In this document: piece after piece, positions 1-64,000 of the stretch
Layout of the letters: every line of letters starts with the position of its first letter
How positions within the stretch are numbered: position 1 is the first letter of the stretch
DNA from: Bacteroidales bacterium
GTDB taxonomy: Bacteria > Bacteroidota > Bacteroidia > Bacteroidales > UBA12077
Length of the DNA: 64,000 bases
Direction of reading: 5' to 3'
NCBI GenBank assembly: GCA_030611105.1
Contig: JAUWQL010000001.1
Span: forward strand, 5,531-69,530
Program-made: the position numbers and the translations under genes
The notes under the pieces: model-generated
What the model saw: only the letters and a program-made list of their open reading frames with translations
Told to the model about the DNA's origin: nothing
Databases searched by the model: none

Positions 1-180
1 TCAAATATTATTTTGCAAAACAATTTAAAATGCCTGAATGTGTTAAGATGTAATTTGTTTTAATATGACGTTTAAAAAGTTATTATCTAAAATTATATAT
101 ATCATTTTGTTTGAATAATTTTTATTCTATTTTTACGGTGTCTTAATTTAAATTTATAACTAAATCAAAAAAAAGTTAAC

Positions 181-1380
181 ATGGCAAAAAGGACAATAGT
201 TAAGATGCCCGGCGATGGTATCGGAAAAGTAGTTTTAGAAGAAACAATACGAGTTTTGGAAGCTGCTGGCTTTGAAGCCGATTATGTTGAAGGTGATATC
301 GGATGGGAATTCTGGTGTAAAGAGGGAAACCCTCTTCCACAACGAACACTTGATTTACTTGAAAAACATAAAATTGGCTTATTCGGAGCAATAACCTCGA
401 AACCAAAAGATGAAGCTGCAACCGAACTAATTCCTGAATTACAAGATAAAGGATTAGTTTATTCAAGCCCAATTGTTGGTTTACGTCAGCACTTTGGTTT
501 GGATATTTGTATGCGTCCGTGTAGAACATACAAGGGAAACCCTCTTAATTTTATTCGACGAGGACCTAATGATACAATCGAAGAGCCGGAAATTGATGCT
601 ATAATATTCCGCCAGAATACTGAAGGTTTATATGGAGGTGTTGAGTGGAGTAATCCTTCTGACACTGTTTATTACGCATTGATGACACATCCTAAATTTG
701 TTAAGAATTTTGGTAAAACTCCACGTGAGGAGATTTCTGTTTCGACTCGTATCTTTACAAAAAAAGCTACTGAAAGAATCTTAAGAGCTGCATTCAATTA
801 TGCAAAAGATAATGGATATAAATCTGTTACTCTTTGTGAAAAACCAAATGTGATAAGGGAAACATCAGGAATGATGTATAAAATGGCTCAACAAATTCAA
901 AAAGCTGATTTCCCTAATATTGAACTTTGGAATACAAATATTGATGCACAAATGATGTGGCTTACTAAGAATCCTGAAAATTACGGAGTAATTGTAGCAG
1001 GCAACATGTTTGGCGACATTGTTTCCGATGGTTTTGCCGGATTAATTGGCGGCTTAGGATTTGCATCAAGTGCACAAATGAACCCTGATTCAGGTTTAGC
1101 TGTTTTTGAACCTACTCATGGATCTGCTCCTAAATATGCCGATTACGAAACTTCAATTGTTAATCCAATTGCTATGATTGTATCAGCATGTGCTATGTTA
1201 GATTTTATTGGAGAAAAAGAAATTGCTGAAAAAATAGGTAAAGCAACGGCTGAAGTTATTGCAGAAGGTAAAGTTCGTACTTACGATATGATGAAAATGA
1301 CTGGTCGTCCGGACGTTGTTGAAAAAGGAGCTGCTTCTACTCAGCAAATGGCTGATGCTATTATTGCTAAATTAGCATAA
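181..1380 (+). CDS. isocitrate/isopropylmalate dehydrogenase family (beta-decarboxylating dehydrogenase)
   Basis: 399-aa ORF with N-terminal PGDGIG, GAITSKP and a C-terminal GNMFGDIVSDG motif typical of the family. A terminator hairpin follows. Confidence 0.8.
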   Translation: MAKRTIVKMPGDGIGKVVLEETIRVLEAAGFEADYVEGDIGWEFWCKEGNPLPQRTLDLLEKHKIGLFGAITSKPKDEAATELIPELQDKGLVYSSPIVGLRQHFGLDICMRPCRTYKGNPLNFIRRGPNDTIEEPEIDAIIFRQNTEGLYGGVEWSNPSDTVYYALMTHPKFVKNFGKTPREEISVSTRIFTKKATERILRAAFNYAKDNGYKSVTLCEKPNVIRETSGMMYKMAQQIQKADFPNIELWNTNIDAQMMWLTKNPENYGVIVAGNMFGDIVSDGFAGLIGGLGFASSAQMNPDSGLAVFEPTHGSAPKYADYETSIVNPIAMIVSACAMLDFIGEKEIAEKIGKATAEVIAEGKVRTYDMMKMTGRPDVVEKGAASTQQMADAIIAKLA

Positions 1381-1393
1381 TTATATAATTACA

Positions 1394-1428
1394 AAGAGGG
1401 TGTATTTAAAAGTGCATCCTCTTTTTTT
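1394..1428 (+). terminator. putative rho-independent terminator
   Basis: AAAGAGG...CCTCTTT stem followed by a T-run, directly after the stop at 1380. Confidence 0.5.
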
Positions 1429-1455
1429 AACCCTAAAAACTTAAACTACAATTAT

Positions 1456-1998
1456 ATGAATGCAAAGGTATTAGAATTATGGCCTGAACTGGAATGGATT
1501 CAGGATGAAAATTTAAGAGAGCAAACTGCAAAAACATGGGAATTAGCTTTAGAGCGAAGTGTTTTAACAGTTGAAGATCTTCAGACTATTCCTTTTACAT
1601 TATTAGTTCCTGTAAAAGTAACTTTTATGGCACATAAGCGTGCTGTTGTGCATATTGCCCGCGATGCAGGTAATAAATGTAACGAATTTTTTAAAGATGA
1701 TTTGCCTGTAAATATGGATGTGGTTATTGCAGGTGCAATTCTTGCTGATGTAGGTAAATTGTTAGAATACGAAATGGTTGACGGTAAGTCTGTTCAGGGG
1801 AGTTATGGTAAGTATTTACGACATCCGTTTTCAGGAGTTTCTATTGCCGAAGAATGTGGTGTACCTGCCGAGGTTTGTCATATTATTGCTACACATGCGG
1901 GCGAAGGAGATATGGTAAAACGTACAACCGAAGCTTATCTTGTGCATCATGCAGATTTCATGACATTCCTTCCTTTCAAGAGCAGATTACAAATATAA
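1456..1998 (+). CDS. HD-domain metal-dependent phosphohydrolase-like protein
   Basis: 180-aa ORF with H..HD-like residues (HIARDAG, IATHAGEGD, HHADF). Family-level call only. Confidence 0.55.
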   Translation: MNAKVLELWPELEWIQDENLREQTAKTWELALERSVLTVEDLQTIPFTLLVPVKVTFMAHKRAVVHIARDAGNKCNEFFKDDLPVNMDVVIAGAILADVGKLLEYEMVDGKSVQGSYGKYLRHPFSGVSIAEECGVPAEVCHIIATHAGEGDMVKRTTEAYLVHHADFMTFLPFKSRLQI

Positions 1999-2022
1999 AC
2001 TTTGGAAATAAAAATATAATTG

Positions 2023-2046
2023 AACCGCCTGATGGCGGTTTTTTTA
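2023..2046 (+). terminator. rho-independent terminator
   Basis: AACCGCC-TGAT-GGCGGTT hairpin followed by TTTTT. Confidence 0.7.
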
Positions 2047-2172
2047 TGCCTTAAAAAAAATTATGTATACGTAAAGAGTTATTTTATAATAATCTATTAA
2101 AATTTACGTTGGTAATTTTATAATAAATCGTTACTTTTATTAATCCTATTAATTAACCTAAAAATTTTGAAA

Positions 2173-5112
2173 ATGAAATTTAATTTTATTAAAATTTTAA
2201 GCCTTGTAATTATTTCCTTTCTTTTCAGTTGTCAGGAATCAGGCACTTATAAAACAATTAACAAAACTGATGCTAACGGATTTAACTATGAAACAGTAAA
2301 AGGTGATCCGTTAAAGGCCAGAATTTATACATTAGACAATGGCTTGAAAGTATATCTTGCACAGAATCAGGATCAACCTAAGGTTATGACTTTAATTAGT
2401 GTGAGAGCCGGATCAAAGAACGATCCAAGAGAAACTACCGGTTTGGCTCATTATTTTGAGCATATAATGTTTAAGGGAACAGACGAATTAGGAACTCTTA
2501 ACTGGGAAGAAGAAAGCAAATTAATCGCTCAAATATCTGATCTTTTTGAAAAAAGAATGAACATTGAAGATCCTGTTGAAAAAGCTAAAATTTATGAACA
2601 AATAGATAGCATATCACTTGTTGCTTCGACATATTGTGTTGCAAGTGAATATGTCAAAGCCGTTTCCTTACTGGGAGCACGATACACAAATGCTTTTACA
2701 AGTTACGAAACAACAACATATATGAACGAAGTGCCATCAAATGAGTTGGGAAGATGGTTGAAAGTTGAAAGAGAACGTTTTCAGGATCCTGTTATGCGAT
2801 TATTCCATACCGAGCTTGAAACTGTTTATGAAGAGTTTAATATGTATCAGGATAATGATTATAGCAACGCCTATAATGCAATGTTTAAAGCATTATTTCC
2901 AAATCATCCTTATGGAGTTAAAGTAATTGGGCTTGGTGAACATATAAAAAATCCTTCAATGGTTAACATTCAGAATTTTAAAGAGACTTATTATGTAGCA
3001 AATAATATGGCCATTTGTTTAATGGGTGATCTTAATTTTGAAGAAACCATAAAAATGATTAACGATGAATGGGGTGGTTTCCCAACAAACCCCGATTTAC
3101 CTGAATTCACTTTTGAACCTGAAAAAGAAATTGCTGAAGTTGCAGAGAAAGATGTATTTGGCCCTGATAAAGAGTTTATAAATATTGCATACAGATCAAA
3201 AAATAATAAATCAAAAGATGCAATGTACTTGCGTTTAATTGATATGATTTTAAATAACTCGGAAGCAGGCTTAATTGATTTGGATTTAGTAAAAAGTCAA
3301 AAAGTTCTAAAGGCAGGAAGTGGTTTTAATGCAATGAATGATTACGGAATTTTTTCATTAAATGGTTATGCACGACAAGACCAAACACTTGAAGAAGTTA
3401 AAGAGTTATTATTAGCTGAAATCGAAAAAATTAAAAATGGGGAGTTTGAAGATTGGTTAATTGAAGCTGTTATAAATAACCTGAAATTAAATGAATTAAA
3501 ACAAAATGAGTCAAATTGGGGCGTATTTACTTTTATGAATGCGTTTATCGCTCAAAAAGACTGGTTAGATGTAGTTAAGGAAATTGATGACTTAGAGAAA
3601 ATTACAAAAGAAGAATTGGTTCAGTTTGCTAATGAATTTTTCAAAGATAATTATGTAGTTATTTATAAAAGAAATGGTGAAAACAAAGATAAAATGATGG
3701 TTGAAAAGCCACCTATTTCACCTTTTGATGTAAACAGAGATAAAGAATCTGAATTTTTAGCTGCCTTAAAAGCTACAGAAATTGAAGATTTAAAACCTGT
3801 TTTTCTGGATTTTGAAAAAGATATTCAAAAAGAAAACCTGGCTGAAGGAGTTGAATACTTTTATACTCATAATCCAAAAAATGATTATTCAAGTATTTAC
3901 TATATAATTGATATGGGTAAAAATCATAGCAAGACATTACCTCTTGCTGTAGATTATTTAAAATATATTGGTACCGAAAAGTATTCTCTTGATGAGTTAA
4001 GTAAGGAATTTTATAAAATAGGTATAAGGTTTAGAGTATTTTCAAGTGACGAAAGATGCTATATTACCATAAATGGCTTAGATGAAAACATGGATAAGGG
4101 TATTGAACTTTTAGAACATGTTTTAGCAGAACCAAAAGCTGATAAGGAATCATATAATAAATTTGTTGATGGAATTCTGAAAAAAAGAGCTGATGCAAAA
4201 TTGGACAAACGAAATATCCTTTGGAGTGGAATGTACAATTATGCTAAGTATGGAGAAGAGTCGCCATATACCAATATTTTACCTGAGGATGAATTAAAAA
4301 ATTTGGATCCTGAACAACTTACAGGGGAAATTAAAAATATTACAAATTATAAGCACAAGGTTGTATATTATGGTCCTCGTAAGACAGAAGAACTTAAGAC
4401 TGTTTTATTAGCGCATCATGATGTAAAAAAAGAATTTAATGACATAAAAGAACCAAAGAAGTTTCCGGAATTAGATGTTAATGATACTAAAGTATTTTTC
4501 TGCGATTATGATATGATTCAGGCACAAATTGTATTGTTATCAAAAGATTCTAAGTTTGATGCTGCTAAACTTCCTGAAATTAAAATGTTTAACGAATATT
4601 TTGGTGGTTCGATGTCATCTATTGTTTTCCAGGAAATGCGCGAAGCTCGTGGATTGGCATATTCAGCATTTGCAAGTTATTCAATTCCACGAAAGTTTGA
4701 TAAATCAAATTATGTGTTTGGATTTATTGGCACTCAGCCTGATAAAATAAAAGCAGCTTTAGATAAATTCAATGAATTATTGAATAACATGCCGGAGTCG
4801 GAAAAATCATTTGATGCATCTAAAAAAGCTATTATTAAACAGTTAAATACTCAACGTATTATAAAAGATGATATTTTCTGGACATATATACGTAATCAGG
4901 ATCTGGGAATAGATTATGATTATAGAAAAGATGTTTATAATAAGGTTGAAGATTTCACATTGCCGGAATTAAAGCAATTCTTTGACGAAACAATTAAGGG
5001 CAATAAGTACAATATCCTGGTACTTGGAAATAAGAATTTAATTGATTTTAAAATGTTATCTAAATATGGTAAGATTCAGGAATTAACACTTGAAGAAGTA
5101 TTTAATTATTAA
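2173..5112 (+). CDS. M16 (insulinase/pitrilysin) family zinc peptidase, lipoprotein-like
   Basis: Inverted zinc motif HYFEHIMFKG (HxxEH) and a signal/lipobox-like N-terminus ending FSC. The track ORF opens at a TTG at 2167; the ATG at 2173 is the more likely start. Confidence 0.85.
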   Translation: MKFNFIKILSLVIISFLFSCQESGTYKTINKTDANGFNYETVKGDPLKARIYTLDNGLKVYLAQNQDQPKVMTLISVRAGSKNDPRETTGLAHYFEHIMFKGTDELGTLNWEEESKLIAQISDLFEKRMNIEDPVEKAKIYEQIDSISLVASTYCVASEYVKAVSLLGARYTNAFTSYETTTYMNEVPSNELGRWLKVERERFQDPVMRLFHTELETVYEEFNMYQDNDYSNAYNAMFKALFPNHPYGVKVIGLGEHIKNPSMVNIQNFKETYYVANNMAICLMGDLNFEETIKMINDEWGGFPTNPDLPEFTFEPEKEIAEVAEKDVFGPDKEFINIAYRSKNNKSKDAMYLRLIDMILNNSEAGLIDLDLVKSQKVLKAGSGFNAMNDYGIFSLNGYARQDQTLEEVKELLLAEIEKIKNGEFEDWLIEAVINNLKLNELKQNESNWGVFTFMNAFIAQKDWLDVVKEIDDLEKITKEELVQFANEFFKDNYVVIYKRNGENKDKMMVEKPPISPFDVNRDKESEFLAALKATEIEDLKPVFLDFEKDIQKENLAEGVEYFYTHNPKNDYSSIYYIIDMGKNHSKTLPLAVDYLKYIGTEKYSLDELSKEFYKIGIRFRVFSSDERCYITINGLDENMDKGIELLEHVLAEPKADKESYNKFVDGILKKRADAKLDKRNILWSGMYNYAKYGEESPYTNILPEDELKNLDPEQLTGEIKNITNYKHKVVYYGPRKTEELKTVLLAHHDVKKEFNDIKEPKKFPELDVNDTKVFFCDYDMIQAQIVLLSKDSKFDAAKLPEIKMFNEYFGGSMSSIVFQEMREARGLAYSAFASYSIPRKFDKSNYVFGFIGTQPDKIKAALDKFNELLNNMPESEKSFDASKKAIIKQLNTQRIIKDDIFWTYIRNQDLGIDYDYRKDVYNKVEDFTLPELKQFFDETIKGNKYNILVLGNKNLIDFKMLSKYGKIQELTLEEVFNY

Positions 5113-5131
5113 AATCAAATTTTTGATATAT

Positions 5132-5156
5132 AAAACCGCCTATATGGCGGTTTTAT
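5132..5156 (+). terminator. rho-independent terminator
   Basis: AAAACCGCC-TATAT-GGCGGTTTT hairpin after the stop at 5112. Confidence 0.7.
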
Positions 5157-5191
5157 TGTATATTTAACTGTCAAATAATTATATTACAATT

Positions 5192-5548
5192 ATGAGTTAC
5201 TATCAAAAAGCAAAAGCATTATTTAAAATGATTGAAGAAGGTAAGCTTTTAGATGCTTTAGATAAATATTATCACGAAAATGTAATTATAATTGCCGATG
5301 ATGGAAAAGAACGAAAAGGTATTGAAGAAGCCCGGGATTATGATAAGAAATTCTTAAAAGAAATACAGGAAGTAATGGGTGGTGGAGTAAAAACTATTAC
5401 ATCTGATGAAAAGAGAGCTATTACGATGGTTGAGTTTTGGATAAATATAAAATTTAAGAATGGCAATAAGATAAAACTTGAAGAAGTAGCAGTTCAATAT
5501 TGGGAAGGAGATTATATTATAAAAGAGAATTATTATTCAAAGAAGTAA
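5192..5548 (+). CDS. small NTF2/SnoaL-like fold protein (tentative)
   Basis: 118-aa ORF with good coding look. The resemblance to SnoaL-like proteins is by eye only. Confidence 0.4.
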   Translation: MSYYQKAKALFKMIEEGKLLDALDKYYHENVIIIADDGKERKGIEEARDYDKKFLKEIQEVMGGGVKTITSDEKRAITMVEFWINIKFKNGNKIKLEEVAVQYWEGDYIIKENYYSKK

Positions 5549-5558
5549 TTAATATATC

Positions 5559-5589
5559 AGACCTTAAGGTTTATAAAGCCTTAAGGTCT
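5559..5589. repeat. REP-like palindromic hairpin, upstream flank of the RAYT gene
   Basis: AGACCTTAAGG-TTTATAAAG-CCTTAAGGTCT: perfect 11-bp stem. A near-identical copy lies at 6186-6216. Confidence 0.7.
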
Positions 5590-5614
5590 AGTAAGTAAAA
5601 GTGAAAAATATTAA

Positions 5615-6178
5615 ATGAAACAGACATTTCTTGAAAAAGGAAAATATTACCACATTTACAATAAAGGCAGGCAAGACGAAAATATATTTCGTGAAAATGA
5701 AAATTACGCCCATTTCCTTAGATTATATGAGAAATATATTGATCCTATTGCTGAGACTTATGCATGGGTGTTATTAGGGAATCATTTTCATATATTGATT
5801 AAAACAAATACTACTAAAACAAGTAAACCGTTACATCAATATTTTTCTAATTTGTTTAATGCATATACTAAATCGTTTAATAAAAGATATGAGCGTTACG
5901 GACCTTTGTTTGTAAGCCCTTTTAATAGAATTGAAATTACTTCGAATAAATATTTTAAAAATTTAGTGCATTATATACATAACAACCCTGTACATCATGG
6001 TTTTTGTGAGCGTTTGCAAGATTATCCATGGTCATCATATGGGTCGGTAATATCATTAAAACCTACTAAGCTAAAAAGGGATAAACTTATAGGTTTTTTC
6101 GATACTACTGGTAATTTTATTGATTACCATAATAAAAAGCACGAATGGGAATATATAAAAGATCTGGTAATTGAATAA
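5615..6178 (+). CDS. REP-associated tyrosine transposase (RAYT, IS200/Y1 transposase-like)
   Basis: HUH motif in GNHFHILIKT and catalytic-Tyr motif in VHYIHNNPV. About 187 aa, flanked on both sides by the same hairpin. Confidence 0.8.
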   Translation: MKQTFLEKGKYYHIYNKGRQDENIFRENENYAHFLRLYEKYIDPIAETYAWVLLGNHFHILIKTNTTKTSKPLHQYFSNLFNAYTKSFNKRYERYGPLFVSPFNRIEITSNKYFKNLVHYIHNNPVHHGFCERLQDYPWSSYGSVISLKPTKLKRDKLIGFFDTTGNFIDYHNKKHEWEYIKDLVIE

Positions 6179-6185
6179 TTTTATC

Positions 6186-6216
6186 AGACCTTAAGGTTTA
6201 CAAAACCTTAAGGTCT
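6186..6216. repeat. REP-like palindromic hairpin, downstream flank of the RAYT gene
   Basis: AGACCTTAAGG-TTTACAAAA-CCTTAAGGTCT. It shares the ATCAGACC lead-in and orientation with the 5559-5589 copy. Confidence 0.7.
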
Positions 6217-6230
6217 AATATATGTAAGTC

Positions 6231-8276
6231 TTACCAAATAGATGCTCTTTCTTTCTCAGAAATATACAAATCATCGCCTTCTTCAACACCAAAAGCAGCA
6301 TGGAATTCCGGCATATTAGCAACAGGCCCGTTTACACGGTTTATTCCTAACGAATGAACATCTTCTTTTGTGCGGCGAATAATTTCCTTATCACGAGTAT
6401 TCTGTGCCCAAACTCTTGCCCAGCTTAAGAAAAATCGTTGATCAGAAGTATATCCTTCAATTAATTCAACTTGTGGATTTTCTTTTTGTGCATTTTGTAA
6501 TGCAGTATAAGAAATATTCAATCCACCTAAATCAGCAATGTTTTCACCAAGGGATAATTCCCCATTAGCATGTATGGTATCTATAACAATAATAGCATCA
6601 AATTGATCAACCAATACTTGAGTTCTGGCATTAAAATGTTCAGAATCATCATCAGTCCACCAGTTTGTTAAATTACCTTCTTTATCATATAATCTTCCTT
6701 TATCATCGAAACCATGCGACATTTCGTGGCCAATAACTGCACCAATAGCTCCATAATTAATTGCATCATCACCATCAAGATAGAAGAAAGGTGGCTGTAA
6801 AATACCTGCCGGGAAACAAATTTCGTTTAATGATGGAGCATAATATGCATTTACAGTATGGGCAGGAAAAAACCATTTAGTTTTATCAACAGGTTTTCCA
6901 ATTTCATTTAAATTGTCTTCTTTCCAAAATCTGTTTGCAGTTAACACATTTAGAACAAACACTTCTTGATCGACCTCAAGGTTTGAAAAATCTTTCCATA
7001 CATCAGGATAACCAATTTTTACATTCATTGAAACTAATTTGTCATTAGCTTTAAGCTTTGTCTCTTCACTCATCCATTCAAGATTATCAATTCTCTGACC
7101 AAGAGCAATTCTTAAGTTTTCAACTAATATAACCATTCTTTCTTTGGCTTCGGCAGGGAAGTATTTTTCAGAGAATTTTTGGCCAATAGCATCACCTAAT
7201 GCGCCATTTGTTGTTCCAAGTACCCTTCTCCAGCGAGGACGCATCTTCTCACTTCCTCTCATTGTTTTTCCATAGAAATAAAAGTTTTGTTCCTGAAACT
7301 CGTTTGATAAGTAATTTGCTGTAGTATTTAATAGATTCCAGTAAAAATAGGCTTTCCAATCTTCAACAGGAATTTCTGACATCATGTTATTTACTTCATC
7401 AAAGAACTTTGGTTGACGTACATTAATTTCACCATCGTATTTAAGATTTGAATTTGCTAAGTATGTATCCCAGTTAAAGTTTGAATACAATTCTTTTATT
7501 TCGTCCTGAGTTTTTTTGTTATAAGTAGCATGTGGATTTCTGTTTTCTAATCTTGTGAATGATGCTTCAGCTAACCGGGTTTCTATTTCCATTATAGTTT
7601 CAGCTCTAGGTTTTGCTTCTTCTTCTGAAATACCACTTAATACCATCATTTTTTCGAGATGTAAAATATATGCTTCACGTATTTCTTTCGAGCGGGGATC
7701 ATCATTTAAATAATAATCTCTATCTGACATTCCAAGACCACCCTGACTAAGGTGAGCAATATTCATTTCACTATTTTTAATATCAATTGATCCGAAAAAT
7801 CCAAAAACAGATCCAATACCGTGCATATGAAAATGTGCTAATTGATTTTGTACATCTTCAATAGTGTTGATTGATGCAATTCGATCAAACTCAGGTTTTA
7901 ACGGAGTTAATCCTTGTTCTTCTATTTTGGCTGAATCCATTCCTATTGCATAGAAATCACCAATCTTTTGTTCGTTAGTTCCTTTTTCGTATTTACCATT
8001 AGCAAGTTCTTCCAATAAAGTTTGAACCTTCATGCTGGTTTCTTTACCCAATTGATCAAAAGAACCATAACGACTTTCATCATCAGGGAGCGGGTTGTTT
8101 TTCATCCAGCCATTATTTGCATAATGATAAAAATCTTGAGCCGGATCTACTAAAATGTCAATTGAACTTACTTCTAATGTAATCTTTTCATCAACTTTTT
8201 GTTGATTACAAGCAGTTGTTAATGTCATACCAATAATTGCTATTAAAGCAAATTTTAATGTTAATACAAATTTCAT
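6231..8276 (-). CDS. M13 family metallopeptidase (PepO / endothelin-converting-enzyme-like), lipoprotein
   Basis: HEMSHGFD (HExxH) and ENIADLGG motifs, with an N-terminal signal ending TTAC. Confidence 0.9.
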   Translation of the reverse strand: MKFVLTLKFALIAIIGMTLTTACNQQKVDEKITLEVSSIDILVDPAQDFYHYANNGWMKNNPLPDDESRYGSFDQLGKETSMKVQTLLEELANGKYEKGTNEQKIGDFYAIGMDSAKIEEQGLTPLKPEFDRIASINTIEDVQNQLAHFHMHGIGSVFGFFGSIDIKNSEMNIAHLSQGGLGMSDRDYYLNDDPRSKEIREAYILHLEKMMVLSGISEEEAKPRAETIMEIETRLAEASFTRLENRNPHATYNKKTQDEIKELYSNFNWDTYLANSNLKYDGEINVRQPKFFDEVNNMMSEIPVEDWKAYFYWNLLNTTANYLSNEFQEQNFYFYGKTMRGSEKMRPRWRRVLGTTNGALGDAIGQKFSEKYFPAEAKERMVILVENLRIALGQRIDNLEWMSEETKLKANDKLVSMNVKIGYPDVWKDFSNLEVDQEVFVLNVLTANRFWKEDNLNEIGKPVDKTKWFFPAHTVNAYYAPSLNEICFPAGILQPPFFYLDGDDAINYGAIGAVIGHEMSHGFDDKGRLYDKEGNLTNWWTDDDSEHFNARTQVLVDQFDAIIVIDTIHANGELSLGENIADLGGLNISYTALQNAQKENPQVELIEGYTSDQRFFLSWARVWAQNTRDKEIIRRTKEDVHSLGINRVNGPVANMPEFHAAFGVEEGDDLYISEKERASIW

Positions 8277-8322
8277 TTTATAATTGATTTAATTAATAAA
8301 TTTTATTTTGAGCGGTGAATAT

Positions 8323-8360
8323 AAAAAAAGCTGCTCAATTATATTGGTTGAGACAGCTTT
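8323..8360 (-). terminator. putative terminator of the aminotransferase gene
   Basis: On the minus strand, AAAGCTGTCTCAA...TTGAGCAGCTTT is followed by a T-run. Confidence 0.5.
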
Positions 8361-8413
8361 AGTTATAAAAAGTTTAATGCCCGCCTGCCGGACGGGCAGG
8401 ATAATCGATAAAA

Positions 8414-9634
8414 TTATTCGAATTTTTTAAATACTTCTTTAATCTTATTCATAGCATCGCGTAATTGCTCTTCGGTGATTACCAATGGTGGAGCAAAACG
8501 GATAATATTACCATGGGTTGGTTTAGCTAAAACTCCATTTTCGGCCATAGCGACACAAACATCCCATGCAGTTTTACCTTCTTTATTTTTAATAACAACT
8601 GCATTTAACAAACCTTTACCACGAACTAATTCAATCATTTCAGAATCAATGCTATTGAATTCATCACGGAATATTTTTCCTAAACGCTCAGCGTTTTCTT
8701 CTAATTTCTCATCTTTAATTACATCTAAAGCAGCCATTGCAACTTTACTGGCAACTGGATTTCCTCCAAAAGTAGAACCATGTTCTCCGGGCTTAATAGT
8801 AAGCATAATGTCATCGTTAGCTAAAACAACAGACACAGGATATACTCCACCTGAAATAGCTTTACCCAGAATTAAAATGTCCGGTTTAACTCCTTCGTGA
8901 TCGCAGGCTAACATTTTACCAGTACGTGCAATACCAGTTTGTACTTCATCTGCAATAAAAAGAACATTGTGCTTTTTACACAGATCATATGATTTCTTTA
9001 AATAACCATCTTCCGGAACATAAACACCAGCTTCTCCCTGAATAGGTTCAACAAGAAAAGCAGCAACATTTGGATCTTGTAATTCTTTTTCTAATGCTTC
9101 AATATCATTGTAAGGAATTTTTACAAAACCTGGTGTATATGGTCCATAATCATTATATGCATCAGGGTCTGTTGACATTGAAATAATGGTAATGGTTCTG
9201 CCGTGAAAGTTTTCATTACAAACAATGATTTTTGCCTGATTTTGAGGAATACCTTTCACTTTATAACCCCACTTACGAGCAAGTTTGATAGCAGTTTCGT
9301 CTGCTTCAGCACCAGTATTCATTGGTAATACCTTATCAAAACCAAAATATTTAGTTATATATTCTTCATATTCACCTAAAACACTGTTATAAAAAGCTCT
9401 GGAAGTTAAGGTAAGTTTTTTAGCCTGTTCGGTCATTGCGTTTACAATTTTTGGATGGCAGTGACCCTGGTTAACTGCCGAATATGCCGACAAAAAATCA
9501 TAATATTGTTTTCCATCTGTGTCCCAAACATAAACGCCTTCTCCTTTTTCTAATACAACAGGAAGTGGATGATAATTATGTGCGCCATATTTATCTTCTC
9601 TGTTGATGTAATCCTGACTTGTCATTTTTGTCAT
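8414..9634 (-). CDS. rocD: ornithine--oxo-acid aminotransferase (class III PLP aminotransferase)
   Basis: 406 aa; [18 protein letters not shown] and LGKAISGG motifs closely resemble ornithine aminotransferases. Confidence 0.8.
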
Positions 9635-9832
9635 AACTTTGATTTTTAAATTGTTATATATTTATTATAGATTTTTCCTTCAGCCTACAATTCTAAGAAA
9701 TCATTTCCTGATAATCAAACCTTAAACGAAGATTTTCTTTAAACATCTGATATTATATAACATATTTTAATCTAATTTGAAAATTCACGTCCTTAGGACA
9801 TGGTTATGTTTATTTGGCTAAGTCTTAATCTT

Positions 9833-9917
9833 ATGGAACGTTGGAATAATGGAATGATGTGCTTATCAAGGAAGTTTACAAACTCCAATATTCCAGTATT
9901 CCATAAATCCAGTATCA
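9833..9917. repeat. GGAAT-rich imperfect hairpin element (copy L)
   Basis: The arms TGGAACGTTGGAATAATGGAATG and CCAATATTCCAGTATTCCATAAATCCA are imperfect complements. It contains a 21-mer whose reverse complement recurs at 10646-10666. Confidence 0.5.
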
Positions 9918-10034
9918 TTTTTTAGAGCCCTTTGGGCTCATATTAAAGCCTCTTTCTTAGAGGGTGGATTCTTCACGTATTTTTTAAATGTTGAACACTT
10001 TTATTAACTTGGTGTTTGTATTATTATATTAAAA

Positions 10035-10589
10035 ATGTATACTATGATAAATATACATCAAGTAATTCGTGATAGATATAGTTCAGTAATTTTCTCGCCG
10101 AAACAAATAGAAGATGAAAAACTGGCTTCATTATTTGAAGCTGCTCGTTGGGCACCATCAGCTTTTAATGAGCAACCATGGAGATTTGTAGTAGGAGTGA
10201 AGAACAAAGATGAAAACTATCAAAAGCTTTTTGATTGCCTGGTTGAAGCAAACCGGTATTGGGCTAAATATGCTCCGGTTTTGGTTTTAAGTGTAGCTTT
10301 AAAAAACTCTACAGTAACCGGAAAACCCAATCATTTTGCACAGTATGACACGGGAATGGCTGTCGGTAATTTACTGGCACAAGCTACATCCTTGGGTTTA
10401 TATACACATCAGATGGGTGGATATAGCAAAGACAAAGCCAGAGAGTTTTTTGAACTTGGCGAAGAATATGAGCCTATAGCTGTTATGGCAATTGGTTATA
10501 AGGGTGATGTCGAATTATTTCCGGATGATTTGAAAGAGCGAGAATCTAAAAAACGATTTAGAAAATCTATGAATGAAATATTGCTTTAA
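10035..10589 (+). CDS. nitroreductase family protein
   Basis: 184 aa; RWAPSAFNEQPWRF is the classic nitroreductase N-terminal motif. Confidence 0.8.
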   Translation: MYTMINIHQVIRDRYSSVIFSPKQIEDEKLASLFEAARWAPSAFNEQPWRFVVGVKNKDENYQKLFDCLVEANRYWAKYAPVLVLSVALKNSTVTGKPNHFAQYDTGMAVGNLLAQATSLGLYTHQMGGYSKDKAREFFELGEEYEPIAVMAIGYKGDVELFPDDLKERESKKRFRKSMNEILL

Positions 10590-10633
10590 AACTGGTTTTG
10601 TAATTTAATAATTGAGTTCAGTATTTATTTTTT

Positions 10634-10793
10634 ATGATGGAAGTATGGATTTATGGAATACTGGAACTAAACGAAGCGATCTCATGTTAGTAATGATGAG
10701 TGTTGTGTTTTATTAGGTTAGTTATTCTTGGGTTCAAAGTATTTTATTAAATTCCAGTTTTTCATATTTCCATTATTACAACATTCCATTCAT
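10634..10793. repeat. GGAAT-rich imperfect hairpin element (copy R, inverted relative to copy L)
   Basis: The 5' arm ATGATGGAAGTATGGATTTATGGAATACTGGAA and 3' arm TTCCATTATTACAACATTCCATTCAT correspond to the reverse complements of the copy-L arms. Confidence 0.5.
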
Positions 10794-10947
10794 TAATAAA
10801 TTACTAAAACTTTCAAATTTTAAATCGTAAATTCATTAATATAAACTTTGTCAGGATAAAATGAAAGTTTTCAGTTGTTTAGTAATTAAAAAGCTCTAGT
10901 TTTGTGAAAAATTAACAAGGTTTAAGAATTTTATTGATTAAAGTGTT

Positions 10948-11406
10948 ATGATTCAGAGAATTCAATCGATATATTTGTTAGTTGCTACGTTTTTATTAGG
11001 ATCAATTTTTTTTCATCCTGTTGCAGAACTTCTTGGAGCTGATGGGCAGTTGTTTATATTTAAGTATGATGGACTTGCGATTGAAAATGAGGATGGATTA
11101 TACTTATTAACTATTCCACGAATTATTTTATTGGTAATTATAGTTTTAATATCATTTATAAGTGTTTTTCTATTTAAAAAGCGCATAATCCAAATGCGTT
11201 TTAATTTGTTTAATATTATTTTAATGATAGGATACTTAGGATTGAATTATTATTATATTCAAAATTTCTCGAAACAATTAAATGGTATTGTTAGTTATGA
11301 GATAATATCTATTTTCCCGTTTGTAGCAGCAGTATTGACTTATTTAGCTATAAGAGCAATAGGAAAAGATGAAGCGTTAATCAGGAGTATGGATAGAATA
11401 CGATAG
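10948..11406 (+). CDS. DUF4293-like small multi-pass membrane protein
   Basis: 152 aa with an MIQRIQSIYLL start and four hydrophobic segments. Family assignment is from memory. Confidence 0.55.
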   Translation: MIQRIQSIYLLVATFLLGSIFFHPVAELLGADGQLFIFKYDGLAIENEDGLYLLTIPRIILLVIIVLISFISVFLFKKRIIQMRFNLFNIILMIGYLGLNYYYIQNFSKQLNGIVSYEIISIFPFVAAVLTYLAIRAIGKDEALIRSMDRIR

Positions 11407-11551
11407 TTTCACAGTACAACAGGTATTCTTGCCTGTTGCTAATATCTCATCAAACAGGAATGTCTGATGTCCTTTTCTGAGATGAAAATCCAAAAACAAT
11501 CTATAATAAGCCAGTCAGAGTTTTAATATTTGATTGGTCTTTTTAATTAGG

Positions 11552-11584
11552 AGACCTAACAGGTTTTTAAAACCTGTTAGGTCT
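11552..11584. repeat. REP-like hairpin / bidirectional terminator between convergent genes
   Basis: AGACCTAACAGG-TTTTTAAAA-CCTGTTAGGTCT: perfect 12-bp stem. It shares the AGACCT...AGGTCT termini and A/T loop with the RAYT-flanking hairpins. Confidence 0.5.
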
Positions 11585-11604
11585 GGAATAAATAAATAAA
11601 ATAC

Positions 11605-12066
11605 TTAAAAAATCTTCATATGCTCTGAGTCGGTGATCTTTTCGCAATAATGACATTTTATGGCCACCTTCTTTTTATTTACTACAGTAAATTTAGGTAC
11701 AATACCTTCGTGATTTGTAATACATTTCGGATTACCACATTTCGCAATTCCTTTAATATTATCAGGAACTTCAACTACTTTCTTTTCAACTACTTTGTAA
11801 TTTTTAATTATATTAAGTTTGGCTTCGGGAGCTACTAAAGCTATTTTATTAATATCGTCATCTATAAAAAATACATCAGTTATTTTAATAATTGCTTTTA
11901 AACCAAGTTTCTTACTTTCAAAGTTAGACCCAACAGTCATTTGGGTTTCAATCTTATCTAATCCAAGTATATTTATAACTTTAAAAAGGCTACTTGCAGG
12001 AATATGGTCGATTACCGTACCGTTTTTTATTGCACTTACCTGTAATTTTTTATCGTTCATTTCCAT
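11605..12066 (-). CDS. pyrI: aspartate carbamoyltransferase regulatory subunit
   Basis: 153 aa; C-terminal zinc domain CGNPKCIT...CHYCE, immediately downstream of pyrB. Confidence 0.9.
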   Translation of the reverse strand: MEMNDKKLQVSAIKNGTVIDHIPASSLFKVINILGLDKIETQMTVGSNFESKKLGLKAIIKITDVFFIDDDINKIALVAPEAKLNIIKNYKVVEKKVVEVPDNIKGIAKCGNPKCITNHEGIVPKFTVVNKKKVAIKCHYCEKITDSEHMKIF

Positions 12067-12072
12067 GATTTA

Positions 12073-12984
12073 TTATTTTTTAAGTCCTAAAATATGAGTG
12101 ATAATAGCCTGACGAGTATAAACACCATTTAATGCTTGTGTAAAGTAATATGCTTTCTCATTTTCATCCACGTTAGTATGAATCTCATTTACTCTTGGTA
12201 ATGGATGCAAAACCTTCATGTTTGGTTTTGTATTTTCAAGCATATTGTTCTTTAGAACATAAGAGTTTTTAGTTTTCTCATATTCCATAGGGTCAGAGAA
12301 TCTTTCTCTCTGTATACGAGTCATATAAATAATATCTGCATGAGAGATTATATCAGAGAAATCTCTGTGCTCGTAATACTTTAATCCTTTTTTATCCAAA
12401 AATAACTTGTATTCATCCGGGATTTTTAACTCTTCCGGTGAAATAAAATTGAAAGTAGTATTAAACATCGACATTGCCTGGAGCAGAGAGTGTACTGTTC
12501 TACCATATTTTAAATCACCAACAAAATATACATTCAGATTATCAAGTGTTCCCTGAGTTTTTCTGATTGAATATAAATCCAATAGTGTTTGTGTTGGATG
12601 TTGATTTGCACCATCACCGGCATTTACAATTGGCACACGCGATACTTCACTTGCCCAGCGTGCACTTCCCTCAATCGGGTGACGCATAATAATCATGTCG
12701 CTGTAATTCGCAACTGTCATGATAGTGTCTTTTAGCGATTCTCCTTTAGAAACACTTGATGAGCTGGAGTCAGTAAATCCAATGAATTTTCCTCCAAGAC
12801 GGCTAATTGCACTCTCGAAACTTAAACGTGTACGAGTTGAAGGTTCGAAAAATAATGTTGCAATTACCTTATTATCCAAAAGGTTTTGATTTGGATTTTT
12901 TTCGAAATCAGCTGCAAGATCAAGGATTTTAAAGATCTCTTCTTTCGAATAATCTGTGATTGAAACTAAATGATTGTTTTCCAT
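12073..12984 (-). CDS. pyrB: aspartate carbamoyltransferase catalytic subunit
   Basis: STRTR carbamoyl-phosphate motif, HPTQ, and the HPLPR motif. Confidence 0.92.
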
Positions 12985-13084
12985 TAATCCGAGTTTTATT
13001 AGTTGTACTTAATTTAAATTTTATCTTTTTATACTTTCTTGTGATATTAATCCATATTTTCCTTTTTTAATTTTTATGATTATT

Positions 13085-13130
13085 GTTTCAGATTTCAGAT
13101 TTCAAACCTATAAACTGAAACTTGAAACTC
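13085..13130. repeat. periodic-arm hairpin (TTTCAGA / TTGAAAC type)
   Basis: GTTTCAGATTTCAGATTTCAAACC ... ACTGAAACTTGAAACTC. The same style recurs at 44252-44298, and a half copy lies at 57683-57713. Confidence 0.5.
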
Positions 13131-13748
13131 TCATCTTGTCTCTTTAAATTCAATTTTCAAATTTTCTATCCTGTCAAACTTGCTAAAAACCTTTTCCGTG
13201 TCTGCTTTTCGTAAACTAATTGAAACGGAGCAGGAGAGATCAAATTTCTGATCTACTTGTTCAATATTTTCTTCTTTTAAGATTCGCATAATATCGTTCA
13301 TGGCAGGATATTCAAACTTTAATTCATAAATATCGTGCAATGTTTTTTTAATGATTTTGGCACTTTTTAATGCTTCTTCTGATGCTGTTTTGTATGCATT
13401 GATTAATCCGCCAACACCTAGTTTAGTGCCACCAAAATAGCGTATTACAACAATTAGTATGTTGGTTAAATTAAAAGATTTTATTTGCCCTAAAATTGGT
13501 TTTCCTGCTGTGCTCGAAGGTTCTCCGTCATCATTTATACGGTAAATTTCTTTTTTGAGCCCAAGCATGTATGCATAACAGTGATGGCGAGCATCGTGAT
13601 AATCACTACGCAGTTTTTCCTGTATTCCCTTAATCTCTTCTTCTGATGATACAGGATAAGCAAAGGCAAGAAATTTACTCCCGCGGTCTTTAAATAAACC
13701 TTCTGATGGTTTACTTATTGTCAAATACTCATCTATAAATTCTGCCAT
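13131..13748 (-). CDS. YigZ / IMPACT family protein
   Basis: 205 aa; HHCYAY and GEPSSTAG motifs typical of the IMPACT N-terminal domain. Confidence 0.8.
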   Translation of the reverse strand: MAEFIDEYLTISKPSEGLFKDRGSKFLAFAYPVSSEEEIKGIQEKLRSDYHDARHHCYAYMLGLKKEIYRINDDGEPSSTAGKPILGQIKSFNLTNILIVVIRYFGGTKLGVGGLINAYKTASEEALKSAKIIKKTLHDIYELKFEYPAMNDIMRILKEENIEQVDQKFDLSCSVSISLRKADTEKVFSKFDRIENLKIEFKETR

Positions 13749-14630
13749 TTACGTTTTCGATAAAATATAGATTGCAATTAATGATATTATTATTCCTACC
13801 CAGTTAATTTTCAGAAATTTTTCTTTAAATACAATTAATCCAATAATAACAGATAAAGCAATTACACCCAAATTGTTAATTCCAAAAACAATAGAACCAT
13901 CCAATGTGCCTCCTAAACTATTTTTATGATTTAAAGCTTTAATCAGAAAGTATATTGAACCGTAATTACTTATTCCTAATCCAATTCCCCACAATAAAAT
14001 CTTTATATCTAATAATTCCTTAAATGATGTTTTTCGTAAAAACTTTGTAACTAATCCTGATATTGCAGACATTGCAAATAGAATAACCGTAAACAATGGT
14101 AATATATCATCTGCAACATAATAATGTTGTGCATATTTAACTATGGAATCTACAAGTCCCATACTTAAAAACAGGATAATAGGTAAATAAATATTTCTTG
14201 GATCGAATTCTACTTTACGTTTACGATATACAGAAAGGAATACTGCCAGTATTGCCATAATAATTCCAATTGCCTTAAGATTGGTTAAAACATCTAAGGG
14301 ATCAATAATAATTGAAACTGCAATAGGAATTATAACCGACATTTTATTTGAAACCGAAGTAATTGCAATTCCAACAATTTGCGATGATTTGGCAATAAGC
14401 ACAAACGTCATGATAAATAAAACTCCGATAATTATAGAGTAGGGGAACCATGCATTTTTGTAGATTGAGAAAATATCAACTTGGGTATTTGTAAGTAATA
14501 ATCCTAAAATAGTCGCAGTAACATAATTAATAATGATAACATTGAAAGTGTTGATTTTAAATCTGTCAAGGTATTTGAAGATTATATAAATCGCGGCTGA
14601 TGAAAGAATACTAAATACTAGAAAAATCAT
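13749..14630 (-). CDS. DMT/EamA-like 10-TM transporter
   Basis: 293 aa, about ten hydrophobic helices. Substrate unknown. Confidence 0.55.
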   Translation of the reverse strand: MIFLVFSILSSAAIYIIFKYLDRFKINTFNVIIINYVTATILGLLLTNTQVDIFSIYKNAWFPYSIIIGVLFIMTFVLIAKSSQIVGIAITSVSNKMSVIIPIAVSIIIDPLDVLTNLKAIGIIMAILAVFLSVYRKRKVEFDPRNIYLPIILFLSMGLVDSIVKYAQHYYVADDILPLFTVILFAMSAISGLVTKFLRKTSFKELLDIKILLWGIGLGISNYGSIYFLIKALNHKNSLGGTLDGSIVFGINNLGVIALSVIIGLIVFKEKFLKINWVGIIISLIAIYILSKT

Positions 14631-14649
14631 AATCGTTCACTATTGCACA

Positions 14650-14684
14650 AAAAAAACAGGTTTCTAAAAAGAAACCTGTTTTTC
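14650..14684 (-). terminator. bidirectional hairpin terminator downstream of xdhC
   Basis: AAACAGGTTTC-TAAAAA-GAAACCTGTTT flanked by an A-run and a T-run. Confidence 0.6.
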
Positions 14685-14841
14685 GGGGTCAATTGACCCT
14701 AATATTTTGTTCTGCTGACTTTATTTTGTCTTTAAATATTTTTATCACGGTTATTTAAATATCAAAACTCATATTCTGAGCAAATGTACATAAAACTTAA
14801 AAACAAAAAATAGAAAACATAAAATTCTATTAACACACTTA

Positions 14842-15792
14842 TCAACAATTCTTAACCTGAATAATTTTAGCAGCAATACTAATGGCTATTTCCGCTGTTG
14901 TTTTACTGTTTATGGATAAGCCGATTGGTGCATCTACTTTAGCCAGATCCGCTTCCTTTACACCTTCTTTTATCAGGTTTTCGTAGATGGTTTTTATTTT
15001 GGTTTTACTACCGATCATTCCAAGGTATTTTAAATTTTTTGAAACTAATTGTTTTAAAACAATTGTATCACTCTTATGTGCAACAGTCATTATTACTGCA
15101 AAGCTATGCTCGTCATCAGGTACAATATCTGTTATGTTTTTATAATCAACAATTCGTTTTTGATGAGCGTACACATTATTATCGAAGGTTGACAGGTCTT
15201 TTCTGTCATCAAGAACAACAACTTTAAAATCAAGAACTCTAAGAATCTGACTTAACGGTAAACTAACATGCCCGGCACCAAAAATGTAAACGGTATCTTT
15301 TAAACCTAATTGCTCTGTGTATTCCCAGTTGTTTTCATCATTAATCCGGTAATTAATTTCATCCGGTAAAGTTTTATTCTCGTCAAAAGATATTCCATCC
15401 TGATTTAAACTTAATACACCGTTTTCTCCAATGTCAAGTTTTACTAAAATCCGGTTAATGATATCAATTTTTGATTTATCCAAAGGAATGAAAGCATGTG
15501 TTTGTTCTCCTGAACATATTAAACCCGATTTATCTTTTTCAGCATTAGTATCATGAACTTGTCTTTTAACAAATGCCTTTAGATTTCCGTTTTTAGCTTC
15601 TTTTTTAGCCAGTTCAACCATGTTGTATTCCATTACACCACCACCAATAGAACCTGTCATAGCACCGGTTTCCGAAACTGCCATTTTAAATCCGACAATG
15701 CCGGGACTACTTCCGGTTCGCTCAACAACAGTAATAAGCATCACATTATTATTTTCCGATAATTCTTCTTGAATAAAACTCCAGATTTCCAT
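14842..15792 (-). CDS. xdhC: XdhC/CoxI family molybdenum-hydroxylase maturation protein
   Basis: 316 aa; the N-terminal XdhC_CoxI-like segment (VVERTGSSPG) and a Rossmann-like IFGAGHVS segment match the two-domain XdhC architecture. Confidence 0.8.
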   Translation of the reverse strand: MEIWSFIQEELSENNNVMLITVVERTGSSPGIVGFKMAVSETGAMTGSIGGGVMEYNMVELAKKEAKNGNLKAFVKRQVHDTNAEKDKSGLICSGEQTHAFIPLDKSKIDIINRILVKLDIGENGVLSLNQDGISFDENKTLPDEINYRINDENNWEYTEQLGLKDTVYIFGAGHVSLPLSQILRVLDFKVVVLDDRKDLSTFDNNVYAHQKRIVDYKNITDIVPDDEHSFAVIMTVAHKSDTIVLKQLVSKNLKYLGMIGSKTKIKTIYENLIKEGVKEADLAKVDAPIGLSINSKTTAEIAISIAAKIIQVKNC

Positions 15793-16074
15793 ACTTTATC
15801 TATTTTAATTGATTTGTAAAGTTATTTAAAAATGAACTAAAATGACTAAAATATCAAAAATATCAAAAAATATCGACTAAAATCAATCTGCTAAAATGTG
15901 AATTATAATATTTGCTGTAATGATAGTTTAATGTAGAATAAAATCCTTATAATAAATTAAAAGATGTTGAAATATTCCATTTTTATTGATTGGCTCTGTA
16001 AATATATCCTGTGATATTAAAAAAATAAATAAAAAACATAACTTTAGCAATTGAATAATTAGAACGAAAATAGA

Positions 16075-17262
16075 ATGGAAAATATCTTTCAAAAAATTAA
16101 TGAATTATCAGAAAAGTATCGTGATTATACTGCAGAAAACTTATCAAAATTAGTACAAATCAAATCACTCAGTTTAGGTGAAGAAGAAGTTCAACTGGAA
16201 CTTAAAAGGCAAATGGAAGAAGCCGGTTTTGACGAAGTTAGAATTGATGGTTTAGGGAATGTAATTGGCAGAATTGGAAACGGAAAGAAAATTCTTGCAA
16301 TCGATGGACATATGGACACTGTTGATATGGGTAATATGGATAACTGGGATTTTAATCCTCTTGGTGGCGAAATAAAAGATGGTTTTGTTCATGGTCGTGG
16401 AACTGTTGATCAGGAAGGCGGACCAGCGGCATTTGTTACTACGGGTAGAATTTTGAAGGAATTAGGTTTCGATAAAGATCTTACTATATATTTTGTAGGA
16501 AGTGTAATAGAAGAAGATTGTGATGGTTTATGCTGGAAATATATTGTTGAAGAAGATAAAATTAAACCTGATTTTGTAATAAGCACAGAGCCAACAAATT
16601 TAAATATATACCGTGGTCATCGTGGACGTATGGAGATGCATGTTCATTTTTATGGTGTGTCATCGCATGGTTCAGCTCCTGAGCGGGGGAAAAATGCTAT
16701 TTATATGGCTTCGAAAACAGCTTTGGAAATTGAAAAACTACACGAAAGATTAAAGTTTGATGAGTTTCTTGGCAAAGGAAGCATAACAATTTCTGAGATT
16801 ATTTCCGGAAGTCCTTCTTTATGTGCAGTTTCTGATTATGCTCGTATTCACCTTGATCGCCGCTTAACATGGGGAGAAACCAAAGAATCAGCTGTTGCAG
16901 AAATAGAAGAACTAATTAAAGGAATGAACGCAAAGGTCGAAGTGCTGAATTATCTGGAAAAAGCATATACAGGACTGGAATATGGTATGGAGAAATATTA
17001 TCCAACATGGAAAATGCCTGAAGATCATGAAATTGTTCAAACTGGCGTTCGTTCATTCAAAAACTTGTTTAATAAGGATGTTAACATTGATAAATGGACA
17101 TTCTCAACCAATGGTATTATGACCAATGGAGTTTACGGTATTCCAACTATTGGATTTGGTCCGGGAAATGAAGTGCTGGCACATGCTCCAAATGAGAAAG
17201 TTGCTATTGATGATTTAGTTATAGCATCGGCATTTTACGCTGCTTTTGCTTATGAAATATAA
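16075..17262 (+). CDS. ygeY: YgeY-family M20 peptidase/deacylase (selenium-metabolism-linked hydrolase family)
   Basis: 395 aa; M20 metal ligands (GHMDTV, DQEGG, EEDCDG) plus the YgeW/HyuA/SsnA gene context. Confidence 0.82.
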   Translation: MENIFQKINELSEKYRDYTAENLSKLVQIKSLSLGEEEVQLELKRQMEEAGFDEVRIDGLGNVIGRIGNGKKILAIDGHMDTVDMGNMDNWDFNPLGGEIKDGFVHGRGTVDQEGGPAAFVTTGRILKELGFDKDLTIYFVGSVIEEDCDGLCWKYIVEEDKIKPDFVISTEPTNLNIYRGHRGRMEMHVHFYGVSSHGSAPERGKNAIYMASKTALEIEKLHERLKFDEFLGKGSITISEIISGSPSLCAVSDYARIHLDRRLTWGETKESAVAEIEELIKGMNAKVEVLNYLEKAYTGLEYGMEKYYPTWKMPEDHEIVQTGVRSFKNLFNKDVNIDKWTFSTNGIMTNGVYGIPTIGFGPGNEVLAHAPNEKVAIDDLVIASAFYAAFAYEI

Positions 17263-17269
17263 ATTTAAA

Positions 17270-17361
17270 TTTAGTGTAATTTAGTGTTTTTGAGTTTTAG
17301 TGGCAGATTGTTATAAAAATATTGCCACGAAGTCACCAAAACACAAAAAATCACAAAAATC
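17270..17361. repeat. long imperfect hairpin between ygeY and ygeW
   Basis: Arms TTTAGTGTAATTTAGTGTTTTTGAGTTTTAGTGGCA and TGCCACGAAGTCACCAAAACACAAAAAATCACAAAAATC. Pairing is partial: TGGCA/TGCCA and GTGTTTTT/CAAAACAC. Confidence 0.4.
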
Positions 17362-17398
17362 AATAGCAATTAGAGATAAAAATTGAAAATATAATATT

Positions 17399-18586
17399 AT
17401 GAGTTTGCAAGATAAAATAAATAAGTTAGGTCAGCTGAAAACTGATCTTTATAAAAAAGATTTTTTACTTACCTGGGAAAAAAGTCGGGATGATTTAAAA
17501 GGGATCTTAGAAGTTGCAGAAATCCTAAAGGAAATGCGTGATAATAATATTTCTCCATCAGTTTTTGATTCTGGTTTATCTATATCAAATTTCCGTGATA
17601 ATTCAACACGTACACGTTTTTCTTTTGCATCGGCTAGTAATCTTTTGGGTTGTGCTGTTCAGGATTTAGATGAAGAAAAATCACAAATAGCTCATGGCGA
17701 GACAGTTCGCGAGACTGCAAATATGATTTCATTCCTTTCCGATTTTATAGGGATACGTGATGATATGTATTTGGGCGAAGGAAATAAATACATGCGTGAA
17801 GTTGGAGATGCACTTGATGAAGGATTTGCAAATGGAGTTTTACCAAATCGCCCGGGTATTGTGAATTTACAATGCGATATGGATCACCCAACACAATCGA
17901 TGGCTGATTTAATGCATTTGCAGCAGCAGTTTGGTTCATTAGAAAATCTGAAAGGTAAAAAGATTGTTATGAGTTGGGCTTATTCGCCTAGTTACGGAAA
18001 ACCATTATCAGTACCACAAGGTATTATTGGATTAATGTCGCGTTACGGAATGGATATTGAATTAGCTTATCCTGAAGGATATGGATTAATTCCTGAGATT
18101 GTTGAAATTGCTAAAAAGAATTCAGAAAAAAGTGGTGGATCATTCAAAATAAGTCATTCAATGGAAGAGGCAGTTAAAGATGCTGATATTGTTTATCCAA
18201 AAAGTTGGGCACCATTCCACATTATGCAACAAAGAACAGAATTGCTTAAGAATTCTGATTCGGAAGGTTTAAAGGCGCTGGAACAAATTTGTTTAGCTAA
18301 CAATGCTAAGTTTAAGGATTGGGAATACAACGAAGAAAAAAAGAAATTAACTAAAAATCAGGATGCTTTGTATATGCACTGTTTACCAGCAGATATTTCC
18401 GGGATTTCGTGTAAAGAAGGTGAAGTAAATGGAGATGTTTTCGAACAATATCGCATCAAAACGTACCTGGAAGCAGGCTTCAAACCATACATTATTGCTG
18501 CAATGATGTTTACAAATAAGTTCAAAAACCCATCCGAAGTGTTAGATAATATCCTTAAAAGGGATAGAAGGAGAGTAGGTTTTTAA
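17399..18586 (+). CDS. ygeW: knotted carbamoyltransferase YgeW family
   Basis: 395 aa; STRTR carbamoyl-phosphate motif, HPTQ and HCLP motifs, and the extended length characteristic of YgeW rather than ArgF or PyrB. Confidence 0.85.
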   Translation: MSLQDKINKLGQLKTDLYKKDFLLTWEKSRDDLKGILEVAEILKEMRDNNISPSVFDSGLSISNFRDNSTRTRFSFASASNLLGCAVQDLDEEKSQIAHGETVRETANMISFLSDFIGIRDDMYLGEGNKYMREVGDALDEGFANGVLPNRPGIVNLQCDMDHPTQSMADLMHLQQQFGSLENLKGKKIVMSWAYSPSYGKPLSVPQGIIGLMSRYGMDIELAYPEGYGLIPEIVEIAKKNSEKSGGSFKISHSMEEAVKDADIVYPKSWAPFHIMQQRTELLKNSDSEGLKALEQICLANNAKFKDWEYNEEKKKLTKNQDALYMHCLPADISGISCKEGEVNGDVFEQYRIKTYLEAGFKPYIIAAMMFTNKFKNPSEVLDNILKRDRRRVGF

Positions 18587-18687
18587 CCTACTCTTTTTTT
18601 GTAAAAACACAGTAAATGACTTGATTGTTTCAAGGTACAACCAATAAAGATTCTTGTTTAAATTTGAAATATTACTGTAAATTAGTA

Positions 18688-18842
18688 TGTCATTCTGAGT
18701 GAAATGAATAACATGGGAATATAGAGATCCCCAATCAAGTTGAAAAAAAACAATAAACCAAGTCATTCCTGCGCAGGCAGGAATCTCTTTCTTAATAATG
18801 CGCACAAATTTGATCAGATTCTTCGTTTCACTCAGAATGACA
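18688..18842. repeat. MITE-like element with 17-bp perfect terminal inverted repeats
   Basis: TGTCATTCTGAGTGAAA at 18688-18704 pairs with TTTCACTCAGAATGACA at 18826-18842. It encloses the nested hairpin ATTCCTGC-GCAG-GCAGGAAT at 18765-18784. Confidence 0.6.
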
Positions 18843-18863
18843 ATATGAAAGGGCTTTGAATAT

Positions 18864-20231
18864 TTATATGCTTCTTTTCAGGAATTGACCTTTTCTATCT
18901 GAAACTAATTCACCTTTTTCAATAACTATTTCTCCATTTAAAATAACAAATTCCGTAGTTCCTTTGGTTTTGATTCCTTCGTAAATTTCCAAATCGCAAT
19001 TTTGATGATGATTTTCGACTGAAATAGTATTTTCTTTTTCAGGATTCCAGATAACTAAATCAGCATCTGAACCTACAGCTATTTCACCTTTTTGTGGATG
19101 TAAACCAAATATCTTTGCAGCTTGTGTTGATGTAATATCAATAAACTGATTCAAAGTGATTCTATTTTGTAAAACACCATAGGTGTAAAGCAATGTTATC
19201 CTGTGTTCAACACCACCTGCACCGTTTGGAATTTTTCTAAAATCATCAATTCCATTTTTCTTTTGTTCTAATGTAAATGGACAATGATCTGTTCCAATAG
19301 TTTTTACAATTCCTTTATTTATTGATTCCCAAAGAATATTCTGATCTTCCCTTTTGCGTAATGGCGGACTCATAACAAGCTTAGAAGTATCTTCAAAATC
19401 ACCAATGTATTTCGTATCATCCAGAATTAAATATTGCGGACAAGTTTCGGAATAAACCTGTTGTCCGGCTTTTTGAGCTTCTTCGATATATTTAACCGAT
19501 TTTCCTGCAGAAGTATGAACAATATATATCGTACAAGCAGCTTTTTTAGCCAACTCAATTGCTTTTTTTACTGCTTCTGATTCTGTATAATCCGGTCTTG
19601 AAACAGGATGAAATTCAGGGCTTAATTTGCCTTTTTCTGCAAGTGCGTTTCTTAACTCATCTATATTATCTCCCAATTCACAATGTAATGTTACAATGCC
19701 TCCTGCTTTGCCGACAACTTGCATTACTTTAAAAATATCATCATCATTTAAGCCAATGCTATCTTTATAAGCCATATAAACTTTAAAAGAAGTTATTCCG
19801 GCTTTTATACAATCCGTAATTTCTTGTTCAGTATTTTTTGTCCATTCAACCGGACTAACATGAAAAGAATAATCGCAAATGGAATTTTCAGCTTCCGTTT
19901 TTCTTTGGTTTAAAGCATCAATTAAGGTTTGGCCTTTTTGTGGAGTAACAAAATCTATTAGGGTAGTGGTTCCGCCAAAAAGCGCTGCTTTACTTCCCGA
20001 TTTAAAATCATCCGATGAATAACCTGCAGGTGTTGGAAGGTGCATATGAACATGAGGATCTATTCCTCCGGGGAAAATATAAAATCCTTTTGCATCAATG
20101 GTTTTATCTATTGGTTCGAGAATGTTTAACAATTCCTTAATTTGAACTATTTTACCATTCGAAATATAAATATCAGAGTTAAATGACTTCTTTGAAGTTA
20201 CAATGGCTCCATTTTTTATTAAAATGTTCAT
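18864..20231 (-). CDS. hyuA: dihydropyrimidinase / D-hydantoinase (HyuA-like cyclic amidohydrolase), intact copy
   Basis: 455 aa; GGIDPHVHM metal motif and SFKVYMAYK (carbamylated-Lys region). Confidence 0.87.
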   Translation of the reverse strand: MNILIKNGAIVTSKKSFNSDIYISNGKIVQIKELLNILEPIDKTIDAKGFYIFPGGIDPHVHMHLPTPAGYSSDDFKSGSKAALFGGTTTLIDFVTPQKGQTLIDALNQRKTEAENSICDYSFHVSPVEWTKNTEQEITDCIKAGITSFKVYMAYKDSIGLNDDDIFKVMQVVGKAGGIVTLHCELGDNIDELRNALAEKGKLSPEFHPVSRPDYTESEAVKKAIELAKKAACTIYIVHTSAGKSVKYIEEAQKAGQQVYSETCPQYLILDDTKYIGDFEDTSKLVMSPPLRKREDQNILWESINKGIVKTIGTDHCPFTLEQKKNGIDDFRKIPNGAGGVEHRITLLYTYGVLQNRITLNQFIDITSTQAAKIFGLHPQKGEIAVGSDADLVIWNPEKENTISVENHHQNCDLEIYEGIKTKGTTEFVILNGEIVIEKGELVSDRKGQFLKRSI

Positions 20232-20275
20232 ATGTAAATTTACTAATTCTTTTGAGACTATAATAAGCAGCTATA

Positions 20276-20344
20276 TGTCATTCCGGACGAAGTTCCGGAA
20301 TCTTTTATATGATGTCATAGATTCCTGCCTGCGCAGAAATGACA
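20276..20344. repeat. two GTCATTCC...GGAAT-type hairpin units
   Basis: TGTCATTCCGGACGAAGTTCCGGAATC and TGTCATAGATTCCTGCCTGCGCAGAAATGACA lie between the 3TM gene and hyuA. Confidence 0.55.
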
Positions 20345-20349
20345 CATTG

Positions 20350-20982
20350 TTATTTTGTTTTATCTAAAACCTTAACAAACATTCCATCCTGATTTTCTGT
20401 AAATCCTAATTTCTTTAGATATTTAGAATATTTTACGCTTCTACCGGAAGCTTTTACAATATCAAATCTGTCATCAATAAATTTTCTTCTTAAACGAAGA
20501 TAAATAAACCGGCCATTTTTAAAATCACGGTATTCCGGTACAACATAATCGAGTCCTACTTTTAGCACGTTGTTATCTTCTCTGTGTGCAAGAAATAAAC
20601 CTGCAACAGCTGTGTTTCTCAGAATAAAAAAACTTATGGTGTTCATTTCGGGTACATAAGTAAATCCAGGAAAGAACTTTTGTATTTCTTTGTTATGAAA
20701 TTTAAGAAAACGCAACAGATATTTATTATCTGCTCTGATTTCAAGTGTTTCGAATATTTCCTTTTTTGAATAAATAGTAAAAAGATAGTAAACATCAACA
20801 ATAACAATAAAGCCATTAAGAAATCCAACTGGTAAAGCACCAATAAGAAAACCATATGTTGAAAAAGTTATGGCTCCCGCTAAATTTATCCATCTGAATT
20901 TTACAATGGAATTCATTGTCATGGATAACGCAATGATTACTGAAGCAGCATAACCTATCCACTGAAGTATGTTTGTTTCCAT
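20350..20982 (-). CDS. 3-TM (YgjV / PQ-loop-like) membrane domain fused to a GNAT-like cytoplasmic domain, copy A
   Basis: 210 aa with three N-terminal helices. The C-terminal region has GLDYVVPEYRDFKNGRFIY and YLKKLGF, resembling GNAT motif A and the GNAT C-terminus. By-eye call. Confidence 0.5.
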   Translation of the reverse strand: METNILQWIGYAASVIIALSMTMNSIVKFRWINLAGAITFSTYGFLIGALPVGFLNGFIVIVDVYYLFTIYSKKEIFETLEIRADNKYLLRFLKFHNKEIQKFFPGFTYVPEMNTISFFILRNTAVAGLFLAHREDNNVLKVGLDYVVPEYRDFKNGRFIYLRLRRKFIDDRFDIVKASGRSVKYSKYLKKLGFTENQDGMFVKVLDKTK

Positions 20983-21085
20983 AATATTGTAAGATTAAAC
21001 TAATGTAAAAATAATCAATTATCACTTAATTTCCCCTTTTATAAAGGTGGGTGGTAGGGTTGATGAAAGTTAAACTAAATATATT

Positions 21086-21135
21086 TGTCATTCCCGCGAA
21101 CTTTTCTCAAGAGTGAAACGAATAACGCGGGAATC
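21086..21135. repeat. GTCATTCC-type hairpin unit
   Basis: TGTCATTCCCGCG ... CGCGGGAATC with a 27-nt loop. Confidence 0.5.
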
Positions 21136-21356
21136 TATTTAGTTTGAGATTCCTGATCTTCATTTCATTTCGTCATTAACGTTTATCTTCATGAACAAAG
21201 TAATTAATGACAGAATGTGAAATTGTTATTTCCATTAAAGTATAAATGATTATTCCCGACCATTTCAGCTTTTAATATGTCCGCTTCGCATTTTTTTCTA
21301 AAAAAAGAATACATACTTCTTTTATATTTGTTGCCCTGAACTAAAATTTTTAAAAG

Positions 21357-22154
21357 ATGAAGAAAATAAACTTTTTAATTTTTACAATTATTGTTATCCT
21401 ATTAGCAATGTTTGGTAAAGATTTATCTGCTCAAGAAACTGTAAGCGGAACAGTGAAATATAAGCAAACCACAAAGTTTGATTTCTCTAACAGACAGGGT
21501 ACTGGAAGAGATAGTCAACGATGGAAGGATTTTATGGCTTCTGTTCCAGACGAAGGGAATTTTTCTTATATACTTAATTTTTTAGATAATAAGGCTTTAT
21601 ATAAAGAAAATGATGCAGAACAAGAAGCACTAGATCCAGGTGTGCAAAGAGCTATGCATATTATGAGTATGACGTCACCTCCAAATGCAAAATTAATACA
21701 GGTATATTATAATATTGAAAAGAATAAAAAAATTGAGCTATTGGAACTTATGACCCGAAACTTTATTATAGAATCGGAGATTGACAGTAAAGCGTGGAAA
21801 ATAGGTACTGAAAGAAAAATGATTCTAGATTATGTGTGTATGAATGCTGAATTGAATACTGAAAATCAAGAAGTAAAAGTTTGGTTTACACCACAAATTC
21901 CTATATCAATTGGCCCAGATCGGTATACAGGTTTACCTGGATTAGTTTTAGCTGTTGAAAAAAATGGAGAAACTATTTTCTTAGCGACTGCGGTTGATTT
22001 AACTGTACCACAAAAAGTGGACGTAGCAAAGCCAAAAGATGGAAGCAAGGTTAGTCAAGAAGAGTTTGATAAAATCCTTGAAGAAAAAATAAAAGAATTT
22101 AAAGAGAATCCTAGAAGAAGAGGACAAGGTGGTAGACCAGGAGAACATAGATAA
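21357..22154 (+). CDS. GLPGLI family protein
   Basis: Signal peptide and the eponymous motif YTGLPGLVLAV. The stop overlaps the next ATG (TAATG). Confidence 0.8.
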   Translation: MKKINFLIFTIIVILLAMFGKDLSAQETVSGTVKYKQTTKFDFSNRQGTGRDSQRWKDFMASVPDEGNFSYILNFLDNKALYKENDAEQEALDPGVQRAMHIMSMTSPPNAKLIQVYYNIEKNKKIELLELMTRNFIIESEIDSKAWKIGTERKMILDYVCMNAELNTENQEVKVWFTPQIPISIGPDRYTGLPGLVLAVEKNGETIFLATAVDLTVPQKVDVAKPKDGSKVSQEEFDKILEEKIKEFKENPRRRGQGGRPGEHR

Positions 22155-24802
22155 TGAAAAAGCAACTATTTATATTAATACTAACTATAGGCCTATCATC
22201 ATTAGGCTTTTCTCAAAATTCGATAAAGGGCAGATTAATTAATGAAGCTGGCGAATCTTTGCCATATGCGACGGTAACAATGTTAAATCCTGGAGATTCA
22301 ACATTAAGATTTTTTGGTGTTACCAACAATAAAGGAATTTATCAGATCAAAAGCATTAAGAATGGTAATTATATTATGCAATTTTCATTTGTAGGAACGG
22401 AAATCGTATATGAAAATATTACTATTCCATCACCGAAAGGATATGATCTTGGTGATAAAATAATGAAGCCATCCTCAATAGAAGAAGTTATAGTTATTGG
22501 AGAATATGTCCCAATAGCCTTTAAAAGCGACACGGTAGAATTTAATGCAAAAGCATTCATAACTACACCCGATGCAGTTGTTGAAGATCTATTAAAGAAG
22601 ATTCCTGGTATTGAAGTTGATGAAACTGGCAATGTAAAAGCTTTAGGCGAGGATGTTACAAAAATATTAGTTGATGGAAAAGAGTTTTTTGGGAACGATA
22701 TCAAAGTAGCCACTAAAAACTTGCCTGCTAATGCAGTAGCAAAAGTTCAGGTTTATGACAAAAAATCGGAAGAAGCTGAATTTATGGGTATTGATGACGG
22801 TGACCGTGATAGAACAATAAATCTTTTATTGAATGAAGATAATAAAAGAGGATATTTTGGAGATGTGAAACTTGGCGGTGGAGTTGGAGGTGAAAATGGA
22901 GATCAGTCTCATTATAATGTATCAGCAAACATATACAGGTTTTCAAGTAAATTGCAAACAGCGGTTTTAGGAATGTATAACAATGTTAATGAATTTGGAT
23001 ATTCTGGAAGAAAACATGGTAATTTTGGACAACAAGTAAATGGTTTAAATACAACAGGTGCAGGTGGTTTAAATCTTTCCTATAATGCTTCCAAAATTAA
23101 CAGATACTTTGTAAGCTATTTGGGAAGATCAACGAATACCATATTAGAACAAGTAAGATTAACTCAGAATTTTTCGGATATTGGAAACTACGATCAAGAT
23201 CTAGAGCTTGAGGAGGATGAAAATGACGCACCACATACAATCAATTTTGGTGTTCGTCATAATTTTAACAAAAACCATAAACTTACACTTGATGGAGATG
23301 TTGAAATTGCATCTAATGATTTATTAAGTCAGGGAAATACACTAACAAGTGTTGATGGGATTAATATTAGTAGTTTGAGTAATGAATCTCATATTTATAC
23401 ATACGATATTAATGCAATTGCAAAGGCGGTTTATATTGCTAAGTTTAATAGCGGTAAAACACATATAAAAACGAATATTTATGGTTTATACGAGAAAGAT
23501 TCTGAAGATAATGCCTGGGAAAATATAACAACAATATTTGGTTTTCCTGATTCTACTGATTATTTAGATCAATATCAAAATAATGATACAGAAAAATTAA
23601 CATTATCGGCAAATCCAACCTTAGTACAACAAATAAAAAAGTTTTGGTATTTAAATGTTAATGTTAATGTTGGAATGACAAACGAGACGCTAGATCGTAT
23701 CCATGGAAATAATTTGGATAATACAATTGTTGATTCAGTTGGCGCTAATTTTAATACTAATGCAAGCTTTGTTCGCCCCGGAGTATCTATTAGTAGAAAT
23801 ACTTCTAAATCGCAAATTAATTTAACTTTAGGTGTAGGATTTGATCAGCTAGAGAAGAATTTAGGAGGAGTTGACCATAGATCTAAATCTTATTTTAATT
23901 TCCTTCCAAGTTTTAGTTATTCAAGTCAATACAATAAAGGGAAATGGCTAAGACTACGTTATTCTTCCAGTGTTAATATGCCTTCAGTAAGCCAACTGTT
24001 GCCAGTTACAAACACAATTAATCCTTTATCCTGGTATGAGGGTAACTCTGAACTTATTCCTGAAGTTAGACATAGTTTAAATTTGAATTGGTCCATATTT
24101 GATCAGTTTTCTTTTACTTCATTCTTTGCACGTGTTGGTGGTAGCTACACAATGAATAAAATTGGGATAGAGCAAACTACAAATGCTGATTTTACTAGGT
24201 TGATTACTCCAGTTAATGTACCATATAATTATAATCTCAATTCTGTTATTTATTTTTCAACCCCAATCAGAAAACTGGGTGTGAATTTAAATGCTAACTG
24301 GCATGAATCATGGAGTAAAGGAATTAGTATTGTAAATTTAATTGATAATATTAATACTAATTTTACACATTCCTTAAAATTAAGTTTCGAGAACAGACGA
24401 AAAGAAAAGTGGAATGTACTTATTGGAGGATCTATTAGTTTAACCGACTCAGAGTATTCTATTGCCGAATCAATGAATAATATTTATTATAATACAAGCT
24501 ATTTTGGAGAGTTGCGATTTACGCCAAGCAAAAAATTTAGTATAGAGACAAAGGCCAATATGGTAGATTATAACTCGGAAAGTTTTGATGAGTCAATAAG
24601 TATTCCACTTGTAAGTGTACGATTAAGTTATTATTTTATGAGAGGAGAGAAAGCAAGTTTAACACTTAGCGGATCAGATTTATTAGATAAAAGTCAGAAT
24701 ATTAAGCAGGTAAGCGAAGCCAATTATCTTATGCAGCAAACTAGTAATACAATTGGTAGACTAATAATGCTTACTTTTAAAATGAAAATAGCAGCAAAAT
24801 AA
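22154..24802 (+). CDS. outer-membrane beta-barrel protein with CarboxypepD_reg-like N-terminal domain (TonB-dependent-receptor-like)
   Basis: 882 aa; signal peptide, SIKGRLINEAGESLPYATV N-terminal domain, plug-like DLLKKIPGIEVD, and a beta-rich remainder. Confidence 0.7.
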   Translation: MKKQLFILILTIGLSSLGFSQNSIKGRLINEAGESLPYATVTMLNPGDSTLRFFGVTNNKGIYQIKSIKNGNYIMQFSFVGTEIVYENITIPSPKGYDLGDKIMKPSSIEEVIVIGEYVPIAFKSDTVEFNAKAFITTPDAVVEDLLKKIPGIEVDETGNVKALGEDVTKILVDGKEFFGNDIKVATKNLPANAVAKVQVYDKKSEEAEFMGIDDGDRDRTINLLLNEDNKRGYFGDVKLGGGVGGENGDQSHYNVSANIYRFSSKLQTAVLGMYNNVNEFGYSGRKHGNFGQQVNGLNTTGAGGLNLSYNASKINRYFVSYLGRSTNTILEQVRLTQNFSDIGNYDQDLELEEDENDAPHTINFGVRHNFNKNHKLTLDGDVEIASNDLLSQGNTLTSVDGINISSLSNESHIYTYDINAIAKAVYIAKFNSGKTHIKTNIYGLYEKDSEDNAWENITTIFGFPDSTDYLDQYQNNDTEKLTLSANPTLVQQIKKFWYLNVNVNVGMTNETLDRIHGNNLDNTIVDSVGANFNTNASFVRPGVSISRNTSKSQINLTLGVGFDQLEKNLGGVDHRSKSYFNFLPSFSYSSQYNKGKWLRLRYSSSVNMPSVSQLLPVTNTINPLSWYEGNSELIPEVRHSLNLNWSIFDQFSFTSFFARVGGSYTMNKIGIEQTTNADFTRLITPVNVPYNYNLNSVIYFSTPIRKLGVNLNANWHESWSKGISIVNLIDNINTNFTHSLKLSFENRRKEKWNVLIGGSISLTDSEYSIAESMNNIYYNTSYFGELRFTPSKKFSIETKANMVDYNSESFDESISIPLVSVRLSYYFMRGEKASLTLSGSDLLDKSQNIKQVSEANYLMQQTSNTIGRLIMLTFKMKIAAK

Positions 24803-24811
24803 ATTTAAAGC

Positions 24812-25858
24812 ATGGATAAAATAAAGAAATATTCTTTTTGGATAATTATTGTTTCTGCAATAATAGTTACCATATTATTTAATATTAGAAGTTTTGGACA
24901 TGTTAAGGAAATGCTCGAATCATCAAGATTTAGGGAGATGCCCGATAAAGGAATGATTCGGGTATATTTCCTGGTTTATACTTCTATTTTTCAATTTCTT
25001 ACTTTTTCCATTTTAGCTTTATTAAATTTTTCATGGAAGGAAAAAGTTGTAAACTTTGGCTATTCTAAATCCTCTAAAACATTTCTAATAATTCTTATTA
25101 ATATATTTATTTACTCACTAATTGTGATAATAGAATATACAGTTTTTGGTTTCTATTTTGATTTTAGAAGACCCATGTCTACTGACTATTTTATTTTTGC
25201 TAATATCGCTGTGGCATTGATGGCTATTGCAGAAGCTTATTTTTTATTATTATTAGGGAAAGTTAAAACATCGGAATTAGAGAATATTAAATTGAGAGAA
25301 GATAAAACAATTGCTGAACTGGCTGCTTTAAAAGATCAAATCAGTCCTCATTTCTTTTTCAATACATTAAGTTCTTTAAGTACAATTGTTCGAAATGAGA
25401 ACAAAGAAGTAGGCCTTGAGTTTATTCAGGATATGTCGAAAATATATCATTATTCTTTATCAAGTGGACAACAAGATTTAGTGAGCCTGAAAGAAGAACT
25501 TGATTTTATTCAATCGTATATTTTTTTATTGAAAAAACGCTTCGGTAAAAAATTGATGATTAAAATTGATGTTTCTGATATTTTAAATCAATCAAAAATT
25601 CCGCCAATGTCATTGCAATTGCTTATAGAAAACGCCATTCAGCACAATGTCATAACACAGGCTTCTCCCTTGTCAGTAAAAATATTTATCAAAGGAAATA
25701 TGATTTGCGTGGAGAATAATCTGCAAAAGAAAGATACAGCAGACAGCTTTGGAATTGGTCTTAAAAATTTAACGAATCGCTATCGATTATTAGCACAAAA
25801 GGGTGTTGTTATTGAGAAAGATGAACTAATTTTTAGTGTATCTTTACCTTTAATATGA
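24812..25858 (+). CDS. LytS/YehU-type sensor histidine kinase
   Basis: Membrane N-terminal half, then QISPHFFFNTL (the His_kinase PF06580-type H-box) and an HATPase N-box LLIENAIQHN. Confidence 0.8.
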   Translation: MDKIKKYSFWIIIVSAIIVTILFNIRSFGHVKEMLESSRFREMPDKGMIRVYFLVYTSIFQFLTFSILALLNFSWKEKVVNFGYSKSSKTFLIILINIFIYSLIVIIEYTVFGFYFDFRRPMSTDYFIFANIAVALMAIAEAYFLLLLGKVKTSELENIKLREDKTIAELAALKDQISPHFFFNTLSSLSTIVRNENKEVGLEFIQDMSKIYHYSLSSGQQDLVSLKEELDFIQSYIFLLKKRFGKKLMIKIDVSDILNQSKIPPMSLQLLIENAIQHNVITQASPLSVKIFIKGNMICVENNLQKKDTADSFGIGLKNLTNRYRLLAQKGVVIEKDELIFSVSLPLI

Positions 25859-26625
25859 GAGTTTTAATCATAGAAGATGAATATGGAGTAGCTCAAAATC
25901 TTTGCGATATTTTGTATGAAATTGAACCAGAAATTGAGATATTAGCTATTTTAGAAACAATAAAAGATGCTGTTGAATGGATAATGACTAATCCAAAGCC
26001 CGATTTAGGTTTCTTTGATATTCGAATTGCCGATGGCCATTCGTTTGAGATTTTTGAAAGAACTCCAGTTGATTTTCCTATCATATTTACTACTGCTTAT
26101 GATGAATATGCCCTCCAAGCATTTAAAGTAAATAGCATTGATTACCTAATGAAACCTATTGAAAAAGATTCATTGATATCTGCTTTAGATAAATATGAAT
26201 CTATATATAAAAGAGATGAAGTTACTGATAACGAAAACTTATTGAAGATTATACATGAATTACACTTGGGAGAGCAAAAAAAGTATAAGAAAAGTTTCCT
26301 TGTTTATTTTAGGGATAAGATTATTCCAATTACGGTTGAGGATATCTCTTATTTTTATTTAGAAGATGAAATAGTTTATTGTATTACACATAAAAATGAT
26401 AAATATACGATTGATCTATCCTTAGATAAAATCAATAAAAAAATAAATCCTGAAGATTTTTTCAGAGCAAACCGGCAATTCATAGTTTCTCGTACATCTA
26501 TTAAATCGGCACTTACATATTTTCATCGAAAACTCAAGCTGGAGCTTAATCCTGCTCTTTTAAAAGAGGTACTAATAAGTAAACCGAAAGTTTCCGAATT
26601 CAAAAAATGGTTGGCCGGGAATTAA
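25855..26625 (+). CDS. LytTR-family response regulator
   Basis: Receiver domain (LIIEDE ... FFDIRIADG ... YLMKP) plus a C-terminal LytTR-like domain. Overlaps the kinase gene by 4 nt. Confidence 0.87.
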   Translation: MRVLIIEDEYGVAQNLCDILYEIEPEIEILAILETIKDAVEWIMTNPKPDLGFFDIRIADGHSFEIFERTPVDFPIIFTTAYDEYALQAFKVNSIDYLMKPIEKDSLISALDKYESIYKRDEVTDNENLLKIIHELHLGEQKKYKKSFLVYFRDKIIPITVEDISYFYLEDEIVYCITHKNDKYTIDLSLDKINKKINPEDFFRANRQFIVSRTSIKSALTYFHRKLKLELNPALLKEVLISKPKVSEFKKWLAGN

Positions 26626-26697
26626 ATATGGATAAAAGAATTTAGAGATTCATTATCGTTTTGACTAAAAACCTAGAAACCGTTTGGTTGGCTAGGC

Positions 26698-27272
26698 TTA
26701 CAATTTATAGACATTGTTAGCATTTTTATTATTTTTAATTCTTTTAAAAAGACTTTGCACAATCTTATTTAAATACACTTTTGATTCAATGCATTCAAAT
26801 TCCAGCTCATTTGGTAGTTCTGAAAACAATGGAGTACCGCCACACCTAACAAAATTGGAATGGTTGTAATTACCAAGTTGTCAATTAAATCTTCCTTTAA
26901 AAATTCTTGAATTGTTGTACCGCCATCAATGTAAAGTCGATGACAACCTTTTTGATGGATTTGTTCTAATATCTCAGTTAAAGTTCCCTTAATAAGGTAG
27001 GCTTTATCTTTATAATCTTTAGGTATTTCCTTTAAAGTATTACTTAATACAAATAGTGGTTTTTCATAAGGCCAATCCATATCAAAACCACAAATTGTTT
27101 CGAAAGTTGTGCGCCCCATGACAAGCGCATCTATTTGTGATATAAATTCACCATAACCCATGTCTATATTATCAGGATTTGGGATTGAATGAAGCCAGTC
27201 GATTCCTCCATTTTTATCCGCAATATAGCCATCTAGACTTGTTGCAATAAATACACTATTTCTCTTTTCCAT
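26698..27272 (-). pseudogene. RibD-C / dihydrofolate-reductase-like family gene with a 1-nt frameshift near the 3' end
   Basis: The N-terminal 143 aa (IATSLDGYIA...IDGGTTIQEFLKEDLIDNLVITTIPILLG) are family-typical. The expected continuation GTPLFSELPNELEFECIESKVYLNKIVQS is in another frame from about 26836-26846 and runs to a stop at 26698. Confidence 0.6.
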
Positions 27273-27388
27273 TTTATTAATTCAATTGTATTTTATGAAT
27301 GCCAACCTCCTGATAATGACAAGTGGTTATAGGGTGTAATTATTCGTTTATTTCATATGAAGGTTACCACACAAGCAGATCTCTCTTT

Positions 27389-28761
27389 TTAATTATATAC
27401 AGATCTTTCTAAAAACCTACCTTTATTTTCTAAAACTAATTCTCCATTTTCAACAACAATCTCTCCATTTAAAATAACAAATTCCGTAGTTCCTTTGGTT
27501 TTGATTCCTTCATAAATTTCCAAATCGCAATTTTGATGATGATTTTCGACTGAAATAGTATTTTCTTTTTCAGGATTCCAGATAACTAAATCAGCATCTG
27601 AACCTATTGCTATTTCACCTTTTTGTGGATATAAACCAAATATCTTTGCTGCATTTGTTGCAGTAATATCAATAAACTGATTCAAGGTGATTCTGTTTTG
27701 TAAAACACCATAGGTGTAAAGCAATATCATCCTGTGTTCAACACCACTTGCACCGTTTGGAATTTTTCTAAAATCAGTAATCCCTGTTTTCTTTTGTTCT
27801 AATGTAAATGGACAATGATCTGTACCAACTGTTTTAACAACACCCTTTTTTATTGATTCCCAAAGCACTTCCTGATCTTCTTTTTTACGCAAAGGCGGAC
27901 TTATAACAAAAGGAGCAGTGTCTTCAAATTCGCCTGTATATTTAGAGTCATCTAATAACAAGTACTGTGGACAAGTTTCGGAATAAACCTTTTGTCCTGC
28001 TTTTTGAGCTTCTTCTATATATTTAATTGAATCTCCAGTGGATGTATGAACAATATATATTGAGCAACTGGCTTTTTTAGCCATTTCAATAGCATTTTTA
28101 ACAGCTTCTGATTCGGTGTGTGTTGGTCGTGAAACAGGATGAAATTCAGGACTTAAATTCCCATTCCCGGCAAGTTCATTTCTCAGCTCATCAATTTTAT
28201 CTCCTGTTTCACAATGTAATGTTACAATGCCTCCTGCTTTTCCGACAACTTGCATTACTTTAAAAATGTCATCATCATTTAAGCCAATGCTATCTTTATA
28301 AGCCATATAAACCTTAAAAGAAGTTATTCCGGCTTTTACACACTCCTTAATTTCTTGCTCTGTTGTATTCGTCCATTCAACGGGACTAACATGAAAAGAA
28401 TAATCGCAAATGGAATTTTCAGTTTCCGTTTTTCTTTGGTTTAAAGCATCAATTAAGGTTTGGCCTTTTTGTGGAGTAACAAAATCTATTAGGGTAGTGG
28501 TTCCGCCAAAAAGCGCTGCTTTGCTTCCCGATTTAAAATCATCCGATGAATAACCTGCAGGTGTTGGAAGGTGCATATGAACATGAGGATCTATTCCTCC
28601 GGGAAAAATATAGAAACCTTTGGCATCAATTGTTTTATCAATAGACTCATAGATATTTAATGAATTACCATTTGGACAATTTTATTATTGGAAATATAAA
28701 TATCAGAACTGAAAGTTCGATTTGAAGTAACAATAGTACCGTTTTTGATTAAAATGCTCAT
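27389..28761 (-). pseudogene. second hyuA-like dihydropyrimidinase copy, frameshifted after codon 30
   Basis: ATG at 28761 gives MSILIKNGTIVTSNRTFSSDIYISNNKIVQMVIH and then a TAA at 28657-28659. The rest (GNSLNIYESIDKTIDAKGFYIFPGGIDPHVHMHLP...) continues in another frame. This stretch is 59 nt versus 60 nt in copy A. Confidence 0.7.
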
Positions 28762-28801
28762 GTGTAAATGTACTAATTCTTTTGTAGTATAAAATGCTGC
28801 T

Positions 28802-28911
28802 TGTCATTCCGGGCATCCCGATAGCTATAGGGACAGGAATCTGTAATTAAATCTCTAAATAGATTATTCCCTTTGGTCATGAGAAAAGTTCCTGCCTGCG
28901 CAGGAATGACA
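28802..28911. repeat. GTCATTCC...GGAATGACA hairpin-repeat cassette
   Basis: TGTCATTCCGGGCATCCCGATAGCTATAGGGACAGGAATC ... TTCCTGCCTGCGCAGGAATGACA. Same intergenic position as 20276-20344, but with different internal content. Confidence 0.55.
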
Positions 28912-28916
28912 ATTTG

Positions 28917-29549
28917 TTATTTAGTTTTATCCAAAACCTTGACAAACATTCCATCCTGATTTTCTGTAAATCCTAATTTCTTTAGATATTTAGAATATTT
29001 CTCACTTTTACCGGTAGCCATTACAGTATTGAAACCATCATCAATAAATTTTCTTCTTAAACGAAGATAGATATATCTTCCGTTTTTAAAATCACGGTAT
29101 TCGGGAATTACATAATCCAGTCCGACTTTTAGAATATTGTTATCTTCTCTGTGTGCCAGAAAAAGTCCTGCAACAGCTGTATTTCTGAGGATAAAAAAAC
29201 TTATGGTGTTTATTTCGGGTTGGTACGTAAAACCGGGAAAAAACTTTTGTATTTCTTTGTTATGAAATTCTAAGAATCGTAGTAAATATTTATTACCGGC
29301 TCTTACTTCCAGAGTTTCAAAGATTTCCTTTTTTGTGTAAATCGTAAACAGATAATAAATATCGACAGTAACAATAAAGCCATTAAGAAATCCAACAGGC
29401 AAAGCTCCAATAAGAAAACCATATGTTGAAAATGTTATGGCTCCTGCTAAATTTATCCATCTGAATTTTACAATGGAATTCATTGTCATGGATAGAGCAA
29501 TGATAACTGAAGCCGTATAACCTATCCATTGTAATATGTTTGTTTCCAT
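28917..29549 (-). CDS. 3-TM (YgjV / PQ-loop-like) plus GNAT-like fusion protein, copy B
   Basis: The track ORF begins at a TTG at 29558. The ATG at 29549 (METNILQW) matches copy A. High identity to copy A by eye. Confidence 0.5.
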   Translation of the reverse strand: METNILQWIGYTASVIIALSMTMNSIVKFRWINLAGAITFSTYGFLIGALPVGFLNGFIVTVDIYYLFTIYTKKEIFETLEVRAGNKYLLRFLEFHNKEIQKFFPGFTYQPEINTISFFILRNTAVAGLFLAHREDNNILKVGLDYVIPEYRDFKNGRYIYLRLRRKFIDDGFNTVMATGKSEKYSKYLKKLGFTENQDGMFVKVLDKTK

Positions 29550-29554
29550 AATAT

Positions 29555-30940
29555 TCAAGAAAAAAGTTTAAAGTACAAAGATAAAAGTAAAAAGGGGGAT
29601 TTAAAGAAGAATAAAGTTATAGTTTCATTTTCCCCTTTTTCTTTTTCCTTTTGTCTTTTATCTTGATTTAGGCTTGCATTTTTTTTCCAGAGTCTTAAGG
29701 ATTGTTCTTTTGAGAATGCTAAAATTTCAGATTCGTTTACATTTTGAATTTTACGGTCTTTTACAATGATTTTCCCATTGGAAATAACATCATTTATATG
29801 ATTCGAATTGATCCCAAAAATGAAATGTCCCAAAAAATTATTTTGATTGATTTCGGTAGGAGAGTCATAATCCAGAATGACCAGATTGTTTTCTCCGTCG
29901 CCATCAAATTTGTTTATTTCGATATAATCATGCACTTTTCTGAAACGATCATATGCTGACGGATAATCAATAGTATCAAAACCTTGCCCAACAAAGAAAG
30001 CTGCTTTTGCGCTTTGTAACATATCGCTATGCATTCCATCTGTCCCAAGTAGTATATTATCACCTAATCCTTTGGCATTAAAATAGCCAACTTTATTATT
30101 TAAATTACTTTCCATATTCTGGACAACAAACGATTTTGAATTTTTTATGATACTCCGTTCATTATCATCAATATGTAAACAGTGTCCAAGAATAGTTTTC
30201 GAAGAATCTAAAACTCCATAATCGTTTAAGCGTTCAATTACTCGTTTATTATAATTATCCTGACAATGTCTTTGATCATAAAGGTCTTCTGCCACATGAA
30301 TATGGAAACCTGAATTGTATTTACTCATTAAATCAGCAGCTTTTATCATAGTTTCGTCACCAACCGTGAATGAAGCATGCAAACCTACCAGCCCCTGATT
30401 CGATTTTAAATAATTTTCTGTTTCTGAAATTCCTTTTTCAGCCTTGTCTAAACCGTCTCGGTCAGTAATTTCATAACATAATAAATGACTAATACCTACT
30501 TTATCAAATGCTTTTGCGATTATATCCAATGAACCTTCAATGAAATTTGGTGATGCATGATGATCAATAACAAAAGTTGAACCAGCTTTGGCGCATGCCA
30601 TAGCTGTGGTTAAAGCACTTGCTTCAATCATATCTTTATCCAAGCATTTGTCTAATGTCCACCAGATGTATTGCAGGATTTCATAAAAGTTTTCAGGATT
30701 TTTTTTCGGAGCCCCCATTCCACGTGCTAAAGCTGAATATACATGATGATGTCCGACTGCAAAAGATTTAGTAACCAGTTTCCCTCTACAATCAATAGTT
30801 TGATCTGTATTGTTTATATTATTAATATTATCAATGAATTTTATTTTACCGGAAATTCCTTTTTCAACTTGAATATTTGTATTTCTGAATTCTAAGGTTT
30901 TCCAGTCGATATAAATAGCGTTTTTTAGTAGAATAGACAT
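29555..30940 (-). CDS. ssnA: SsnA-family aminohydrolase (chlorohydrolase/deaminase superfamily)
   Basis: 461-aa ORF; metal motif AVGHHHVYS, HIHVAED and GTDGMHSD. The last ~39 aa are a low-complexity tail downstream of an A8 run (29679-29686) and may not be genuine. Confidence 0.78.
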   Translation of the reverse strand: MSILLKNAIYIDWKTLEFRNTNIQVEKGISGKIKFIDNINNINNTDQTIDCRGKLVTKSFAVGHHHVYSALARGMGAPKKNPENFYEILQYIWWTLDKCLDKDMIEASALTTAMACAKAGSTFVIDHHASPNFIEGSLDIIAKAFDKVGISHLLCYEITDRDGLDKAEKGISETENYLKSNQGLVGLHASFTVGDETMIKAADLMSKYNSGFHIHVAEDLYDQRHCQDNYNKRVIERLNDYGVLDSSKTILGHCLHIDDNERSIIKNSKSFVVQNMESNLNNKVGYFNAKGLGDNILLGTDGMHSDMLQSAKAAFFVGQGFDTIDYPSAYDRFRKVHDYIEINKFDGDGENNLVILDYDSPTEINQNNFLGHFIFGINSNHINDVISNGKIIVKDRKIQNVNESEILAFSKEQSLRLWKKNASLNQDKRQKEKEKGENETITLFFFKSPFLLLSLYFKLFS

Positions 30941-30984
30941 GGTTATCTGAATTGTTTAATTAATTACTAATCTTTTTATATGTC

Positions 30985-31138
30985 ATGCCTACGGCATTTT
31001 TGTTTTGGTTGAAGATTAGTTTTTACCGATATATCACGCCTCTGGCGTTGCTATGTTTAATTTCAGAATTGTTAAGCCCTGAGGGCTGAAATGTCGGTAA
31101 AAACAAATAATAATAATAAACATAACCCCGTTAGGGGT
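30985..31138. repeat. array of four 5-bp-stem mini-hairpins with an enclosing 11-bp stem
   Basis: Mini-hairpins: ATGCC-TAC-GGCAT (30985-30997), ACGCC-TCT-GGCGT (31036-31048), AGCCC-TGA-GGGCT (31075-31087), ACCCC-GTTA-GGGGT (31125-31138). GTTTTTACCGA (31019-31029) pairs with TCGGTAAAAAC (31094-31104). Confidence 0.55.
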
Positions 31139-31168
31139 GAAATTATACAATTAATAAAACTAATAAAA

Positions 31169-33718
31169 TTAATTTCTTTGTAATGGTAATTTAAATCTTT
31201 TCTTACCATCAAATTTATTGAAAGCACAAGCAACTGCTGCTGCTGTCGGAACCATTCCTATTTCACCTATACCTTTAGCACCATATGGCCCAATAGGATC
31301 TTTTACTTCAATCATTTTAACAACTATTTCGGGAGTTTCATGAGCTCTTAAAATCTTTAAATCTCTCATCTTATCACTTACTAAAAAACCGTCTTTCATA
31401 GGAAGTGATTCTGTTAATGCATATCCTAAGCCCATGTGAACACCGCCTTCAACCTGGCCTTCGAACAACATTGGATTCATTATTTTACCGCCATCATGTG
31501 CAGCAATCATTTTTGAGATTTTTCCATTATCATCTAAAATACAAACCTGAGCTGCATAACCATATGAATAATGTGTAATTTGCTCATCAACATCTGTTTC
31601 TGGCTTGGTTGTCCAGTCGCAAACATATTGTCCTTTATATGATTTACCGGCTAATTCTTTTAATGATTTTGTTTTTAAATCTTCTTTCAAAGCTTTAGCG
31701 GCATTTATGACAGCAAGTCCAACTAAAGCAGTTGCACGGGAGGAAGTTGTCATTCCTGTTTTTATCTGTGCTTCTGTATCAACAATAACTTCAATAATTT
31801 CAGGTGAAACAGAAGTTTCTTCACATAGGGTTTGTAAAGCCATGTTATGAACTCCCTGACCCATTTCTGTCCATCCGTGTTGCAATAGAATATGATTTTC
31901 AGAAATAATATCAATAATTACTTTCGATTCATCAACCATTCCGTTACCAACACCGGAGTTTTTAATGGCACAGGATAAACCCGCAAATTTTGCATTATTA
32001 AAATCTTCTTTCACAGCATCTAAACAAGCACGAATACCAACTCCAAAAACTTTCTGTCCGGTTGAAGTTTTTAATCCATCAACCAATGCATTGTCATATC
32101 TGAATTGCCAGCGATCAAAACCTCCTTTTTCGCAAATATCATCAATACAGCTTTCAACGGCAAAAGCTACCTGGTTTGCGCCAAATCCGCGCATAGCTCC
32201 GCAAGGAATATTATTGGTATAAACCGTTTTTGCTTCAATATCAATTTCAGGAATGAAATATCCTGCAGAAGCATGTCCGGCAACACGTTCAAGAACTTTC
32301 ATGCCTACTGATGCATAGGCTCCGGTATCACCAACAGCTTTGAGTTTTAAAGAAGTTAATTTCCCGTTTTCATCTGCTCCAATTTCAATATCCATAAATA
32401 CAGGATGGCGCTTGGGATGCAATCGGATTGATTCTTCTCGTGTTAATGTTAGTTTTACAGTCTTTTTTAAAAGATACGCAAAAAGTGATGTATGTCCCTG
32501 AACACTTAAATCTTCTTTTCCTCCAAAACCACCGCCATTAGGAACAAGTGTAACACGAACTTTTTCTTCAGGTAAGCCTAAAATCATAGCAACTTGTCGG
32601 CGATCTTCATAAACTCCCTGACTCTGACTAAAAAGTTCCAAACCATCTTTTCTATCAGGCCTTGCGATGGCAGCTTCTTTTTCCAAAAAAGCATGCTCAA
32701 CGCGCTGTGTTTCATAACGACCCTTAGATGTGAATTTTGAGTTTTTTAATGCTTTATCGGCATTACCAATCGTAAATTGGGTTGTATCAAAGTTATTTGG
32801 TTTTTCAGGATGAACACGTTCACCATCAATAGCTTTGAAAACATCAGTTACAGGTTTATATACTTCATAATCTACTTTAATCAGTTTAACAGCATCTCGG
32901 GCAATATCATCCGAATCGGCAACAACTCCTGCAATTACATCACCAATGTAATGTGTTGTTTCATCTTCTCCAATCATTACATTCCAATCCTGAAGAATCA
33001 AACCTACTTTCTTTTCTCCGGGTATATCTTTTGCCGTAAATACTCTATGAACTTCGGGAAGTTTTTCAGCTTCAGAAATGTCAATTTTTAAAACTTTCGC
33101 TTTTGGGTGATCACTAAACTTTAAAGCGGCAAATAGCATCCCTTCAAAATGCATATCATCAACAAAATCACGTTCACCAATAGCTGTTCTGTAAGCATCG
33201 TATTTTGGATGCGAAACACCAATTTTACCTGATGTTTTTGTTATTTCTAATTTTTTATTCTCACGTATAGCTTCTCCTGCATATCTAATTGCTTTTTCAA
33301 TTTTTTTGTATCCGGTACAACGACAAATATGTGGTTGTATGGCTTTTTGGATTTCTTCTATACTGGGATTCGGATTATCCTGCAATAAAACTTTGGTACG
33401 ACTTATAAATCCGGGAGTACAAAATCCGCATTGTACTGCTCCTTTGTTTACAAATGCCTTAGCAATAGTGTCTTTTACATATTCAGAGAAACCTTCCGGT
33501 GTAAAAATCTCAGTTCCGTTCAAAGTCTTCATTTTGATTACACAAGATAGTTTAGCTTTTCCGTCAACCTCTACAGTACATGCTCCACAGGCGGCCTGAC
33601 CAGAACAGCCATCTTTAACGGAAGTGATATGTTTGTCGAGCCTTAAATGTTTTAATAAGGTTTTTTCAGGATCTCCCGAATAAGATTCTTTTACTCCGTT
33701 TAAAGTATAGGTAATCAT
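31169..33718 (-). CDS. XdhD-like molybdenum hydroxylase with fused N-terminal 2Fe-2S domains (selenium-dependent molybdenum hydroxylase type)
   Basis: 849 aa; two [2Fe-2S] motifs (CSGQAACGACTV; CGFCTPG ... CRCTGY), then an aldehyde-oxidase/xanthine-dehydrogenase Mo-binding body (GGGFGGKED). No FAD domain. Confidence 0.83.
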   Translation of the reverse strand: MITYTLNGVKESYSGDPEKTLLKHLRLDKHITSVKDGCSGQAACGACTVEVDGKAKLSCVIKMKTLNGTEIFTPEGFSEYVKDTIAKAFVNKGAVQCGFCTPGFISRTKVLLQDNPNPSIEEIQKAIQPHICRCTGYKKIEKAIRYAGEAIRENKKLEITKTSGKIGVSHPKYDAYRTAIGERDFVDDMHFEGMLFAALKFSDHPKAKVLKIDISEAEKLPEVHRVFTAKDIPGEKKVGLILQDWNVMIGEDETTHYIGDVIAGVVADSDDIARDAVKLIKVDYEVYKPVTDVFKAIDGERVHPEKPNNFDTTQFTIGNADKALKNSKFTSKGRYETQRVEHAFLEKEAAIARPDRKDGLELFSQSQGVYEDRRQVAMILGLPEEKVRVTLVPNGGGFGGKEDLSVQGHTSLFAYLLKKTVKLTLTREESIRLHPKRHPVFMDIEIGADENGKLTSLKLKAVGDTGAYASVGMKVLERVAGHASAGYFIPEIDIEAKTVYTNNIPCGAMRGFGANQVAFAVESCIDDICEKGGFDRWQFRYDNALVDGLKTSTGQKVFGVGIRACLDAVKEDFNNAKFAGLSCAIKNSGVGNGMVDESKVIIDIISENHILLQHGWTEMGQGVHNMALQTLCEETSVSPEIIEVIVDTEAQIKTGMTTSSRATALVGLAVINAAKALKEDLKTKSLKELAGKSYKGQYVCDWTTKPETDVDEQITHYSYGYAAQVCILDDNGKISKMIAAHDGGKIMNPMLFEGQVEGGVHMGLGYALTESLPMKDGFLVSDKMRDLKILRAHETPEIVVKMIEVKDPIGPYGAKGIGEIGMVPTAAAVACAFNKFDGKKRFKLPLQRN

Positions 33719-34965
33719 TGAATTAGTTTTTTCAGATTTTCAATAGTCGGATGAATAGATTCAGGTATGTTCAGTAGTTTTTGTACCGAATTAAGATCTT
33801 TTAGTCCGCTTCCGGTTAAAAGTACAACATTTTTGGAGCTTTTGTCAAGTTTGTTTCCCATATAATAACTCAATAAACCAGCAAATGCTGTGGCTGCTGC
33901 AGGCTCGGCAAATATTCCTGTATTTCGGGATAATATGGCTGATGCTTCAAGAATAGCATCATCAGAAACTGTTAAATACTCACCATTATATTTTTGGATA
34001 AACTGTTTAGTAAGATTGAAATTTCTGGGAATATCAACCGATATAGAGTCAGCGATTGTATTGCTTGCTTTTATTTCAAATTCTTTATTATTCAGATTTC
34101 TTACCAGATTATCGCTGCCTTCGGATTGAACTGCTATAATAGTTGGAATTTTATCAATAAACTTAAGATTTAAAAGATCTTCAAAACCCTTGTAAACTCC
34201 CGAAATAATTACACCATCGCCAACGGGAACAAAAATTCTGTCAGGAATAGATTCATTCATTTGATCAAAGATTTCAAAAGAAACTGTTTTCTTACCTTCA
34301 ATAGTTAATGGATTATAAGCAGTATTTCTGTTGTACCAGCCAAACTCTTTGCTTGCTTTTATACTTAAGTCAAATGCATCATCGTAAGTTCCTTTTACAG
34401 GTACAATGGTTGCTCCGTACATCATAATCTGAGTTAGTTTTGCAATTGGAGCCAACTCAGGAACCATTATAATTGCATTTTGGTTTTGGGCAGCACAGAG
34501 TCCTGCCAGCGATGAGCCTGCATTTCCTGTTGATGCTGTAACAATAGTTTCAAAACCTTTTTCTTTGGCATAAGCCGAAACTATGGCCGACGCCCTGTCT
34601 TTAAACGAAAAAGTGGGATTTTGAGAATCATCTTTTAGAAATAAGTGAAAAGGTAAATCTTTATTATCCAATTTGTCAAATTCATATAAAGGAGTGTTTC
34701 CGACTTTCAATTTTGGAAGACTTTCAATTTTGTCGATTGGCAACAAGTCGAGAAAAATATTCTTTTTAAAATCACTGAACAGAAAATTTTTCTGTAAAAT
34801 TTCAGAAAAGTTATAAACAATTCTAAGAATACCTTTTGGTGGAGAAGAATCATTATTTTCCTTGCTGCAATTGGGACAGAGATATAAGGTTTTATCTGAA
34901 CCGAATTGTTTTCCACAATCGGTACACTCATAAATGAATTTTTGAGTAGTGTAATTATGTTCCAT
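33715..34965 (-). CDS. threonine-synthase-like fold-type-II PLP enzyme with N-terminal zinc ribbon
   Basis: 416 aa; CTDCGK...CPNCSK zinc ribbon, PLP-lysine motif PTFSFKDRAS, and glycine loop TASTGNAGSS. Overlaps the XdhD-like gene by 4 nt. Confidence 0.7.
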   Translation of the reverse strand: MEHNYTTQKFIYECTDCGKQFGSDKTLYLCPNCSKENNDSSPPKGILRIVYNFSEILQKNFLFSDFKKNIFLDLLPIDKIESLPKLKVGNTPLYEFDKLDNKDLPFHLFLKDDSQNPTFSFKDRASAIVSAYAKEKGFETIVTASTGNAGSSLAGLCAAQNQNAIIMVPELAPIAKLTQIMMYGATIVPVKGTYDDAFDLSIKASKEFGWYNRNTAYNPLTIEGKKTVSFEIFDQMNESIPDRIFVPVGDGVIISGVYKGFEDLLNLKFIDKIPTIIAVQSEGSDNLVRNLNNKEFEIKASNTIADSISVDIPRNFNLTKQFIQKYNGEYLTVSDDAILEASAILSRNTGIFAEPAAATAFAGLLSYYMGNKLDKSSKNVVLLTGSGLKDLNSVQKLLNIPESIHPTIENLKKLIQ

Positions 34966-35185
34966 AGTATTTGAACTACTGCTAATTTAACTATTTTTGT
35001 TTAATTCATTCAAAAATAATTTAGGTGTTAAACAAAATAAAGGTGTCTCAGTAGTTACATATAAAGGTTTGGTATACCTGTGATTTTACTTATTGAATAA
35101 GTTTTTGTATTGAGTTAATTCAGGTAATTAGTAGCTACATACGGGACACCTTTTGCATTATCATAGTTTTATTGTACTCACGTTC

Positions 35186-36658
35186 TTATAATAATCCGGT
35201 TCTTTCGTTAAACTCATTAATTAATTCATCCCATCGATTTAACTGATTAAATTGTTTATCCCAGATTTCTCTATCATTCCATAACTGATTCAAATCTTCA
35301 ACTTCTTTTTCTTGTTGTTCAATCCATGTAAAATATTTCAGATTATGAATAGCTTTTTTATCGTAATAATTTAGCTCTTTAGTATAATCGATGGTACAAC
35401 CAAGCATACATTTTTCAAAATCTTTAACCGCCTGAATTTGGTTGTATTCACCTCGTTTTGCTTCCAGTTCGGCAATTCTTGATTGATACATATCTGCTGA
35501 ATCAGTAGCAATGGTAATAACTACATCATCTTCAGTCATTTCGTAATATTTTGCTATTTTTATTGATGATAGTAAATTACCAATACCGGATACTCCGATT
35601 AAATGAAGATTATCAATGATTTCCTGATCAATTCCAATCGATTTTAAATATTTATGACCTTCTTTCTCATTGAATAAACGAAGAATTCTCATACAATCTT
35701 CATCGTCAATTGCTGTTACAACATCCGTATTTTTAACATTATGAATCCATGGTACATGTTTGTCGCCTATACCTTCAATTCTATGTCCGCCAAATCCATT
35801 CATTAAAAGGGTAGGGCACTGTAAAGCTTCTGATGCAACAACTTTTAAATGCGGAGTAATAGTTCTCAGATAATCTCCGGCAGCAATTGTTCCAGCTGAT
35901 CCTGTTGCAGAAATATAAGCTGCTAAATTACTTTTTTCTTTTTTTACCAGATTGTAAACTTCTTCGATTGCTTTACCTGTTGTATTGTAGTGCCAGGCAG
36001 CATTTCCAAACTCATCGAACTGATTGAATATTACACAATCAGGGCGGGTTCTTCTGATTTCCCAACATTTATCGTAGATTTCTTTTACGTTTGATTCACA
36101 TCCGGGAGTAGCAATAACTTCAGAGCCAATTATATCGCGTAACCAGGTAAAGCGTTCTTCACTCATTTCTTCCGGTAAAATTGATACAGATTCTGTACCC
36201 ATTAATTTTGAATCAAATGCTCCACCGCGGCAATAATTTCCTGTTGATGGCCAAACTGCTTTATGATAACTTGGATCAAATTCACCGGTTGTAATTCTTG
36301 GTGCTAAGCAACCATAAGCGGCTCCAACTTTATGCGATCCGGTTGGAAACCATTTTCCTATCAGTAAAACAATTCTTGCTTTAACACCTGTAAGCTCTTT
36401 TGGTAATTCTATATAGTTCACATTTCCAAACAAACCGCCTTTTTCTTTTGGCTCGTTTTTCCAGGTAATTCTGAAAAGATTTAAAGGATTTATTTCCCAT
36501 AAACCTATGTTTTTTAGTTGATCTTTAATTTTATCAGGAATTAATTCCGGATTTCTTTGTTGTTCAAAAGTTGGAAGAATTATTCCGTTTTCTTTGTATC
36601 GTTTCACAGCATTTTTTAATGCTTTCTCATTGGTTACTTTATCAATTATAGGAATCAT
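35186..36658 (-). CDS. atypical 490-aa fold-type-II PLP-dependent enzyme (Trp-synthase-beta superfamily)
   Basis: Candidate PLP lysine in FPTGSHKVGAAYG and glycine loop ISATGSAGTIAAG, plus long N- and C-terminal extensions. The precise family was not recognised. Confidence 0.55.
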   Translation of the reverse strand: MIPIIDKVTNEKALKNAVKRYKENGIILPTFEQQRNPELIPDKIKDQLKNIGLWEINPLNLFRITWKNEPKEKGGLFGNVNYIELPKELTGVKARIVLLIGKWFPTGSHKVGAAYGCLAPRITTGEFDPSYHKAVWPSTGNYCRGGAFDSKLMGTESVSILPEEMSEERFTWLRDIIGSEVIATPGCESNVKEIYDKCWEIRRTRPDCVIFNQFDEFGNAAWHYNTTGKAIEEVYNLVKKEKSNLAAYISATGSAGTIAAGDYLRTITPHLKVVASEALQCPTLLMNGFGGHRIEGIGDKHVPWIHNVKNTDVVTAIDDEDCMRILRLFNEKEGHKYLKSIGIDQEIIDNLHLIGVSGIGNLLSSIKIAKYYEMTEDDVVITIATDSADMYQSRIAELEAKRGEYNQIQAVKDFEKCMLGCTIDYTKELNYYDKKAIHNLKYFTWIEQQEKEVEDLNQLWNDREIWDKQFNQLNRWDELINEFNERTGLL

Positions 36659-36773
36659 TATTGTAATATCAGATTAATATGCTTTGCAATTTACGAAAAA
36701 TATAAATATCTTCTTTAACAAAATAAAAGAATGGTAAAATATACTATAAATTGATTTATTAACAGGAATATAT

Positions 36774-36781
36774 TATATTTG
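36774..36781 (+). promoter_or_regulatory. Bacteroidota -7 promoter motif (TAnnTTTG) for the Lrp-family gene
   Basis: TATATTTG lies 37 nt upstream of the ATG at 36818. Confidence 0.4.
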
Positions 36782-36817
36782 CAATATATTACATTTATAG
36801 GAACAGAAAAATAGACT

Positions 36818-37282
36818 ATGATGAAAACGATTGATGAAATAGATAAGAAGTTATTGAATATCCTGCAAACCAATAGCAGAATTACTATTCGCGAACTTTC
36901 CGAAAAATTGCATTTATCTACAACCCCGATTCATGAGCGGATAAAAAAACTTGAAAAGAATGGATATATTAAACAGTATATCACATTGGTTGATCCTAAA
37001 ATGATAGGAAAGGAGCTGATTGTTTATGTTTCTGTATCGCTGAATAAGCATACTAAAGAAGCAATTGAGGAATTTGAAGCTCAAATGCAAAAGCTGGATG
37101 AAGTTATGGAATCCTACTATATTTCCGGTAGTTCAGATTTTCTTTTAAAAGTTTATTGTAATGATATGGATGATTTTCATCAATTTATTACCAATAAATT
37201 TTCTATAATTGGCAATATTACCCAGTTTTACAGTTCTTTTGTAATGTCAGAAACTAAAGTAAAACAGAATTTTAAGTTGTGA
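36818..37282 (+). CDS. Lrp/AsnC family transcriptional regulator
   Basis: 154 aa; an HTH (LDxxDxKILxxLQxNSRITIRELSEKLHLS pattern) plus a RAM/AsnC-type ligand domain. Divergent from the PLP-enzyme operon. Confidence 0.87.
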   Translation: MMKTIDEIDKKLLNILQTNSRITIRELSEKLHLSTTPIHERIKKLEKNGYIKQYITLVDPKMIGKELIVYVSVSLNKHTKEAIEEFEAQMQKLDEVMESYYISGSSDFLLKVYCNDMDDFHQFITNKFSIIGNITQFYSSFVMSETKVKQNFKL

Positions 37283-37367
37283 AAAATATTTTTTTGAATG
37301 TTGTATTATATACAAAGACTGATTAAAAATAATTTATAATTTACTTGAAAGATATACTAAAATGATA

Positions 37368-37375
37368 TACCTTTG
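37368..37375 (+). promoter_or_regulatory. TAnnTTTG -7 motif upstream of the antitoxin gene
   Basis: TACCTTTG lies 21 nt upstream of the ATG at 37396. Confidence 0.4.
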
Positions 37376-37395
37376 TGATATAAAATAAATATATT

Positions 37396-37626
37396 ATGAA
37401 AACTGTATCATTAAAAATAGATGATTTAATCTTTAGAGAAACTGAGAAGATTCTTTCCAGAATTAAAAAACCCAGAAATAGATATATCAACGAGGCAATT
37501 GAATATTACAATAAATTTCAAAAGCGGTTGATTATTGAAAAAAGGCTGAAAATGGAATCAGAATTAGTTAAAAAAGATTCAATTTCTGTACTTAAAGATT
37601 TCGAGGAGATTGATTATGCCGATTAA
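37396..37626 (+). CDS. small antitoxin-like protein (RHH/MazE-like position)
   Basis: 76 aa, overlaps the downstream PemK/MazF gene by 11 nt. The N-terminal beta-strand-like MKTVSLKIDD fits a ribbon-helix-helix. Confidence 0.55.
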   Translation: MKTVSLKIDDLIFRETEKILSRIKKPRNRYINEAIEYYNKFQKRLIIEKRLKMESELVKKDSISVLKDFEEIDYAD

Positions 37627-37963
37627 ACAATTTGAAATATGGATTGCAGATTTGAATCCGCAAATTGGGACAGAAACAGGTAAAACAAGGCTTGTTCTTA
37701 CTATACAGACAAATTTGTTAAATAAAATTCCGCACCCTTCTACAATAATTTGCCCGATAACGACAAATGTTAAAAAAGATTCTAATATTTTAAGAGTTCA
37801 TATAAAAAAGGGGGTTGCAAATGTCAATAAAAACTGTGATATTATGCTTGACCAGATTCGGGCAATAGATAATAATCGATTAATAAAAAAAGTAGGTGAT
37901 TTACCTGCGGATTTGATTGTTATTATCAAAGAAAATATTTTGATAATACTTGATTTGGAATAA
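37616..37963 (+). CDS. mazF: PemK/MazF family type II toxin (endoribonuclease)
   Basis: MPIKQFEIWIADLNPQIGTETGKTR, ICPITT and DQIRAIDNNRL are typical MazF/PemK segments. The ATG at 37616 is preferred over the TTG at 37610. Confidence 0.83.
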   Translation: MPIKQFEIWIADLNPQIGTETGKTRLVLTIQTNLLNKIPHPSTIICPITTNVKKDSNILRVHIKKGVANVNKNCDIMLDQIRAIDNNRLIKKVGDLPADLIVIIKENILIILDLE

Positions 37964-38195
37964 TCCACTATACAGGTATATATCAAATCTTTTCCTTTTT
38001 GTCATATTTATTGCTATCAATCTTTTTATTTTAAAATTGTTATACTCCAGCGATATTTATATGGTTGATTATTAAGAACTTTTATAGTATTCATTATAAT
38101 AACTACTGTGCTAAATATTCCAAGAAATATTACAATTGGTAGTCCTATAAGCAAAAGAACAAGCAAACCTGGGCTCAGCAGAAAATTAGGGTGGC

Positions 38196-39044
38196 TTAGG
38201 CATAAATTTTAGCAAGTCTAAAAAGGAAAAAAGATATATCTGTCACACCTCTTTGTGTCGCTCTGAAAGCTTTTATTTTAGCATTAAAAGATTCTGCAGA
38301 AGCATTTGTGCTTCGATTATCAAAAAAGTTAAGAATTTCCGGATAATGAGAATAAATTGTGGCAGATATAGTATTAAACGATTTGAACCCTGATTCTGTT
38401 ATAGTATTGAACCATTGAGCAAGTTTTGTATATGCAACACCTTTTGTTTTAGTATGAGAGAATATCATTCTTAATGAATGAGTTAGATTGTAAGCTTCTT
38501 TGATATCAGGGTATTCTATAAATAATATTTTAGCTCGTACTTTTTGTTTCTCTGTCCATTTCTCTTGTGATTTAAAGAGCAAATATCTGCTACGGGCTAA
38601 TAATTGTTTTCGTGTATCTCCATTTTGAAATACCTTTGGTATATATTTTATGTTATCAGATTTTGCATTTTCTATTGCATTAGTTTCTTCATTTATAGCA
38701 TTCCAACGATGTGCGATACGTATTTCTTGAACGGCATCATAAGCTAATTTCTGAACATGAAAACGATCAATAACTTTTGTAGCATTTGGAAAACATTTTA
38801 CAACAACTTTACTCATGGAACCAGCCATATCTAATGTAATTTCTTTTACTGTTGCTCTAAGTTTTTTTGGTATACGTTCAATAACTTCTATGATTTGATC
38901 GCTACCAGTTCCTTCTATCATAGCAACTATTGTCCCTTTTCTGCCTTTGCCTGCTTTATTTGTTAAAACAGTATATAACTCACCATTAGATAAGCTTGTT
39001 TCGTCTATGCTTAATTGAGCACCTATATTATCAGGAAAAAGCAT
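38196..39044 (-). CDS. ISAon1-family transposase, catalytic part
   Basis: 282 aa from the first ATG; the frame stays open upstream to about 39190. Segments IDETSLSNGELYT, DRFHVQKLA and STNASAESFNAKIKAFR match my recollection of this transposase family. Confidence 0.8.
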   Translation of the reverse strand: MLFPDNIGAQLSIDETSLSNGELYTVLTNKAGKGRKGTIVAMIEGTGSDQIIEVIERIPKKLRATVKEITLDMAGSMSKVVVKCFPNATKVIDRFHVQKLAYDAVQEIRIAHRWNAINEETNAIENAKSDNIKYIPKVFQNGDTRKQLLARSRYLLFKSQEKWTEKQKVRAKILFIEYPDIKEAYNLTHSLRMIFSHTKTKGVAYTKLAQWFNTITESGFKSFNTISATIYSHYPEILNFFDNRSTNASAESFNAKIKAFRATQRGVTDISFFLFRLAKIYA

Positions 39045-39171
39045 CCATTCTTTTGCATGTTCTTTTTGATCCCATTCTTGATAATCACTTAAATGTTCTT
39101 TATACTGCCGGCCGAAATAAGTCCCATTTATATGATAATGTTTTTCTAAACTATTACTACTAATTGGAAAA

Positions 39172-39522
39172 TTATCTAAATATTTCTTTTAAAAAAGCAG
39201 CAAACTCTTTTGTGTAACTTGTGCCGTTTGCTGTTAAATTCCAATTAGTCATATAGACCTTCCCTGTTTGTTTATCTATCCATTTGCGACGTCTTATTAT
39301 AAAGTAAACTGCTTTCTCTCTTATTGGGAAATCTTGAATGTGTACAGCTTCATCAAATCCTTTCGAAACTAATTCTTTATCGGAATGTTCAGAAGGTTTT
39401 ATTGGTTTCTCATCCAAATACAACAATAAACGATTATTGGTATCTTCTTTAATATTGACAAAATCAAAATAAAGCTGGATCTCTTTAGGTAATAAATATT
39501 GCAATATTGATTCTATTTCCAT
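39172..39522 (-). CDS. ISAon1-family transposase N-terminal region protein
   Basis: 116 aa; DFPIREKAVYFIIRRRKWIDKQTGK matches the recalled N-terminal-region family. Ends inside a TTTTTAAAAG stretch where the downstream frame opens. Confidence 0.8.
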   Translation of the reverse strand: MEIESILQYLLPKEIQLYFDFVNIKEDTNNRLLLYLDEKPIKPSEHSDKELVSKGFDEAVHIQDFPIREKAVYFIIRRRKWIDKQTGKVYMTNWNLTANGTSYTKEFAAFLKEIFR

Positions 39523-40131
39523 AAAGTAAAAATAGAAAATATTTATAACTCCACCCTAATTTTCTGCTGAGCCCAAACCTGCAGGGATCATATATATTAA
39601 CATACTAAGTTGAAAATTAATTACATCTACTGCATGCGAATCTATATCTTTGATCGTGTTCTTTTTCCAAACCCAGATAATAATTGGAGGGAAAAGCATA
39701 ATAAATAAGCCACTAAGGTGCAAAAGTGCTAACCAAATTGTATTTTCTGTTTGAGTATTTTTTTCAAACTCAATATCATCCATAATATTTAATTCATTAT
39801 AATCAACATCTAATGCTGATGCTATTGACTGCAAAGTAAATGATCTAGGATCAACTTCGCTATTTTCAATGCGTTGTATGGTGCGAACACTAAGCTCAGT
39901 TTTTTCAGCAAGCTCTTCTTGAGTCATCCCTTTTTTAATTCGCAATTCTTTAATTCTTTGTCCTGTATTCATTTTTAAATTGTATTATAGGTTTTATTAT
40001 TTTCTTTTAAGCAAATATCTGATAAATCCATGTTACAATCCAACTACATTAACACGACATTTACCTGACATTAATTAATCTAAAAATTCTATAACTAATA
40101 TTTATACAGATATTAAAGTTGTAAAGTAAAA

Positions 40132-43100
40132 CTATCTAAAAACCAAATTATTAGCAGATTTTAATAAAATGCTCATTTCTGCTGCAAGTTCAAAGTTCAT
40201 TTCTTTAATAGATTTTGAACTAAATTTAATTTCCAAAATTGAAAAATCATTTTTATCTAATCTTGCAGTTCCTTCTTCTGATGTAAAAATGTACTCAGTT
40301 TGATTTTCTAAAAGTGATACAGTTTTACCATTTTGTTTGTAAATAAGAGTTTTCGCATTTTTAGTGTTTTCAAGATAAAAACCTTCTTCTGCCATATCAA
40401 ATGACGATTTAGTTAACCAAAACTTGGGTTTCTCTTTGTATGGTGCGCTATTGGTCGGGCAGAATGTATTACAATTCCCACATTCATTACAGAAATTAGC
40501 AATATTTAATATTTGATACTTCTGTTTAACTTCAAAAATTCTTTCGTTTTGGATTTCAATTTCTCCATTTCCAAGTTGAATAGCTTTCTGAAGATGATAA
40601 TTTACAGGTTCAATCTCATAAGAATAATTGGCAAAATTAGGGCAAACCGTTGTACATATATTACAAATTTCATCACAATACAAGCAACGTTCAGCTTCAT
40701 TTATAATGGTTTCCCGATCCAGTGTTTTGCTTACCAGTTTTAAATTTTTACGATCATTTATACCCAGTTCTTTTAGTTCAGGAGCAAACTTTCTGCTTGC
40801 TTTTTTTAGCATTAGTTCTTTTTTGCTTAAGTTTTTTCCATTGGCAGGTTTTGGAATGCTAAAATCAATTTCTGCTTTTTTAATAATTTGTTCAGCTGCT
40901 TTTCTTCCATCTCCAATGGCTTTAATTGCAGTTGCAGCACCACGCAAGGCATCACCACCAATAAATATATTTTCAATTTGTATTTGATAATCACTTGTAT
41001 CTGCTTTTAATAACTCTTTCTTTATAAAATCAATATCCAGACTTTGACCAATTGCCGGAATAATGGTATCGCACGGAATTTCAAACTCTGACTCTTCAAT
41101 TTTTACAGGCCTTGGCCTGCCTGATGAATCTGTTTCTTTTAATTCCATTTTACTGCAAAGCAATGCTTTAACCTGTCCATTTTCGTTTATTACTTTTTCA
41201 GGCCCTGCCAGTTCAATAATTTCCATATTTTCTTCTAAGACAGCTTTTATTTCTCCCTGATCAGCGGGCATTTCATTTATAGTACGTCTGTAAACAATGG
41301 TTACTTTGCCATCTTCACCAACTAATCGCCAGGCCGTTCTTGCAGCATCCATAGCTGTGTTACCACCGCCAATAATAACCACATTCTTCCCAATTCCGGA
41401 TTTTTCACTTTTTTTAGCTTTAAAAAGGAAATCCAGCGAATCAACAACTCCCTCTGATTCTATTCCATCCAGTTGGAAAGGAGCAGAGAGTTGCGCTCCT
41501 GTACCGATAAATAAATAGTTGTAATTTTCTTTTAATGATTGAAACTTGTTTTGATCAACTTTGCTGTTATAATGAATTTGAACACCAAGATCGGTAACAC
41601 GTTTAAAATCTTTTTCAATAGCTTCATCAGTTAATCTAAAACCGGGAATAGCATACTGAACCATTCCTCCGGCTTTGGAGTTTGCTTCAAAAATATCAAT
41701 TGAAAAACCTGCAAGGGCAAGATAATAAGCACATGATAAACCCGATGGACCTGCTCCAATAATGGCAATCTTGAAATTATTTTTATTTTCAGGATTTAAT
41801 TTTACTTCATCTTGTTCCGAAATAAAGCGTTTTACTTCACGAATCAGCAGGGAATCATCATAATTAACACGAGTACATTTATTTTGGCACAAATGATCGC
41901 AAACCATTCCGGTAATTGCCGGAAAAGGATTAGTCTTTAAAATTACTTCATAAGCTTTATCAAACTGATTAGTGGAAGTATAATACATGTAATCAGGAAT
42001 ATCCTGATTTGTAGCACAGGTGTCTTTACAAGGTGCGGAAATACAATCAAAATAACCCAAATTCCGATCAGTCTTAATATCAGGATCTTTTATGTAATTT
42101 CTTTTGTATTGCTTTGAATCAAGAACTTTCTCTGCATATTTATTCAGGTTTTTCAAAGCAGCATCTTTCAGGCTTTTACCAGCTCCTGAATTTTTTACAA
42201 ATTCCTGTATATTGCTTGCATTTTGAGTTTTAAAATCATTTATTAGTTCTTCAAAATACTGATTCAACCGCATGTAGCCGCCTGGTTTTAATATATCGGA
42301 ACATACTGTTACTGTTTTAAATCCGCAAGAAAGAATATTGGAAATATTGAAAGTATCGGCTCCGGCTGAGAATGACAATTGTAATTCTCCACTGAATTCA
42401 TTCTGTAATTTCTTAGCGACATGAATTGAAATAGGATGTAGAGCACGGCCACTCATATACATCATATCTACACCGGAGCCAAACACTGATTTGTTATTTA
42501 TTGATTCTAACGTATTAGTAAGTTTTAATCCAAAATGTAGATTTTTTTGCTTTGCTGTTTTCTGTAAGGATCGAATAATTATTAAAGCATCCTGATATTT
42601 TAAATCATGTTCAAAGGCAATATCAGGAACTTCTGTTCTAAAGTTTAATGTATCATTCAGAATTTCTCTTAATAGATATGATCCCAGTAATGTTGGATTC
42701 AATTTCACATAAGTATGCAGATTCTTTTCTTCCAATAGATATTTGGCAATGTCTTCGATTTCATTTGCCGGACAGCCGTGCATGGTTGATAAGGTAATAT
42801 TATTTGATAATTGAGCAGGAATCTCAATGGAATCAATGTCAGGATAAATTTCCTGAATTTCATTTATCTTTTCTTTCAGTTCCAAAGAAGAATTATTCAT
42901 TTTACTAAAAAACCACTGAATATTATCCTGTAGAATTCCTTCAAGGTTATAACCGACACTCATATTAAAAATAGTACCAATTTCTTTGTTCCATCCAAAT
43001 TTATTATTCAGAATATGTATAATAATCCATGCATTAAGGTATTCGTTAAAGCTTTCTTTTATTTTTAATTCCTGCGACCATTCACAATTATAACCTTCAT

Positions 43101-43410
43101 CCTGCATGTCAATACAGGGCTTTGCAATTTCAAGCTCATCCAGTGTTTGTATGGTTTTTAATTCAATATAACGAGCACCCATCAGCCACGCTCCAATAAT
43201 ATTTTGTGCCATTTGAGAATGCGGGCCGGCAGCAACACCAAGCGGAGAATCAATGTTTTGATTGAACTGTTCTACCTTAAAAAGATTGTTTTTTACAGGA
43301 TTAAAGAATAATTCTTCAGGAATGCCAAAAATACTTTGGCTATTATTATATTCTTTTAAAATAATTTGCAATAATTGCTTTATAGATATGGGATAAAACT
43401 TGTCTGACAT
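40132..43410 (-). CDS. ygfK: YgfK-family multidomain Fe-S flavoprotein oxidoreductase (annotated elsewhere as putative selenate reductase subunit YgfK)
   Basis: 1092 aa; N-terminal DHODH/DPD-like TIM-barrel region, a GltD-like dinucleotide fold (IAIIGAGPSGLSCAYYLA; VVIIGGGNTAMDAA), and C-terminal ferredoxin motifs (CLYCDEICNICTTVCP; CNECGNCNTFCP). Confidence 0.86.
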   Translation of the reverse strand: MSDKFYPISIKQLLQIILKEYNNSQSIFGIPEELFFNPVKNNLFKVEQFNQNIDSPLGVAAGPHSQMAQNIIGAWLMGARYIELKTIQTLDELEIAKPCIDMQDEGYNCEWSQELKIKESFNEYLNAWIIIHILNNKFGWNKEIGTIFNMSVGYNLEGILQDNIQWFFSKMNNSSLELKEKINEIQEIYPDIDSIEIPAQLSNNITLSTMHGCPANEIEDIAKYLLEEKNLHTYVKLNPTLLGSYLLREILNDTLNFRTEVPDIAFEHDLKYQDALIIIRSLQKTAKQKNLHFGLKLTNTLESINNKSVFGSGVDMMYMSGRALHPISIHVAKKLQNEFSGELQLSFSAGADTFNISNILSCGFKTVTVCSDILKPGGYMRLNQYFEELINDFKTQNASNIQEFVKNSGAGKSLKDAALKNLNKYAEKVLDSKQYKRNYIKDPDIKTDRNLGYFDCISAPCKDTCATNQDIPDYMYYTSTNQFDKAYEVILKTNPFPAITGMVCDHLCQNKCTRVNYDDSLLIREVKRFISEQDEVKLNPENKNNFKIAIIGAGPSGLSCAYYLALAGFSIDIFEANSKAGGMVQYAIPGFRLTDEAIEKDFKRVTDLGVQIHYNSKVDQNKFQSLKENYNYLFIGTGAQLSAPFQLDGIESEGVVDSLDFLFKAKKSEKSGIGKNVVIIGGGNTAMDAARTAWRLVGEDGKVTIVYRRTINEMPADQGEIKAVLEENMEIIELAGPEKVINENGQVKALLCSKMELKETDSSGRPRPVKIEESEFEIPCDTIIPAIGQSLDIDFIKKELLKADTSDYQIQIENIFIGGDALRGAATAIKAIGDGRKAAEQIIKKAEIDFSIPKPANGKNLSKKELMLKKASRKFAPELKELGINDRKNLKLVSKTLDRETIINEAERCLYCDEICNICTTVCPNFANYSYEIEPVNYHLQKAIQLGNGEIEIQNERIFEVKQKYQILNIANFCNECGNCNTFCPTNSAPYKEKPKFWLTKSSFDMAEEGFYLENTKNAKTLIYKQNGKTVSLLENQTEYIFTSEEGTARLDKNDFSILEIKFSSKSIKEMNFELAAEMSILLKSANNLVFR

Positions 43411-43621
43411 GGTTATTGTGTTTCAAATTCCAAATTTAAAGGTAAATTGGTAAAATAGTTTACTCGTATATTGGTATTTCTTCCTTGCTACATTTATCTT
43501 TTTACTTTAATCTTTTGTTAAATTAAGTTTTTAGTTTCGAGTTATGAGCAAAAACAAGTAACTAGCAACGAGTAACAAATTTATATAAAACAGCTGAGAT
43601 TCTTTAATTTCTTCTATATTT

Positions 43622-44251
43622 ATGATCAATTTCAGAAAAAATATGAAGCAAAATAATAAAATAGAAAAAGATTTTTCTGCAATTATTCTCGCTGCCGGAA
43701 AATCATCACGGATGGGACTTCCAAAACTGGCATTAAGATATAATGAAACCAAAATTTTTATTGAACAGATTGTAAACGAATATGAAAGTTTTGGATGTGA
43801 AGAAATTCTTATTGTTGTGAATGGAACAGGAAACAGCTTTTTGACAGAAAATAAAATTCAATTTTCGGGTAATGTAAAAATTGTAATTAATAATCATCCT
43901 GAATGGCATCGGTTTTATTCTTTAAAAACAGGAGCAAAGAGTATGTCAGAAGTTTTACCTGTTTTTGTTCATAATGTCGATAATCCTTTTGTAAATCATG
44001 AAGTATTAAATGAATTATTAAGAAACACCGACAAGGTAGATTATATAAGCCCTGAATTTGATGGAAAAGGAGGACATCCGATTTTACTTTCAGAGAAAAT
44101 AATTAAGGATGTAATTGCAACAGTAGAGAATCAAATACATTTTAAAGAATATCTGAATAAATATCCCAAAAAGAAAGTACAGGTTGATGATGAAAAGATT
44201 TTGGTGAATATTAATACCTTGGAAGAATATAAAAAGTACTTCAATTTCTAG
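43622..44251 (+). CDS. MocA/YgfJ-type molybdenum cofactor nucleotidyltransferase
   Basis: AIILAAGKSSRMGLPK is the MobA/MocA signature. The start may instead be the ATG at 43643. Confidence 0.78.
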   Translation: MINFRKNMKQNNKIEKDFSAIILAAGKSSRMGLPKLALRYNETKIFIEQIVNEYESFGCEEILIVVNGTGNSFLTENKIQFSGNVKIVINNHPEWHRFYSLKTGAKSMSEVLPVFVHNVDNPFVNHEVLNELLRNTDKVDYISPEFDGKGGHPILLSEKIIKDVIATVENQIHFKEYLNKYPKKKVQVDDEKILVNINTLEEYKKYFNF

Positions 44252-44298
44252 TTTCAGATTTCAAATTTCATGTTAATTTGAAACTTGAAATCCGAAAT
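44252..44298. terminator. periodic-arm hairpin acting as a convergent terminator
   Basis: GTTTCAGATTTCAAATTTCA-TGTTA-ATTTGAAACTTGAAATC lies between two convergent stops. Confidence 0.5.
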
Positions 44299-44305
44299 TT
44301 GGAAT

Positions 44306-46558
44306 TTATTTTTGATACAATCTCATCAAAACCTTTTCAGGAGTTAATGGTGCATCAAAATCAATTTTATAATTTGGATTGAACGCGTTTATTGCTTTAG
44401 CTAATGCAAAGTAGGCTCCAATTCCATACATGAATGGAGGTTCGCCAATAGCTTTCGATCTTAATAATGCTAATTCTGGCCCTTCAGTTTTTAAAGCTGT
44501 AATATCAATATTTTTAGGAACAGAATAAATATCCGGTACTTTATAAGTAGATAAACTGTTTGATAATAATTTCCCGTTTTTTCCGAAAGAAATTTCTTCC
44601 ATTGTCATCCAACCAATTCCTTGTACTACTGCACCTTCGATTTGTCCATTGTCAATAATTGTATTCATGCTGTTCCCGAAGTCATGAACTATTTTTACAT
44701 CATCGAATTCGTAGGTGCCGCGAATACAGTCTAAAGTAACTGTTATTATAGCTATTCCATAAACATGGTATGCAAATGGATGGCCTTTCTCTTTGGCTTT
44801 ATCGAAATGAATAATTGGTGTTATATAATGTCCATTTTCTGTGAGACAAACACGGTCTAAAAATGCTGTTTTTATCAATTGTTCCCAAAGTATATCAGTT
44901 TTTTTATTATTACGTAAAACAGTTTCATTCTTGATTCGTACTTCTGAAATATCACAAGATAACATTTTTGCTGCTGTTCCTTTTAATCTTTCAAGAAGAG
45001 TATTACAGGCAATTCGTAAAGCATTCCCATTTAAATCGGCTCCTGAACTTGCAGCAGTAGGCGATGTATTGGCAACACGTGTAGTATTGGTTGATTCAAT
45101 TTTTATTTTTTCAGGTTTAATTGAAAAAACGGATGCTGCAACCTGAATCATTTTTGTATTTACGCTTTGTCCCATTTCTATAGCTCCGGTACTTATTCCA
45201 AGACTACCGTCCTGATATATATGAACTAAGGCTCTGGCTTGATTCATTGGAGTTTTGGTGAATGAAATTCCAAAACATATTGGCATAACAGCCATTCCCT
45301 TTTTATAATTCGTATTCTTTGAATTAAACTCCTGGATTTCTTGCTCAATCTGTTCAATATGATAGGTCTTGTCAGCCGTTTTGTAGCAATGATCAATATT
45401 TGCACTTTCAGCTATTTGACCGTATTGAAATTCATCATTTTCTTTAATAAAATTTTTCTTCTGAATTTTACTTGTTGGAATGTTTAACTGACATGCTGCT
45501 TTAGCAATTGCCGATTCGATTACAAACATTCCTTGAGGTGCTCCAAAACCTCTGAATGCTGTGTTTGTCGGAAGATTGGTTTTGCAACTGTAAACGGTAA
45601 CTTCAGTGTTTGGAATAAAATATACATTTGTAGTATGAAATAAAGTACGTTCCATAATAGCCGGTGATAAGTCATTTGCAGCACCGCCATTCTGGTACAT
45701 TGTAGTTTTGAAAGCAATAATCTTGTAATCTTTGTTTAAGCCAATTTTAAAATCAGAACTGTAAGGATGGCGTTTTCCTGTCATCTGCATATCGTCTAAG
45801 CGATGCAAGGCAATTTTAACAGGTTTTTGTAATAAGTATGCAGCTAATGCAGCCATACAAGCGTATGCCGTTGCCTGATCCTCTTTTCCTCCAAAAGCTC
45901 CACCCAATCGTGCTACATCAACTTCAATTCGATGCATTGATAATCCGAGTATCTGAGCAGCAATTTTTTGAACCAAGGTGGCTCCCTGGGTTGATGAATG
46001 AATTTTTATACTTTCATTATCTATCGGATAGGCATAAGAGCCTTGTGTTTCGATATATAAATGTTCTTGCCCTCCATTTTCGACTTTTCCTTCAAAAATA
46101 TAATCGCATTTTGACCATTCCTTGGTAACATCGCCCATTTTAAAAGTTCTTGAAGGTGTCAATAAATGTCCTTTTTCTTGAGCTTCTCTGGGGGCAGTAA
46201 TAACTTCCAATTCTTCAATATCAATTTTGATAAGTTTTACTGCTTTTCTGGCAATATTTTCATTTTTAGCAACAATAAATGCAACCGGTTGCCCTATAAA
46301 ATCAACTTCGTCTTCAGCAAACAAGGCCTCATCTTCTATTATACCACCAATCTGGTTTTTACCTGGAATATCTTTATATGTAAATATTTTTTCAACTCCT
46401 TCTAATGATTCTGCTTCTGATAAATTAAGGTTAATTATTTTACCATGTGCTTTGGGTGAACTAAAAACAGCTCCAAATAATGTTCCTGTTTGAACAGGAA
46501 TATCATCAACATAAACAGATTTGCCTGTAACGTGATTTTTTGAGTCAATATTTTTCAT
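44306..46558 (-). CDS. xdhB: xanthine dehydrogenase large (molybdopterin-binding) subunit
   Basis: 750 aa; GGAFGGKE, the FRGFGAPQG motif characteristic of true XDHs, and an AIGEPP C-terminal motif. Confidence 0.9.
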   Translation of the reverse strand: MKNIDSKNHVTGKSVYVDDIPVQTGTLFGAVFSSPKAHGKIINLNLSEAESLEGVEKIFTYKDIPGKNQIGGIIEDEALFAEDEVDFIGQPVAFIVAKNENIARKAVKLIKIDIEELEVITAPREAQEKGHLLTPSRTFKMGDVTKEWSKCDYIFEGKVENGGQEHLYIETQGSYAYPIDNESIKIHSSTQGATLVQKIAAQILGLSMHRIEVDVARLGGAFGGKEDQATAYACMAALAAYLLQKPVKIALHRLDDMQMTGKRHPYSSDFKIGLNKDYKIIAFKTTMYQNGGAANDLSPAIMERTLFHTTNVYFIPNTEVTVYSCKTNLPTNTAFRGFGAPQGMFVIESAIAKAACQLNIPTSKIQKKNFIKENDEFQYGQIAESANIDHCYKTADKTYHIEQIEQEIQEFNSKNTNYKKGMAVMPICFGISFTKTPMNQARALVHIYQDGSLGISTGAIEMGQSVNTKMIQVAASVFSIKPEKIKIESTNTTRVANTSPTAASSGADLNGNALRIACNTLLERLKGTAAKMLSCDISEVRIKNETVLRNNKKTDILWEQLIKTAFLDRVCLTENGHYITPIIHFDKAKEKGHPFAYHVYGIAIITVTLDCIRGTYEFDDVKIVHDFGNSMNTIIDNGQIEGAVVQGIGWMTMEEISFGKNGKLLSNSLSTYKVPDIYSVPKNIDITALKTEGPELALLRSKAIGEPPFMYGIGAYFALAKAINAFNPNYKIDFDAPLTPEKVLMRLYQK

Positions 46559-46571
46559 AGTAATCGTCAGT

Positions 46572-47975
46572 TTAGCTTAATAATTCATTTAGGGAAATAT
46601 TATCAGGGAATAATTTTATGAAATGTGCAAAAAGTAATTGTCGCAACAACAATCTTTTATATTCTGTACTTCCCCGAATATCACTAATAGGAGATATCTC
46701 CTCCTGAATTATTTCATTTGCTTTAATAATTGTTCCATTAGTAATTTTTTTACCAATCAAATAAGCTGATGTCTTATTTAAATATTTTGGTACAGCACTT
46801 ACACCGCCAGCAGAAATAGTACAGGCTTCGATCATATCATCTTTTAATTGTAAATAGATTGCTGTATTTACGCTGGCAATATCTAAATGTGTTCGTTTAC
46901 TAACTTTTTCGAAATTGAAATAAAATTCATTTTGTGGAATTGGAATAATAACTGATTCAATGTATTCGTTTTTTTGAAGATTCAGTTTTTTATAATCTAA
47001 AAAGAAATCTTTTAGAGGTAACCTTCGTGTACTATTTGATTCTTTTAATATGATGTCAGCATTTAAAGCCAGAAAGAAGATGCTTAAATCACCTATTGGT
47101 GAAGCATTAACAAAATTTCCTGCAATAGTTCCCATATTACGGATTTGTTCCGACGAGATAAGTTTGAAATATGATTTTATATCCGGAAAATATTCCTGCA
47201 TCACAGGTGATTCCATTATTTCATTAGCGTTGGAAGCAGAACCGATAATAATTGATTCTTTTACTTTTCTTATTCCTTTCAGGTCTTTTCTGTCGTAAAA
47301 TAAGTTGATATTTGTTTCTGCGATTTCTTCTGGTTTTTGAACCATTAAATCAGTTCCACCACCAATAATCTGTGCATTTTCAGATGTTTCAAGTTGATTC
47401 TTTTCGATTTCATTCAATCTCTTTCCTATTTCAAGAAAATATTCTGGTAAATGTTCATTATCGACTAACCACTTTATTGGATCATTAATATCTTTTACTT
47501 TTAACAATTCAGAAATACTTTCAGCAGCTTTTTCGATTGATTTATAGCCAGTACAGCGGCATATATTTCCACTAATTGAAGCTATAGCTTTTTCTTTATC
47601 AGATGATGCTTCAGAAAGGCTGTGCCCGGTAAGCGACATTACAAAGCCTGGAGTACAGAAGCCACATTGTGTGGCTGCATGATCAACAAAAGCGTTCTGA
47701 ACCGGAGTCAGCTCTTTCATATTTATTCCTTCGATTGTTACAATATGCTTACCATGTGCATTCCCAATAGGAGTTAAACAAGAAACAATGCTTTTGTATT
47801 TTACTTTATTATTTTTGATTATTCCTTCCAAAACCGTACAGGCACCGCAATCGCCTTCTCTACAACCAATCTTTGTTCCCGGTAAATTCATTTCGTAACG
47901 AATAAAATCGAGCAGGGTAGTTCCCTGGTGATTTTCAGTTTGGACTAATTTATTATTTAGAATGAATGTTATCAT
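46572..47975 (-). CDS. xdhA: xanthine dehydrogenase small subunit (2Fe-2S plus FAD-binding domains)
   Basis: 467 aa; CREGDCGACTV and CGFCTPG ... CRCTGY clusters, then an FAD-binding-5-like IIGGGTDL. Confidence 0.9.
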   Translation of the reverse strand: MITFILNNKLVQTENHQGTTLLDFIRYEMNLPGTKIGCREGDCGACTVLEGIIKNNKVKYKSIVSCLTPIGNAHGKHIVTIEGINMKELTPVQNAFVDHAATQCGFCTPGFVMSLTGHSLSEASSDKEKAIASISGNICRCTGYKSIEKAAESISELLKVKDINDPIKWLVDNEHLPEYFLEIGKRLNEIEKNQLETSENAQIIGGGTDLMVQKPEEIAETNINLFYDRKDLKGIRKVKESIIIGSASNANEIMESPVMQEYFPDIKSYFKLISSEQIRNMGTIAGNFVNASPIGDLSIFFLALNADIILKESNSTRRLPLKDFFLDYKKLNLQKNEYIESVIIPIPQNEFYFNFEKVSKRTHLDIASVNTAIYLQLKDDMIEACTISAGGVSAVPKYLNKTSAYLIGKKITNGTIIKANEIIQEEISPISDIRGSTEYKRLLLRQLLFAHFIKLFPDNISLNELLS

Positions 47976-48004
47976 AATAAAAAGTTAATAAATTTCAGAT
48001 TTTT

Positions 48005-49183
48005 CTAATTTATAGTTAATTCAGTAGATTCAGAGTGTTTCCGGATTAATTCAGTTTTATTTTCTCTCGTTTTGATTTTATCATAAACATGAACCACATC
48101 AAAATCGTTAGCTTTAATCTGGCAGTAGATTTCTTGTCCTTCGTGCAGGTATAAATTATTTATTATTCCTTGCGATATTTCCACAAATAATTCAAATCCG
48201 CAATCTACAACACAAAAAACAGCTTCATAATTATGAATAATTTGTTTTATGGTTCCTTTCAATTGATTTTGTATTGTTGTCCCTTTTTGTTTTTCAAGGC
48301 TCAGTGCAACATCAATAGGCCTGAGGCTTAGTTGAATTCTTGTTCCTTGTTTAATACCTGCATTCAAAAGCCTGGAATGATTTGAGACTTTAACTTCAAT
48401 AATTTGATTTAATAGAAGATTGTAAATATTTTCCGTTTGATTAAAACTTTTAAATGCAACTTCAAAAGTGTTTTGAAATTTCTTGGGTCGAACCAATTCC
48501 GGTTTTTCACCATTTTTTATTATGGTAAAAACATCGCCTGAAGCTGTTGATTTTCCATTTTCAATAATTATAATTTTGCGAGTTAACTTCAAAATATCTT
48601 CTAAATGATGACTTATTATAACCATTGGAATTTGAAAATGATTATTTATTCTGAGCAAATACGAAATAATTTGCTTTCTTTTAGAACAGTCAACGTTCGA
48701 GAATGGTTCGTCGAGTAAAAGTAATCTGGGTTGGGAGAGTAAGGCTCTTCCAATAGCAACCCTTTGTCGCTCGCCACCTGAAAGCTGCCTTGGCTTTTTA
48801 TTAAGCAAAGGAACAATATCCAAAAGACTTACAATATCTTCAAATGAAATATATTGTGTTTTATTTTTTATATAAGGTTTGCTATACAATAAATTCTTTT
48901 TTACAGAAAGATGTGGAAACAGGTAATTTTCCTGGAAAACATAGCCAATGTTTCGATTTTTACCTTGTATTATATGGTCTTGTTCTATATCAACTAAAAT
49001 CTCAGAATCAAGCTTTATTTTGCCTTTTTTGGGTGTGTCAACTCCTGATAACAAATTGAATAAAGTAGTTTTACCTGCGCCTGAAGGGCCGAAAACTCCG
49101 GTTATTGAGCTATCTGTTTGGAAATCATAATGAAAATGATTATTCCCCAATTTATGTTCAACCGATTCGAATCTGATAATCAT
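48005..49183 (-). CDS. modC: molybdate ABC transporter ATP-binding protein with C-terminal TOBE/Mop domain
   Basis: Walker A GPSGAGKTT, signature LSGGERQRV, and Walker B LLLLDEP. It sits after modA and modB. Confidence 0.85.
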   Translation of the reverse strand: MIIRFESVEHKLGNNHFHYDFQTDSSITGVFGPSGAGKTTLFNLLSGVDTPKKGKIKLDSEILVDIEQDHIIQGKNRNIGYVFQENYLFPHLSVKKNLLYSKPYIKNKTQYISFEDIVSLLDIVPLLNKKPRQLSGGERQRVAIGRALLSQPRLLLLDEPFSNVDCSKRKQIISYLLRINNHFQIPMVIISHHLEDILKLTRKIIIIENGKSTASGDVFTIIKNGEKPELVRPKKFQNTFEVAFKSFNQTENIYNLLLNQIIEVKVSNHSRLLNAGIKQGTRIQLSLRPIDVALSLEKQKGTTIQNQLKGTIKQIIHNYEAVFCVVDCGFELFVEISQGIINNLYLHEGQEIYCQIKANDFDVVHVYDKIKTRENKTELIRKHSESTELTIN

Positions 49184-49863
49184 CGTACAAAATATTTTTT
49201 CTTTTTATTAAGATATTCCGATGCAATAATAGCCAAAAGTGAAATAATTACTGAAATGATAACAAGCCGGGTTACTTGCATTTCTTTGCCCGGAATTTGC
49301 ATATTGGAATATACATTTAAGGCAATAGTTTGTGTTTTTCCCAATATATTTCCTGCAAATGAAATCGTAGCACCAAATTCTCCCAGGCTACGTGCAAAAG
49401 CTAAGACAGCACCACTTAAAATTCCAGGGAAAGCCAGTGGTAAATAAACCCTGAAAAATGTTCCTGTTTTTGATGCTCCCAACGAACTGGATGCTTTCTC
49501 ATAATTAGGGTCAACCAACTCGAAAGCCGATTTTATATTTCGCACTGCTAATGGAAGCGAAACTACAACCGAAGCAATAATCAATGCTGCAAAATTGAAT
49601 GCCAGTTTTATACCCATAGTTTCATAAAGCCAATGGCCAATAATCCCATTTTTGCCTAATATGATTAATAATAAATAACCCGTTACAACAGGTGGAGCAA
49701 CTAAAGGAATATTTACTAATCCTTCTACCAGAAATTTACCTGCAAAGTTTTTTCTGGCAAGAATCCAGCCTAACCAAATCGCTAAAGGCAATGTTAGTAA
49801 AGTGCTTGTTAGTGCAACCTTTAAGGTCAAAAAAATTACTGATATTTCTTCTGAACTAAACAT
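49180..49863 (-). CDS. modB: molybdate ABC transporter permease
   Basis: 227 aa; EAA-loop-like FARSLGEFGATISFAGN typical of ModB/CysTW permeases. Confidence 0.87.
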   Translation of the reverse strand: MFSSEEISVIFLTLKVALTSTLLTLPLAIWLGWILARKNFAGKFLVEGLVNIPLVAPPVVTGYLLLIILGKNGIIGHWLYETMGIKLAFNFAALIIASVVVSLPLAVRNIKSAFELVDPNYEKASSSLGASKTGTFFRVYLPLAFPGILSGAVLAFARSLGEFGATISFAGNILGKTQTIALNVYSNMQIPGKEMQVTRLVIISVIISLLAIIASEYLNKKKKYFVR

Positions 49864-49869
49864 CTTAGA

Positions 49870-50664
49870 TTATAAATTGTCAGTAGTGAATCCGTATTTA
49901 TTCAAAATTTCTTTGGTTGTTTCGCTTTTAAAATAATGATATAACTCCTGAACATTATAATTTTCATTTAAGAGTGCAATATAAAAAATAATAGGATCAT
50001 ATAATTCTTGTGGAACCTCATAAACAATTTTTACTTTGTCTGATTTTATGGCTTCAGAATAATATACAATTCCCCAATCGCATTCACCTAATATAACATA
50101 ATGTAAAACTGATGTAACATCTTTTGCTAAAATAATATTAGTACGTATTTGATTATACCAGTCCAGAGAATCAAGTGCTTGTTTTGCATATTTCCCAACA
50201 GGAACATATTTCGGATCACCCATTGAAATTTTATCTGTTATGGCTGATTTTATATTGAATTCTTTAGTAAAATCAAGATTAACTTCTTTATTCTTTGGAC
50301 AGATTACAACAAGTTTATTTTTTGCTAATTCCGAAACAGAATTTTCAATTAATAATTCATTATCACATAAAAAATCAATCCACTGTTTATTGGATGAAAT
50401 GTAAATATCAGCTTCGGCACCTGCTTTAATTTGTCGTGCAAGTGTTCCAGATGCGGCAAAGTTTTTTTCTATTTCAATGTTATTTTGAGATATAAATGAA
50501 TCACAAATCTCATTGCCAGGAAGCATTGTCCCTCCAGCCGCAAATAACTGAATCCTGAAAGGCCTATTATTGTTATTAGATTTTTCACGACATGAATATT
50601 GAAGTCCTATAAGAATGAATAGAAGAAAAATTAAAATGGATTTTATATAATTTTTAATTTTCAA
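49870..50664 (-). CDS. modA: molybdate ABC transporter substrate-binding lipoprotein
   Basis: Lipobox LQYSC; ModA-like segments FAASGTLARQI and DIYISSN. Confidence 0.83.
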   Translation of the reverse strand: MKIKNYIKSILIFLLFILIGLQYSCREKSNNNNRPFRIQLFAAGGTMLPGNEICDSFISQNNIEIEKNFAASGTLARQIKAGAEADIYISSNKQWIDFLCDNELLIENSVSELAKNKLVVICPKNKEVNLDFTKEFNIKSAITDKISMGDPKYVPVGKYAKQALDSLDWYNQIRTNIILAKDVTSVLHYVILGECDWGIVYYSEAIKSDKVKIVYEVPQELYDPIIFYIALLNENYNVQELYHYFKSETTKEILNKYGFTTDNL

Positions 50665-50888
50665 AGTGTAATAAATGATTTATAAGAAGTAAAATTATAA
50701 AAATTTATTTAACATCATGATTTGTAACAGACTTTAGATAGTTGTTCTGTGCAGATTTTATTTTACTTAATAATTTTCTTTTTAAAGGTATAATTGAAGT
50801 GAAAAACAAAAATTATTCTAGTGTTAATGTATTTTGCAAAGGATAGGTGGTAATAAAAAAGGCCCTTAAAAAAGAGCCTTTTACTAAC

Positions 50889-52322
50889 TTAAACTTTCAA
50901 CTTTTTTTCAATTGATTCTATCTGACTTTTAAAACGTTTGTCTGTGTCCATTAAATTATTTACTGTTTTACAGGCATGCAGTACAGTAGCGTGATCTTTC
51001 CCACCTATCATAGCCCCAATAGAAGCTAAAGATGATTTGGTCATAGATTTAGAAAAATACATTGCTATTTGGCGTGCCTGAACAATTTCTCGCTTGCGTG
51101 TTTTTGATTGTAATAAATCAGGAGTCAAACTGAAATAATCGCAGACAACTTTTTGGATATAATCAATAGAAATTTCTTTCTTTGAATTTTTTACTAATCT
51201 GTCGATCATTTGCTTGGCTAATTCCAGGGTAATCTCTTTTTTATTTAAGGTTGATTGAGCCAATAATGATATTAAGGCACCTTCTAATTCTCTAATATTT
51301 GTTGTAATGTGTGATGCAATGTATTCAATTACTTCATCTGGCATATCAATACCGTCATGATATATCTTCTGACGTAATATTGCGCTTCGAGTTTCATAAT
51401 CCGGAGCTTGTAAGTCAGCTGATAAACCCCATTTAAATCTTGAAAGCAAGCGTTGCTCCATTCCTTGCATTTCAACAGGTGCTTTATCAGATGTTAAAAT
51501 TAATTGTTTTCCCGATTGGTGTAATTGATTAAATATGTGGAAGAATATATCCTGTGTTTTTTCTTTTCCTGCAAATTCATGAACATCATCAATAATTAAA
51601 ACATCTATCATTTGATAAAAGTGTAAGAAATCGTTTCTGTTATTATTTCTTACTGATTCAACAAATTGAGTTTGGAATTTATTTGCATTAACATAAAGAA
51701 CTGTTTTTTCCGGAAATTGTTCTTTTACTTTAATTCCAATAGCTTGTGATAAATGAGTCTTACCTAAACCAGAATCACCATATAAAAATAGCGGATTAAA
51801 AGCAGTTCCTCCCGGGTTATCACCAACAGCATCTCCTGCAGATCTTGCAAGTCTGTTACATTCACCTTCAACAAAATTATTAAAGCTATTATCAGGATTT
51901 AATCTGGGATCAACATGTAACTTTTTTATTCCAGGAATTACAAATGGATTTTTTATTGACTTTTCTTCAGAGCTAATGGGTACAGTAACAGGTTTGTTTT
52001 TTAATTCTGTTTTGTAGTTTGTTGGAAATTTTACAGTAAATGGTTTATTATTTGAATACACGCTGTTTTCCATAACAACACTATACTCTAATTTGGCATC
52101 GTCGCCTAATTCTTTACGAAGTGTTTTTCTTAGAATATCTATATATTGTTCTTCAAGATATTCATAAAAGAAAGGACTTGGGACTTGAATAGTTAATACA
52201 TTTCCTTCTAATTTAATTGGAACAATAGGTTCAAACCATGTTCGGAAACTAATTGAAGGTACATTGTCTTTGATAATTCTTAAGCAATTGCTCCAAATTT
52301 CATGATAGTTTTTAGTATCCAT
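50889..52322 (-). CDS. dnaA: chromosomal replication initiator protein DnaA
   Basis: 477 aa; Walker A GDSGLGKTHL, IIDDVHEF, the sensor region, and the domain IV DNA-binding segment IGGKDHATVLHA. Confidence 0.96.
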   Translation of the reverse strand: MDTKNYHEIWSNCLRIIKDNVPSISFRTWFEPIVPIKLEGNVLTIQVPSPFFYEYLEEQYIDILRKTLRKELGDDAKLEYSVVMENSVYSNNKPFTVKFPTNYKTELKNKPVTVPISSEEKSIKNPFVIPGIKKLHVDPRLNPDNSFNNFVEGECNRLARSAGDAVGDNPGGTAFNPLFLYGDSGLGKTHLSQAIGIKVKEQFPEKTVLYVNANKFQTQFVESVRNNNRNDFLHFYQMIDVLIIDDVHEFAGKEKTQDIFFHIFNQLHQSGKQLILTSDKAPVEMQGMEQRLLSRFKWGLSADLQAPDYETRSAILRQKIYHDGIDMPDEVIEYIASHITTNIRELEGALISLLAQSTLNKKEITLELAKQMIDRLVKNSKKEISIDYIQKVVCDYFSLTPDLLQSKTRKREIVQARQIAMYFSKSMTKSSLASIGAMIGGKDHATVLHACKTVNNLMDTDKRFKSQIESIEKKLKV

Positions 52323-52658
52323 TTAACTTATAAACATTTAAAATTTTCCACTACTTTTTTAATTGCCTTAACAAATTTGTTTAAAAAAAAAGGAAAAAAA
52401 AAATTAAAATGTGTTGTTTTTTTGAATAAATATATATGGGTTTTTGTATCAGACTTTTAATTTTAAAAACTTTTTTTATTTTTGTTAAATATCAGATAAT
52501 CAGAGCAATGAACTTTTTGCGTGTTAAGGTTTTGTTAACTAATCGTTTAATTAAAATTAACTAAACAAAAGTTTTATCAAAAAGATTTTTGAAATGAATA
52601 TTCGTCAAAAAAATGAAATTTAGATTTAGTCTAAGCAAATAGAAGACTGTTTTGTCTT

Positions 52659-53591
52659 TTATTTCTTGTCTTTTTTTCCAAACAATGAAAAATGAACATA
52701 ACGATTCGGATTTTCATTTAAATCAATAATTAAACTATCCAAATCTGCTGCAAGATTATTTAGGTTAATATACAAAGAATCATTATTGATTAACATTCCA
52801 ATTGTACCTTCTCCATTATTTATTTTACTTGCAATCTGACTAAACTCAGCTAAAGTTTTATTGGCATTTAAAATAGTTGCTTTAATATTGGCTTGTTCAA
52901 TTGAATTGCTGATGTTCGAGAAATTTGTTAATATATTTGAAATTTGCTCGTTATTGTCTTTAAGATTGCTGGAAATGGATTCTGCATTACTTAAAATCTT
53001 AGCAAGTTTTGAATTTTCCGAATCAAGTAATTCGTTTAACTCATTAGTTATTTTGTTTATATTATCTAATGAGTTTTTTAAGTTTTCTTTTCTTTGATTA
53101 TCAAAAATAGCAAGAACAGAGTCTATTGAAACTACCAAATCTTCTATTTTGTTTTTTACAGGCAACAATTCATTGCTTAAGCTACTTATTATATCTTGCT
53201 CTAAAATTCCAATAATAGTATCACCATTTGCATGATATTCTGTTGAATTGGAAAATTCGAGTTTAATTGCTTTACCCGCAATTAACGTTGCAGGGTGGAT
53301 TATCGCTTTCGAGTTTTTTGGTAAGTTAATATCTTCTTCAACAGAAAATTTAACAATAATTTTATCTCGTTTAAACTTAAGCAATTTTATCGACTCAACA
53401 ACTCCAACCTTATAACCGCTTATAAAAACAGGGTTAGCCTCTTCTAAACCATCAATATTTGAATAAACAGCATAAAAAGAATCGTTTGTTGATAAAATAT
53501 TTTTCCCTTTTAAAAAATTAAATCCCCATACAAAAAGTGCAATAATAACGGCGGCAGTAATTCCAATTTTAGTTTCCTTATTTAATTTCAT
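52659..53591 (-). CDS. MlaD/MCE-domain protein
   Basis: N-terminal TM, an MCE-like beta domain (GLEEANPVFISGYKVGVV), and a long coiled-coil tail. Confidence 0.72.
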   Translation of the reverse strand: MKLNKETKIGITAAVIIALFVWGFNFLKGKNILSTNDSFYAVYSNIDGLEEANPVFISGYKVGVVESIKLLKFKRDKIIVKFSVEEDINLPKNSKAIIHPATLIAGKAIKLEFSNSTEYHANGDTIIGILEQDIISSLSNELLPVKNKIEDLVVSIDSVLAIFDNQRKENLKNSLDNINKITNELNELLDSENSKLAKILSNAESISSNLKDNNEQISNILTNFSNISNSIEQANIKATILNANKTLAEFSQIASKINNGEGTIGMLINNDSLYINLNNLAADLDSLIIDLNENPNRYVHFSLFGKKDKK

Positions 53592-53737
53592 CTTTTAATA
53601 TTTTCAATTTACCTTAATAAAAATTTTAATCTGATATTATTAGTAACAATTAGTTATTTTATTTACTATATAAAATCTGTGTAATGTTCATCTATTATTT
53701 AGTGTGTTTTATACATTGATAATTCATTTTTGAAAAA

Positions 53738-54904
53738 TTATTGTTTGATCTTATTTAGAGCCTCATTAAGAGGAATTAAATTTCTATTCTCGTCAATAGC
53801 AATAATAAAAGCATCCGGAAAATTTTCTTCAACAATTTTTTTGTATTTCACAATTTTCTCAAAATCTGATGTTGAACCAATAGTATATTTATAGTATTCA
53901 TCAAATTTATATTCTTCAATATTTTCAAATCCTTTAAAAAAATCGGAAGAAACAGGAATTGAGTTAGTTGATGATGCTATTTGTACCTTAAAGGAAATAG
54001 GATTTACAAGCGTATTTGAATCAGCTAAATCAACTTTTGGATTTGAACTTTGGTTTTGAAAATTTGAATCAATTTTTGCTACAAACTGACTTTTTTCTTC
54101 AATTGCAATTTTATAACTTTTAAATGCGCGGTATATAGCTGAAGCAATGTATTCTTGCCCTTCGGTACTCATAAGATATCTTTCCTCTTGTGGGTTAGTT
54201 AAAAATCCTGCTTCAATAAGTACACTGGGCATAGTTGTTTTCCAAAGTACAAGGAACCCTGCTTGTTTAACGCCGCGGCTTTTTCTCAATACTCTTGTTT
54301 CAAATTCATTTTCGACAAATGCCGCATAATTTAAGCTTTGCTCCAAAAAGGTATTTTGAAGAAATGAAAAAATTATATATGACTCTGCAGAATGTGGGTC
54401 GAATCCTTCATATTTGGTCGAATAATCTTCTTCAAACAGTATAGCTGAATTTTCAATTTTTGCTACTTCTAAATTACCATCGGTCTTATGTAATCCCATA
54501 GCATAAGTCTCTGTACCATATGCCCTGGTGTCTTTGTTGCCATTTAAATGAATAGAAATGAATAAGTCTGCTTTATTTCTGTTTGCTATATCAGCTCTTT
54601 CATTTAGCGGAATAAAAACATCTGTTGTTCTCGTGTAAATAACCTTGACTTTCGGCAGGTTTTCTTCAATATATGTTCCGAGTTTAAGGGCAATAGCTAA
54701 TGCAATGTCTTTTTCTTTTGCTTTTCTTCCGGATGTACCATCATCTCTACCGCCATGGCCTGCATCTATTACGACTGTTTTAATGGAATATTTTTCTTCA
54801 ATTTGGCCATAACTGGTAGATGTTAAACATAAATTAAGAAAAATTAACAATAAAATTATTAACTGGCATCTAATTTGTTTAAAAAAATTCGTTATAAAAG
54901 ACAT
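53738..54904 (-). CDS. N-acetylmuramoyl-L-alanine amidase (Amidase_3) with C-terminal SPOR-like domain
   Basis: VVIDAGHGG, LFISIHLN and EAGFLTN motifs. The C-terminal FKVQIASS...YKYTIGS resembles SPOR. Confidence 0.85.
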   Translation of the reverse strand: MSFITNFFKQIRCQLIILLLIFLNLCLTSTSYGQIEEKYSIKTVVIDAGHGGRDDGTSGRKAKEKDIALAIALKLGTYIEENLPKVKVIYTRTTDVFIPLNERADIANRNKADLFISIHLNGNKDTRAYGTETYAMGLHKTDGNLEVAKIENSAILFEEDYSTKYEGFDPHSAESYIIFSFLQNTFLEQSLNYAAFVENEFETRVLRKSRGVKQAGFLVLWKTTMPSVLIEAGFLTNPQEERYLMSTEGQEYIASAIYRAFKSYKIAIEEKSQFVAKIDSNFQNQSSNPKVDLADSNTLVNPISFKVQIASSTNSIPVSSDFFKGFENIEEYKFDEYYKYTIGSTSDFEKIVKYKKIVEENFPDAFIIAIDENRNLIPLNEALNKIKQ

Positions 54905-54964
54905 CTTCTTTATAATGTATACAATATTTTAATTAGTTTTGGAACTCGAAAAAGTAAACTGTAA

Positions 54965-57676
54965 TTGCACAAAAATAGTATAATTAAATTGTATTTAAAA
55001 TTTAGATATTTCGTTTTTTTATTTGTATTGATTATTTGTATTCCAATCAAAAGTTTTCCCCAAAAAGAAAAAATTGGAAGAACGATTGATTCGAATAATG
55101 AAAATAATAGCATAACTACAGATACAACTTCCATAAGTGATTCAATTTCAGTTGATGTAAGCAAAAAAAGTGATAGTTTTATTGATGCCAAAGTAATCTA
55201 TAGTGCAACAGATTCAATTGTATTATCGAGTGATTCAAAGAAAGTTTTTTTATACACAAAAGCTAAAATAGAATATGGCGATATTGTTTTAGAAGCCGAT
55301 TATATTGAATATGATCAGGAAAGAAATTTTGTTTTTGCCAGAGGAGTGGAAGATACACTGGGAAATCTTTTAGGGAAACCAAAATTTATTGAAAAAAGCG
55401 ATGAGTTTATAGCCAGAACAATTAAATATAATTTTAAAACAAAAAAAGGTTATATTGAAGATGTATTTACCGAAGAAGAACAAGGATTTTTACATAGCGC
55501 CGAAACAAAAAAGTTAGCAGATAATAGCTTGCTTTTAAAAAATGGAAAATATACAACTTGTGACAACGAAGAACACCCGCATTTTTACCTGAAAATGTCT
55601 AAAGCTAAGGTTGTCCCAAATGATAAAATAATTTCAGGCCCCGCATATATGGTAATGCATGATATTCCGATTAAGGTTCTGGGTGTTCCTTTTGTTTTTT
55701 TTCCGAACCAAAGCGAATATTCATCAGGTATTATGCCACCTAAATATGGTGAAGAAAAAAAACGTGGTTTCTTTCTTCAGGACGGAGGATACTATTTTGG
55801 AATTAGCGATAAAATGGACTTGAAATTAACTGGTGATATTTTCTCAAATGGTTCGTGGGGAAGTGATATAAATTTTCATTATAAAAAGAGGTATAAATTT
55901 GATAGTAAATTTAATTTCAGTTATGCCGAGTTTATTAAAAGCGAAGAAGGATTGCCTGATTATTCAAAAACAAAAAATATGGCCATTCGGTGGACTCATA
56001 CTCAGGATGCAAAAGCAAACCCAAACTCAAAATTTTCAGCAAGTGTAAATTATAGTACTTCATCTTTTGATGAGTTTAACAGTAAAACATTAGATCAAAG
56101 AGCAACAAATACAAAACAATCTAATATTTCTTATGGTAAGAATTGGCCAGGCAGTCCATTTCGTTTTAATATGAACTTAAAACATTCACAGAACAGTAAT
56201 ACAAATAATGTTAGTCTTACTTTACCTGTTATGACTTTTAATATGGATAGGCAAAATCCATTTAGAAGGAAAAACCCGACAGGTGATATGAAATGGTACG
56301 AAGATATTGAAATTCAGTATAGTTCAAAATTAGAGAATAGAATTACTACCGCAGATAGCTTACTTTTTCATGGTACAGAATTCTCGGATTTCGAAAATGG
56401 TTTCCAACACAATATTCCGTTAAGCACTAATTTTAAAATCTTGAACCATTTTAATTTAAGTCCAAGACTTGAGTATACTGGTATATTATATCCTAACTAT
56501 GTGAAATATACATCAGAAATAAAAGTTGATACTGCAGGTAATAGTTATGTTGATATTGATACAATAAATCAACCTACTATAAAATATGCACATTTAGTTA
56601 AACCCTCAATTTCTTTGAGTGTAGGACCGAATATGTATGGTATGTATCAGTTTAAAAACCCTGATTCCAAGGTAATAGCAATCAGACATGTCATTACACC
56701 TTCGGCAGGTATCTCATATACACCAGATTTAGGAAGTATGGTTGATGGGTATTATGATACTTATTATACAGATACTTCTTTAAATTTAAGGGAATATTCA
56801 ATATTTGAAAATGGAATTTATAGATTGCCGGCAGCTCCCGGCCAAAGTGGTTCTATAAGTTTCGGATTGAATAATAACCTGGAAATGAAGGTTCGTAACG
56901 ATGAAGATACAACAGGTAGCGGAACAAAGAAAATTAAACTTTTAGAGAGTTTCAAATTATCAACAAGTTATAACATTTTTGCCGAAGAATTTAATTGGGC
57001 GCCTATTTCAATAAGAGGAAGAACATCCGTATTTAATAATAAGCTAAGTATAAATTTTGGTGGGACTTTGGATACTTACGCATTGGATTCAATTACTGGA
57101 ATAGTATTAAACAGGTCGCAATGGTTTTATTATGAAGATGAATCCTTTTTTAAAAGGATTGGAAGATTAGAACGCTTTGATTTTTCTTTAGATTTTAAGT
57201 TAAATTCAAAAAAAGAAACAGGGAGTGGAGATCCCCAGAGTCCGGGAAGGGATATGCCAAAGGGAGATAGATTTTCTCGTGATCAGGATCAATATATGTA
57301 TGATATGCAGGACCAGATTGTTACGTATGTTGATTTTGATATTCCATGGAATTTAGGTGTAAATTATAAGTTTGTATATTCGAAACCAGGTTTTGAAGAT
57401 TCTAAAAAAATTACTCAAACAATGAGCTTGTCCGGTAATATTAGCTTAACAAAAAAATGGAAAATAAGTTTCAGGGCAAATTATGATCTGGTTGAAAACG
57501 AACTTTCTAATGCATCACTAAATTTACATCGCGATTTGCACTGCTGGGAAGCATCTTTTAGCTGGATACCGGTAGGGTATATGCAGAGTTATACTTTTCA
57601 AATAAATGTTAAAGGATCCGTTTTGGGTGATTTATTAAAATATGATAAACGTAAATCTTGGCAGGATAATTTATAG
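54965..57676 (+). CDS. lptD: LptD/OstA-like LPS-assembly outer-membrane protein
   Basis: 903 aa; OstA-like N-terminal repeats (AKVIYSATDSIVL ... GDIVLEADYIEYD) and a large beta-barrel. There is no in-frame ATG before about codon 211, so the start must be a TTG (54965 or 54989). Confidence 0.7.
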   Translation: MHKNSIIKLYLKFRYFVFLFVLIICIPIKSFPQKEKIGRTIDSNNENNSITTDTTSISDSISVDVSKKSDSFIDAKVIYSATDSIVLSSDSKKVFLYTKAKIEYGDIVLEADYIEYDQERNFVFARGVEDTLGNLLGKPKFIEKSDEFIARTIKYNFKTKKGYIEDVFTEEEQGFLHSAETKKLADNSLLLKNGKYTTCDNEEHPHFYLKMSKAKVVPNDKIISGPAYMVMHDIPIKVLGVPFVFFPNQSEYSSGIMPPKYGEEKKRGFFLQDGGYYFGISDKMDLKLTGDIFSNGSWGSDINFHYKKRYKFDSKFNFSYAEFIKSEEGLPDYSKTKNMAIRWTHTQDAKANPNSKFSASVNYSTSSFDEFNSKTLDQRATNTKQSNISYGKNWPGSPFRFNMNLKHSQNSNTNNVSLTLPVMTFNMDRQNPFRRKNPTGDMKWYEDIEIQYSSKLENRITTADSLLFHGTEFSDFENGFQHNIPLSTNFKILNHFNLSPRLEYTGILYPNYVKYTSEIKVDTAGNSYVDIDTINQPTIKYAHLVKPSISLSVGPNMYGMYQFKNPDSKVIAIRHVITPSAGISYTPDLGSMVDGYYDTYYTDTSLNLREYSIFENGIYRLPAAPGQSGSISFGLNNNLEMKVRNDEDTTGSGTKKIKLLESFKLSTSYNIFAEEFNWAPISIRGRTSVFNNKLSINFGGTLDTYALDSITGIVLNRSQWFYYEDESFFKRIGRLERFDFSLDFKLNSKKETGSGDPQSPGRDMPKGDRFSRDQDQYMYDMQDQIVTYVDFDIPWNLGVNYKFVYSKPGFEDSKKITQTMSLSGNISLTKKWKISFRANYDLVENELSNASLNLHRDLHCWEASFSWIPVGYMQSYTFQINVKGSVLGDLLKYDKRKSWQDNL

Positions 57677-57968
57677 TTCAATGTTTAAAGTTTCAGGTTT
57701 CAGGTTTCAAGTCTGACCATTCATGAATATGGTTGTCACTTAGTTTAGTTTTTAAGTTTCATTGTTAATAACTCTATTTAATAATTAATACTTCAATTCA
57801 TACCTTTACATCTGTAAAGTGAAACGGAGATTGGCTCTGCTGAGGAGCAACCAATCAAGGGATAGCTTTACCTATCGAAAATGAGAGGAGGATGAGTTTT
57901 GCTTTTCCTCCTTTTTCAGGTTTAAAGGTATAAATATTTTTGATTGTTCATTCCTAAAAAAACCTTTC

Positions 57969-58850
57969 TTAGTTTATTTTTTTTACTTTCACTACAGGTC
58001 TATCCTTTTCAGGTAATGTTACCACCCATTTAGCAAATTCCAAAGGAGTACGCCAACCTAATTTGCCAGATGGCCATACTTCATTATGCTGCTTGACTAT
58101 ACGTTTTAAAACTCGATTTAAGTGAAACTCTCCCTTTATGTTATAATCATTCAAATATTCATTTTTAATTATTCCATTCATCCTTTCTGCTAAACCATTT
58201 TCAAAACAACTTTTTGATTGGCTTGGAATTATTTCAGCTAATCTTAACATGTATTGATATTTATCACTTCTATACTGTCCTCCTCCATCAGTATGTATAA
58301 TAAGGCTGTGATGGAATTTCTTTTTTCCAATATAAACCATTACCTGACGAAGACATTTTTCTGCAATTACACCTTGCATATGTATACTTCCGTAAACAGC
58401 TTTTATTTCTAAAGTGTATAAATCTGTAAACAAAAAAATGTAAAATAAACCAGCGTTACATTGATAATAAGTTATATCTCCAACAATTATCGCATTGGGA
58501 CGTCTCACTTCTGCACCTTCAATCTTATTTTCATACTTGTGATGAAAACCCCTAGAGTCTGTTGTTTTTATAAAAGACTTGTATGGTTTTAATGCATACC
58601 CCCTAGTACTCATCTCTATCTCAAATTTATTAATCCCAAGCAATGATGATAAATTCTCTTTATAATAAATAGTACGTAATCCAACCCTTGATTTAACTTC
58701 CCTATTACTCTTTACAAAATCTTCCAATTTAGCATATACAATACTGTAACTAACAGTTTTTTTAATCCGTTTATAATATGCCTGCGGTGTAATATTAGCT
58801 ATGTTACATACTTGACGAACACTATAGCCAAATTTAACTAACATCTTCAT
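57969..58850 (-). CDS. IS3-family transposase OrfB (rve/DDE integrase core)
   Basis: DDE candidates in VGDITY, HTDGGGQY and ENGLAERMNG. Confidence 0.9.
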   Translation of the reverse strand: MKMLVKFGYSVRQVCNIANITPQAYYKRIKKTVSYSIVYAKLEDFVKSNREVKSRVGLRTIYYKENLSSLLGINKFEIEMSTRGYALKPYKSFIKTTDSRGFHHKYENKIEGAEVRRPNAIIVGDITYYQCNAGLFYIFLFTDLYTLEIKAVYGSIHMQGVIAEKCLRQVMVYIGKKKFHHSLIIHTDGGGQYRSDKYQYMLRLAEIIPSQSKSCFENGLAERMNGIIKNEYLNDYNIKGEFHLNRVLKRIVKQHNEVWPSGKLGWRTPLEFAKWVVTLPEKDRPVVKVKKIN

Positions 58851-59194
58851 TGCTTGGGTTTGAACTTTTTTTCAATATCCTCGCCCGTGCTTTCACTAGC
58901 TATTTTGACAACTTCCCTATAATAATCTAATTCCAGTTGTTTTCTGCCAAGTGCCTGTTCTAGTTCTCTAACCTGATTATAGAGCTCTTCTGTTTTTTTT
59001 GCTTCTGATATTTTTTCCACAACAATACGCTCATCTTGAGCTAAAATAGAATACTTTCTAATCCATTTGTAAATAGCTGTATGGCTTACTTCATAAATAT
59101 CACTCAGATGACGAACTGATAATTTACCCTCATCTAGTAATTTTACTTTTCCTCGTTTAAATGATTCACTAAATGTCCTTCTTTGTCTTTTCAT
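58847..59194 (-). CDS. IS3-family transposase OrfA (HTH)
   Basis: 115 aa; RRTFSESFKRGKV ... HTAIYKWIRKY plus a leucine-zipper-like tail. Overlaps orfB by ATGA. Confidence 0.85.
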   Translation of the reverse strand: MKRQRRTFSESFKRGKVKLLDEGKLSVRHLSDIYEVSHTAIYKWIRKYSILAQDERIVVEKISEAKKTEELYNQVRELEQALGRKQLELDYYREVVKIASESTGEDIEKKFKPKQ

Positions 59195-59335
59195 AATGCT
59201 TAATTTAGTACTTTTAAACTAAACTAAGTGTAAACCTATATCATGAAAGGACACCATGAGGGGGAATAAAAGGGGGTGGAATGATAAATTAACAAGCATC
59301 GTTTAGAAAACTTTATTTTTTCTACTTAAAAGCTT

Positions 59336-59343
59336 TAACTTTG
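59336..59343 (+). promoter_or_regulatory. TAnnTTTG -7 promoter motif for rnpB
   Basis: TAACTTTG ends 4 nt before the first base of the predicted P1 helix. Confidence 0.5.
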
Positions 59344-59347
59344 CACT

Positions 59348-59671
59348 GCAGTAGGTTGTTCTATCGTTCCGTTTTGGCGGAAAGGAAAGTCCGGGCAACA
59401 CAGAGTACCAAACTCTCGAAAGGAGAGATATTCGTGAGGGTATAGTAACAGAGAAGAAAATAACCGCTCCGATTCGTCGGAGTAAGGGTGAGAAGGTGAG
59501 GTAAGAGCTCACCAGTTCCGGTAGTGATATCGGTTGCTGTCTGTCTTTTGGGTTGCAAGACCATGTATACCGGCAATTAAGAGCTGCTCGTTCGATGTCG
59601 GGGGGTAGGTTGCTTAGATAAATGATGGAATTCCGTTCGCGGAAACAGAACCCGGCTTACAGGCCTACTGC
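59348..59671 (+). ncRNA. rnpB: RNase P RNA, bacterial type A
   Basis: Universally conserved GGAAAGTCCGGGC and ACAGAACCCGGCTTA blocks, plus GTAAGGGTGAGAAGGTGAGGTAAGAGCTCACC. The P1 helix GCAGTAGG/CCTACTGC closes the molecule, followed by a T-run. Confidence 0.94.
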
Positions 59672-59853
59672 TTTTTTATTTTTATCCATTAATATAACAT
59701 AACTTCGTTTTGAGCCTGAACTATTTTTTCTGAATATCATATTTTTCATTCTTAAACAGATATTAATTGAACATCATTGAATCAATATTCTTTTGTTATT
59801 CTAATAATTAAAATCTTTCTTTGTGGTAATATATTAATTCAAAATAAAAATTT

Positions 59854-60339
59854 ATGACAATTTCAAACGAAAAAGTAGTTACATTGGTTTATCTGTTAAG
59901 AGTTGATAATAGTGAAGGAGACATTATAGAAACAGTTAAAGAAGATAAACCTTTCGTATTTTTATATGGTGCTGGTTCAATGCTTCCTAAGTTCGAAGAA
60001 AATTTGAATGGTTTAAAAGCAGGAGAAAAATTTGAGTTCACATTAAAAAGCGTTGATGCCTATGGTCAGGCTAGTGAAGATGCGCTTATGGATTTGCCGA
60101 AAAATACTTTCGAAGTTGAAGGTAAAATTGAAGAAGAATTATTAGCTGAAGGTAATGTTATTCCAATGCAAAATGACGAAGGTGAAAAATTTAATGGTGT
60201 TATAGTAGAAGTTAAGGAAAAATCTGTTATTATTGATTTTAATCATCCGTTGGCTGGTGACGATTTACATTTTACAGGTAATATTATAGAGGTTCGCGAA
60301 GCAACAAAAGAAGAAATAGAACACGGACACGTTCATTAA
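59854..60339 (+). CDS. slyD: FKBP-type peptidyl-prolyl isomerase, SlyD-like
   Basis: 161 aa; an FKBP core with an insert-in-flap region, DFNHPLAG motif, and a short His-containing tail. Confidence 0.83.
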   Translation: MTISNEKVVTLVYLLRVDNSEGDIIETVKEDKPFVFLYGAGSMLPKFEENLNGLKAGEKFEFTLKSVDAYGQASEDALMDLPKNTFEVEGKIEEELLAEGNVIPMQNDEGEKFNGVIVEVKEKSVIIDFNHPLAGDDLHFTGNIIEVREATKEEIEHGHVH

Positions 60340-60370
60340 AATAAACTTAGTTAAAAAGTATAAATATAAG

Positions 60371-60401
60371 GGGTAAAGGAATATTTTCTTTACCCTTTTT
60401 T
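60371..60401 (+). terminator. rho-independent terminator
   Basis: GGGTAAAG-loop-CTTTACCC followed by TTTTTT. Confidence 0.7.
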
Positions 60402-60485
60402 AGTGAATTTAAGTTTATTATCTATTTTTACATTTTCTGGAATGATTTTTGAAAATACTGATTCATAAACTAAAAAAAACATGAT

Positions 60486-61133
60486 ATGAAACGATTAATT
60501 TTAATTACACTATTAATAATACCATTTAGCATTGTTTCAAATGCTCAAATTAAATTTGGTATTAAGGCGGGTATTACTTCAACAAGTATAAAAGTTGATG
60601 AAGTTATTGATATTGATGATGCTTCTGATATTGATGAATTAGCAATAAAAGGTATGAATTCAAAAATTGGATTTCAAGGAGGAATTTTCTCGCGAATTAC
60701 AATTGCTAAATTATATGTTCAGCCTGAATTGCTTTTTACTTCAACAAGTGGAGAAGTTGAAATAACAGAGTTTTTAGCATCAGGAGAACAAATACCAATA
60801 ATTAAAGAGCAAGAATTTAAGCAGATAGATATTCCAATAATGCTGGGATATAAATTTGGACCAGCCAGAATACAAGCAGGACCTATAGCGAGTATCGTAA
60901 TAGATAGTAAATCTGTTTTAGTGGATTACGATAATTACGAAGAAGAATTCAATGGAGCAACCTGGGGTTATCAGGTTGGTGTAGGCTTAGATATAGGTAA
61001 AAAGCTAACAATTGATGTAAAATACGAAGGAAATCTCAGCAAATTGGCCAATGGAGTTAAGATAGGCAATGAAACATTAGATTTTGATTCAAGAAATAGT
61101 CAATTCGTAGCTTCTTTGGGAATTTTCTTCTAA
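60486..61133 (+). CDS. small outer-membrane beta-barrel (porin-family / PorT-like) protein
   Basis: Signal peptide, alternating beta pattern, and a C-terminal aromatic residue (GIFF). Confidence 0.7.
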   Translation: MKRLILITLLIIPFSIVSNAQIKFGIKAGITSTSIKVDEVIDIDDASDIDELAIKGMNSKIGFQGGIFSRITIAKLYVQPELLFTSTSGEVEITEFLASGEQIPIIKEQEFKQIDIPIMLGYKFGPARIQAGPIASIVIDSKSVLVDYDNYEEEFNGATWGYQVGVGLDIGKKLTIDVKYEGNLSKLANGVKIGNETLDFDSRNSQFVASLGIFF

Positions 61134-61153
61134 ATAAACATAAAGTTTTCAAC

Positions 61154-61187
61154 AACCACTACTTTGTTCAAAGTGGTGGTTTTTTTA
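61154..61187 (+). terminator. rho-independent terminator
   Basis: AACCACTACTTTG-TT-CAAAGTGGTGGTT followed by a T-run. Confidence 0.6.
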
Positions 61188-61451
61188 TACTTTCCTGCAA
61201 ATTATTCCAAAAATTGTTAATAAACTCATCATCAGTTTTTTGCTATTTGTCAAAAACTTGTACCCGATTTAATTGTTGTTTGAAATAATTAATTAGATTT
61301 GCACCCGTTTTTCTTGTTAAATTTTTAATAAGGTGCAGATATCCAGAAGTTTATTTTCTGGATATTGATTTATGGATTTGTTGCGAAATAAGATGTACAA
61401 TAAACAAAGTTTAATAGTTGCAAATCCTTAGTAGGAACGAATACAATTTTT

Positions 61452-62783
61452 ATGAAATTTATACGAGTATTAAGAATAACATTATTATTTATTGTAGTCT
61501 TCTTTGGAGAGATAGCAATCAGTTTTTCCGACAAGACAACAACTGAGAAAGTTTTTCCTTCAGAAGAAAAAATGCCTATTGCATTACGATTAACTAATAA
61601 TTTATCTGCTTATGAATCAATGCAGGGACTAGATAAGCAGATTGAAAGCTTTATGCAAAAATGGAATATTGTTGGTGCCTCAGTTGCTGTTGTTAAAGAC
61701 GAAAGACTAATATATACAAAAGGCTTTGGTTATGCCGATAAAGATAATGAGATAAAAGTTCAACCAAAACATTTATTTCGCATTGCAAGTGTATCAAAAT
61801 TGATTACATCTGTTGCAATAATGAAACTTGTGGATGATGGCAAAATTAGCTTAAACGATACTGTATTTGGCGAAAATGGAATTCTTAATGAAAGCCAGTT
61901 TCTCGAGATTAAAGACAAAAAAGTGTTAGGAATAACTGTTAGAAATCTTTTAAATCATACATCCGGCTGGACAAATAGAAAGGGCGATCCAATGTTTTTA
62001 AATCTTTCTATTGCAAGGAAAATGAATGCGGAACTTCCTTTAAAAACTGAAATTATTGTTCAATATGTAATTCAAAATCGAAAATTGGATTATTCGCCCG
62101 GTAAAAAATCCGTTTATTCTAATTTCGGTTATGCACTTTTAGGTTTGGTTATTGAGAAAGTATCCAATACTTCGTACGAAGATTATATTGTTACTCAAAT
62201 ATTAAATCCTTTGGGAATTTACGATATGCATCTTGGTAAGTCGCTTCCGGAAGATAGTTATGAAAATGAAGTAAAATATTATGGCCTTAAAGGAGAACGT
62301 AAAGTTTTATCAAGTTTTGGTACCGGCGAAAGGGTTCCAAAGTATTATGGTGGCAACTCTATTGAAACACTCGGTGCTGCCGGAGGTTGGGTTGCATCAC
62401 CAACTGAATTAATGAAATTTCTGGTTGCTATCGATGGTTTTGGTATGAGAGATGATATATTGTCGGCTGAATCAATAACTGAGATGACAAAATCAAGCAA
62501 ATGGATCAGACCATTTGGATGGACAGGAACAGATAATAATGGATTTTGGTGGCGAACAGGAACCTTATCAGGAACATCTGCACTTTTAAAAAGAGAACAG
62601 AACGGATTAAGTTGGGTACTTATTATCAATACTACGCCTAAATATGGTGCCCGATTTCCTGTTCAAATTAATAAAACAGTAATTAAAGGTTTAGCTACTA
62701 TTGATAACTGGCCTACCTACGATTTATTTGATTATTATGAACCGAAATCATTGCAAAACAAATGGTTAAGCATAAATAATTAA
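61452..62783 (+). CDS. serine hydrolase of the beta-lactamase/transpeptidase-like family
   Basis: SxxK motif in IASVSKLIT and a YSN motif (VYSNFGY). Confidence 0.8.
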   Translation: MKFIRVLRITLLFIVVFFGEIAISFSDKTTTEKVFPSEEKMPIALRLTNNLSAYESMQGLDKQIESFMQKWNIVGASVAVVKDERLIYTKGFGYADKDNEIKVQPKHLFRIASVSKLITSVAIMKLVDDGKISLNDTVFGENGILNESQFLEIKDKKVLGITVRNLLNHTSGWTNRKGDPMFLNLSIARKMNAELPLKTEIIVQYVIQNRKLDYSPGKKSVYSNFGYALLGLVIEKVSNTSYEDYIVTQILNPLGIYDMHLGKSLPEDSYENEVKYYGLKGERKVLSSFGTGERVPKYYGGNSIETLGAAGGWVASPTELMKFLVAIDGFGMRDDILSAESITEMTKSSKWIRPFGWTGTDNNGFWWRTGTLSGTSALLKREQNGLSWVLIINTTPKYGARFPVQINKTVIKGLATIDNWPTYDLFDYYEPKSLQNKWLSINN

Positions 62784-62788
62784 GTAAA

Positions 62789-62817
62789 GAATCCGGAGTA
62801 TTAACTCTGGATTTTTT
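62789..62817 (+). terminator. putative rho-independent terminator
   Basis: GAATCCGGAG-loop-CTCTGGATT followed by TTTTT. Confidence 0.55.
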
Positions 62818-62950
62818 ATTTCAAATTAAAATATTAATCCTATATTCTGTTTAATTAATTATTATATTTGTTTTATGATTCGAGATTGCAACCAAGCAAT
62901 AAAAATGCCGTAATAGTAGTAATAAAAAAGCCTTAGTCAAAAGAAGCATA

Positions 62951-64000
62951 ATGGGAATTAAAATAAGCGGAATAGATACTGAAAAGAAAATAGAAAAACG
63001 AATTAACATATTACGTGATGTGATTATTTTTTCAGAGTCTGATGAAAAAATTCTTAAACTTCTGGCATCTTTTTTAACTGATGTTTTTGTTGAGAAAAAC
63101 GATACTGTTTTTCATAAAGGAGATCAGCTAAATGCTATGTATATTATTGTAGAAGGGAAGGTGAAAGTTCACGATGGTGAACATATTTTTACTCAGTTTG
63201 GAGAAAAAGATTTTTTTGGTGAGTATTCATTAATAGATTCTTCTGCTCGATCAGCAACTGTAACAGCTGTTGAAACAACTCACTTACTTCGTTTAGATCA
63301 AGAGGATTTTTATAAAATTATTAAAGATAATATTGAAGTTTCTAAAGCTGTATTAAAAGCATTAATAAAGCGACTTAGGGATAATAATATTTTAGAAGAA
63401 AAATTAACTCAAAATAATCTTAAAATTGAACGCCAAAGGGACGAACTGGATAAGCAAAAAAAGGAGCTGGAAGAGTTAAATGCTACGAAAGACAAATTTT
63501 TTACTATTATAGCTCACGATCTCAAAAATCCCTTTAACACGGTAATTGGATTATCTGAATTGCTTATCGAGCGATACGATACTTATGATTCAAATAAAAT
63601 AAAAGAGTTTATCAGGCAGATTAATAAATTTTCAAATAACGCATATAATTTGCTCGAAGATTTACTCAAATGGGCTAAATCACAGACAGGAAGGATGGAA
63701 GTTAAACCGGAAAAGGTGGATATTTTTGAACTAGCCGTTGAAAATATGGATCTCTTTCAGGAAAAGGCTGAGAAAAAGGGTGTTAAAATAGACATGAATA
63801 TAAAAATGGGTTTATTAGCTTTTATTGATAGAAATATGATTAACACTGTTTTAAGAAATTTAATATCAAATTCGGTTAAATTTACAAACTCCGGAGATAG
63901 TATAAACATTGAAGCTAAAAGTTTTAATGAGCATATTGAAATAATTGTAACTGATACAGGGATTGGTGTACCTGAGGAAAATTTGGAAAAAATTTTCAAG
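62951..64000 (+). CDS. cyclic-nucleotide-binding domain fused to a histidine kinase (3' end outside the window)
   Basis: Absent from the ORF track because it runs off the end. My own translation is open for 350 codons: a cNMP-binding motif (FGEYSLIDSSARSATV), H-box IIAHDLKNP, N-box LRNLISNSVKFT and G1 DTGIGVP. Confidence 0.8.
   Translation, partial: MGIKISGIDTEKKIEKRINILRDVIIFSESDEKILKLLASFLTDVFVEKNDTVFHKGDQLNAMYIIVEGKVKVHDGEHIFTQFGEKDFFGEYSLIDSSARSATVTAVETTHLLRLDQEDFYKIIKDNIEVSKAVLKALIKRLRDNNILEEKLTQNNLKIERQRDELDKQKKELEELNATKDKFFTIIAHDLKNPFNTVIGLSELLIERYDTYDSNKIKEFIRQINKFSNNAYNLLEDLLKWAKSQTGRMEVKPEKVDIFELAVENMDLFQEKAEKKGVKIDMNIKMGLLAFIDRNMINTVLRNLISNSVKFTNSGDSINIEAKSFNEHIEIIVTDTGIGVPEENLEKIFK

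Follow-up and report, generated by a model that had tools for sequence, protein, structure and literature searches.

We found that the window analysed here, a 64,000-nt stretch of a Bacteroidales contig, carries a direct duplication of a two-gene unit, hyuA plus a gene for a 210-aa protein (p210), within a Bacteroidales uric-acid-degradation gene cluster. The duplication is real, and copies A and B form a mosaic of near-identical and diverged tracts with discordant phylogenies. The copies appear to differ in origin: we favour, with a probability of roughly 0.55, a history in which copy A was imported by inter-lineage recombination, copy B is the resident, and gene conversion followed.

The duplicated unit and its surroundings

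Copies A (18864-20991) and B (27389(27393)-29558) were collinear and 85.0% identical in a global alignment; blastn of A 18861-21011 against B 27390-29579 gave 84.9% identity over 2200 columns. These limits differ by ~30 nt at most from those of a preliminary description of this DNA (18890-20988 and 27417-29555), and its edges also held: the unit is bounded by the hyuA stop codons on the left and ends 6-9 nt upstream of the p210 ATG on the right. The terminal 69 nt of hyuA (A 18864-18930) showed 71.0% identity between the copies, yet were alignable. The gene labels stood as well, given the TIGR02033 score of hyuA_A and, for p210, three helices and matches to GNAT folds. The p210 model has three helices at the N-terminus; for the domain that follows, the top 50 fold matches in the PDB were GNAT acetyltransferases without exception. 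No match to p210 was found in Pfam, NCBIfam or PDB sequences.

Table 1. Features of the duplicated region (window coordinates)
Feature	Position	Strand	Remarks
ygeW	17399-18586	+	knotted carbamoyltransferase; NCBIfam NF005538, 687 bits; divergent allele contiguous with copy A
ygeW|hyuA_A spacer	18587-18863	.	nested REP-like hairpins GTCATTC...GAATGAC, 18689-18841 (inverted repeat)
hyuA_A	18864-20231	-	intact 455-aa D-hydantoinase/dihydropyrimidinase; TIGR02033 549 bits (cut-off 393)
Identity tract 1	A 18931-19075 = B 27462-27606	-	99.3%, 1 difference/145 nt
Diverged tract	A 19281-19660	-	78.4% vs B
Identity tract 3	A 19661-19800 = B 28192-28331	-	94.3%, partly homogenised
Identity tract 2	A 19852-20072 = B 28383-28603	-	99.1%, 2 differences/221 nt
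Diverged tract	A 20073-20231	-	75.3% vs B
hyuA_A-p210_A spacer	20232-20349	.	REP-like hairpin 20277-20343
p210_A	20350-20982	-	intact; 210 aa, three transmembrane helices, GNAT-like fold (predicted)
p210 second short tract	A 20350-20440	-	93.4%
p210 short tract	A 20857-20935 = B 29424-29502	-	94.9%
Junction segment p210_A-block	20983-21126	.	window-specific; REP-like hairpin about 21087-21135
Spacer block	21127-26650	+	GLPGLI, OMP_b-brl_3, LytS-type kinase, LytTR regulator
GLPGLI gene	21357-22154	+	spacer block
OMP_b-brl_3 outer-membrane protein	22154-24802	+	spacer block
LytS-type histidine kinase	24812-25858	+	spacer block
LytTR response regulator	25855-26625	+	spacer block
Window-specific segment with RibD_C gene	26651-27388	-	directly downstream of hyuA_B, same strand
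RibD_C-domain gene	26769-27272	-	167 aa, 58.6 bits
hyuA_B	27389-28761	-	reading frame broken, 1-nt deletion
hyuA_B-p210_B spacer	28762-28916	.	REP-like hairpin 28803-28910
p210_B	28917-29549	-	intact; resident ortholog, 92.3% nucleotide identity to L164/L018

We compared the window with 172 related loci, all from MAGs or metagenome contigs; among them, L161 and L164 are its closest relatives and L003 is the single copy of one species. Relative to L161/L164, hyuA_B lacks one T at about 28669-28671, in codon 31. The longest ORF left (27389-28576) starts inside the HxH motif, and hyuA_B is probably a pseudogene; it showed no excess of lineage-specific non-synonymous changes. The preliminary description did not mention this frameshift.

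The block between the copies had been called unrelated to the unit. It is collinear with positions 8982-14494 of the single-copy locus L171 (82.9% over 5534 nt), where it is flanked by ygeW-side cargo and by the 3' end of hyuA. The adjoining segment with the RibD_C gene is absent from L171, and this gene, previously described as a decaying DHFR-like gene, is an intact ORF. REP-like hairpins were present at every unit edge and, in the window as in L171, where the block begins on its left. The hairpin in the junction segment is related to those that L003 and L004 carry in their ssnA|p210 spacers; the segment itself has no homology to ssnA, and no ssnA remnant was found upstream of copy A. Within the unit, conservation is lowest in the hyuA-p210 spacer (61.6%, indels included).

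Since the contig behind the window (99,423 nt) was assembled from a metagenome and exact runs of up to 99 nt are common to A and B, two strains or species might have been stitched together, so that no genome holds both copies. Logan contigs of SRR12623522, from another assembly, make such an artefact highly improbable. L173 equals window 12842-18020 with one 1-nt homopolymer difference (~14671), and L170 (20898-27491, 6594 nt) and L174 (29465-33134) match at 100%; both inner junctions are matched exactly. L170 runs from p210 5' sequence specific to A through the whole block into hyuA 3' sequence specific to B, an order impossible for a single-copy locus. In L173 the window's ygeW is present over its first 621 nt, joined to a ygeY of resident type, and L174 joins xdh-ssnA to the first 85 nt of p210_B. 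L170 and L174 both break off exactly 30 nt inside a shared run that is at least 31 nt long. Furthermore, the outer flanks on both sides belong to the same lineage, and on either side of the long shared tract A continues to resemble L003 and B to resemble L161/L164. The stop of the Logan ygeW contig at 18020 speaks for an artefact, and both the junction of the ygeW 3' half with hyuA_A and the way A and B segments are phased over the shared runs come from a single assembly. Taken together, the three contigs confirmed the arrangement.

Patchy identity and phylogeny of the copies

Tracts of 99% identity between A and B were interleaved with tracts of 71-78% (Table 1). Synonymous differences in hyuA were clustered (variance/mean 2.8, permutation p<=1e-4), and a Sawyer/GENECONV-type test on a 10-sequence alignment with 653 polymorphic sites identified four significant identical fragments, two covered by tract 2 (global p = 5e-5 and 0.035) and two by tract 1 (7e-4 and 0.014). 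The mosaic identity noted in the preliminary description is therefore beyond chance in hyuA. The identity plot and GENECONV-type test proposed with it confirmed non-uniform divergence there, but not in p210, where synonymous differences alone were not significantly clustered (p about 0.13-0.29) and neither short high-identity tract was individually significant.

Regions of the 99% tracts differ by 7-11% among orthologs of close relatives, and so are not mutationally cold; the 99% tracts are best read as products of tract-wise exchange between A and B. In tract 2, both copies agree with L018/L164 and not with L003. Because the tract is of resident (L164-like) type, its sequence indicates exchange from B to A. 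In tract 1 the copies are alike and both unlike L018 and L003. The 3' third of hyuA is hypervariable, with only 84.8% identity even between L161 and L164, so that no resident type can be defined there and the direction of exchange is unreadable.

In segment trees of the unconverted tracts, A grouped with L003 (bootstrap 0.87-0.99) and B with L161 and L164 (0.96-1.0); support for pairing A with B was 0.0 in these tracts and 1.0 in the hyuA 3' third. Site patterns agreed, with A=L003|B=L018 at 85 sites vs 17 for the opposite pattern, and A=B tracts interleaved. Along hyuA_A, 135 nt at the 5' end and columns about 600-720 of the alignment grouped with L003, columns about 135-560 matched B and L164, and the 3' third grouped with B. 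Nearly all of p210_A is A-type, columns 110-540 being sister to the L003 gene (bootstrap 0.99). The 5' two-thirds of hyuA_B are sister to L161/L164 (bootstrap 0.98-1.0, 85-96% identity), and the spacer upstream of p210_B is nearly identical to that of L018.

Origin of copies A and B

In the 172 related loci the unit is single-copy, in the order ssnA-p210-hyuA|ygeW, with ygeW-ygeY-xdhC following directly or beyond variable inserts; a second hyuA-p210 copy was found in 0/172. The window's two outer junctions are thus both ancestral. Copy A had been regarded as detached, with only B in its ancestral context. Comparison with relatives upheld the ancestry of B's ssnA junction but extended it to A's ygeW junction: each copy holds one ancestral junction. 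Relatives have a GIY-YIG gene in the ygeW|hyuA spacer, and no remnant of it was found in the window.

The ygeW allele beside copy A is divergent. Its nucleotide identity to L161/L164/L167 was 85-86%, the same as to the distant L001/L002, and L161 vs L164 gave 92.8%. Flanking ygeY and xdhC are 91-93% identical to those of close relatives, and the window shares 91-95% identity with L161/L164 at xdhC, ygeY, ssnA, xdh, and the thrC-like, cysK-like and lrp genes. The clade of the window, L161, L164 and L167 had NJ bootstraps of 1.0 for ygeY and xdhC and 0.40 for ygeW. Since the ygeW differences are mostly synonymous (92% amino-acid against 85% nucleotide identity), they reflect deeper ancestry rather than relaxed selection, and such an allele beside 91-95% neighbours points to a copy from another lineage, not to long in-genome divergence.

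The preliminary description took the copies for old paralogs with gene conversion between them. Such a history would involve a duplication in a common ancestor of these Bacteroidales, in-genome divergence, partial conversion, and loss of one or the other copy in all other sampled lineages. We consider this quite unlikely, even though the unconverted tracts are 22-29% diverged, the conversion signal is real, A-type and B-type each occur as sole copy in other genomes, and L078 has a diverged hyuA 3' remnant adjoining ygeW. None of the 172 loci keeps two copies, and the window is nested in the B-type clade (bootstrap 1.0 for ygeY and xdhC), so that a copy would have had to be lost several times independently. 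The types are distributed in line with the species grouping of the flanking genes, and the divergent ygeW would be left unexplained. Because A groups with L003, B groups with L161/L164 and ygeW is divergent, the copies are probably not old in-genome paralogs.

Entry of copy A by recombination from another lineage is, on these sequence comparisons, the most likely explanation. The vertically inherited locus would comprise p210_B, the 5' two-thirds of hyuA_B, ssnA, xdh, ygeY and xdhC; copy A and the adjacent ygeW would be sequence from another Bacteroidales lineage, brought in by homologous recombination at a hot spot of structural variation next to hyuA. On the left, the crossover may lie near the ygeY|ygeW spacer; on the right, short homology between REP-like hairpins probably produced the junction, where the GLPGLI-OMP-LytS-LytTR block has its edge. 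If, as we infer, this block already adjoined the resident hyuA, a junction at its edge would have left the resident in place and supplied a second copy. RecA-type gene conversion between the homeologous copies, in both directions, would then have produced the near-identical tracts, and the frameshift in hyuA_B would have come later. Several points count against import: the best matches to A-type tracts reach only 86-92% (L003), the window's ygeW is close to no sampled sequence, its displacement is only moderately supported (0.40 against 0.62), and copy B has lineage-specific patches at 27607-27870.

A recent in-situ duplication across the block might instead have come first, followed by transformation-type patchy import into ygeW, copy A and a few patches of B, the 99% tracts being unreplaced remnants of the duplication. 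This order fits the same data, and the identical tracts at columns about 135-560 are of resident L164 type, as it predicts. Naturally transformable bacteria are known to acquire patchy donor segments in a single uptake event, which also counts in its favour. It needs, however, an extra, unexplained duplication that places the copies either side of the 6.4-kb block; p210_A is almost wholly A-type; and tracts at 99%, 94% and 91% interrupt the foreign-type stretch from ygeW to p210_A, which repeated exchange fits better than one date. We regard it as rather unlikely.

Relation to known systems

The event is a clear example of ordinary bacterial recombination, of a known kind and of modest interest. 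Gene conversion between tufA and tufB of Salmonella and E. coli was reportedly described by Abdulkarim and Hughes in 1996. Similarly, two chromosomal copies here would exchange tracts by homologous recombination, with stretches identical even at synonymous sites and paralogs pairing in segment trees. In the tuf case both copies are old and essential, with homogenisation over their whole length, whereas the window copies are homeologous (71-78% in unconverted tracts), one hyuA is frameshifted, about a third of hyuA is homogenised and p210 is barely affected.

Homology-facilitated illegitimate recombination, or additive integration anchored on one side, is said to go back to de Vries and Wackernagel and to Prudhomme et al., both in 2002. 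The putative foreign segment likewise has one clear homologous boundary, in the ygeY|ygeW region, and another end at a non-homologous or short-homology site, with genes added, not replaced; its right junction, unlike theirs, may depend on homology between REP-like hairpins and not on microhomology. REP-mediated duplications and rearrangements were reportedly described by Shyamala, Schneider and Ames in 1990, and here too short palindromic intergenic repeats lie at every unit boundary and at the block edge. As A and B are not sisters, simple unequal crossing-over between REP copies in one genome fails to account for their origin; any role of the repeats is one that we infer.

In xenologous gene displacement, a term reportedly due to Koonin and co-workers, the parallel is an intact incoming homolog beside a resident hyuA_B with an inactivating frameshift. 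Unlike that process, displacement here would be incomplete: both p210 genes are intact, hyuA_B is without further decay, and the copies would still be exchanging.

Finally, the reductive (2,8-dioxopurine) uric-acid cluster of E. coli and C. difficile encodes XdhD, YgfK, SsnA, HyuA, YgeW, YgeY and YgeX, and in that pathway the hydantoin ring is opened by HyuA, which acts downstream of SsnA (PMC12507026; bioRxiv 10.1101/2025.04.24.650524). The window similarly has Se-dependent xanthine dehydrogenase, SsnA, HyuA, YgeW, YgeY, XdhC and PLP enzymes. Unlike the E. coli/C. difficile cluster, the Bacteroidota version has a conserved p210 between ssnA and hyuA, and in the window genome p210 and hyuA are duplicated. 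With the resident hyuA_B frameshifted, the incoming hyuA_A would be the sole intact hydantoinase of the pathway.

Locus organization and assembly support

The window, with a G+C content of 31.6%, encodes a selenium-dependent purine/urate degradation cluster, the same kind of cluster as that worked out recently in E. coli and C. difficile (PMC12507026). Two homologous copies of a unit made of hyuA and p210, the latter encoding a 210-aa protein, are present on this one replicon. Alignment of copy A (18861-21011) with copy B (27390-29579) by blastn gave 84.9% identity, and global alignment gave 85.0% across 18864-20991 of copy A. The copies are parted by 6.4 kb (20983-27388), which led us to reject a head-to-tail tandem arrangement.

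Features of the window and Logan contigs (run SRR12623522) matching it
Feature	Coordinates	Strand	Remark
pyrB, yigZ, EamA-like gene, xdhC	xdhC 14842-15792	-	First in window gene order
ygeY	16075-17262	+	
ygeW	17399-18586	+	
REP-like hairpins	18689-18841		Downstream of hyuA_A
hyuA_A	18864-20231	-	
REP-like hairpins	20277-20343, 28803-28910		hyuA-p210 spacers
p210_A	20350-20982	-	
REP-like hairpin	21087-21135		In 144-nt junction segment
GLPGLI, OMP_b-brl_3 outer-membrane protein, LytS-type kinase, LytTR regulator	21357-26625	+	
RibD_C gene	26769-27272	-	
hyuA_B	27389-28761	-	
p210_B	28917-29549	-	
ssnA, Se-dependent xanthine dehydrogenase, two PLP enzymes	Beyond p210_B	-	
lrp		+	Last in listed gene order, after the two PLP enzymes
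Logan L173	12842-18020		99.98%, one homopolymer indel; links resident ygeY to divergent ygeW
Logan L170	20898-27491		100%; A-specific p210 5' end, block, B-specific hyuA 3' end
Logan L174	29465-33134		100%; links xdh-ssnA to p210_B 5' end

Since the window is part of a 99,423-nt contig from a metagenome assembly, the arrangement could in principle be an assembly chimera. Three contigs of a second assembly reproduced the inner junctions and both outer flanks save for a difference at ~14671, where L173 and the window differ by one A in a homopolymer (~14665-14671) in a hairpin loop of the eamA-xdhC spacer. Where A and B first share a run of at least 31 nt, L170 and L174 both break off after exactly 30 nt of it, as a k=31 graph should when it meets a true repeat. 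Furthermore, L170 carries p210, the intervening block and hyuA in this order on one contig, which is impossible for a single-copy locus. The junction between the 3' half of ygeW and hyuA_A, and the phasing across the longest exact A/B runs (99, 94 and 80 nt), come from the window assembly only. A chimera is contradicted by L170, and we rejected it as highly improbable.

Two further features of the cluster were recorded. At the ssnA 3' end (29671-29692), one extra A in a poly-A run relative to related genomes bypasses the usual stop, extending the ORF from ~422-425 to 461 aa and bringing its end to 5 nt from the p210_B ATG; the extra A is also present in L174 and in a recorded 461-aa protein (P0245). 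At the cluster edge, ~1 kb past lrp, lies a 282-aa ISAon1/ISL3-family transposase ORF (38196-39044), which matches model positions 46-327 of 327 and is apparently N-terminally truncated.

Mosaic identity and lineage affinities of the two copies

The preliminary description had reported a collinear two-gene duplication with patchy identity, and this was borne out, with tracts ranging from 99% down to 71-78% identity. The copies differ at only 1 of 145 nt in 18931-19075 and 2 of 221 nt in 19852-20072, and are 71-78% identical in 18864-18930, 19281-19660 and 20073-20231. Synonymous differences in hyuA are clustered (variance/mean 2.8, p<=1e-4 on permuting variable sites). The conversion test proposed at that stage, carried out as a Sawyer-type run on the polymorphic sites of a 10-sequence alignment, gave four significant A=B fragments in hyuA (p = 5e-5, 7e-4, 0.014 and 0.035). 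The mosaic duplication is thus statistically supported. Synonymous differences in p210 alone showed no significant clustering, indicating that the mosaic is mainly a property of hyuA. Purifying selection was rejected as the source of the identical tracts, because a codon map showed identity at synonymous sites too, and orthologs differ by 7-11% over these tracts.

The closest relatives of the window are L161/L162 and L164/L018/L166, which are 91-95% identical to it at xdhC, ygeY, ssnA, xdh, the thrC-like and cysK-like genes and lrp. This flank level is matched by p210_B (92.3% to close relatives), by its upstream spacer and by the 5' two-thirds of hyuA_B (85-96%). The corresponding parts of copy A grouped instead with L003, a more distant MAG in which the unit is single-copy. 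At 85 sites the pattern joined A with L003 and B with L018, versus 17 for the opposite grouping. In neighbor-joining trees of p210 columns 110-540, bootstrap support was 0.99 for (A,L003), 0.96 for (B,L161,L164) and 0 for (A,B); in unconverted hyuA tracts the same groups received 0.87, 1.0 and 0. Copy A nests with the ortholog of another lineage, and the flanking genes retain their host position. A lineage-specific in-situ tandem duplication was rejected, since the copies are not mutual closest relatives in unconverted sequence. Genome and metagenome scans found no donor at near-identity, the best match to A-type tracts being L003 at 86-92%; the metagenome scan yielded no relative above 80% aa, and exact-protein look-ups with hyuA_A, p210_A, p210_B, ygeW and the 395-aa ORF of copy B gave no match. 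No ssnA remnant, which would lengthen the unit, was found upstream of p210_A.

The affinities of the near-identical tracts are different. A and B were sisters with bootstrap 1.0 in columns 960-1340 and 0.0 in columns 0-135 plus 600-720 and in p210. In tract 19852-20072 both copies carry the resident, vertically inherited L164-like type, which argues for transfer from B to A. In the 3' third of hyuA, A and B are also sisters (bootstrap 1.0), unlike L161, L164 or L003; L161 and L164 themselves differ there by 15%, so this exchange cannot be assigned a direction.

Divergence is not limited to the duplicated unit. The ygeW gene beside copy A is 85-86% identical to those of L161, L164 and L167 and equally far from L001/L002, whereas L161 and L164 share 92.8% with each other. 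Its differences are mainly synonymous (92% at the amino acid level versus 85% at the nucleotide level). Directly to its left, ygeY and xdhC are 91-93% identical to close relatives. Tree support is moderate: the clade of the window, L161, L164 and L167 had bootstrap 1.0 for ygeY and xdhC and 0.40 for ygeW. These values place the start of a foreign-type stretch near the ygeY-ygeW spacer, from which it continues into copy A.

Elsewhere in the cluster, identity of the L167 lineage (L167-L169) to the window is 90-92% for xdhC and ygeY and falls to 84.9% for ssnA. The ssnA of this lineage is seemingly recombinant, suggesting that mosaicism of the cluster is not confined to hyuA.

Locus history and the hyuA-flanking spacers

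We compared 172 related loci, comprising 80 species representatives, 80 metagenome contigs and 12 further contigs retrieved by way of homologs of the 210-aa and OMP proteins. The order in relatives is lrp, cysK-like, thrC-like, xdh, ssnA, p210, hyuA, ygeW, ygeY, xdhC, eamA, yigZ, pyrB. By this order the hyuA_A-ygeW and p210_B-ssnA junctions are both ancestral, and the earlier view of copy A as the detached copy had to be abandoned. A second hyuA-p210 copy was found in none of the 172 loci, many of which are short contigs, so that the count is not genome-wide. The only partial case was L078 (Saprospiraceae), in which 4.5 kb of inserted sequence separates hyuA from a diverged 200-nt remnant (15898-16095) of a hyuA 3' end adjoining ygeW. 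The remnant shares 80.5% identity with the 3' end of the complete copy and represents a partial duplication that arose independently at this site. The preliminary description had also taken the copies for old paralogs subject to gene conversion. The four significant fragments accord with the second part of that model; the two types never co-occur in the related loci, save for the L078 remnant. Ancient paralogy would need several independent losses and leaves ygeW unexplained, and we consider it improbable.

The GLPGLI-OMP-LytS-LytTR block between the copies had been described as unrelated to them. However, the closest homolog of its OMP outside this genome (81% aa) lies on contig L171, where the block has ygeW-side cargo on one side and the 3' end of the sole hyuA on the other, thus adjoining hyuA without any duplication. 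Positions 21127-26650 are homologous to L171 at 82.9%, approximately the divergence of flanking core genes between both genomes; specific to the window are the RibD_C segment (26651-27388) and 144 nt at 20983-21126.

These results are best accounted for by recombination between lineages that added copy A, followed by gene conversion between the copies, to which we assign a probability of roughly 55%. The resident locus would have been ygeW-(block)-hyuA-p210-ssnA. DNA carrying ygeW'-hyuA'-p210' from another Bacteroidales lineage would have recombined in, with one crossover near the ygeY-ygeW spacer and the other junction on or close to a REP-like hairpin that borders the block on its left, so that hyuA'-p210' was added and the resident pair not replaced. 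Gene conversion between the homeologous copies would then have given rise to the 99% tracts, at least one of them by transfer from B to A, and the resident hyuA_B would later have gained a frameshift. The reverse order, duplication first and then patchy import into copy A, invokes both a duplication and foreign sequence in copy A; we regard it as rather unlikely. We also rejected the Campbell-type insertion of a circular molecule by crossing-over within hyuA, under which both ygeW and the 3' part of copy A should be of the resident type; neither is. Inter-lineage recombination followed by gene conversion is a known kind of event, and the locus is a well-documented example that leaves concepts unchanged.

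Both spacers around hyuA vary among relatives: the p210-hyuA spacer often contains a lipoprotein gene, and the one between hyuA and ygeW may be occupied by a GIY-YIG gene, by a TetR/SDR/epimerase set or by cargo of another kind. The lipoprotein gene (~400 aa, N-terminus ...NLPDISGYPIV...) was seen in L001, L002, L006, L013, L014 and L019 and is absent from the window; in L171 (16271-18076) its place is taken by an Lcl_C-domain gene and a 137-aa ORF. Small GIY-YIG nuclease genes occur at the hyuA 3' end in L161, L164, L001 and L002, and no GIY-YIG remnant was found downstream of hyuA_A. The 64 kb contains 12 REP-like hairpins (GTCATTC...GAATGAC), 7 of them at the edges of hyuA units. The block has one at its left edge, in the window as in L171, and related hairpins are found beside the same genes in relatives (spacers of L003, L004 and L171).

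The hyuA-flanking spacers of the Bacteroidales reductive urate-degradation cluster might constitute a dedicated recombination hot spot, seeded by the hairpins and GIY-YIG genes, that repeatedly captures cargo and foreign alleles across species, with xenologous displacement of a pathway enzyme caught live; we find this idea doubtful. If true, the incoming hyuA would be intact and the resident hyuA freshly frameshifted, with both copies still exchanging tracts.

Gene function and implications

The p210 protein has 1455 homologs at E<=1e-5, every one unnamed, and no Pfam, NCBIfam or PDB sequence match even at E = 10. Its AF2 model (pLDDT 75.6) comprises N-terminal helices at 3-21, 26-46 and 50-72 and then an alpha/beta domain, for which the 50 best PDB fold matches in Foldseek were all GNAT acetyltransferases (E = 4e-4 to 2e-2, TM 0.45-0.60). 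The model thus supports with moderate confidence a GNAT fold of the C-terminal domain, and the first label of this gene as 3TM-GNAT-like holds at the level of fold. At the position of the acetyl-CoA motif Q/R-x-x-G-x-G/A the protein reads YRDFKNG (151-157), modelled at pLDDT below 50, and does not match the motif. We therefore describe p210 as a putative GNAT acetyltransferase by fold, not by sequence family. In most of the Bacteroidota clusters compared (L001-L080) it separates ssnA from hyuA, which suggests that it may be an unrecognised component of the urate-degradation pathway. A sequence matching the Bacteroidota -7 promoter motif TAnnTTTG perfectly lies upstream of p210_B at a distance of 34 nt, and p210_A has none; at 1.4 per kb the motif is too frequent to carry weight.

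The intact 455-aa frame of hyuA_A scores 549 bits against TIGR02033 (D-hydantoinase/dihydropyrimidinase; cut-off 393). Compared with its closest orthologs, hyuA_B lacks one T in codon 31 (~28669-28671), a difference previously overlooked. Its reading frame closes after 34 codons; the first in-frame ATG beyond that point falls within the HxH metal-binding motif, and no intact D-hydantoinase frame is left. Relaxed selection on hyuA_B was rejected: its counts of lineage-specific non-synonymous and synonymous changes match those of A, L161 and L164. With no other sign of decay, hyuA_B has either been frameshifted recently or, with lower probability, carries an error. As an observation on another genome, hyuA of L018 (= L165; 2344-3707, MAG JAUVUS01) has a frameshift near codon 404, and L164 and L166 of the same lineage encode an intact 455-aa protein; either L018 contains a MAG error here or its hyuA is a pseudogene at the level of the strain.

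For the annotation of uricolytic clusters (purine-degrading, from gut and sediment), the locus carries several warnings: hyuA phylogenies in this clade are mosaic, a conserved, uncharacterised membrane-anchored GNAT-like gene travels with hyuA, and, judging from the reading frames, one hyuA gene of the pair is probably non-functional. More generally, a duplication in a bacterial genome can originate by inter-lineage recombination instead of by copying inside one genome, the homeologous copies then being partly homogenised.

Follow-up and report, generated by a model that had tools for sequence, protein, structure and literature searches.

A conserved SemiSWEET/YgjV-type membrane module joined to a predicted cytoplasmic GNAT domain in a Bacteroidales anaerobic uric-acid gene cluster

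Two gene copies and their neighbourhood

Analysis of the window, the whole stretch of 64,000 nucleotides of Bacteroidales DNA studied here, showed that it contains two copies of a gene coding for a 210-residue protein, both located on the minus strand. The open reading frame list and the translations placed copy A, intact and with an ATG start, at 20350-20982 and copy B, likewise intact, at 28917-29549, and the two products begin with METNILQWIGY. An earlier interpretation made without database searches, hereafter the sequence-only reading, had reported the same two reading frames while leaving the strand unsaid, and the strings it had quoted, LDYVVPEYRDFKNGRFIY and YLKKLGF, are both present in the translation of copy A. 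The homologue search revealed that the copy A protein is identical to the database protein P0001. The duplication proposed in that reading was also recovered, as a block consisting of hyuA and the 210-residue gene that occurs at 18888-20988 and 27419-29555 with approximately 87% nucleotide identity, the two encoded 210-residue proteins being 91% identical. Comparison of the copies gave a dS of 0.67 and a dN/dS of 0.076, and this low ratio indicates that both are under strong purifying selection.

The gene directly upstream of copy B is ssnA (29555-30940, minus strand), coding for the aminohydrolase SsnA and assigned by NCBIfam NF005540 with an E-value of 3.6e-115 and 385 bits, a score below the curated cut-off of that model (444). 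The ssnA stop codon (29555-29557) and the copy B ATG (29549) were found to be 5 nt apart, much as the sequence-only reading had described them, and this spacing implies co-translation with SsnA. An intact hyuA of the D-hydantoinase/dihydropyrimidinase type, hyuA-A (18864-20231, minus strand; TIGR02033, 549 bits), is located downstream of copy A, while an unrelated and divergently oriented GLPGLI gene is found upstream. Downstream of copy B lies hyuA-B (27389-28761, minus strand); three-frame translation and comparison with hyuA-A revealed that the loss of 1 nt near codons 31-34 interrupts it, and the remaining open reading frame (27389-28576) matches the hydantoinase profile from position 68 onward. 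The position between ssnA and hyuA that had been attributed to the gene is consequently that of copy B, whose hyuA is broken, and not that of copy A, with its GLPGLI neighbour. Both copies of the 210-residue gene have remained intact in the window while one of the neighbouring hyuA copies has not.

A terminator scan identified a terminator-like hairpin, TTCCTGCGCAGGCAGGAA followed by CTTTTCTC, directly after the copy B stop codon (28889-28906, minus strand; RNA fold of -12.9 kcal/mol, z = -2.6). The same palindromic hairpin follows the copy A stop codon without a clear T-run (20321-20339, minus strand, coordinates counted by hand from the folded sequence; -14.6 kcal/mol, z = -3.1). In the Rfam scan neither copy had a riboswitch or another regulatory RNA nearby, the only match being the RNase P RNA at 59348-59675. 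Scanning for sigma-70 promoters was uninformative, with 69 sites versus 64.6 expected. Promoters of Bacteroidota in any case differ from the sigma-70 consensus.

Orthologues of the Se-dependent XDH, YgfK, SsnA, HyuA, YgeW, YgeY and XdhC were identified in the window. Where YgeX was expected, the Bacteroidales variant carries a ThrC-like and a CysK/SbnA-like PLP enzyme, and diaminopropionate ammonia-lyase was absent among the NCBIfam matches shown for these two enzymes. The candidate at 33715-34965 was ruled out as DpaL/YgeX, the NCBIfam match being threonine-synthase-like. Among the Pfam-scanned window open reading frames of the 35-kb island, a purine permease, of the NCS2 type or any other recognisable kind, was not detected, and the other transporter-like genes among the scanned frames were only ModABC and a weak EamA-like match.

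Membrane module and GNAT domain of the 210-residue protein

The 210-residue gene is far more than a chance open reading frame. Searches recovered 1,455 homologues at 90% clustering, nearly all of them full length among the 120 matches listed, and the profile search extended the superfamily to 1,554 clusters at 50% identity, nearly all members of which kept the full fusion of 205-215 residues. Neither copy reached threshold when scanned against Pfam and NCBIfam, the window protein had no match to the curated GNAT sequence models of these collections, and the profile of the close homologues matched no PDB sequence even at E <= 10; matches to PDB sequences were obtained only with the more diverse alignments A2 and A3. 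The superfamily is large, annotated uniformly as "hypothetical" and without a Pfam or NCBIfam model of its own. Profile comparisons and structural models predict that the gene product is a strongly conserved inner-membrane protein in which a SemiSWEET/YgjV-type module is followed by a cytoplasmic GNAT domain. Both halves belong to well-known fold families, and no description of a bundle of this type fused to an enzyme was found in the literature.

The membrane module corresponds to residues 1-72 (20767-20982 in copy A, minus strand). AF2 models showed three transmembrane helices, H3-21, H26-46 and about H50-72/73, and the module modelled alone formed one triple-helix bundle with a pLDDT of 89.9. 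When the N-terminal profile was compared with the PDB, all five sequences found at E <= 10 were SemiSWEETs (best E-value 0.015), with alignments spanning all three helices; hhalign of the module against SemiSWEET returned the same register with an E-value of 2.5e-4 and a probability of only 43%. Pfam Imp-YgjV (PF10688) matched 92 of the 135 relatives at E <= 0.01 (best E-value 2e-7), NCBIfam SemiSWEET_2 matched 17 of the 135 (best E-value 3.3e-5), MtN3_slv two of the 135, and one superfamily member showed a weak match to the NCBIfam PnuC model. The three helices had been likened to YgjV and PQ-loop proteins in the sequence-only reading, and the Imp-YgjV, SemiSWEET_2, PDB profile and hhalign results support homology to the YgjV/SemiSWEET group. 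A Foldseek search with the isolated three-helix model returned no significant match (best E-value 0.75; SWEET/SemiSWEET matches at an rmsd of 6-8 Å), and structural proof of a SemiSWEET bundle is therefore not claimed.

Alignment of the module with LbSemiSWEET revealed that F40, Y43, G44, P51 and N56 correspond to Trp48, Tyr51, Gly52, Pro59 and Asn64. Of these, W48 and N64 coordinate the substrate, and Y51 and G52 belong to the conserved residues of TMH2 (PMC5972207). Asn56 is invariant in the family and Phe40 is near-invariant where SemiSWEET has Trp48; the near-invariant residues of the module (Y11, S14, S20, F40, Y43, G44, P51 and N56) are polar or aromatic. TM1 lacks the PQ motif that SemiSWEETs have at its cytoplasmic end, P19-Q20 of LbSemiSWEET lying opposite a gap in both alignments, and the family carries S20-[LM]-x-M-x-S at this position; loop 1 is ~12 residues shorter than in SemiSWEETs. 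Lysine and arginine together averaged 2.2 per sequence in loop 1 and 0.02 at the N-terminus, a distribution that, by the positive-inside rule, gives an N-out/C-in topology and places the GNAT domain in the cytoplasm, in agreement with the sequence-only reading. According to the AF2 model only four residues link the third helix (H50-72) to the first strand of that domain (b1, residue 77).

The C-terminal domain comprises residues 77-205 (20368-20754 in copy A, minus strand). The AF2 model, with a pLDDT of 78.5 overall and 84-90 across most of the domain, showed the order b1-a1-a2-b2-b3-b4-a3-b5-a4-b6, which is the canonical GNAT order. Foldseek against the PDB produced 119 matches with E <= 0.001, and nearly all of the 50 listed were GNAT acetyltransferases, with a probability of 1.00 and TM-scores normalised to target of 0.43-0.69; of the two halves of the protein, it was this one that gave significant fold matches upon structure prediction and the membrane half that did not. 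Profile matches were obtained to YqjY (1.2e-4), Naa30 and glyphosate N-acetyltransferase, and Acetyltransf_1 and Acetyltransf_10 matched 24 and 14 of the 135 relatives, respectively, at E <= 0.01. Model topology, fold search and profile matches to solved GNATs together show a GNAT fold, as had been read from two short motifs. A lipid N-acyltransferase of the OlsB/GlsB type was considered and set aside because the matches are to short-acyl GNATs of the Acetyltransf_1/10 type.

The motif A-like segment, R152-D-F-K-N-G157, retains the arginine and the last glycine of the canonical R/Q-x-x-G-x-G/A and has Lys155 at position 4. Glyphosate N-acetyltransferase, which depends on acetyl-CoA, has R-E-Q-K-A-G at the aligned positions and YqjY has R-K-M-Q-I-G; solved GNATs thus include examples of a residue other than glycine at position 4. 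The second motif, Y188-L-K-K-L-G-F194, aligns with the "Y-x-K-x-G-F" end of GNAT a4, and the HMM alignments placed the conserved Tyr188 one residue off the usual position of the general-acid tyrosine. Conservation across the superfamily reaches 90% or more at R152, D153, D145, R122, Y188, G193 and F194, a pattern that fits an active site and not a domain in decay.

The two halves are unequally conserved, the mean pairwise identity being 46% in the membrane module versus 31% in the GNAT domain, and nine of the 11 clade-specific residues fall in the latter. This difference bears on whether the module might be a membrane anchor, that is, a non-transporting SemiSWEET-derived bundle that tethers and dimerises an acetyltransferase acting on a soluble metabolite or on a protein at the membrane surface. 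A passive anchor is expected to conserve only hydrophobicity, while here the membrane part is more conserved than the catalytic part and its near-invariant polar and aromatic residues align with the SemiSWEET substrate pocket and with conserved TMH2 residues. The loss of the PQ hinge motif, the shortened loop 1 and the non-significant fold search of the module would suit an anchor, as would the presence of the protein and N-terminal acetyltransferases GCN5, Naa30 and RimI among the closest GNAT matches and the many unrelated genomic contexts of the gene; on balance we regard an anchored acetyltransferase as unlikely.

Genomic context across the superfamily

Synteny was analysed in the orthologous clade, defined by about 63% identity or more. 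Of the assessable loci, 54 of 67 had ssnA as the immediate upstream neighbour of the gene and 52 of 71 had hyuA as the immediate downstream one, and either of the two was present in 53 of the 59 loci with both flanks assessable; an independent metagenome scan found the ssnA/hyuA adjacency in six of seven assessable clade members. The order SsnA, 210-residue gene, HyuA on one strand occurred in loci labelled Tenuifilaceae, Lentimicrobiaceae, Rikenellaceae, Prolixibacteraceae and Marinilabiliales and was kept though other parts of the cluster were rearranged. A Salinivirgaceae member, 48-49% identical, still follows XDH-SsnA. For the superfamily at large, a motif-based metagenome sample had about 84% of its members in unrelated, heterogeneous neighbourhoods, and a census of operon-like neighbours in the wider superfamily (EamA four, CTP synthase three, others one or two each) revealed no recurrent functional partner. 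The purine link is a matter of synteny in a single clade. The sequence-only reading had held that a gene found mostly outside purine-catabolic contexts would speak against its proposal; since ssnA/hyuA synteny is the rule among the orthologues but the superfamily is mostly found elsewhere, this situation applies to the superfamily as a whole and not to the orthologues.

Not all close relatives are accompanied by purine genes. Loci L020, L023, L025 and L169, in four genomes that retain the chromosomal position, contain an intact copy, 74-76% identical, directly before EamA-UPF0029-PyrB-PyrI, a flank that in the window follows XdhC, and no purine enzyme genes were found near the gene copy at these loci, nor were purine enzymes found at L024 and L072. 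Such loci would be expected if the gene were an older resident with a function unrelated to purine breakdown, around which purine genes were assembled or lost, the synteny being simply inherited. The sampled superfamily members in unrelated contexts and the survival of both window copies beside a broken hyuA are in line with this history. It accounts poorly for the gene order maintained across five labelled groups despite rearrangement elsewhere in the cluster, for the Salinivirgaceae member behind XDH-SsnA, for the 5-nt spacing that implies co-translation with SsnA and for a separate subfamily linked to a purine permease, and a mere passenger is in our view improbable.

The latter link concerns a 47%-identical relative whose gene, in a nucleoside/purine salvage locus, starts 13 nt behind a Xan_ur_permease gene, with a NUP gene also present. 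In another reading, the protein would be the inner-membrane uptake facilitator of the cluster for urate, xanthine or isoxanthine, binding the flat purine ring between the two Phe40 side chains of a dimer, and the GNAT domain would regulate it or sense a ligand (e.g. acetyl-CoA or CoA) instead of acting enzymatically on the cargo. The salvage relative, the translational adjacency to ssnA, the conserved aromatic and asparagine pocket equivalents and the absence of a recognisable purine permease among the scanned frames of the 35-kb island would all agree with such a role. On the other hand, the salvage locus already has Xan_ur_permease and NUP, so that a further purine carrier would be redundant there. 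The pocket-equivalent residues are the same in members from purine and non-purine contexts, so a specificity for purine solutes is not visible in the membrane module. Furthermore, the seemingly catalytic or CoA-binding residues of the GNAT domain hardly vary, contrary to what a pseudoenzyme would show, and there is no evident reason for a purine ring to be acylated; a purine facilitator with a sensory GNAT domain is consequently very doubtful. The suggestion of the sequence-only reading that the protein transports a purine-derived intermediate is only partly favoured by these comparisons.

Proposed function and comparison with known systems

The most likely reading, to which we give a probability of roughly 40%, is a dimeric facilitator coupled to N-acylation. 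Residues 1-72 would form the SemiSWEET/YgjV-type three-helix bundle, with the N-terminus outside and the C-terminus inside, and the four-residue linker would put the GNAT domain, as an acyl-CoA N-acyltransferase, right below the point where TM3 ends on the cytoplasmic side. Like SemiSWEETs, the protein would most likely form a dimer, which could enclose a pathway for a small solute lined by Phe40 and Asn56. The GNAT domain is proposed to N-acylate the solute at the cytoplasmic mouth, and facilitated diffusion would in this way be coupled to chemical modification, the solute being either trapped on uptake or, as an unwanted amine, tagged and released. In the Bacteroidales clade examined here the gene would be the last cistron of a PLP-enzyme/XDH/SsnA unit of the reductive 2,8-dioxopurine pathway, and its cargo may be an amine-bearing metabolite connected to that pathway, whose obvious free-amine intermediates are D-2,3-diaminopropionate and albizziin. 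The topology, the short linker and the retention of the full fusion in nearly all superfamily members speak for the coupling, and the ssnA/hyuA synteny, the 5-nt spacing, the hairpin behind the gene, the clade-specific residues concentrated in the GNAT domain and the lack of a recognisable purine permease among the scanned frames speak for the pathway link. Against the proposal count the missing PQ hinge, the non-significant fold search and modest hhalign probability of the module, the shifted Tyr188, the many superfamily members in non-purine contexts, the four genomes with the gene but no purine enzyme genes nearby and the pocket equivalents shared by purine and non-purine members. The characterised pathway is moreover completed in vitro without an acyltransferase.

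A more specific form of the coupled facilitator, held with low confidence, is SWEET-fold group translocation, in which the cargo of a SemiSWEET-type dimer would be N-acylated by the fused GNAT domain when emerging inside, and which a Bacteroidales lineage might have recruited for anaerobic uric-acid degradation, as a hitherto unrecognised step or safety valve whose substrate would be D-2,3-diaminopropionate, albizziin or an amine related to them. If group translocation took place, a passive carrier would be made directional without ion coupling or ATP, and any coupling of transport and acylation would represent a compact new way of giving such a carrier direction. A conserved and unexplained gene in a urate operon is also a concrete and cheap target for research on anaerobic urate disposal.

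The SemiSWEETs (MtN3_slv/PQ-loop clan; L. biflexa, PDB 4QNC) share with the window protein three transmembrane helices in ~70-90 residues, and the G-Y (TM1), Y-G (TM2) and P-x4-N (TM3) motifs line up; the window protein differs in having no PQ hinge motif, a shorter loop 1 and phenylalanine for tryptophan, and it does not stand alone but carries an enzyme domain of 135 residues. Among curated sequence models, the membrane module is matched best by that of the E. coli YgjV family (PF10688, Imp-YgjV), an inner-membrane protein family for which no assigned function was found in the papers searched. Its cut-off is reached by a few relatives (e.g. P0150, 24.7 bits versus 23.5) and the window protein remained below threshold in the Pfam scan. 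The relatives inspected match only approximately positions 84-158 of the 159-position model, one of two apparent repeats, and YgjV, unlike the window protein, has no GNAT domain. With GNATs of the Acetyltransf_1/10 type (B. subtilis YqjY 1MK4, Naa30, glyphosate N-acetyltransferase and GCN5) the predicted domain has in common the fold and strand order, the motif A arginine and terminal glycine, and the end of a4. It differs from them in a sequence identity of 11-15%, in the lysine where most have glycine, in the tyrosine shifted by one residue and in the tethering to the membrane by the 4-residue linker.

The vitamin transporters of the Pnu type (PnuC/PnuT) and their kinases resemble the working principle proposed here, a likeness that does not extend to family membership. 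Pnu transporters, which have the SWEET fold, operate by facilitated diffusion and metabolic trapping, in which chemical modification of the cargo in the cytoplasm gives the transport its direction (PMC5749112); they have 7-8 transmembrane helices in a single chain, and the cargo is trapped by a separate kinase instead of an acyltransferase fused to the carrier.

The anaerobic pathway of urate breakdown was resolved as late as 2025, for E. coli and Clostridia (two papers), and was reconstituted with XdhD, YgfK, SsnA, HyuA, YgeW/UacY, YgeY and YgeX. In these two papers the words GNAT, acetyltransferase and transporter are absent, and neither a membrane component nor Bacteroidota are mentioned; the 210-residue gene is not among the reported components of the experimentally characterised 2,8-dioxopurine clusters, as the sequence-only reading had presumed for the described YgeW/SsnA clusters. 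The reductive uric-acid (2,8-dioxopurine) clusters of E. coli and Clostridia comprise XdhD, YgfK, SsnA, HyuA, YgeW, YgeY and YgeX, while the Bacteroidales version has two other PLP enzymes and an extra membrane gene, whose predicted GNAT-bearing product adds to the anaerobic uric-acid operon a component not described there before.

Gene copies and their transcription context

Analysis of the window revealed two minus-strand ORFs of 210 residues, copy A (20350..20982) and copy B (28917..29549), where the sequence-only reading had placed them; the sequence strings it quoted were found in copy A. The duplication it had described is real: the duplicated segment consists of hyuA and the 210-aa gene (18888-20988 and 27419-29555, ~87% nucleotide identity). 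The proteins encoded by the two copies are 91% identical with a dS of 0.67, and the dN/dS of 0.076 indicates that both have been retained by selection.

The start of copy B lies 5 nt beyond the stop codon of ssnA, which the earlier reading had described as abutting it, and the gene is directly followed by a terminator-like hairpin (TTCCTGCGCAGGCAGGAA then a T-run); this spacing and the hairpin point to co-transcription of copy B with the upstream PLP-enzyme/XDH/SsnA genes. Copy A is followed by an intact hyuA and has no ssnA upstream, so that the placement of the gene between ssnA and hyuA applies to copy B and fails for copy A. Since the duplication boundary lies 6 nt before the ATG of copy A, this copy is without the upstream PLP-enzyme/XDH/SsnA operon. 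The hyuA-B gene downstream of copy B (27389-28761, minus strand) carries a 1-nt deletion near codons 31-34 that brings in a stop at codon 35; the 395-aa ORF listed there is what is left of the frameshifted gene on its 3' side, and the adjoining copy B is intact. The frameshift could be genuine, making hyuA-B a pseudogene, or could stem from an error in the MAG assembly.

The ~6.4 kb between the duplicated segments contain genes for a GLPGLI protein, an outer-membrane beta-barrel, a histidine-kinase/LytTR two-component pair and a RibD_C protein. These unrelated genes occupy about 6 kb (21357-27272) between the copies of hyuA plus the 210-aa gene, and the beta-barrel protein carries a CarboxypepD_reg domain. 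Insertions between the 210-aa gene and hyuA are likewise present in four loci of homologues from other genomes (L005, L007, L008 and L022), and the junction therefore seems prone to insertion. Three sites carry the palindrome ATTCCTGCGCAGGCAGGAAT or a close variant of it: 18765-18784, in the gap where ygeW and hyuA-A converge; ~20321-20339, after the stop codon of copy A; and 28889-28906, after that of copy B, where it is terminator-like.

Domain composition and topology

Pfam and NCBIfam scans of copies A and B yielded no match reaching threshold, and every public record found for the protein is annotated 'hypothetical protein'. The AlphaFold2 model, obtained with 29 close homologues as input (pLDDT 78.5), showed three helices followed by b1-a1-a2-b2-b3-b4-a3-b5-a4-b6, which is the GNAT order. 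Foldseek returned 119 PDB matches with E <= 1e-3, the best 50 of which were nearly all GNAT acetyltransferases (3D8P, GCN5/PCAF, 3LOD, PaiA, SACOL1063); the GNAT matches listed had a probability of 1.00 and TM-scores of at most 0.69 (normalised to target). A profile of 135 diverse relatives matched, at the sequence level, B. subtilis YqjY (E 1.2e-4) and also Naa30, streptothricin acetyltransferase and glyphosate N-acetyltransferase. The GNAT fold suspected earlier is thus upheld by the model, the Foldseek matches and the profile matches.

Alignments to PDB GNATs placed the family signature P-x-Y-R-D-F-K-x-G onto motif A, with Lys at position 4 instead of the usual Gly; YqjY has Gln at this position, while glyphosate N-acetyltransferase also has Lys (R-E-Q-K-A-G). 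Since the latter enzyme is acetyl-CoA-dependent, the Lys would be compatible with CoA binding. Across the superfamily, conservation reaches 90% or more at R122, G128, D145, R152, D153, Y188, G193 and F194, a pattern that looks like that of a functional active site. In the alignments the conserved Tyr is offset by one residue from the usual general-acid position and was therefore not relied on.

An N-terminal profile (first 76 residues, 63 diverse members) searched against PDB sequences retrieved five at E <= 10, all of them SemiSWEETs (best E 0.015), and hhalign against L. biflexa SemiSWEET gave the identical register (E 2.5e-4, probability 43%). Pfam Imp-YgjV matched 92 of the 135 relatives (best E 2e-7), spanning the second half of the model only in the members inspected, and NCBIfam SemiSWEET_2 matched 17 of 135 (best E 3.3e-5); SemiSWEET_3, PnuC, MtN3_slv and LAB_N gave single matches among the relatives. 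F40, Y43, G44, P51 and N56 align with W48, Y51, G52, P59 and N64 of LbSemiSWEET. In the latter, the substrate is coordinated by Trp48 and Asn64, and conservation in TMH2 extends to Tyr51 and Gly52 (PMC5972207). Unlike SemiSWEET, the protein lacks the PQ hinge motif, and its loop 1 is shorter by about 12 residues. A Foldseek search with the isolated-module model (pLDDT 89.9) gave no significant match; SWEET/SemiSWEET entries occupied the first rank and 11 of the best 50 positions, at E values no lower than 0.75 and rmsd of 6-8 A. Several independent profile results, and not the structure comparison, support a probable homology of the module to the SemiSWEET/YgjV group, and the proposed YgjV/PQ-loop likeness of the helices stands on the same profiles rather than on the fold search.

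Lys plus Arg residues per sequence average 2.2 in loop 1 and 1.9 just after TM3, against 0.02 at the N-terminus and 0.06 in loop 2; the orientation is therefore N-out/C-in with a cytoplasmic GNAT domain, in agreement with the location first assigned to it. In the AlphaFold2 model only four residues link TM3 to b1. The module might serve as a non-transporting membrane anchor for this domain, which we consider unlikely: its mean pairwise identity exceeds that of the GNAT domain both in the superfamily (46% vs 31%) and in the orthologous clade, relatives at about 63% identity or more (82% vs 75%), a difference that a passive anchor would not readily explain. An exhaustive profile search reached 1,554 clusters at 50% identity, with E <= 1e-30 for 313, and the named sources are mainly Bacteroidota. 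Members are nearly all 205-215 aa long and align over their whole length, and the fusion is thus an old, stable architecture. The protein is a new architectural variant made from two known folds, in a large family without a name, and its structural interpretation from sequence was right overall.

Purine island, synteny and family distribution

The pathway encoded by the window cluster is the reductive degradation of urate via 2,8-dioxopurine. In this pathway XdhD reduces urate to isoxanthine, which YgfK dearomatises; SsnA opens the pyrimidine ring to give ureidomethyl-hydantoin, HyuA forms 2,3-diureidopropionate, YgeW or UacY albizziin, YgeY 2,3-diaminopropionate and YgeX pyruvate (bioRxiv 10.1101/2025.05.19.654654). 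Both that study and bioRxiv 10.1101/2025.04.24.650524 are silent on any GNAT, membrane protein or cluster transporter and on Bacteroidota, in keeping with the earlier remark that described clusters have no such component; compared with published clusters, the position of the gene in the urate operon of Bacteroidales is new.

The orthologous clade was surveyed in 80 loci of species-representative genomes, whose proteins are 68-93% identical to that of the window. Of the 67 loci that could be assessed for it, 54 had SsnA as the immediate upstream neighbour in the same orientation; HyuA was immediately downstream in 52 of 71, with five more within 6 kb; 53 of the 59 loci with both flanks assessable had SsnA and/or HyuA. 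The block order is AsnC; CysK/SbnA-like PLP enzyme, ThrC-like PLP enzyme, Se-XDH, SsnA, 210-aa gene, HyuA; YgeW, YgeY; XdhC, with YgfK beyond AsnC. In a Salinivirgaceae member (48-49% identical) the gene follows XDH-SsnA without HyuA downstream.

Upstream of XDH-SsnA in the window, on the minus strand, are a threonine-synthase-like PLP enzyme (33715-34965; TIGR00260, 191 bits, above cut-off) and a CysK/SbnA-like one (35186-36658; below all cut-offs); diaminopropionate ammonia-lyase is absent among the NCBIfam matches listed for either. Because both enzymes are conserved in nearly all Bacteroidales loci, the pathway may end in another step here than in E. coli and Clostridia. The genes for the AsnC regulator and YgfK are separated, at 38196-39522 (minus strand), by an ISL3-family transposase gene (DDE_Tnp_ISL3) and, ahead of it, an ORF with a match to the N-terminal region of the ISAon1 transposase; together the two ORFs may represent a split or frameshifted insertion sequence inside the island. 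Further along the island (43622-52322) come a MocA-like nucleotidyltransferase, then, at 44306-47975, a second xanthine dehydrogenase of the XdhAB type, and ModABC, followed by DnaA (50889-52322), so that the purine cluster is close to dnaA, a gene found near the replication origin in many bacteria. The only Rfam match in the window is a class A bacterial RNase P RNA (59348-59675, plus strand, 197 bits).

A motif-based metagenome scan recovered 80 loci, all true relatives. SsnA, HyuA or XDH occurred in 6 of 7 loci with usable flanks among the 12 at >=63% identity, and a purine-pathway gene in 0 of 67 at 30-53%. Operon-like neighbours of the 67 loci were heterogeneous (EamA four, CTP synthase three, others one or two each), and individual look-ups of distant relatives found HSP20 plus methyltransferase, ribosomal S20 plus glutamate racemase, LD-carboxypeptidase and methionyl-tRNA formyltransferase. 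Within the clade, four genomes (L020, L023, L025 and L169) have an intact 74-76%-identical orthologue and no purine enzymes; it sits between an aldehyde:ferredoxin oxidoreductase gene and EamA-UPF0029-PyrB-PyrI, the flank that follows XdhC in the window. A passenger gene with a function unrelated to purines is improbable in our view. Pointing the opposite way from these purine-free loci, a 47%-identical relative at locus L094 (5834-7636) lies 13 nt downstream of a xanthine/uracil permease (Xan_ur_permease) in a nucleoside-salvage locus with adenosine deaminase, NUP and nucleoside phosphorylases, which is a second, independent purine/nucleoside link in a different subfamily. No recognisable purine permease was found among the scanned ORFs of the window's 35-kb island. 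A role in purine uptake for the protein itself, its GNAT domain being regulatory, appears quite unlikely.

Possible function

Everything beyond domain identity, topology, conservation and synteny we infer. The reading we favour, at a probability of roughly 40%, is a dimeric SemiSWEET-type facilitator at whose cytoplasmic mouth the tethered GNAT domain would N-acylate the solute. The module would dimerise to pass the solute, and in the orthologous clade the cargo might be an amine tied to the urate pathway. The free-amine intermediates of this pathway are diaminopropionate and albizziin, both antimetabolites. Nine of the 11 clade-specific residues are in the GNAT domain and the pocket equivalents are universal, a pattern that could reflect a shared carrier with an altered acceptor. 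The transporter for a purine-derived intermediate first put forward is plausible as a proposal only, weakened by the family-wide distribution. The SWEET-fold Pnu transporters, which combine facilitated diffusion with metabolic trapping (PMC5749112), have a similar working principle, whereas in the 210-aa protein the modifying enzyme is fused to the putative carrier.

Follow-up and report, generated by a model that had tools for sequence, protein, structure and literature searches.

A threonine synthase-like enzyme and a CysK-fold enzyme accompany a reductive urate gene cluster without YgeX

How does a reductive urate gene cluster end when no gene for its last enzyme is found? The steps of anaerobic urate breakdown were worked out as recently as 2025, and the pathway is now being built into probiotics meant to counter gout. 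As published, XdhD, YgfK, SsnA, a hydantoinase, YgeW (together with YqeA), and YgeY take urate to 2,3-diaminopropionate (DAP), which DpaL/YgeX converts in the last step to pyruvate and 2 NH3. The window analyzed here, a 64-kb stretch of Bacteroidales DNA, carries such a cluster, and within it lie two genes for fold-type-II PLP enzymes, termed here ThrCL and PLP490. A sequence-only reading had placed both in the position of DAP ammonia-lyase, called them unrelated, and suggested that they may replace DpaL or process a different intermediate. We found neither gene mentioned in the pathway papers, and no literature link of either to ssnA/ygeW clusters.

Results

A Urate Cluster with Two PLP Genes

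The reductive (2,8-dioxopurine) urate cluster that houses the two PLP genes is complete, comprising YgeY, YgeW, hydantoinase, SsnA, an XdhD-like enzyme, YgfK, XdhAB, MocA, and ModABC (Table 1). Matches to TIGR03311 (Se-dependent XDH), SsnA, YgfK, YgeW, YgeY, and D-hydantoinase identify it. Both ORFs lie where the sequence-only reading had put them, with the zinc ribbon, lysine motifs, 490-aa length of PLP490, and overlap that it described, and the divergent Lrp/AsnC regulator is also present. Its statement that no dpaL/ygeX homolog is visible was borne out as well: a tblastn search of the 64-kb window with E. coli YgeX gave only a weak match to ThrCL (27% over 127 aa). The carbamate kinase gene yqeA was likewise not found in the window. 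The sequence basis of the analysis is the 64 kb plus flanks, and a dpaL gene elsewhere in this genome is not excluded.

Table 1. Features of the urate cluster in the window
Feature	Coordinates	Strand	Remarks
XdhC-family maturation factor	14842..15792	-	
YgeY M20 hydrolase	16075..17262	+	
YgeW knotted carbamoyltransferase	17399..18586	+	
Full-length D-hydantoinase/dihydropyrimidinase (HyuA-like)	18864..20231	-	
Second hydantoinase copy	27389..28576	-	87% identical to first copy; N-terminus disrupted
Conserved 213-aa protein, function unknown	28917..29558	-	Predicted N-terminal membrane helices; 4-nt overlap with SsnA stop
SsnA amidohydrolase	29555..30940	-	
XdhD-like Se-dependent molybdenum hydroxylase	31169..33718	-	TIGR03311, 891 bits vs. 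cut-off 830; start overlaps ThrCL stop by 4 nt
ThrCL, threonine-synthase-derived PLP enzyme	33715..34965	-	416 aa; PALP E=3e-71; N-terminal 4-Cys zinc ribbon; PLP lysine K122
Structured intergenic element between PLP490 and ThrCL	35030..35156	-	~110 nt; conserved in close relatives only
PLP490, fold-type-II PLP enzyme	35186..36658	-	490 aa; CysK/CBS-like core ~residues 76-395; PLP lysine K110
Lrp/AsnC-family regulator, divergent	36818..37282	+	
YgfK flavoprotein/Fe-S reductase (2,8-dioxopurine reductase homologue)	40132..43410	-	
MocA/YgfJ-like molybdenum cofactor cytidylyltransferase	43622..44251	+	
XdhB/XdhA-type xanthine dehydrogenase, two genes	44306..47975	-	
ModCBA molybdate ABC transporter	48005..50664	-	

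The gene order is maintained in Bacteroidales, with the Lrp gene divergent from PLP490, which is followed by ThrCL, XdhD, SsnA, the 213-aa protein, and hydantoinase. The Lrp regulator itself is kept only in the closest Bacteroidales (76-89% in seven loci). The 213-aa protein has a paralogue at 20350-20982 and orthologues in six loci, and the second hydantoinase copy is probably a pseudogene. An Rfam search of the PLP490-ThrCL spacer returned no match, and in the window as a whole it returned only RNase P RNA, located elsewhere.

ThrCL Has Lost Residues Invariant in Solved Threonine Synthases

The N terminus of ThrCL contains a CxxC...CxxC arrangement (C14, C17, C30, and C33) with a weak DUF7129 match, the lysine motif of ThrCL is PTFSFKDRAS, and its stop codon (TGA) and the start codon (ATG) of the XdhD-like gene fall within one ATGA. 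Databases name it threonine synthase (ThrC). The ThrC model TIGR00260 indeed scores above its cut-off (191 vs. 167 bits); five other ThrC equivalogs all score under theirs (e.g., NF006050, 210 vs. 303), although one distant member of the ThrCL family passes NF006050. By such NCBI models, ThrCL would still be called a threonine synthase. At the positions corresponding to T88, N154, S155, R160, and N188 of Thermus thermophilus ThrC, ThrCL of the window has A149, N214, T215, T221, and D250. Across the family, T88A and N188D are each found in 33 of 33 sequences, R160 is replaced by T, L, or M in all 33 and is never Arg, and S155 is replaced by T or A, whereas all four solved ThrCs retain T, R, and N at positions 88, 160, and 188. 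ThrCL retains the PLP lysine as well as the carboxylate loop, and the Asp that is gained is invariant. We take T88, S155, R160, and N188 to be the residues that bind the substrate phosphate in the T. thermophilus ThrC structures; a literature search on the roles of ThrC phosphate-site residues found no confirmation.

Nor does ThrCL sit in a biosynthetic context. Bacteroidota and at least nine other phyla have it within the urate cluster, with ~40% conservation across phyla, and thrA and thrB are not near it. Membership in DpaL/YgeX is not supported either, as the loop motif is ASTGNAG, not TDGNHG with the catalytic Asp, and the DpaL models (NF006058, TIGR03528, and TIGR01747) are absent from its best 25 profile matches. 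Secondary similarity is to serine/threonine dehydratases and serine racemase. Because residues invariant in solved threonine synthases are lost family-wide, ThrCL is, on active-site grounds, not a housekeeping ThrC.

PLP490 Has a CysK-Like Core with Conserved Extensions

PLP490, named cysteine synthase in databases, carries the lysine motif FPTGSHKVG, and its PALP match spans only residues 105-334. The best named model, CysK TIGR01139, reaches 106 bits against a cut-off of 351, and the score is far under every CysK/CysM/CBS cut-off; neither by score nor by the ~300-aa architecture does the protein qualify as a cysteine synthase. The core fold is nonetheless of this kind, with Foldseek comparison of the model to CysK/CBS giving a TM to target of 0.77-0.80, and PLP490 keeps K110, S138-T139-G140-N141, Q213, and G253-S-A-G-T257. 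Flanking the core are conserved helical extensions, ~75 N-terminal and 95 C-terminal residues, which are rich in invariant positions and have no structural match. Indeed, 134 of the 490 positions, extensions included, are invariant in 67 orthologues. DpaL models are absent from its eight profile matches, and its motif is PSTGNYC rather than TDGNHG. The two enzymes, described as unrelated in the sequence-only reading, are related in that both are of fold-type II, but they belong to different subfamilies. Four long matches considered as PLP490-ThrCL fusions were assembly duplications, frameshifts, or chimeras.

The Pair Tracks Urate Genes across Phyla

Relatives of PLP490 are present in at least 594 species-representative GTDB genomes, and the best 80 loci cover at least 10 phyla at ~60% identity. 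The locus scan used alignment A3; alignment A2 (13 sequences, 30-64% identity) was too divergent. At least one core urate-pathway gene is present in 50 of the 80 loci, and a ThrC-like gene in 39, directly adjoining PLP490 in 29 and in either gene order; YgeX is found in a single locus. Among the 26 loci with at least three core families, ThrCL occurs in 19 and YgeX in none. The commonest neighbor families are ThrCL, XdhD, SsnA, YgfK, YgeW, YgeY, YqeA, and Hyd, and YgeX forms no neighbor family around PLP490 loci. Full clusters that have the pair but no YgeX were observed in Clostridiaceae, Vallitalea, SAR324, Holophaga, LCP-89, Planctomycetota, and Bacteroidota. PLP490 thus colocalizes with urate genes (ssnA, ygfK, xdhD, ygeW, and ygeY) across distant taxa. 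The association with the purine gene set is strong across phyla for both genes, and the outcome that would have refuted the sequence-only reading did not materialize. The YgeX-less variant extends to hundreds of species of many phyla, Bacteroidales included.

The linkage has exceptions. In some clusters (L031, L049, L073, and L083), the 10-kb flanks of PLP490 contain no ThrCL and no YgeX. The pair itself has no purine genes near it in L077 and L080; in two Clostridia it lies near serA/serC/dapF/dapL. PLP490 enzymes also occur alone in non-purine settings, as in Anoxybacter fermentans and in L039, L045, and L063. No consistent second context theme emerged for PLP490 alone (these three loci and L091) or for the pair alone (L077 and L080), the surroundings being housekeeping genes, a glycyl-radical enzyme, or dapF/dapL/serA/serC.

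DpaL Occupies the Slot of ThrCL in a Bacteroidales Sub-Lineage

In a Bacteroidales sub-lineage (five contigs: L038, L092, L093, L094, and L096), a bona fide DpaL is located directly downstream of PLP490, scoring 406-415 bits with NF006058 (cut-off 276). Where the contig reaches further downstream, as it does in L038 and L093, DpaL is followed by XdhD and so stands in the slot that ThrCL fills in the window; both pass as positive controls for DpaL membership. The YgeX beside PLP490 retains the TDGNHG two-base motif. The claim that the pair occupies the DAP ammonia-lyase position is accordingly literal only for ThrCL. ThrCL behaves as a replacement, and a DpaL substitute is the best reading of it, although this is inference only, without biochemistry. 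PLP490 is found together with DpaL in some relatives and is therefore more likely to act on a different intermediate, as an extra, unassigned PLP step that accompanies either lyase, for which there is again no biochemistry. The alternation in one slot with a bona fide DpaL, together with the active-site residues lost family-wide, also speaks against the first gene being simply the housekeeping thrC.

Discussion

We favor, at a probability of roughly 0.55, the reading that the conserved PLP pair is the amino-acid end of a widespread, previously undescribed YgeX-less form of the reductive urate pathway and that ThrCL most likely does the job of DpaL. Gene linkage, slot alternation, and active-site changes are observations; the substrates and chemistry that follow are inferred. 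ThrCL would bind DAP rather than O-phosphohomoserine and β-eliminate its 3-amino group. PLP490 would be a CysK-fold enzyme of the β-replacement/elimination type with essential extra domains, acting on an intermediate whose α-amino group is free, for example albizziin (3-ureidoalanine) or DAP. It may draw the thermodynamically unfavorable YgeW phosphorolysis forward and would be needed with either lyase, ThrCL or YgeX. Only tentatively do we propose that PLP490 represents a new PLP enzyme family of very high conservation, with a reaction that the published eight-enzyme pathway lacks, and that ThrCL evolved independently from threonine synthase into a DAP ammonia-lyase. Candidates for that step are direct β-elimination or replacement on albizziin, or coupling to YgeW to pull formation of carbamoyl-phosphate (ATP).

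The lyase could instead be PLP490 itself, because in some clusters its 10-kb flanks hold neither of the other two candidates; PLP490 would then end the pathway by β-elimination of DAP (or albizziin) and ThrCL would be accessory, acting for example on the other enantiomer or a side product. The module's one constant component is PLP490, whether with ThrCL, with YgeX, or alone; it is far better conserved across phyla than ThrCL and often adjoins YgeW, whose product has a free α-amine. However, the DpaL beside PLP490 in five contigs would be redundant if PLP490 were the lyase, the DpaL slot is taken by ThrCL and not by PLP490, and ThrCL may simply fall outside the 10-kb flanks where PLP490 appears alone, leaving this assignment unlikely. 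Doubtful, too, is an obligatory two-step route, in which PLP490 converts DAP to serine by β-replacement with water and ThrCL dehydrates the serine to pyruvate, or PLP490 racemizes D-DAP for an L-specific ThrCL lyase. The tight adjacency of the two genes in either order across phyla would fit such a route, as would the D-type hydantoinase, the use of both DAP isomers by E. coli YgeX, and the dehydratase and racemase similarity of ThrCL. But a YgeX with its two-base motif should need no racemase or serine detour, and PLP490 is kept beside it; the second-base position of the S/T-x-G-N loop is Thr, not Ser or Asp, in both enzymes, and CysK resembles PLP490 at least as closely as does any solved fold-type-II racemase. 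We down-weighted a racemase role for PLP490 on the basis of this Thr and the co-occurrence with YgeX.

Two further readings detach one or both enzymes from the pathway. CysK-type enzymes are able to use selenide, and PLP490 might supply the cofactor of the Se-dependent molybdenum hydroxylase, for instance by forming or cleaving selenocysteine. The match of the XdhD-like enzyme to the Se-dependent XDH model and the failure to see YqeB/YqeC homologues in the 26 clusters are compatible with this, but the closest linkage of PLP490 is with ThrCL/YgeX and YgeW rather than with XdhD or maturation genes, and it is found also in loci without any hydroxylase, making the idea very improbable. We give almost no credence to an ordinary biosynthetic threonine synthase and cysteine-synthase-like enzyme that, under Lrp control, merely neighbor purine genes. 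Its support consists of the database names, the TIGR00260 score, and the two Clostridia with serine and dap genes nearby, and it is opposed by urate-gene linkage in at least 10 phyla, the loss of ThrC-invariant residues, PLP490 scores far below all CysK/CysM/CBS cut-offs, and the alternation of ThrCL with DpaL.

If PLP490 does catalyze an additional step and ThrCL is a DAP ammonia-lyase, most non-gut lineages finish anaerobic purine degradation in another way than the E. coli/Clostridium model. These lineages include Bacteroidales, previously scored as nondegraders and reported without urate consumption in a screen of human-gut strains. Searches built on the genes of E. coli or Clostridium, with ygeX among them, would overlook the variant or score it wrongly, and the current database names of both genes would be misnomers. 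Two testable functions follow: a threonine-synthase-derived DAP lyase and a new family of CysK fold connected with the part of the pathway that yields carbamoyl-phosphate/ATP at its end.

Comparison with Known Systems

DpaL/YgeX (NF006058, TIGR03528) is, like the pair, a fold-type-II PLP enzyme of the same gene cluster, and in relatives it fills the slot of ThrCL between PLP490 and XdhD. However, ThrCL is only ~22-27% identical to it over part of its length, lacks TDGNHG with Asp120, and has a zinc ribbon, and PLP490 is unrelated to it beyond the fold. By both sequence and structure, ThrCL best matches class I threonine synthase (Bacillus subtilis 6CGQ and T. thermophilus 1UIM; 29-33% identity, TM ~0.8), which has the PLP lysine and S-T-G-N loop in common with ThrCL and differs in the substitutions T88A, S155T/A, R160T/L/M, and N188D, the extra zinc ribbon, and the urate context. 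For the PLP490 core, the best structural match is the CysK family (O-acetylserine sulfhydrylase, cystathionine β-synthase, and β-cyanoalanine synthase), whose Asn loop, Gln, and glycine-rich phosphate loop are conserved in PLP490; the identity is only 22-27%, and the TGSHK lysine motif, GIGDKH loop, and terminal extensions set PLP490 apart. That both ThrC-fold and CysK-fold enzymes can be recruited for C3 amino acids is illustrated by the cysteate synthases (ThrC-derived TIGR03844, and CapA/CapA2 of Bacteroidetes, 9K3C), although these use O-phosphoserine and sulfite, score weakly for the PLP pair, and find no sulfonate context here. A precedent for nonorthologous replacement of single pathway steps is the Clostridioides difficile urate cluster, in which UacX stands in for YgfK and UacY for YgeW and YqeA. 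In contrast to C. difficile, which keeps YgeX, the variant described here is altered at the pathway's PLP end and has a second PLP enzyme added.

Two PLP enzymes in a complete reductive urate cluster

A complete reductive (2,8-dioxopurine) urate cluster surrounds the two PLP genes; its gene assignments are also upheld by tblastn with E. coli proteins. ORF coordinates, motifs and family models confirm the two PLP enzymes and the divergent Lrp/AsnC regulator that the sequence-only reading had placed in it. The threonine-synthase-like enzyme (ThrCL) carries the PLP lysine motif PTFSFKDRAS and an N-terminal CxxC...CxxC arrangement with a weak DUF7129 match; its claimed 4-nt overlap with the XdhD-like gene is seen as an ATGA joining the ThrCL stop to the next start. 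In the second enzyme, PLP490, the Pfam PALP domain is confined to residues 105-334, and the NCBIfam matches, to CysK, CBS and SbnA, are no more than weak (106 bits, cut-off 351). That no dpaL/ygeX is visible also holds for the 64-kb window, where tblastn with the E. coli YgeX (DpaL, diaminopropionate [DAP] ammonia-lyase) gave a weak ThrCL match as its sole signal (27% over 127 aa), the rest of the genome not being covered. The carbamate kinase YqeA was not found in the window by tblastn with the E. coli protein.

The window has a G+C content of ~31% and encodes a GLPGLI-family protein and an ISAon1 transposase, and its nearest database homologues are named 'MAG: Bacteroidales bacterium'. Because dnaA lies beside the modABC genes, the urate cluster is near the likely replication origin region; a class A bacterial RNase P RNA (197 bits) is also present. 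Fragmented ISAon1/ISL3-family transposase ORFs lie at 37283-40131 between the Lrp gene and ygfK, which are directly adjacent, without the insertion, in the relatives' loci L001 and L009.

A segmental duplication (18864-20982 and 27389-29558) comprises a two-gene module encoding a 210-213-aa unknown protein and a hydantoinase. The two copies of the hydantoinase share 87% identity; one has lost its N terminus through frame disruption, leaving a remnant that extends upstream to about 28760, and is a probable pseudogene. The ~6 kb between the modules holds unrelated genes (the GLPGLI protein, an 882-aa protein, a 348-aa unannotated ORF, a LytR-type response regulator and RibD_C). The ~210-aa protein next to SsnA has no match in Pfam or NCBIfam; its N-terminal helices seem hydrophobic and its C-terminal part is GNAT-like by eye. 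Its gene has a 4-nt overlap with the SsnA stop, retains its place between SsnA and hydantoinase in the clusters of related Bacteroidales, and may encode another uncharacterised member of this cluster variant.

Coordinates of features in the window and, where a locus handle is given, in relatives
Feature	Position	Strand	Remarks
XdhC-like	14842-15792		
YgeY	16075-17262		
YgeW	17399-18586		
D-hydantoinase	18864-20231		
~210-aa protein, paralogue	20350-20982	-	
Second hydantoinase copy	27389-28576		Disrupted
~210-aa unknown protein	28917-29558	-	
SsnA	29555-30940		
XdhD	31169-33718		Se-dependent XDH type; TIGR03311, 891 bits vs 830
ThrCL	33715-34965	-	416 aa; full PALP domain, E=3e-71
Spacer element	35030-35156	-	~110 nt, conserved
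PLP490	35186-36658	-	490 aa; motif FPTGSHKVG
Lrp/AsnC regulator	36818-37282	Divergent to PLP490	Family-model match
Transposase ORFs	38196-39044; 39172-39522; 39556-39972		Fragmented
YgfK	40132-43410		
MocA	43622-44251		
XdhB/XdhA	44306-47975		
ModCBA	48005-50664		
dnaA	50889-52322		
RNase P RNA	59348-59675	+	
Spacer element, relatives	L001 11513-11628; L004 11498-11604; L008 2235-2342; L009 9828-9934; L029 11503-11609		
~214-aa regulator-like protein	L055 9360-10004; L058 8969-9613; L071 3041-3676		

The pair is linked to urate genes in many phyla

Many MAGs of Bacteroidales, Marinilabiliales and Salinivirgaceae encode homologues of ThrCL and of PLP490 at >80% identity, and the order Lrp<>PLP490-ThrCL-XdhD-SsnA-210aa-(X)-hydantoinase-YgeW-YgeY is found in every long close-relative contig inspected. 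An exhaustive representative search defines PLP490 as a discrete family of 342 clusters at 50% identity (E<1e-30), with full-length members down to ~30% identity, and when a single genome was scanned for each GTDB species, at least 594 contigs were found to encode it. The best 80 of these loci, 57-82% identical to the window PLP490, are from Bacteroidota, Bacillota, Planctomycetota, Elusimicrobiota, Verrucomicrobiota, Ignavibacteriota, Chloroflexota, Acidobacteriota, SAR324, Spirochaetota and others. Clustering of the proteins around these best 80 loci returned as neighbour families ThrCL (34 loci), XdhD-like (33), SsnA (25), YgfK (23), YgeW (21), YgeY (17), YqeA (12), hydantoinase (10) and MocA (9); no other family occurred in more than 7, and no YgeX family was among them. 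A second, cleaner count by tblastn around the same 80 loci found at least one core urate gene in 50, ThrCL in 39 and YgeX in 1; among the 26 loci with at least three core families, 19 have ThrCL and none has YgeX. ThrCL is the immediate same-strand neighbour of PLP490 in 29 loci (23 downstream, 6 upstream). Whole clusters with the pair and without YgeX occur in Clostridiaceae (L062), Vallitalea maricola (L071), SAR324 (L087), Holophaga (L086), LCP-89 (L046), Planctomycetota (L053, L064) and another Bacteroidota lineage (L056). Because urate clusters are rare (2,102 of 52,515 MAGs in a published survey, a few percent of genomes), this linkage is not explicable by chance. The association of both PLP genes with the purine gene set is thus borne out, by the 50 loci with core genes and by whole clusters in several phyla, and we are highly confident that both enzymes are part of the urate pathway.

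L046, L053, L056 and L064 are compact urate operons with XdhD, YgfK, SsnA, YgeW, YgeY, ThrCL and PLP490 in various orders. YqeA is present in the last three, and no hydantoinase is in view in any of the four; these lineages may open the ring by different means or with an unlinked gene. In Bacillota PLP490/ThrCL clusters, a conserved ~214-aa regulator-like protein, YheO-like by eye only, replaces Lrp; two loci (L071, L034) also encode a 570-aa amidohydrolase, adenine-deaminase-like by eye only.

Between PLP490 and ThrCL lies a conserved spacer element, present in a single copy per locus and limited to the closest Bacteroidales relatives. A 12-bp stem (AAAGGUGUCU.../...AGACACCUUU) closes it and shows one compensatory column (C-G/G-C); internal stretches (UUACCUGAAUUAACUCAAUACA and CAGGUAUACCAAACCUU) are near-invariant, and Rfam gives no match. 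Located upstream of ThrCL-XdhD-SsnA, it may act as an attenuator, bind a protein or form a cis-regulatory RNA.

ThrCL departs from threonine synthase and alternates with DpaL

ThrCL is most similar, in sequence (29-33% identity) and in structure (Foldseek TM about 0.8), to class-I threonine synthases, and it passes TIGR00260; a plain housekeeping ThrC would have counted against the sequence-only reading. We compared 33 ThrCL family members from many phyla with four solved ThrCs, which have in common the motifs ASTGNT, NSVNPxRxEGQKT and PVGNAGN. In T. thermophilus ThrC numbering, the family retains K61 and S84-N87, but positions invariant in all four solved ThrCs are changed: T88 is Ala, N188 is Asp, A189 is Gly and R160 is Thr, Leu or Met in all 33, while S155 is Thr or Ala in 30 (Cys in 2, Ser in 1). 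The housekeeping identity is therefore rejected. In the T. thermophilus ThrC complexes, T88, N154, S155, R160 and N188 bind the substrate or product phosphate, roles that the searchable literature did not confirm. If these roles are correct, the residue changes would mean that ThrCL has exchanged the phosphate pocket for one with an invariant carboxylate, which, we infer, would be a good fit for the 3-ammonium group of DAP. NF006050, an NCBI equivalog for 'threonine synthase' whose scope evidently includes ThrC-like proteins with a Zn ribbon, is passed by a distant ThrCL (L062); databases will thus go on naming ThrCL proteins ThrC.

The Bacteroidales GTDB locus L038 has the order PLP490-YgeX-XdhD, with the YgeX homologue at the usual place of ThrCL. 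A metagenome scan seeded with this YgeX yielded four more contigs (L092, L093, L094, L096) with PLP490 directly upstream of YgeX, and in L093, which extends further, XdhD follows. The YgeX proteins beside PLP490 retain the TDGNHG motif and, with 406 and 415 bits, exceed the cut-off of the NF006058 DpaL equivalog (276). A single slot is thus taken by ThrCL in some loci and by DpaL in others, and PLP490 is present with either. Mainly on this basis, we assign the function of DpaL to ThrCL and some other function to PLP490. In the absence of enzyme or expression evidence, we put the probability that ThrCL is a DAP lyase, and likely the substitute for DpaL, at roughly 0.55. The sequence-only reading, that the PLP pair may replace DpaL or handle a different intermediate, is thus supported in a refined form: replacement of DpaL is likely for ThrCL alone, and PLP490, which accompanies either lyase, would supply an additional step. 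Against our reading are urate clusters with PLP490 but neither ThrCL nor YgeX inside 10-kb flanks (L031, L049, L073, L083), lone PLP490 genes in unrelated contexts (L039, L045, L063, and Anoxybacter fermentans, beside a glycyl-radical enzyme), and the pair without purine genes nearby in two Clostridia, beside dapF/dapL.

PLP490 may act at the albizziin/DAP node

The AlphaFold model of PLP490 is confident (pLDDT 84.8, pTM 0.89). In the core, it fits onto the structures of CysK, beta-cyanoalanine synthase and CBS with a TM to target of 0.77-0.80 and 22-27% identity. Conservation extends to the catalytic elements K110, Q213, a carboxylate loop (S138-T139-G140-N141) and a phosphate loop (G253-S-A-G-T257). 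The N- and C-terminal helices (~160 residues) have no structural match (TM to query about 0.53). Across 67 orthologues, 134 of the 490 positions are invariant, including many in both extensions, H109, C117, C143, C281 and a GIGDKH loop. This constraint, unusual for a catabolic enzyme, suggests, on conservation alone, a partner interface or demanding chemistry. Because PLP chemistry requires a free alpha-amine, the pathway candidates for PLP490 are albizziin (3-ureidoalanine) and DAP, and the enzyme would act at this node in a reaction that we do not specify; any specific one is doubtful at best. YgeW, whose phosphorolysis is thermodynamically unfavourable according to published pathway work, adjoins PLP490 in 6 loci. 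The compact operons without a hydantoinase in view might invite the idea that PLP490 is a simple hydantoinase substitute, which is excluded because the Bacteroidales clusters have a hydantoinase.

Comparison with known urate pathways

The pathway was solved in two papers of 2025, and in neither is there any mention of a gene like those for threonine synthase or cysteine synthase; the pair is also unmentioned in the 2022 preprint of the gene-cluster paper, the Prevotella copri uricolysis preprint and wider literature searches. According to the 2022 preprint, which screened a human-gut strain library, consumption of urate was 'notably absent in Bacteroidetes'. The current database names of both PLP enzymes are misleading. 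In the 2025 papers YgeX is the terminal enzyme, and the variants are UacX and UacY in C. difficile and an F420 enzyme in Chloroflexota; the cluster described here is a new variant of this known pathway, with two enzyme families that have no assigned function.
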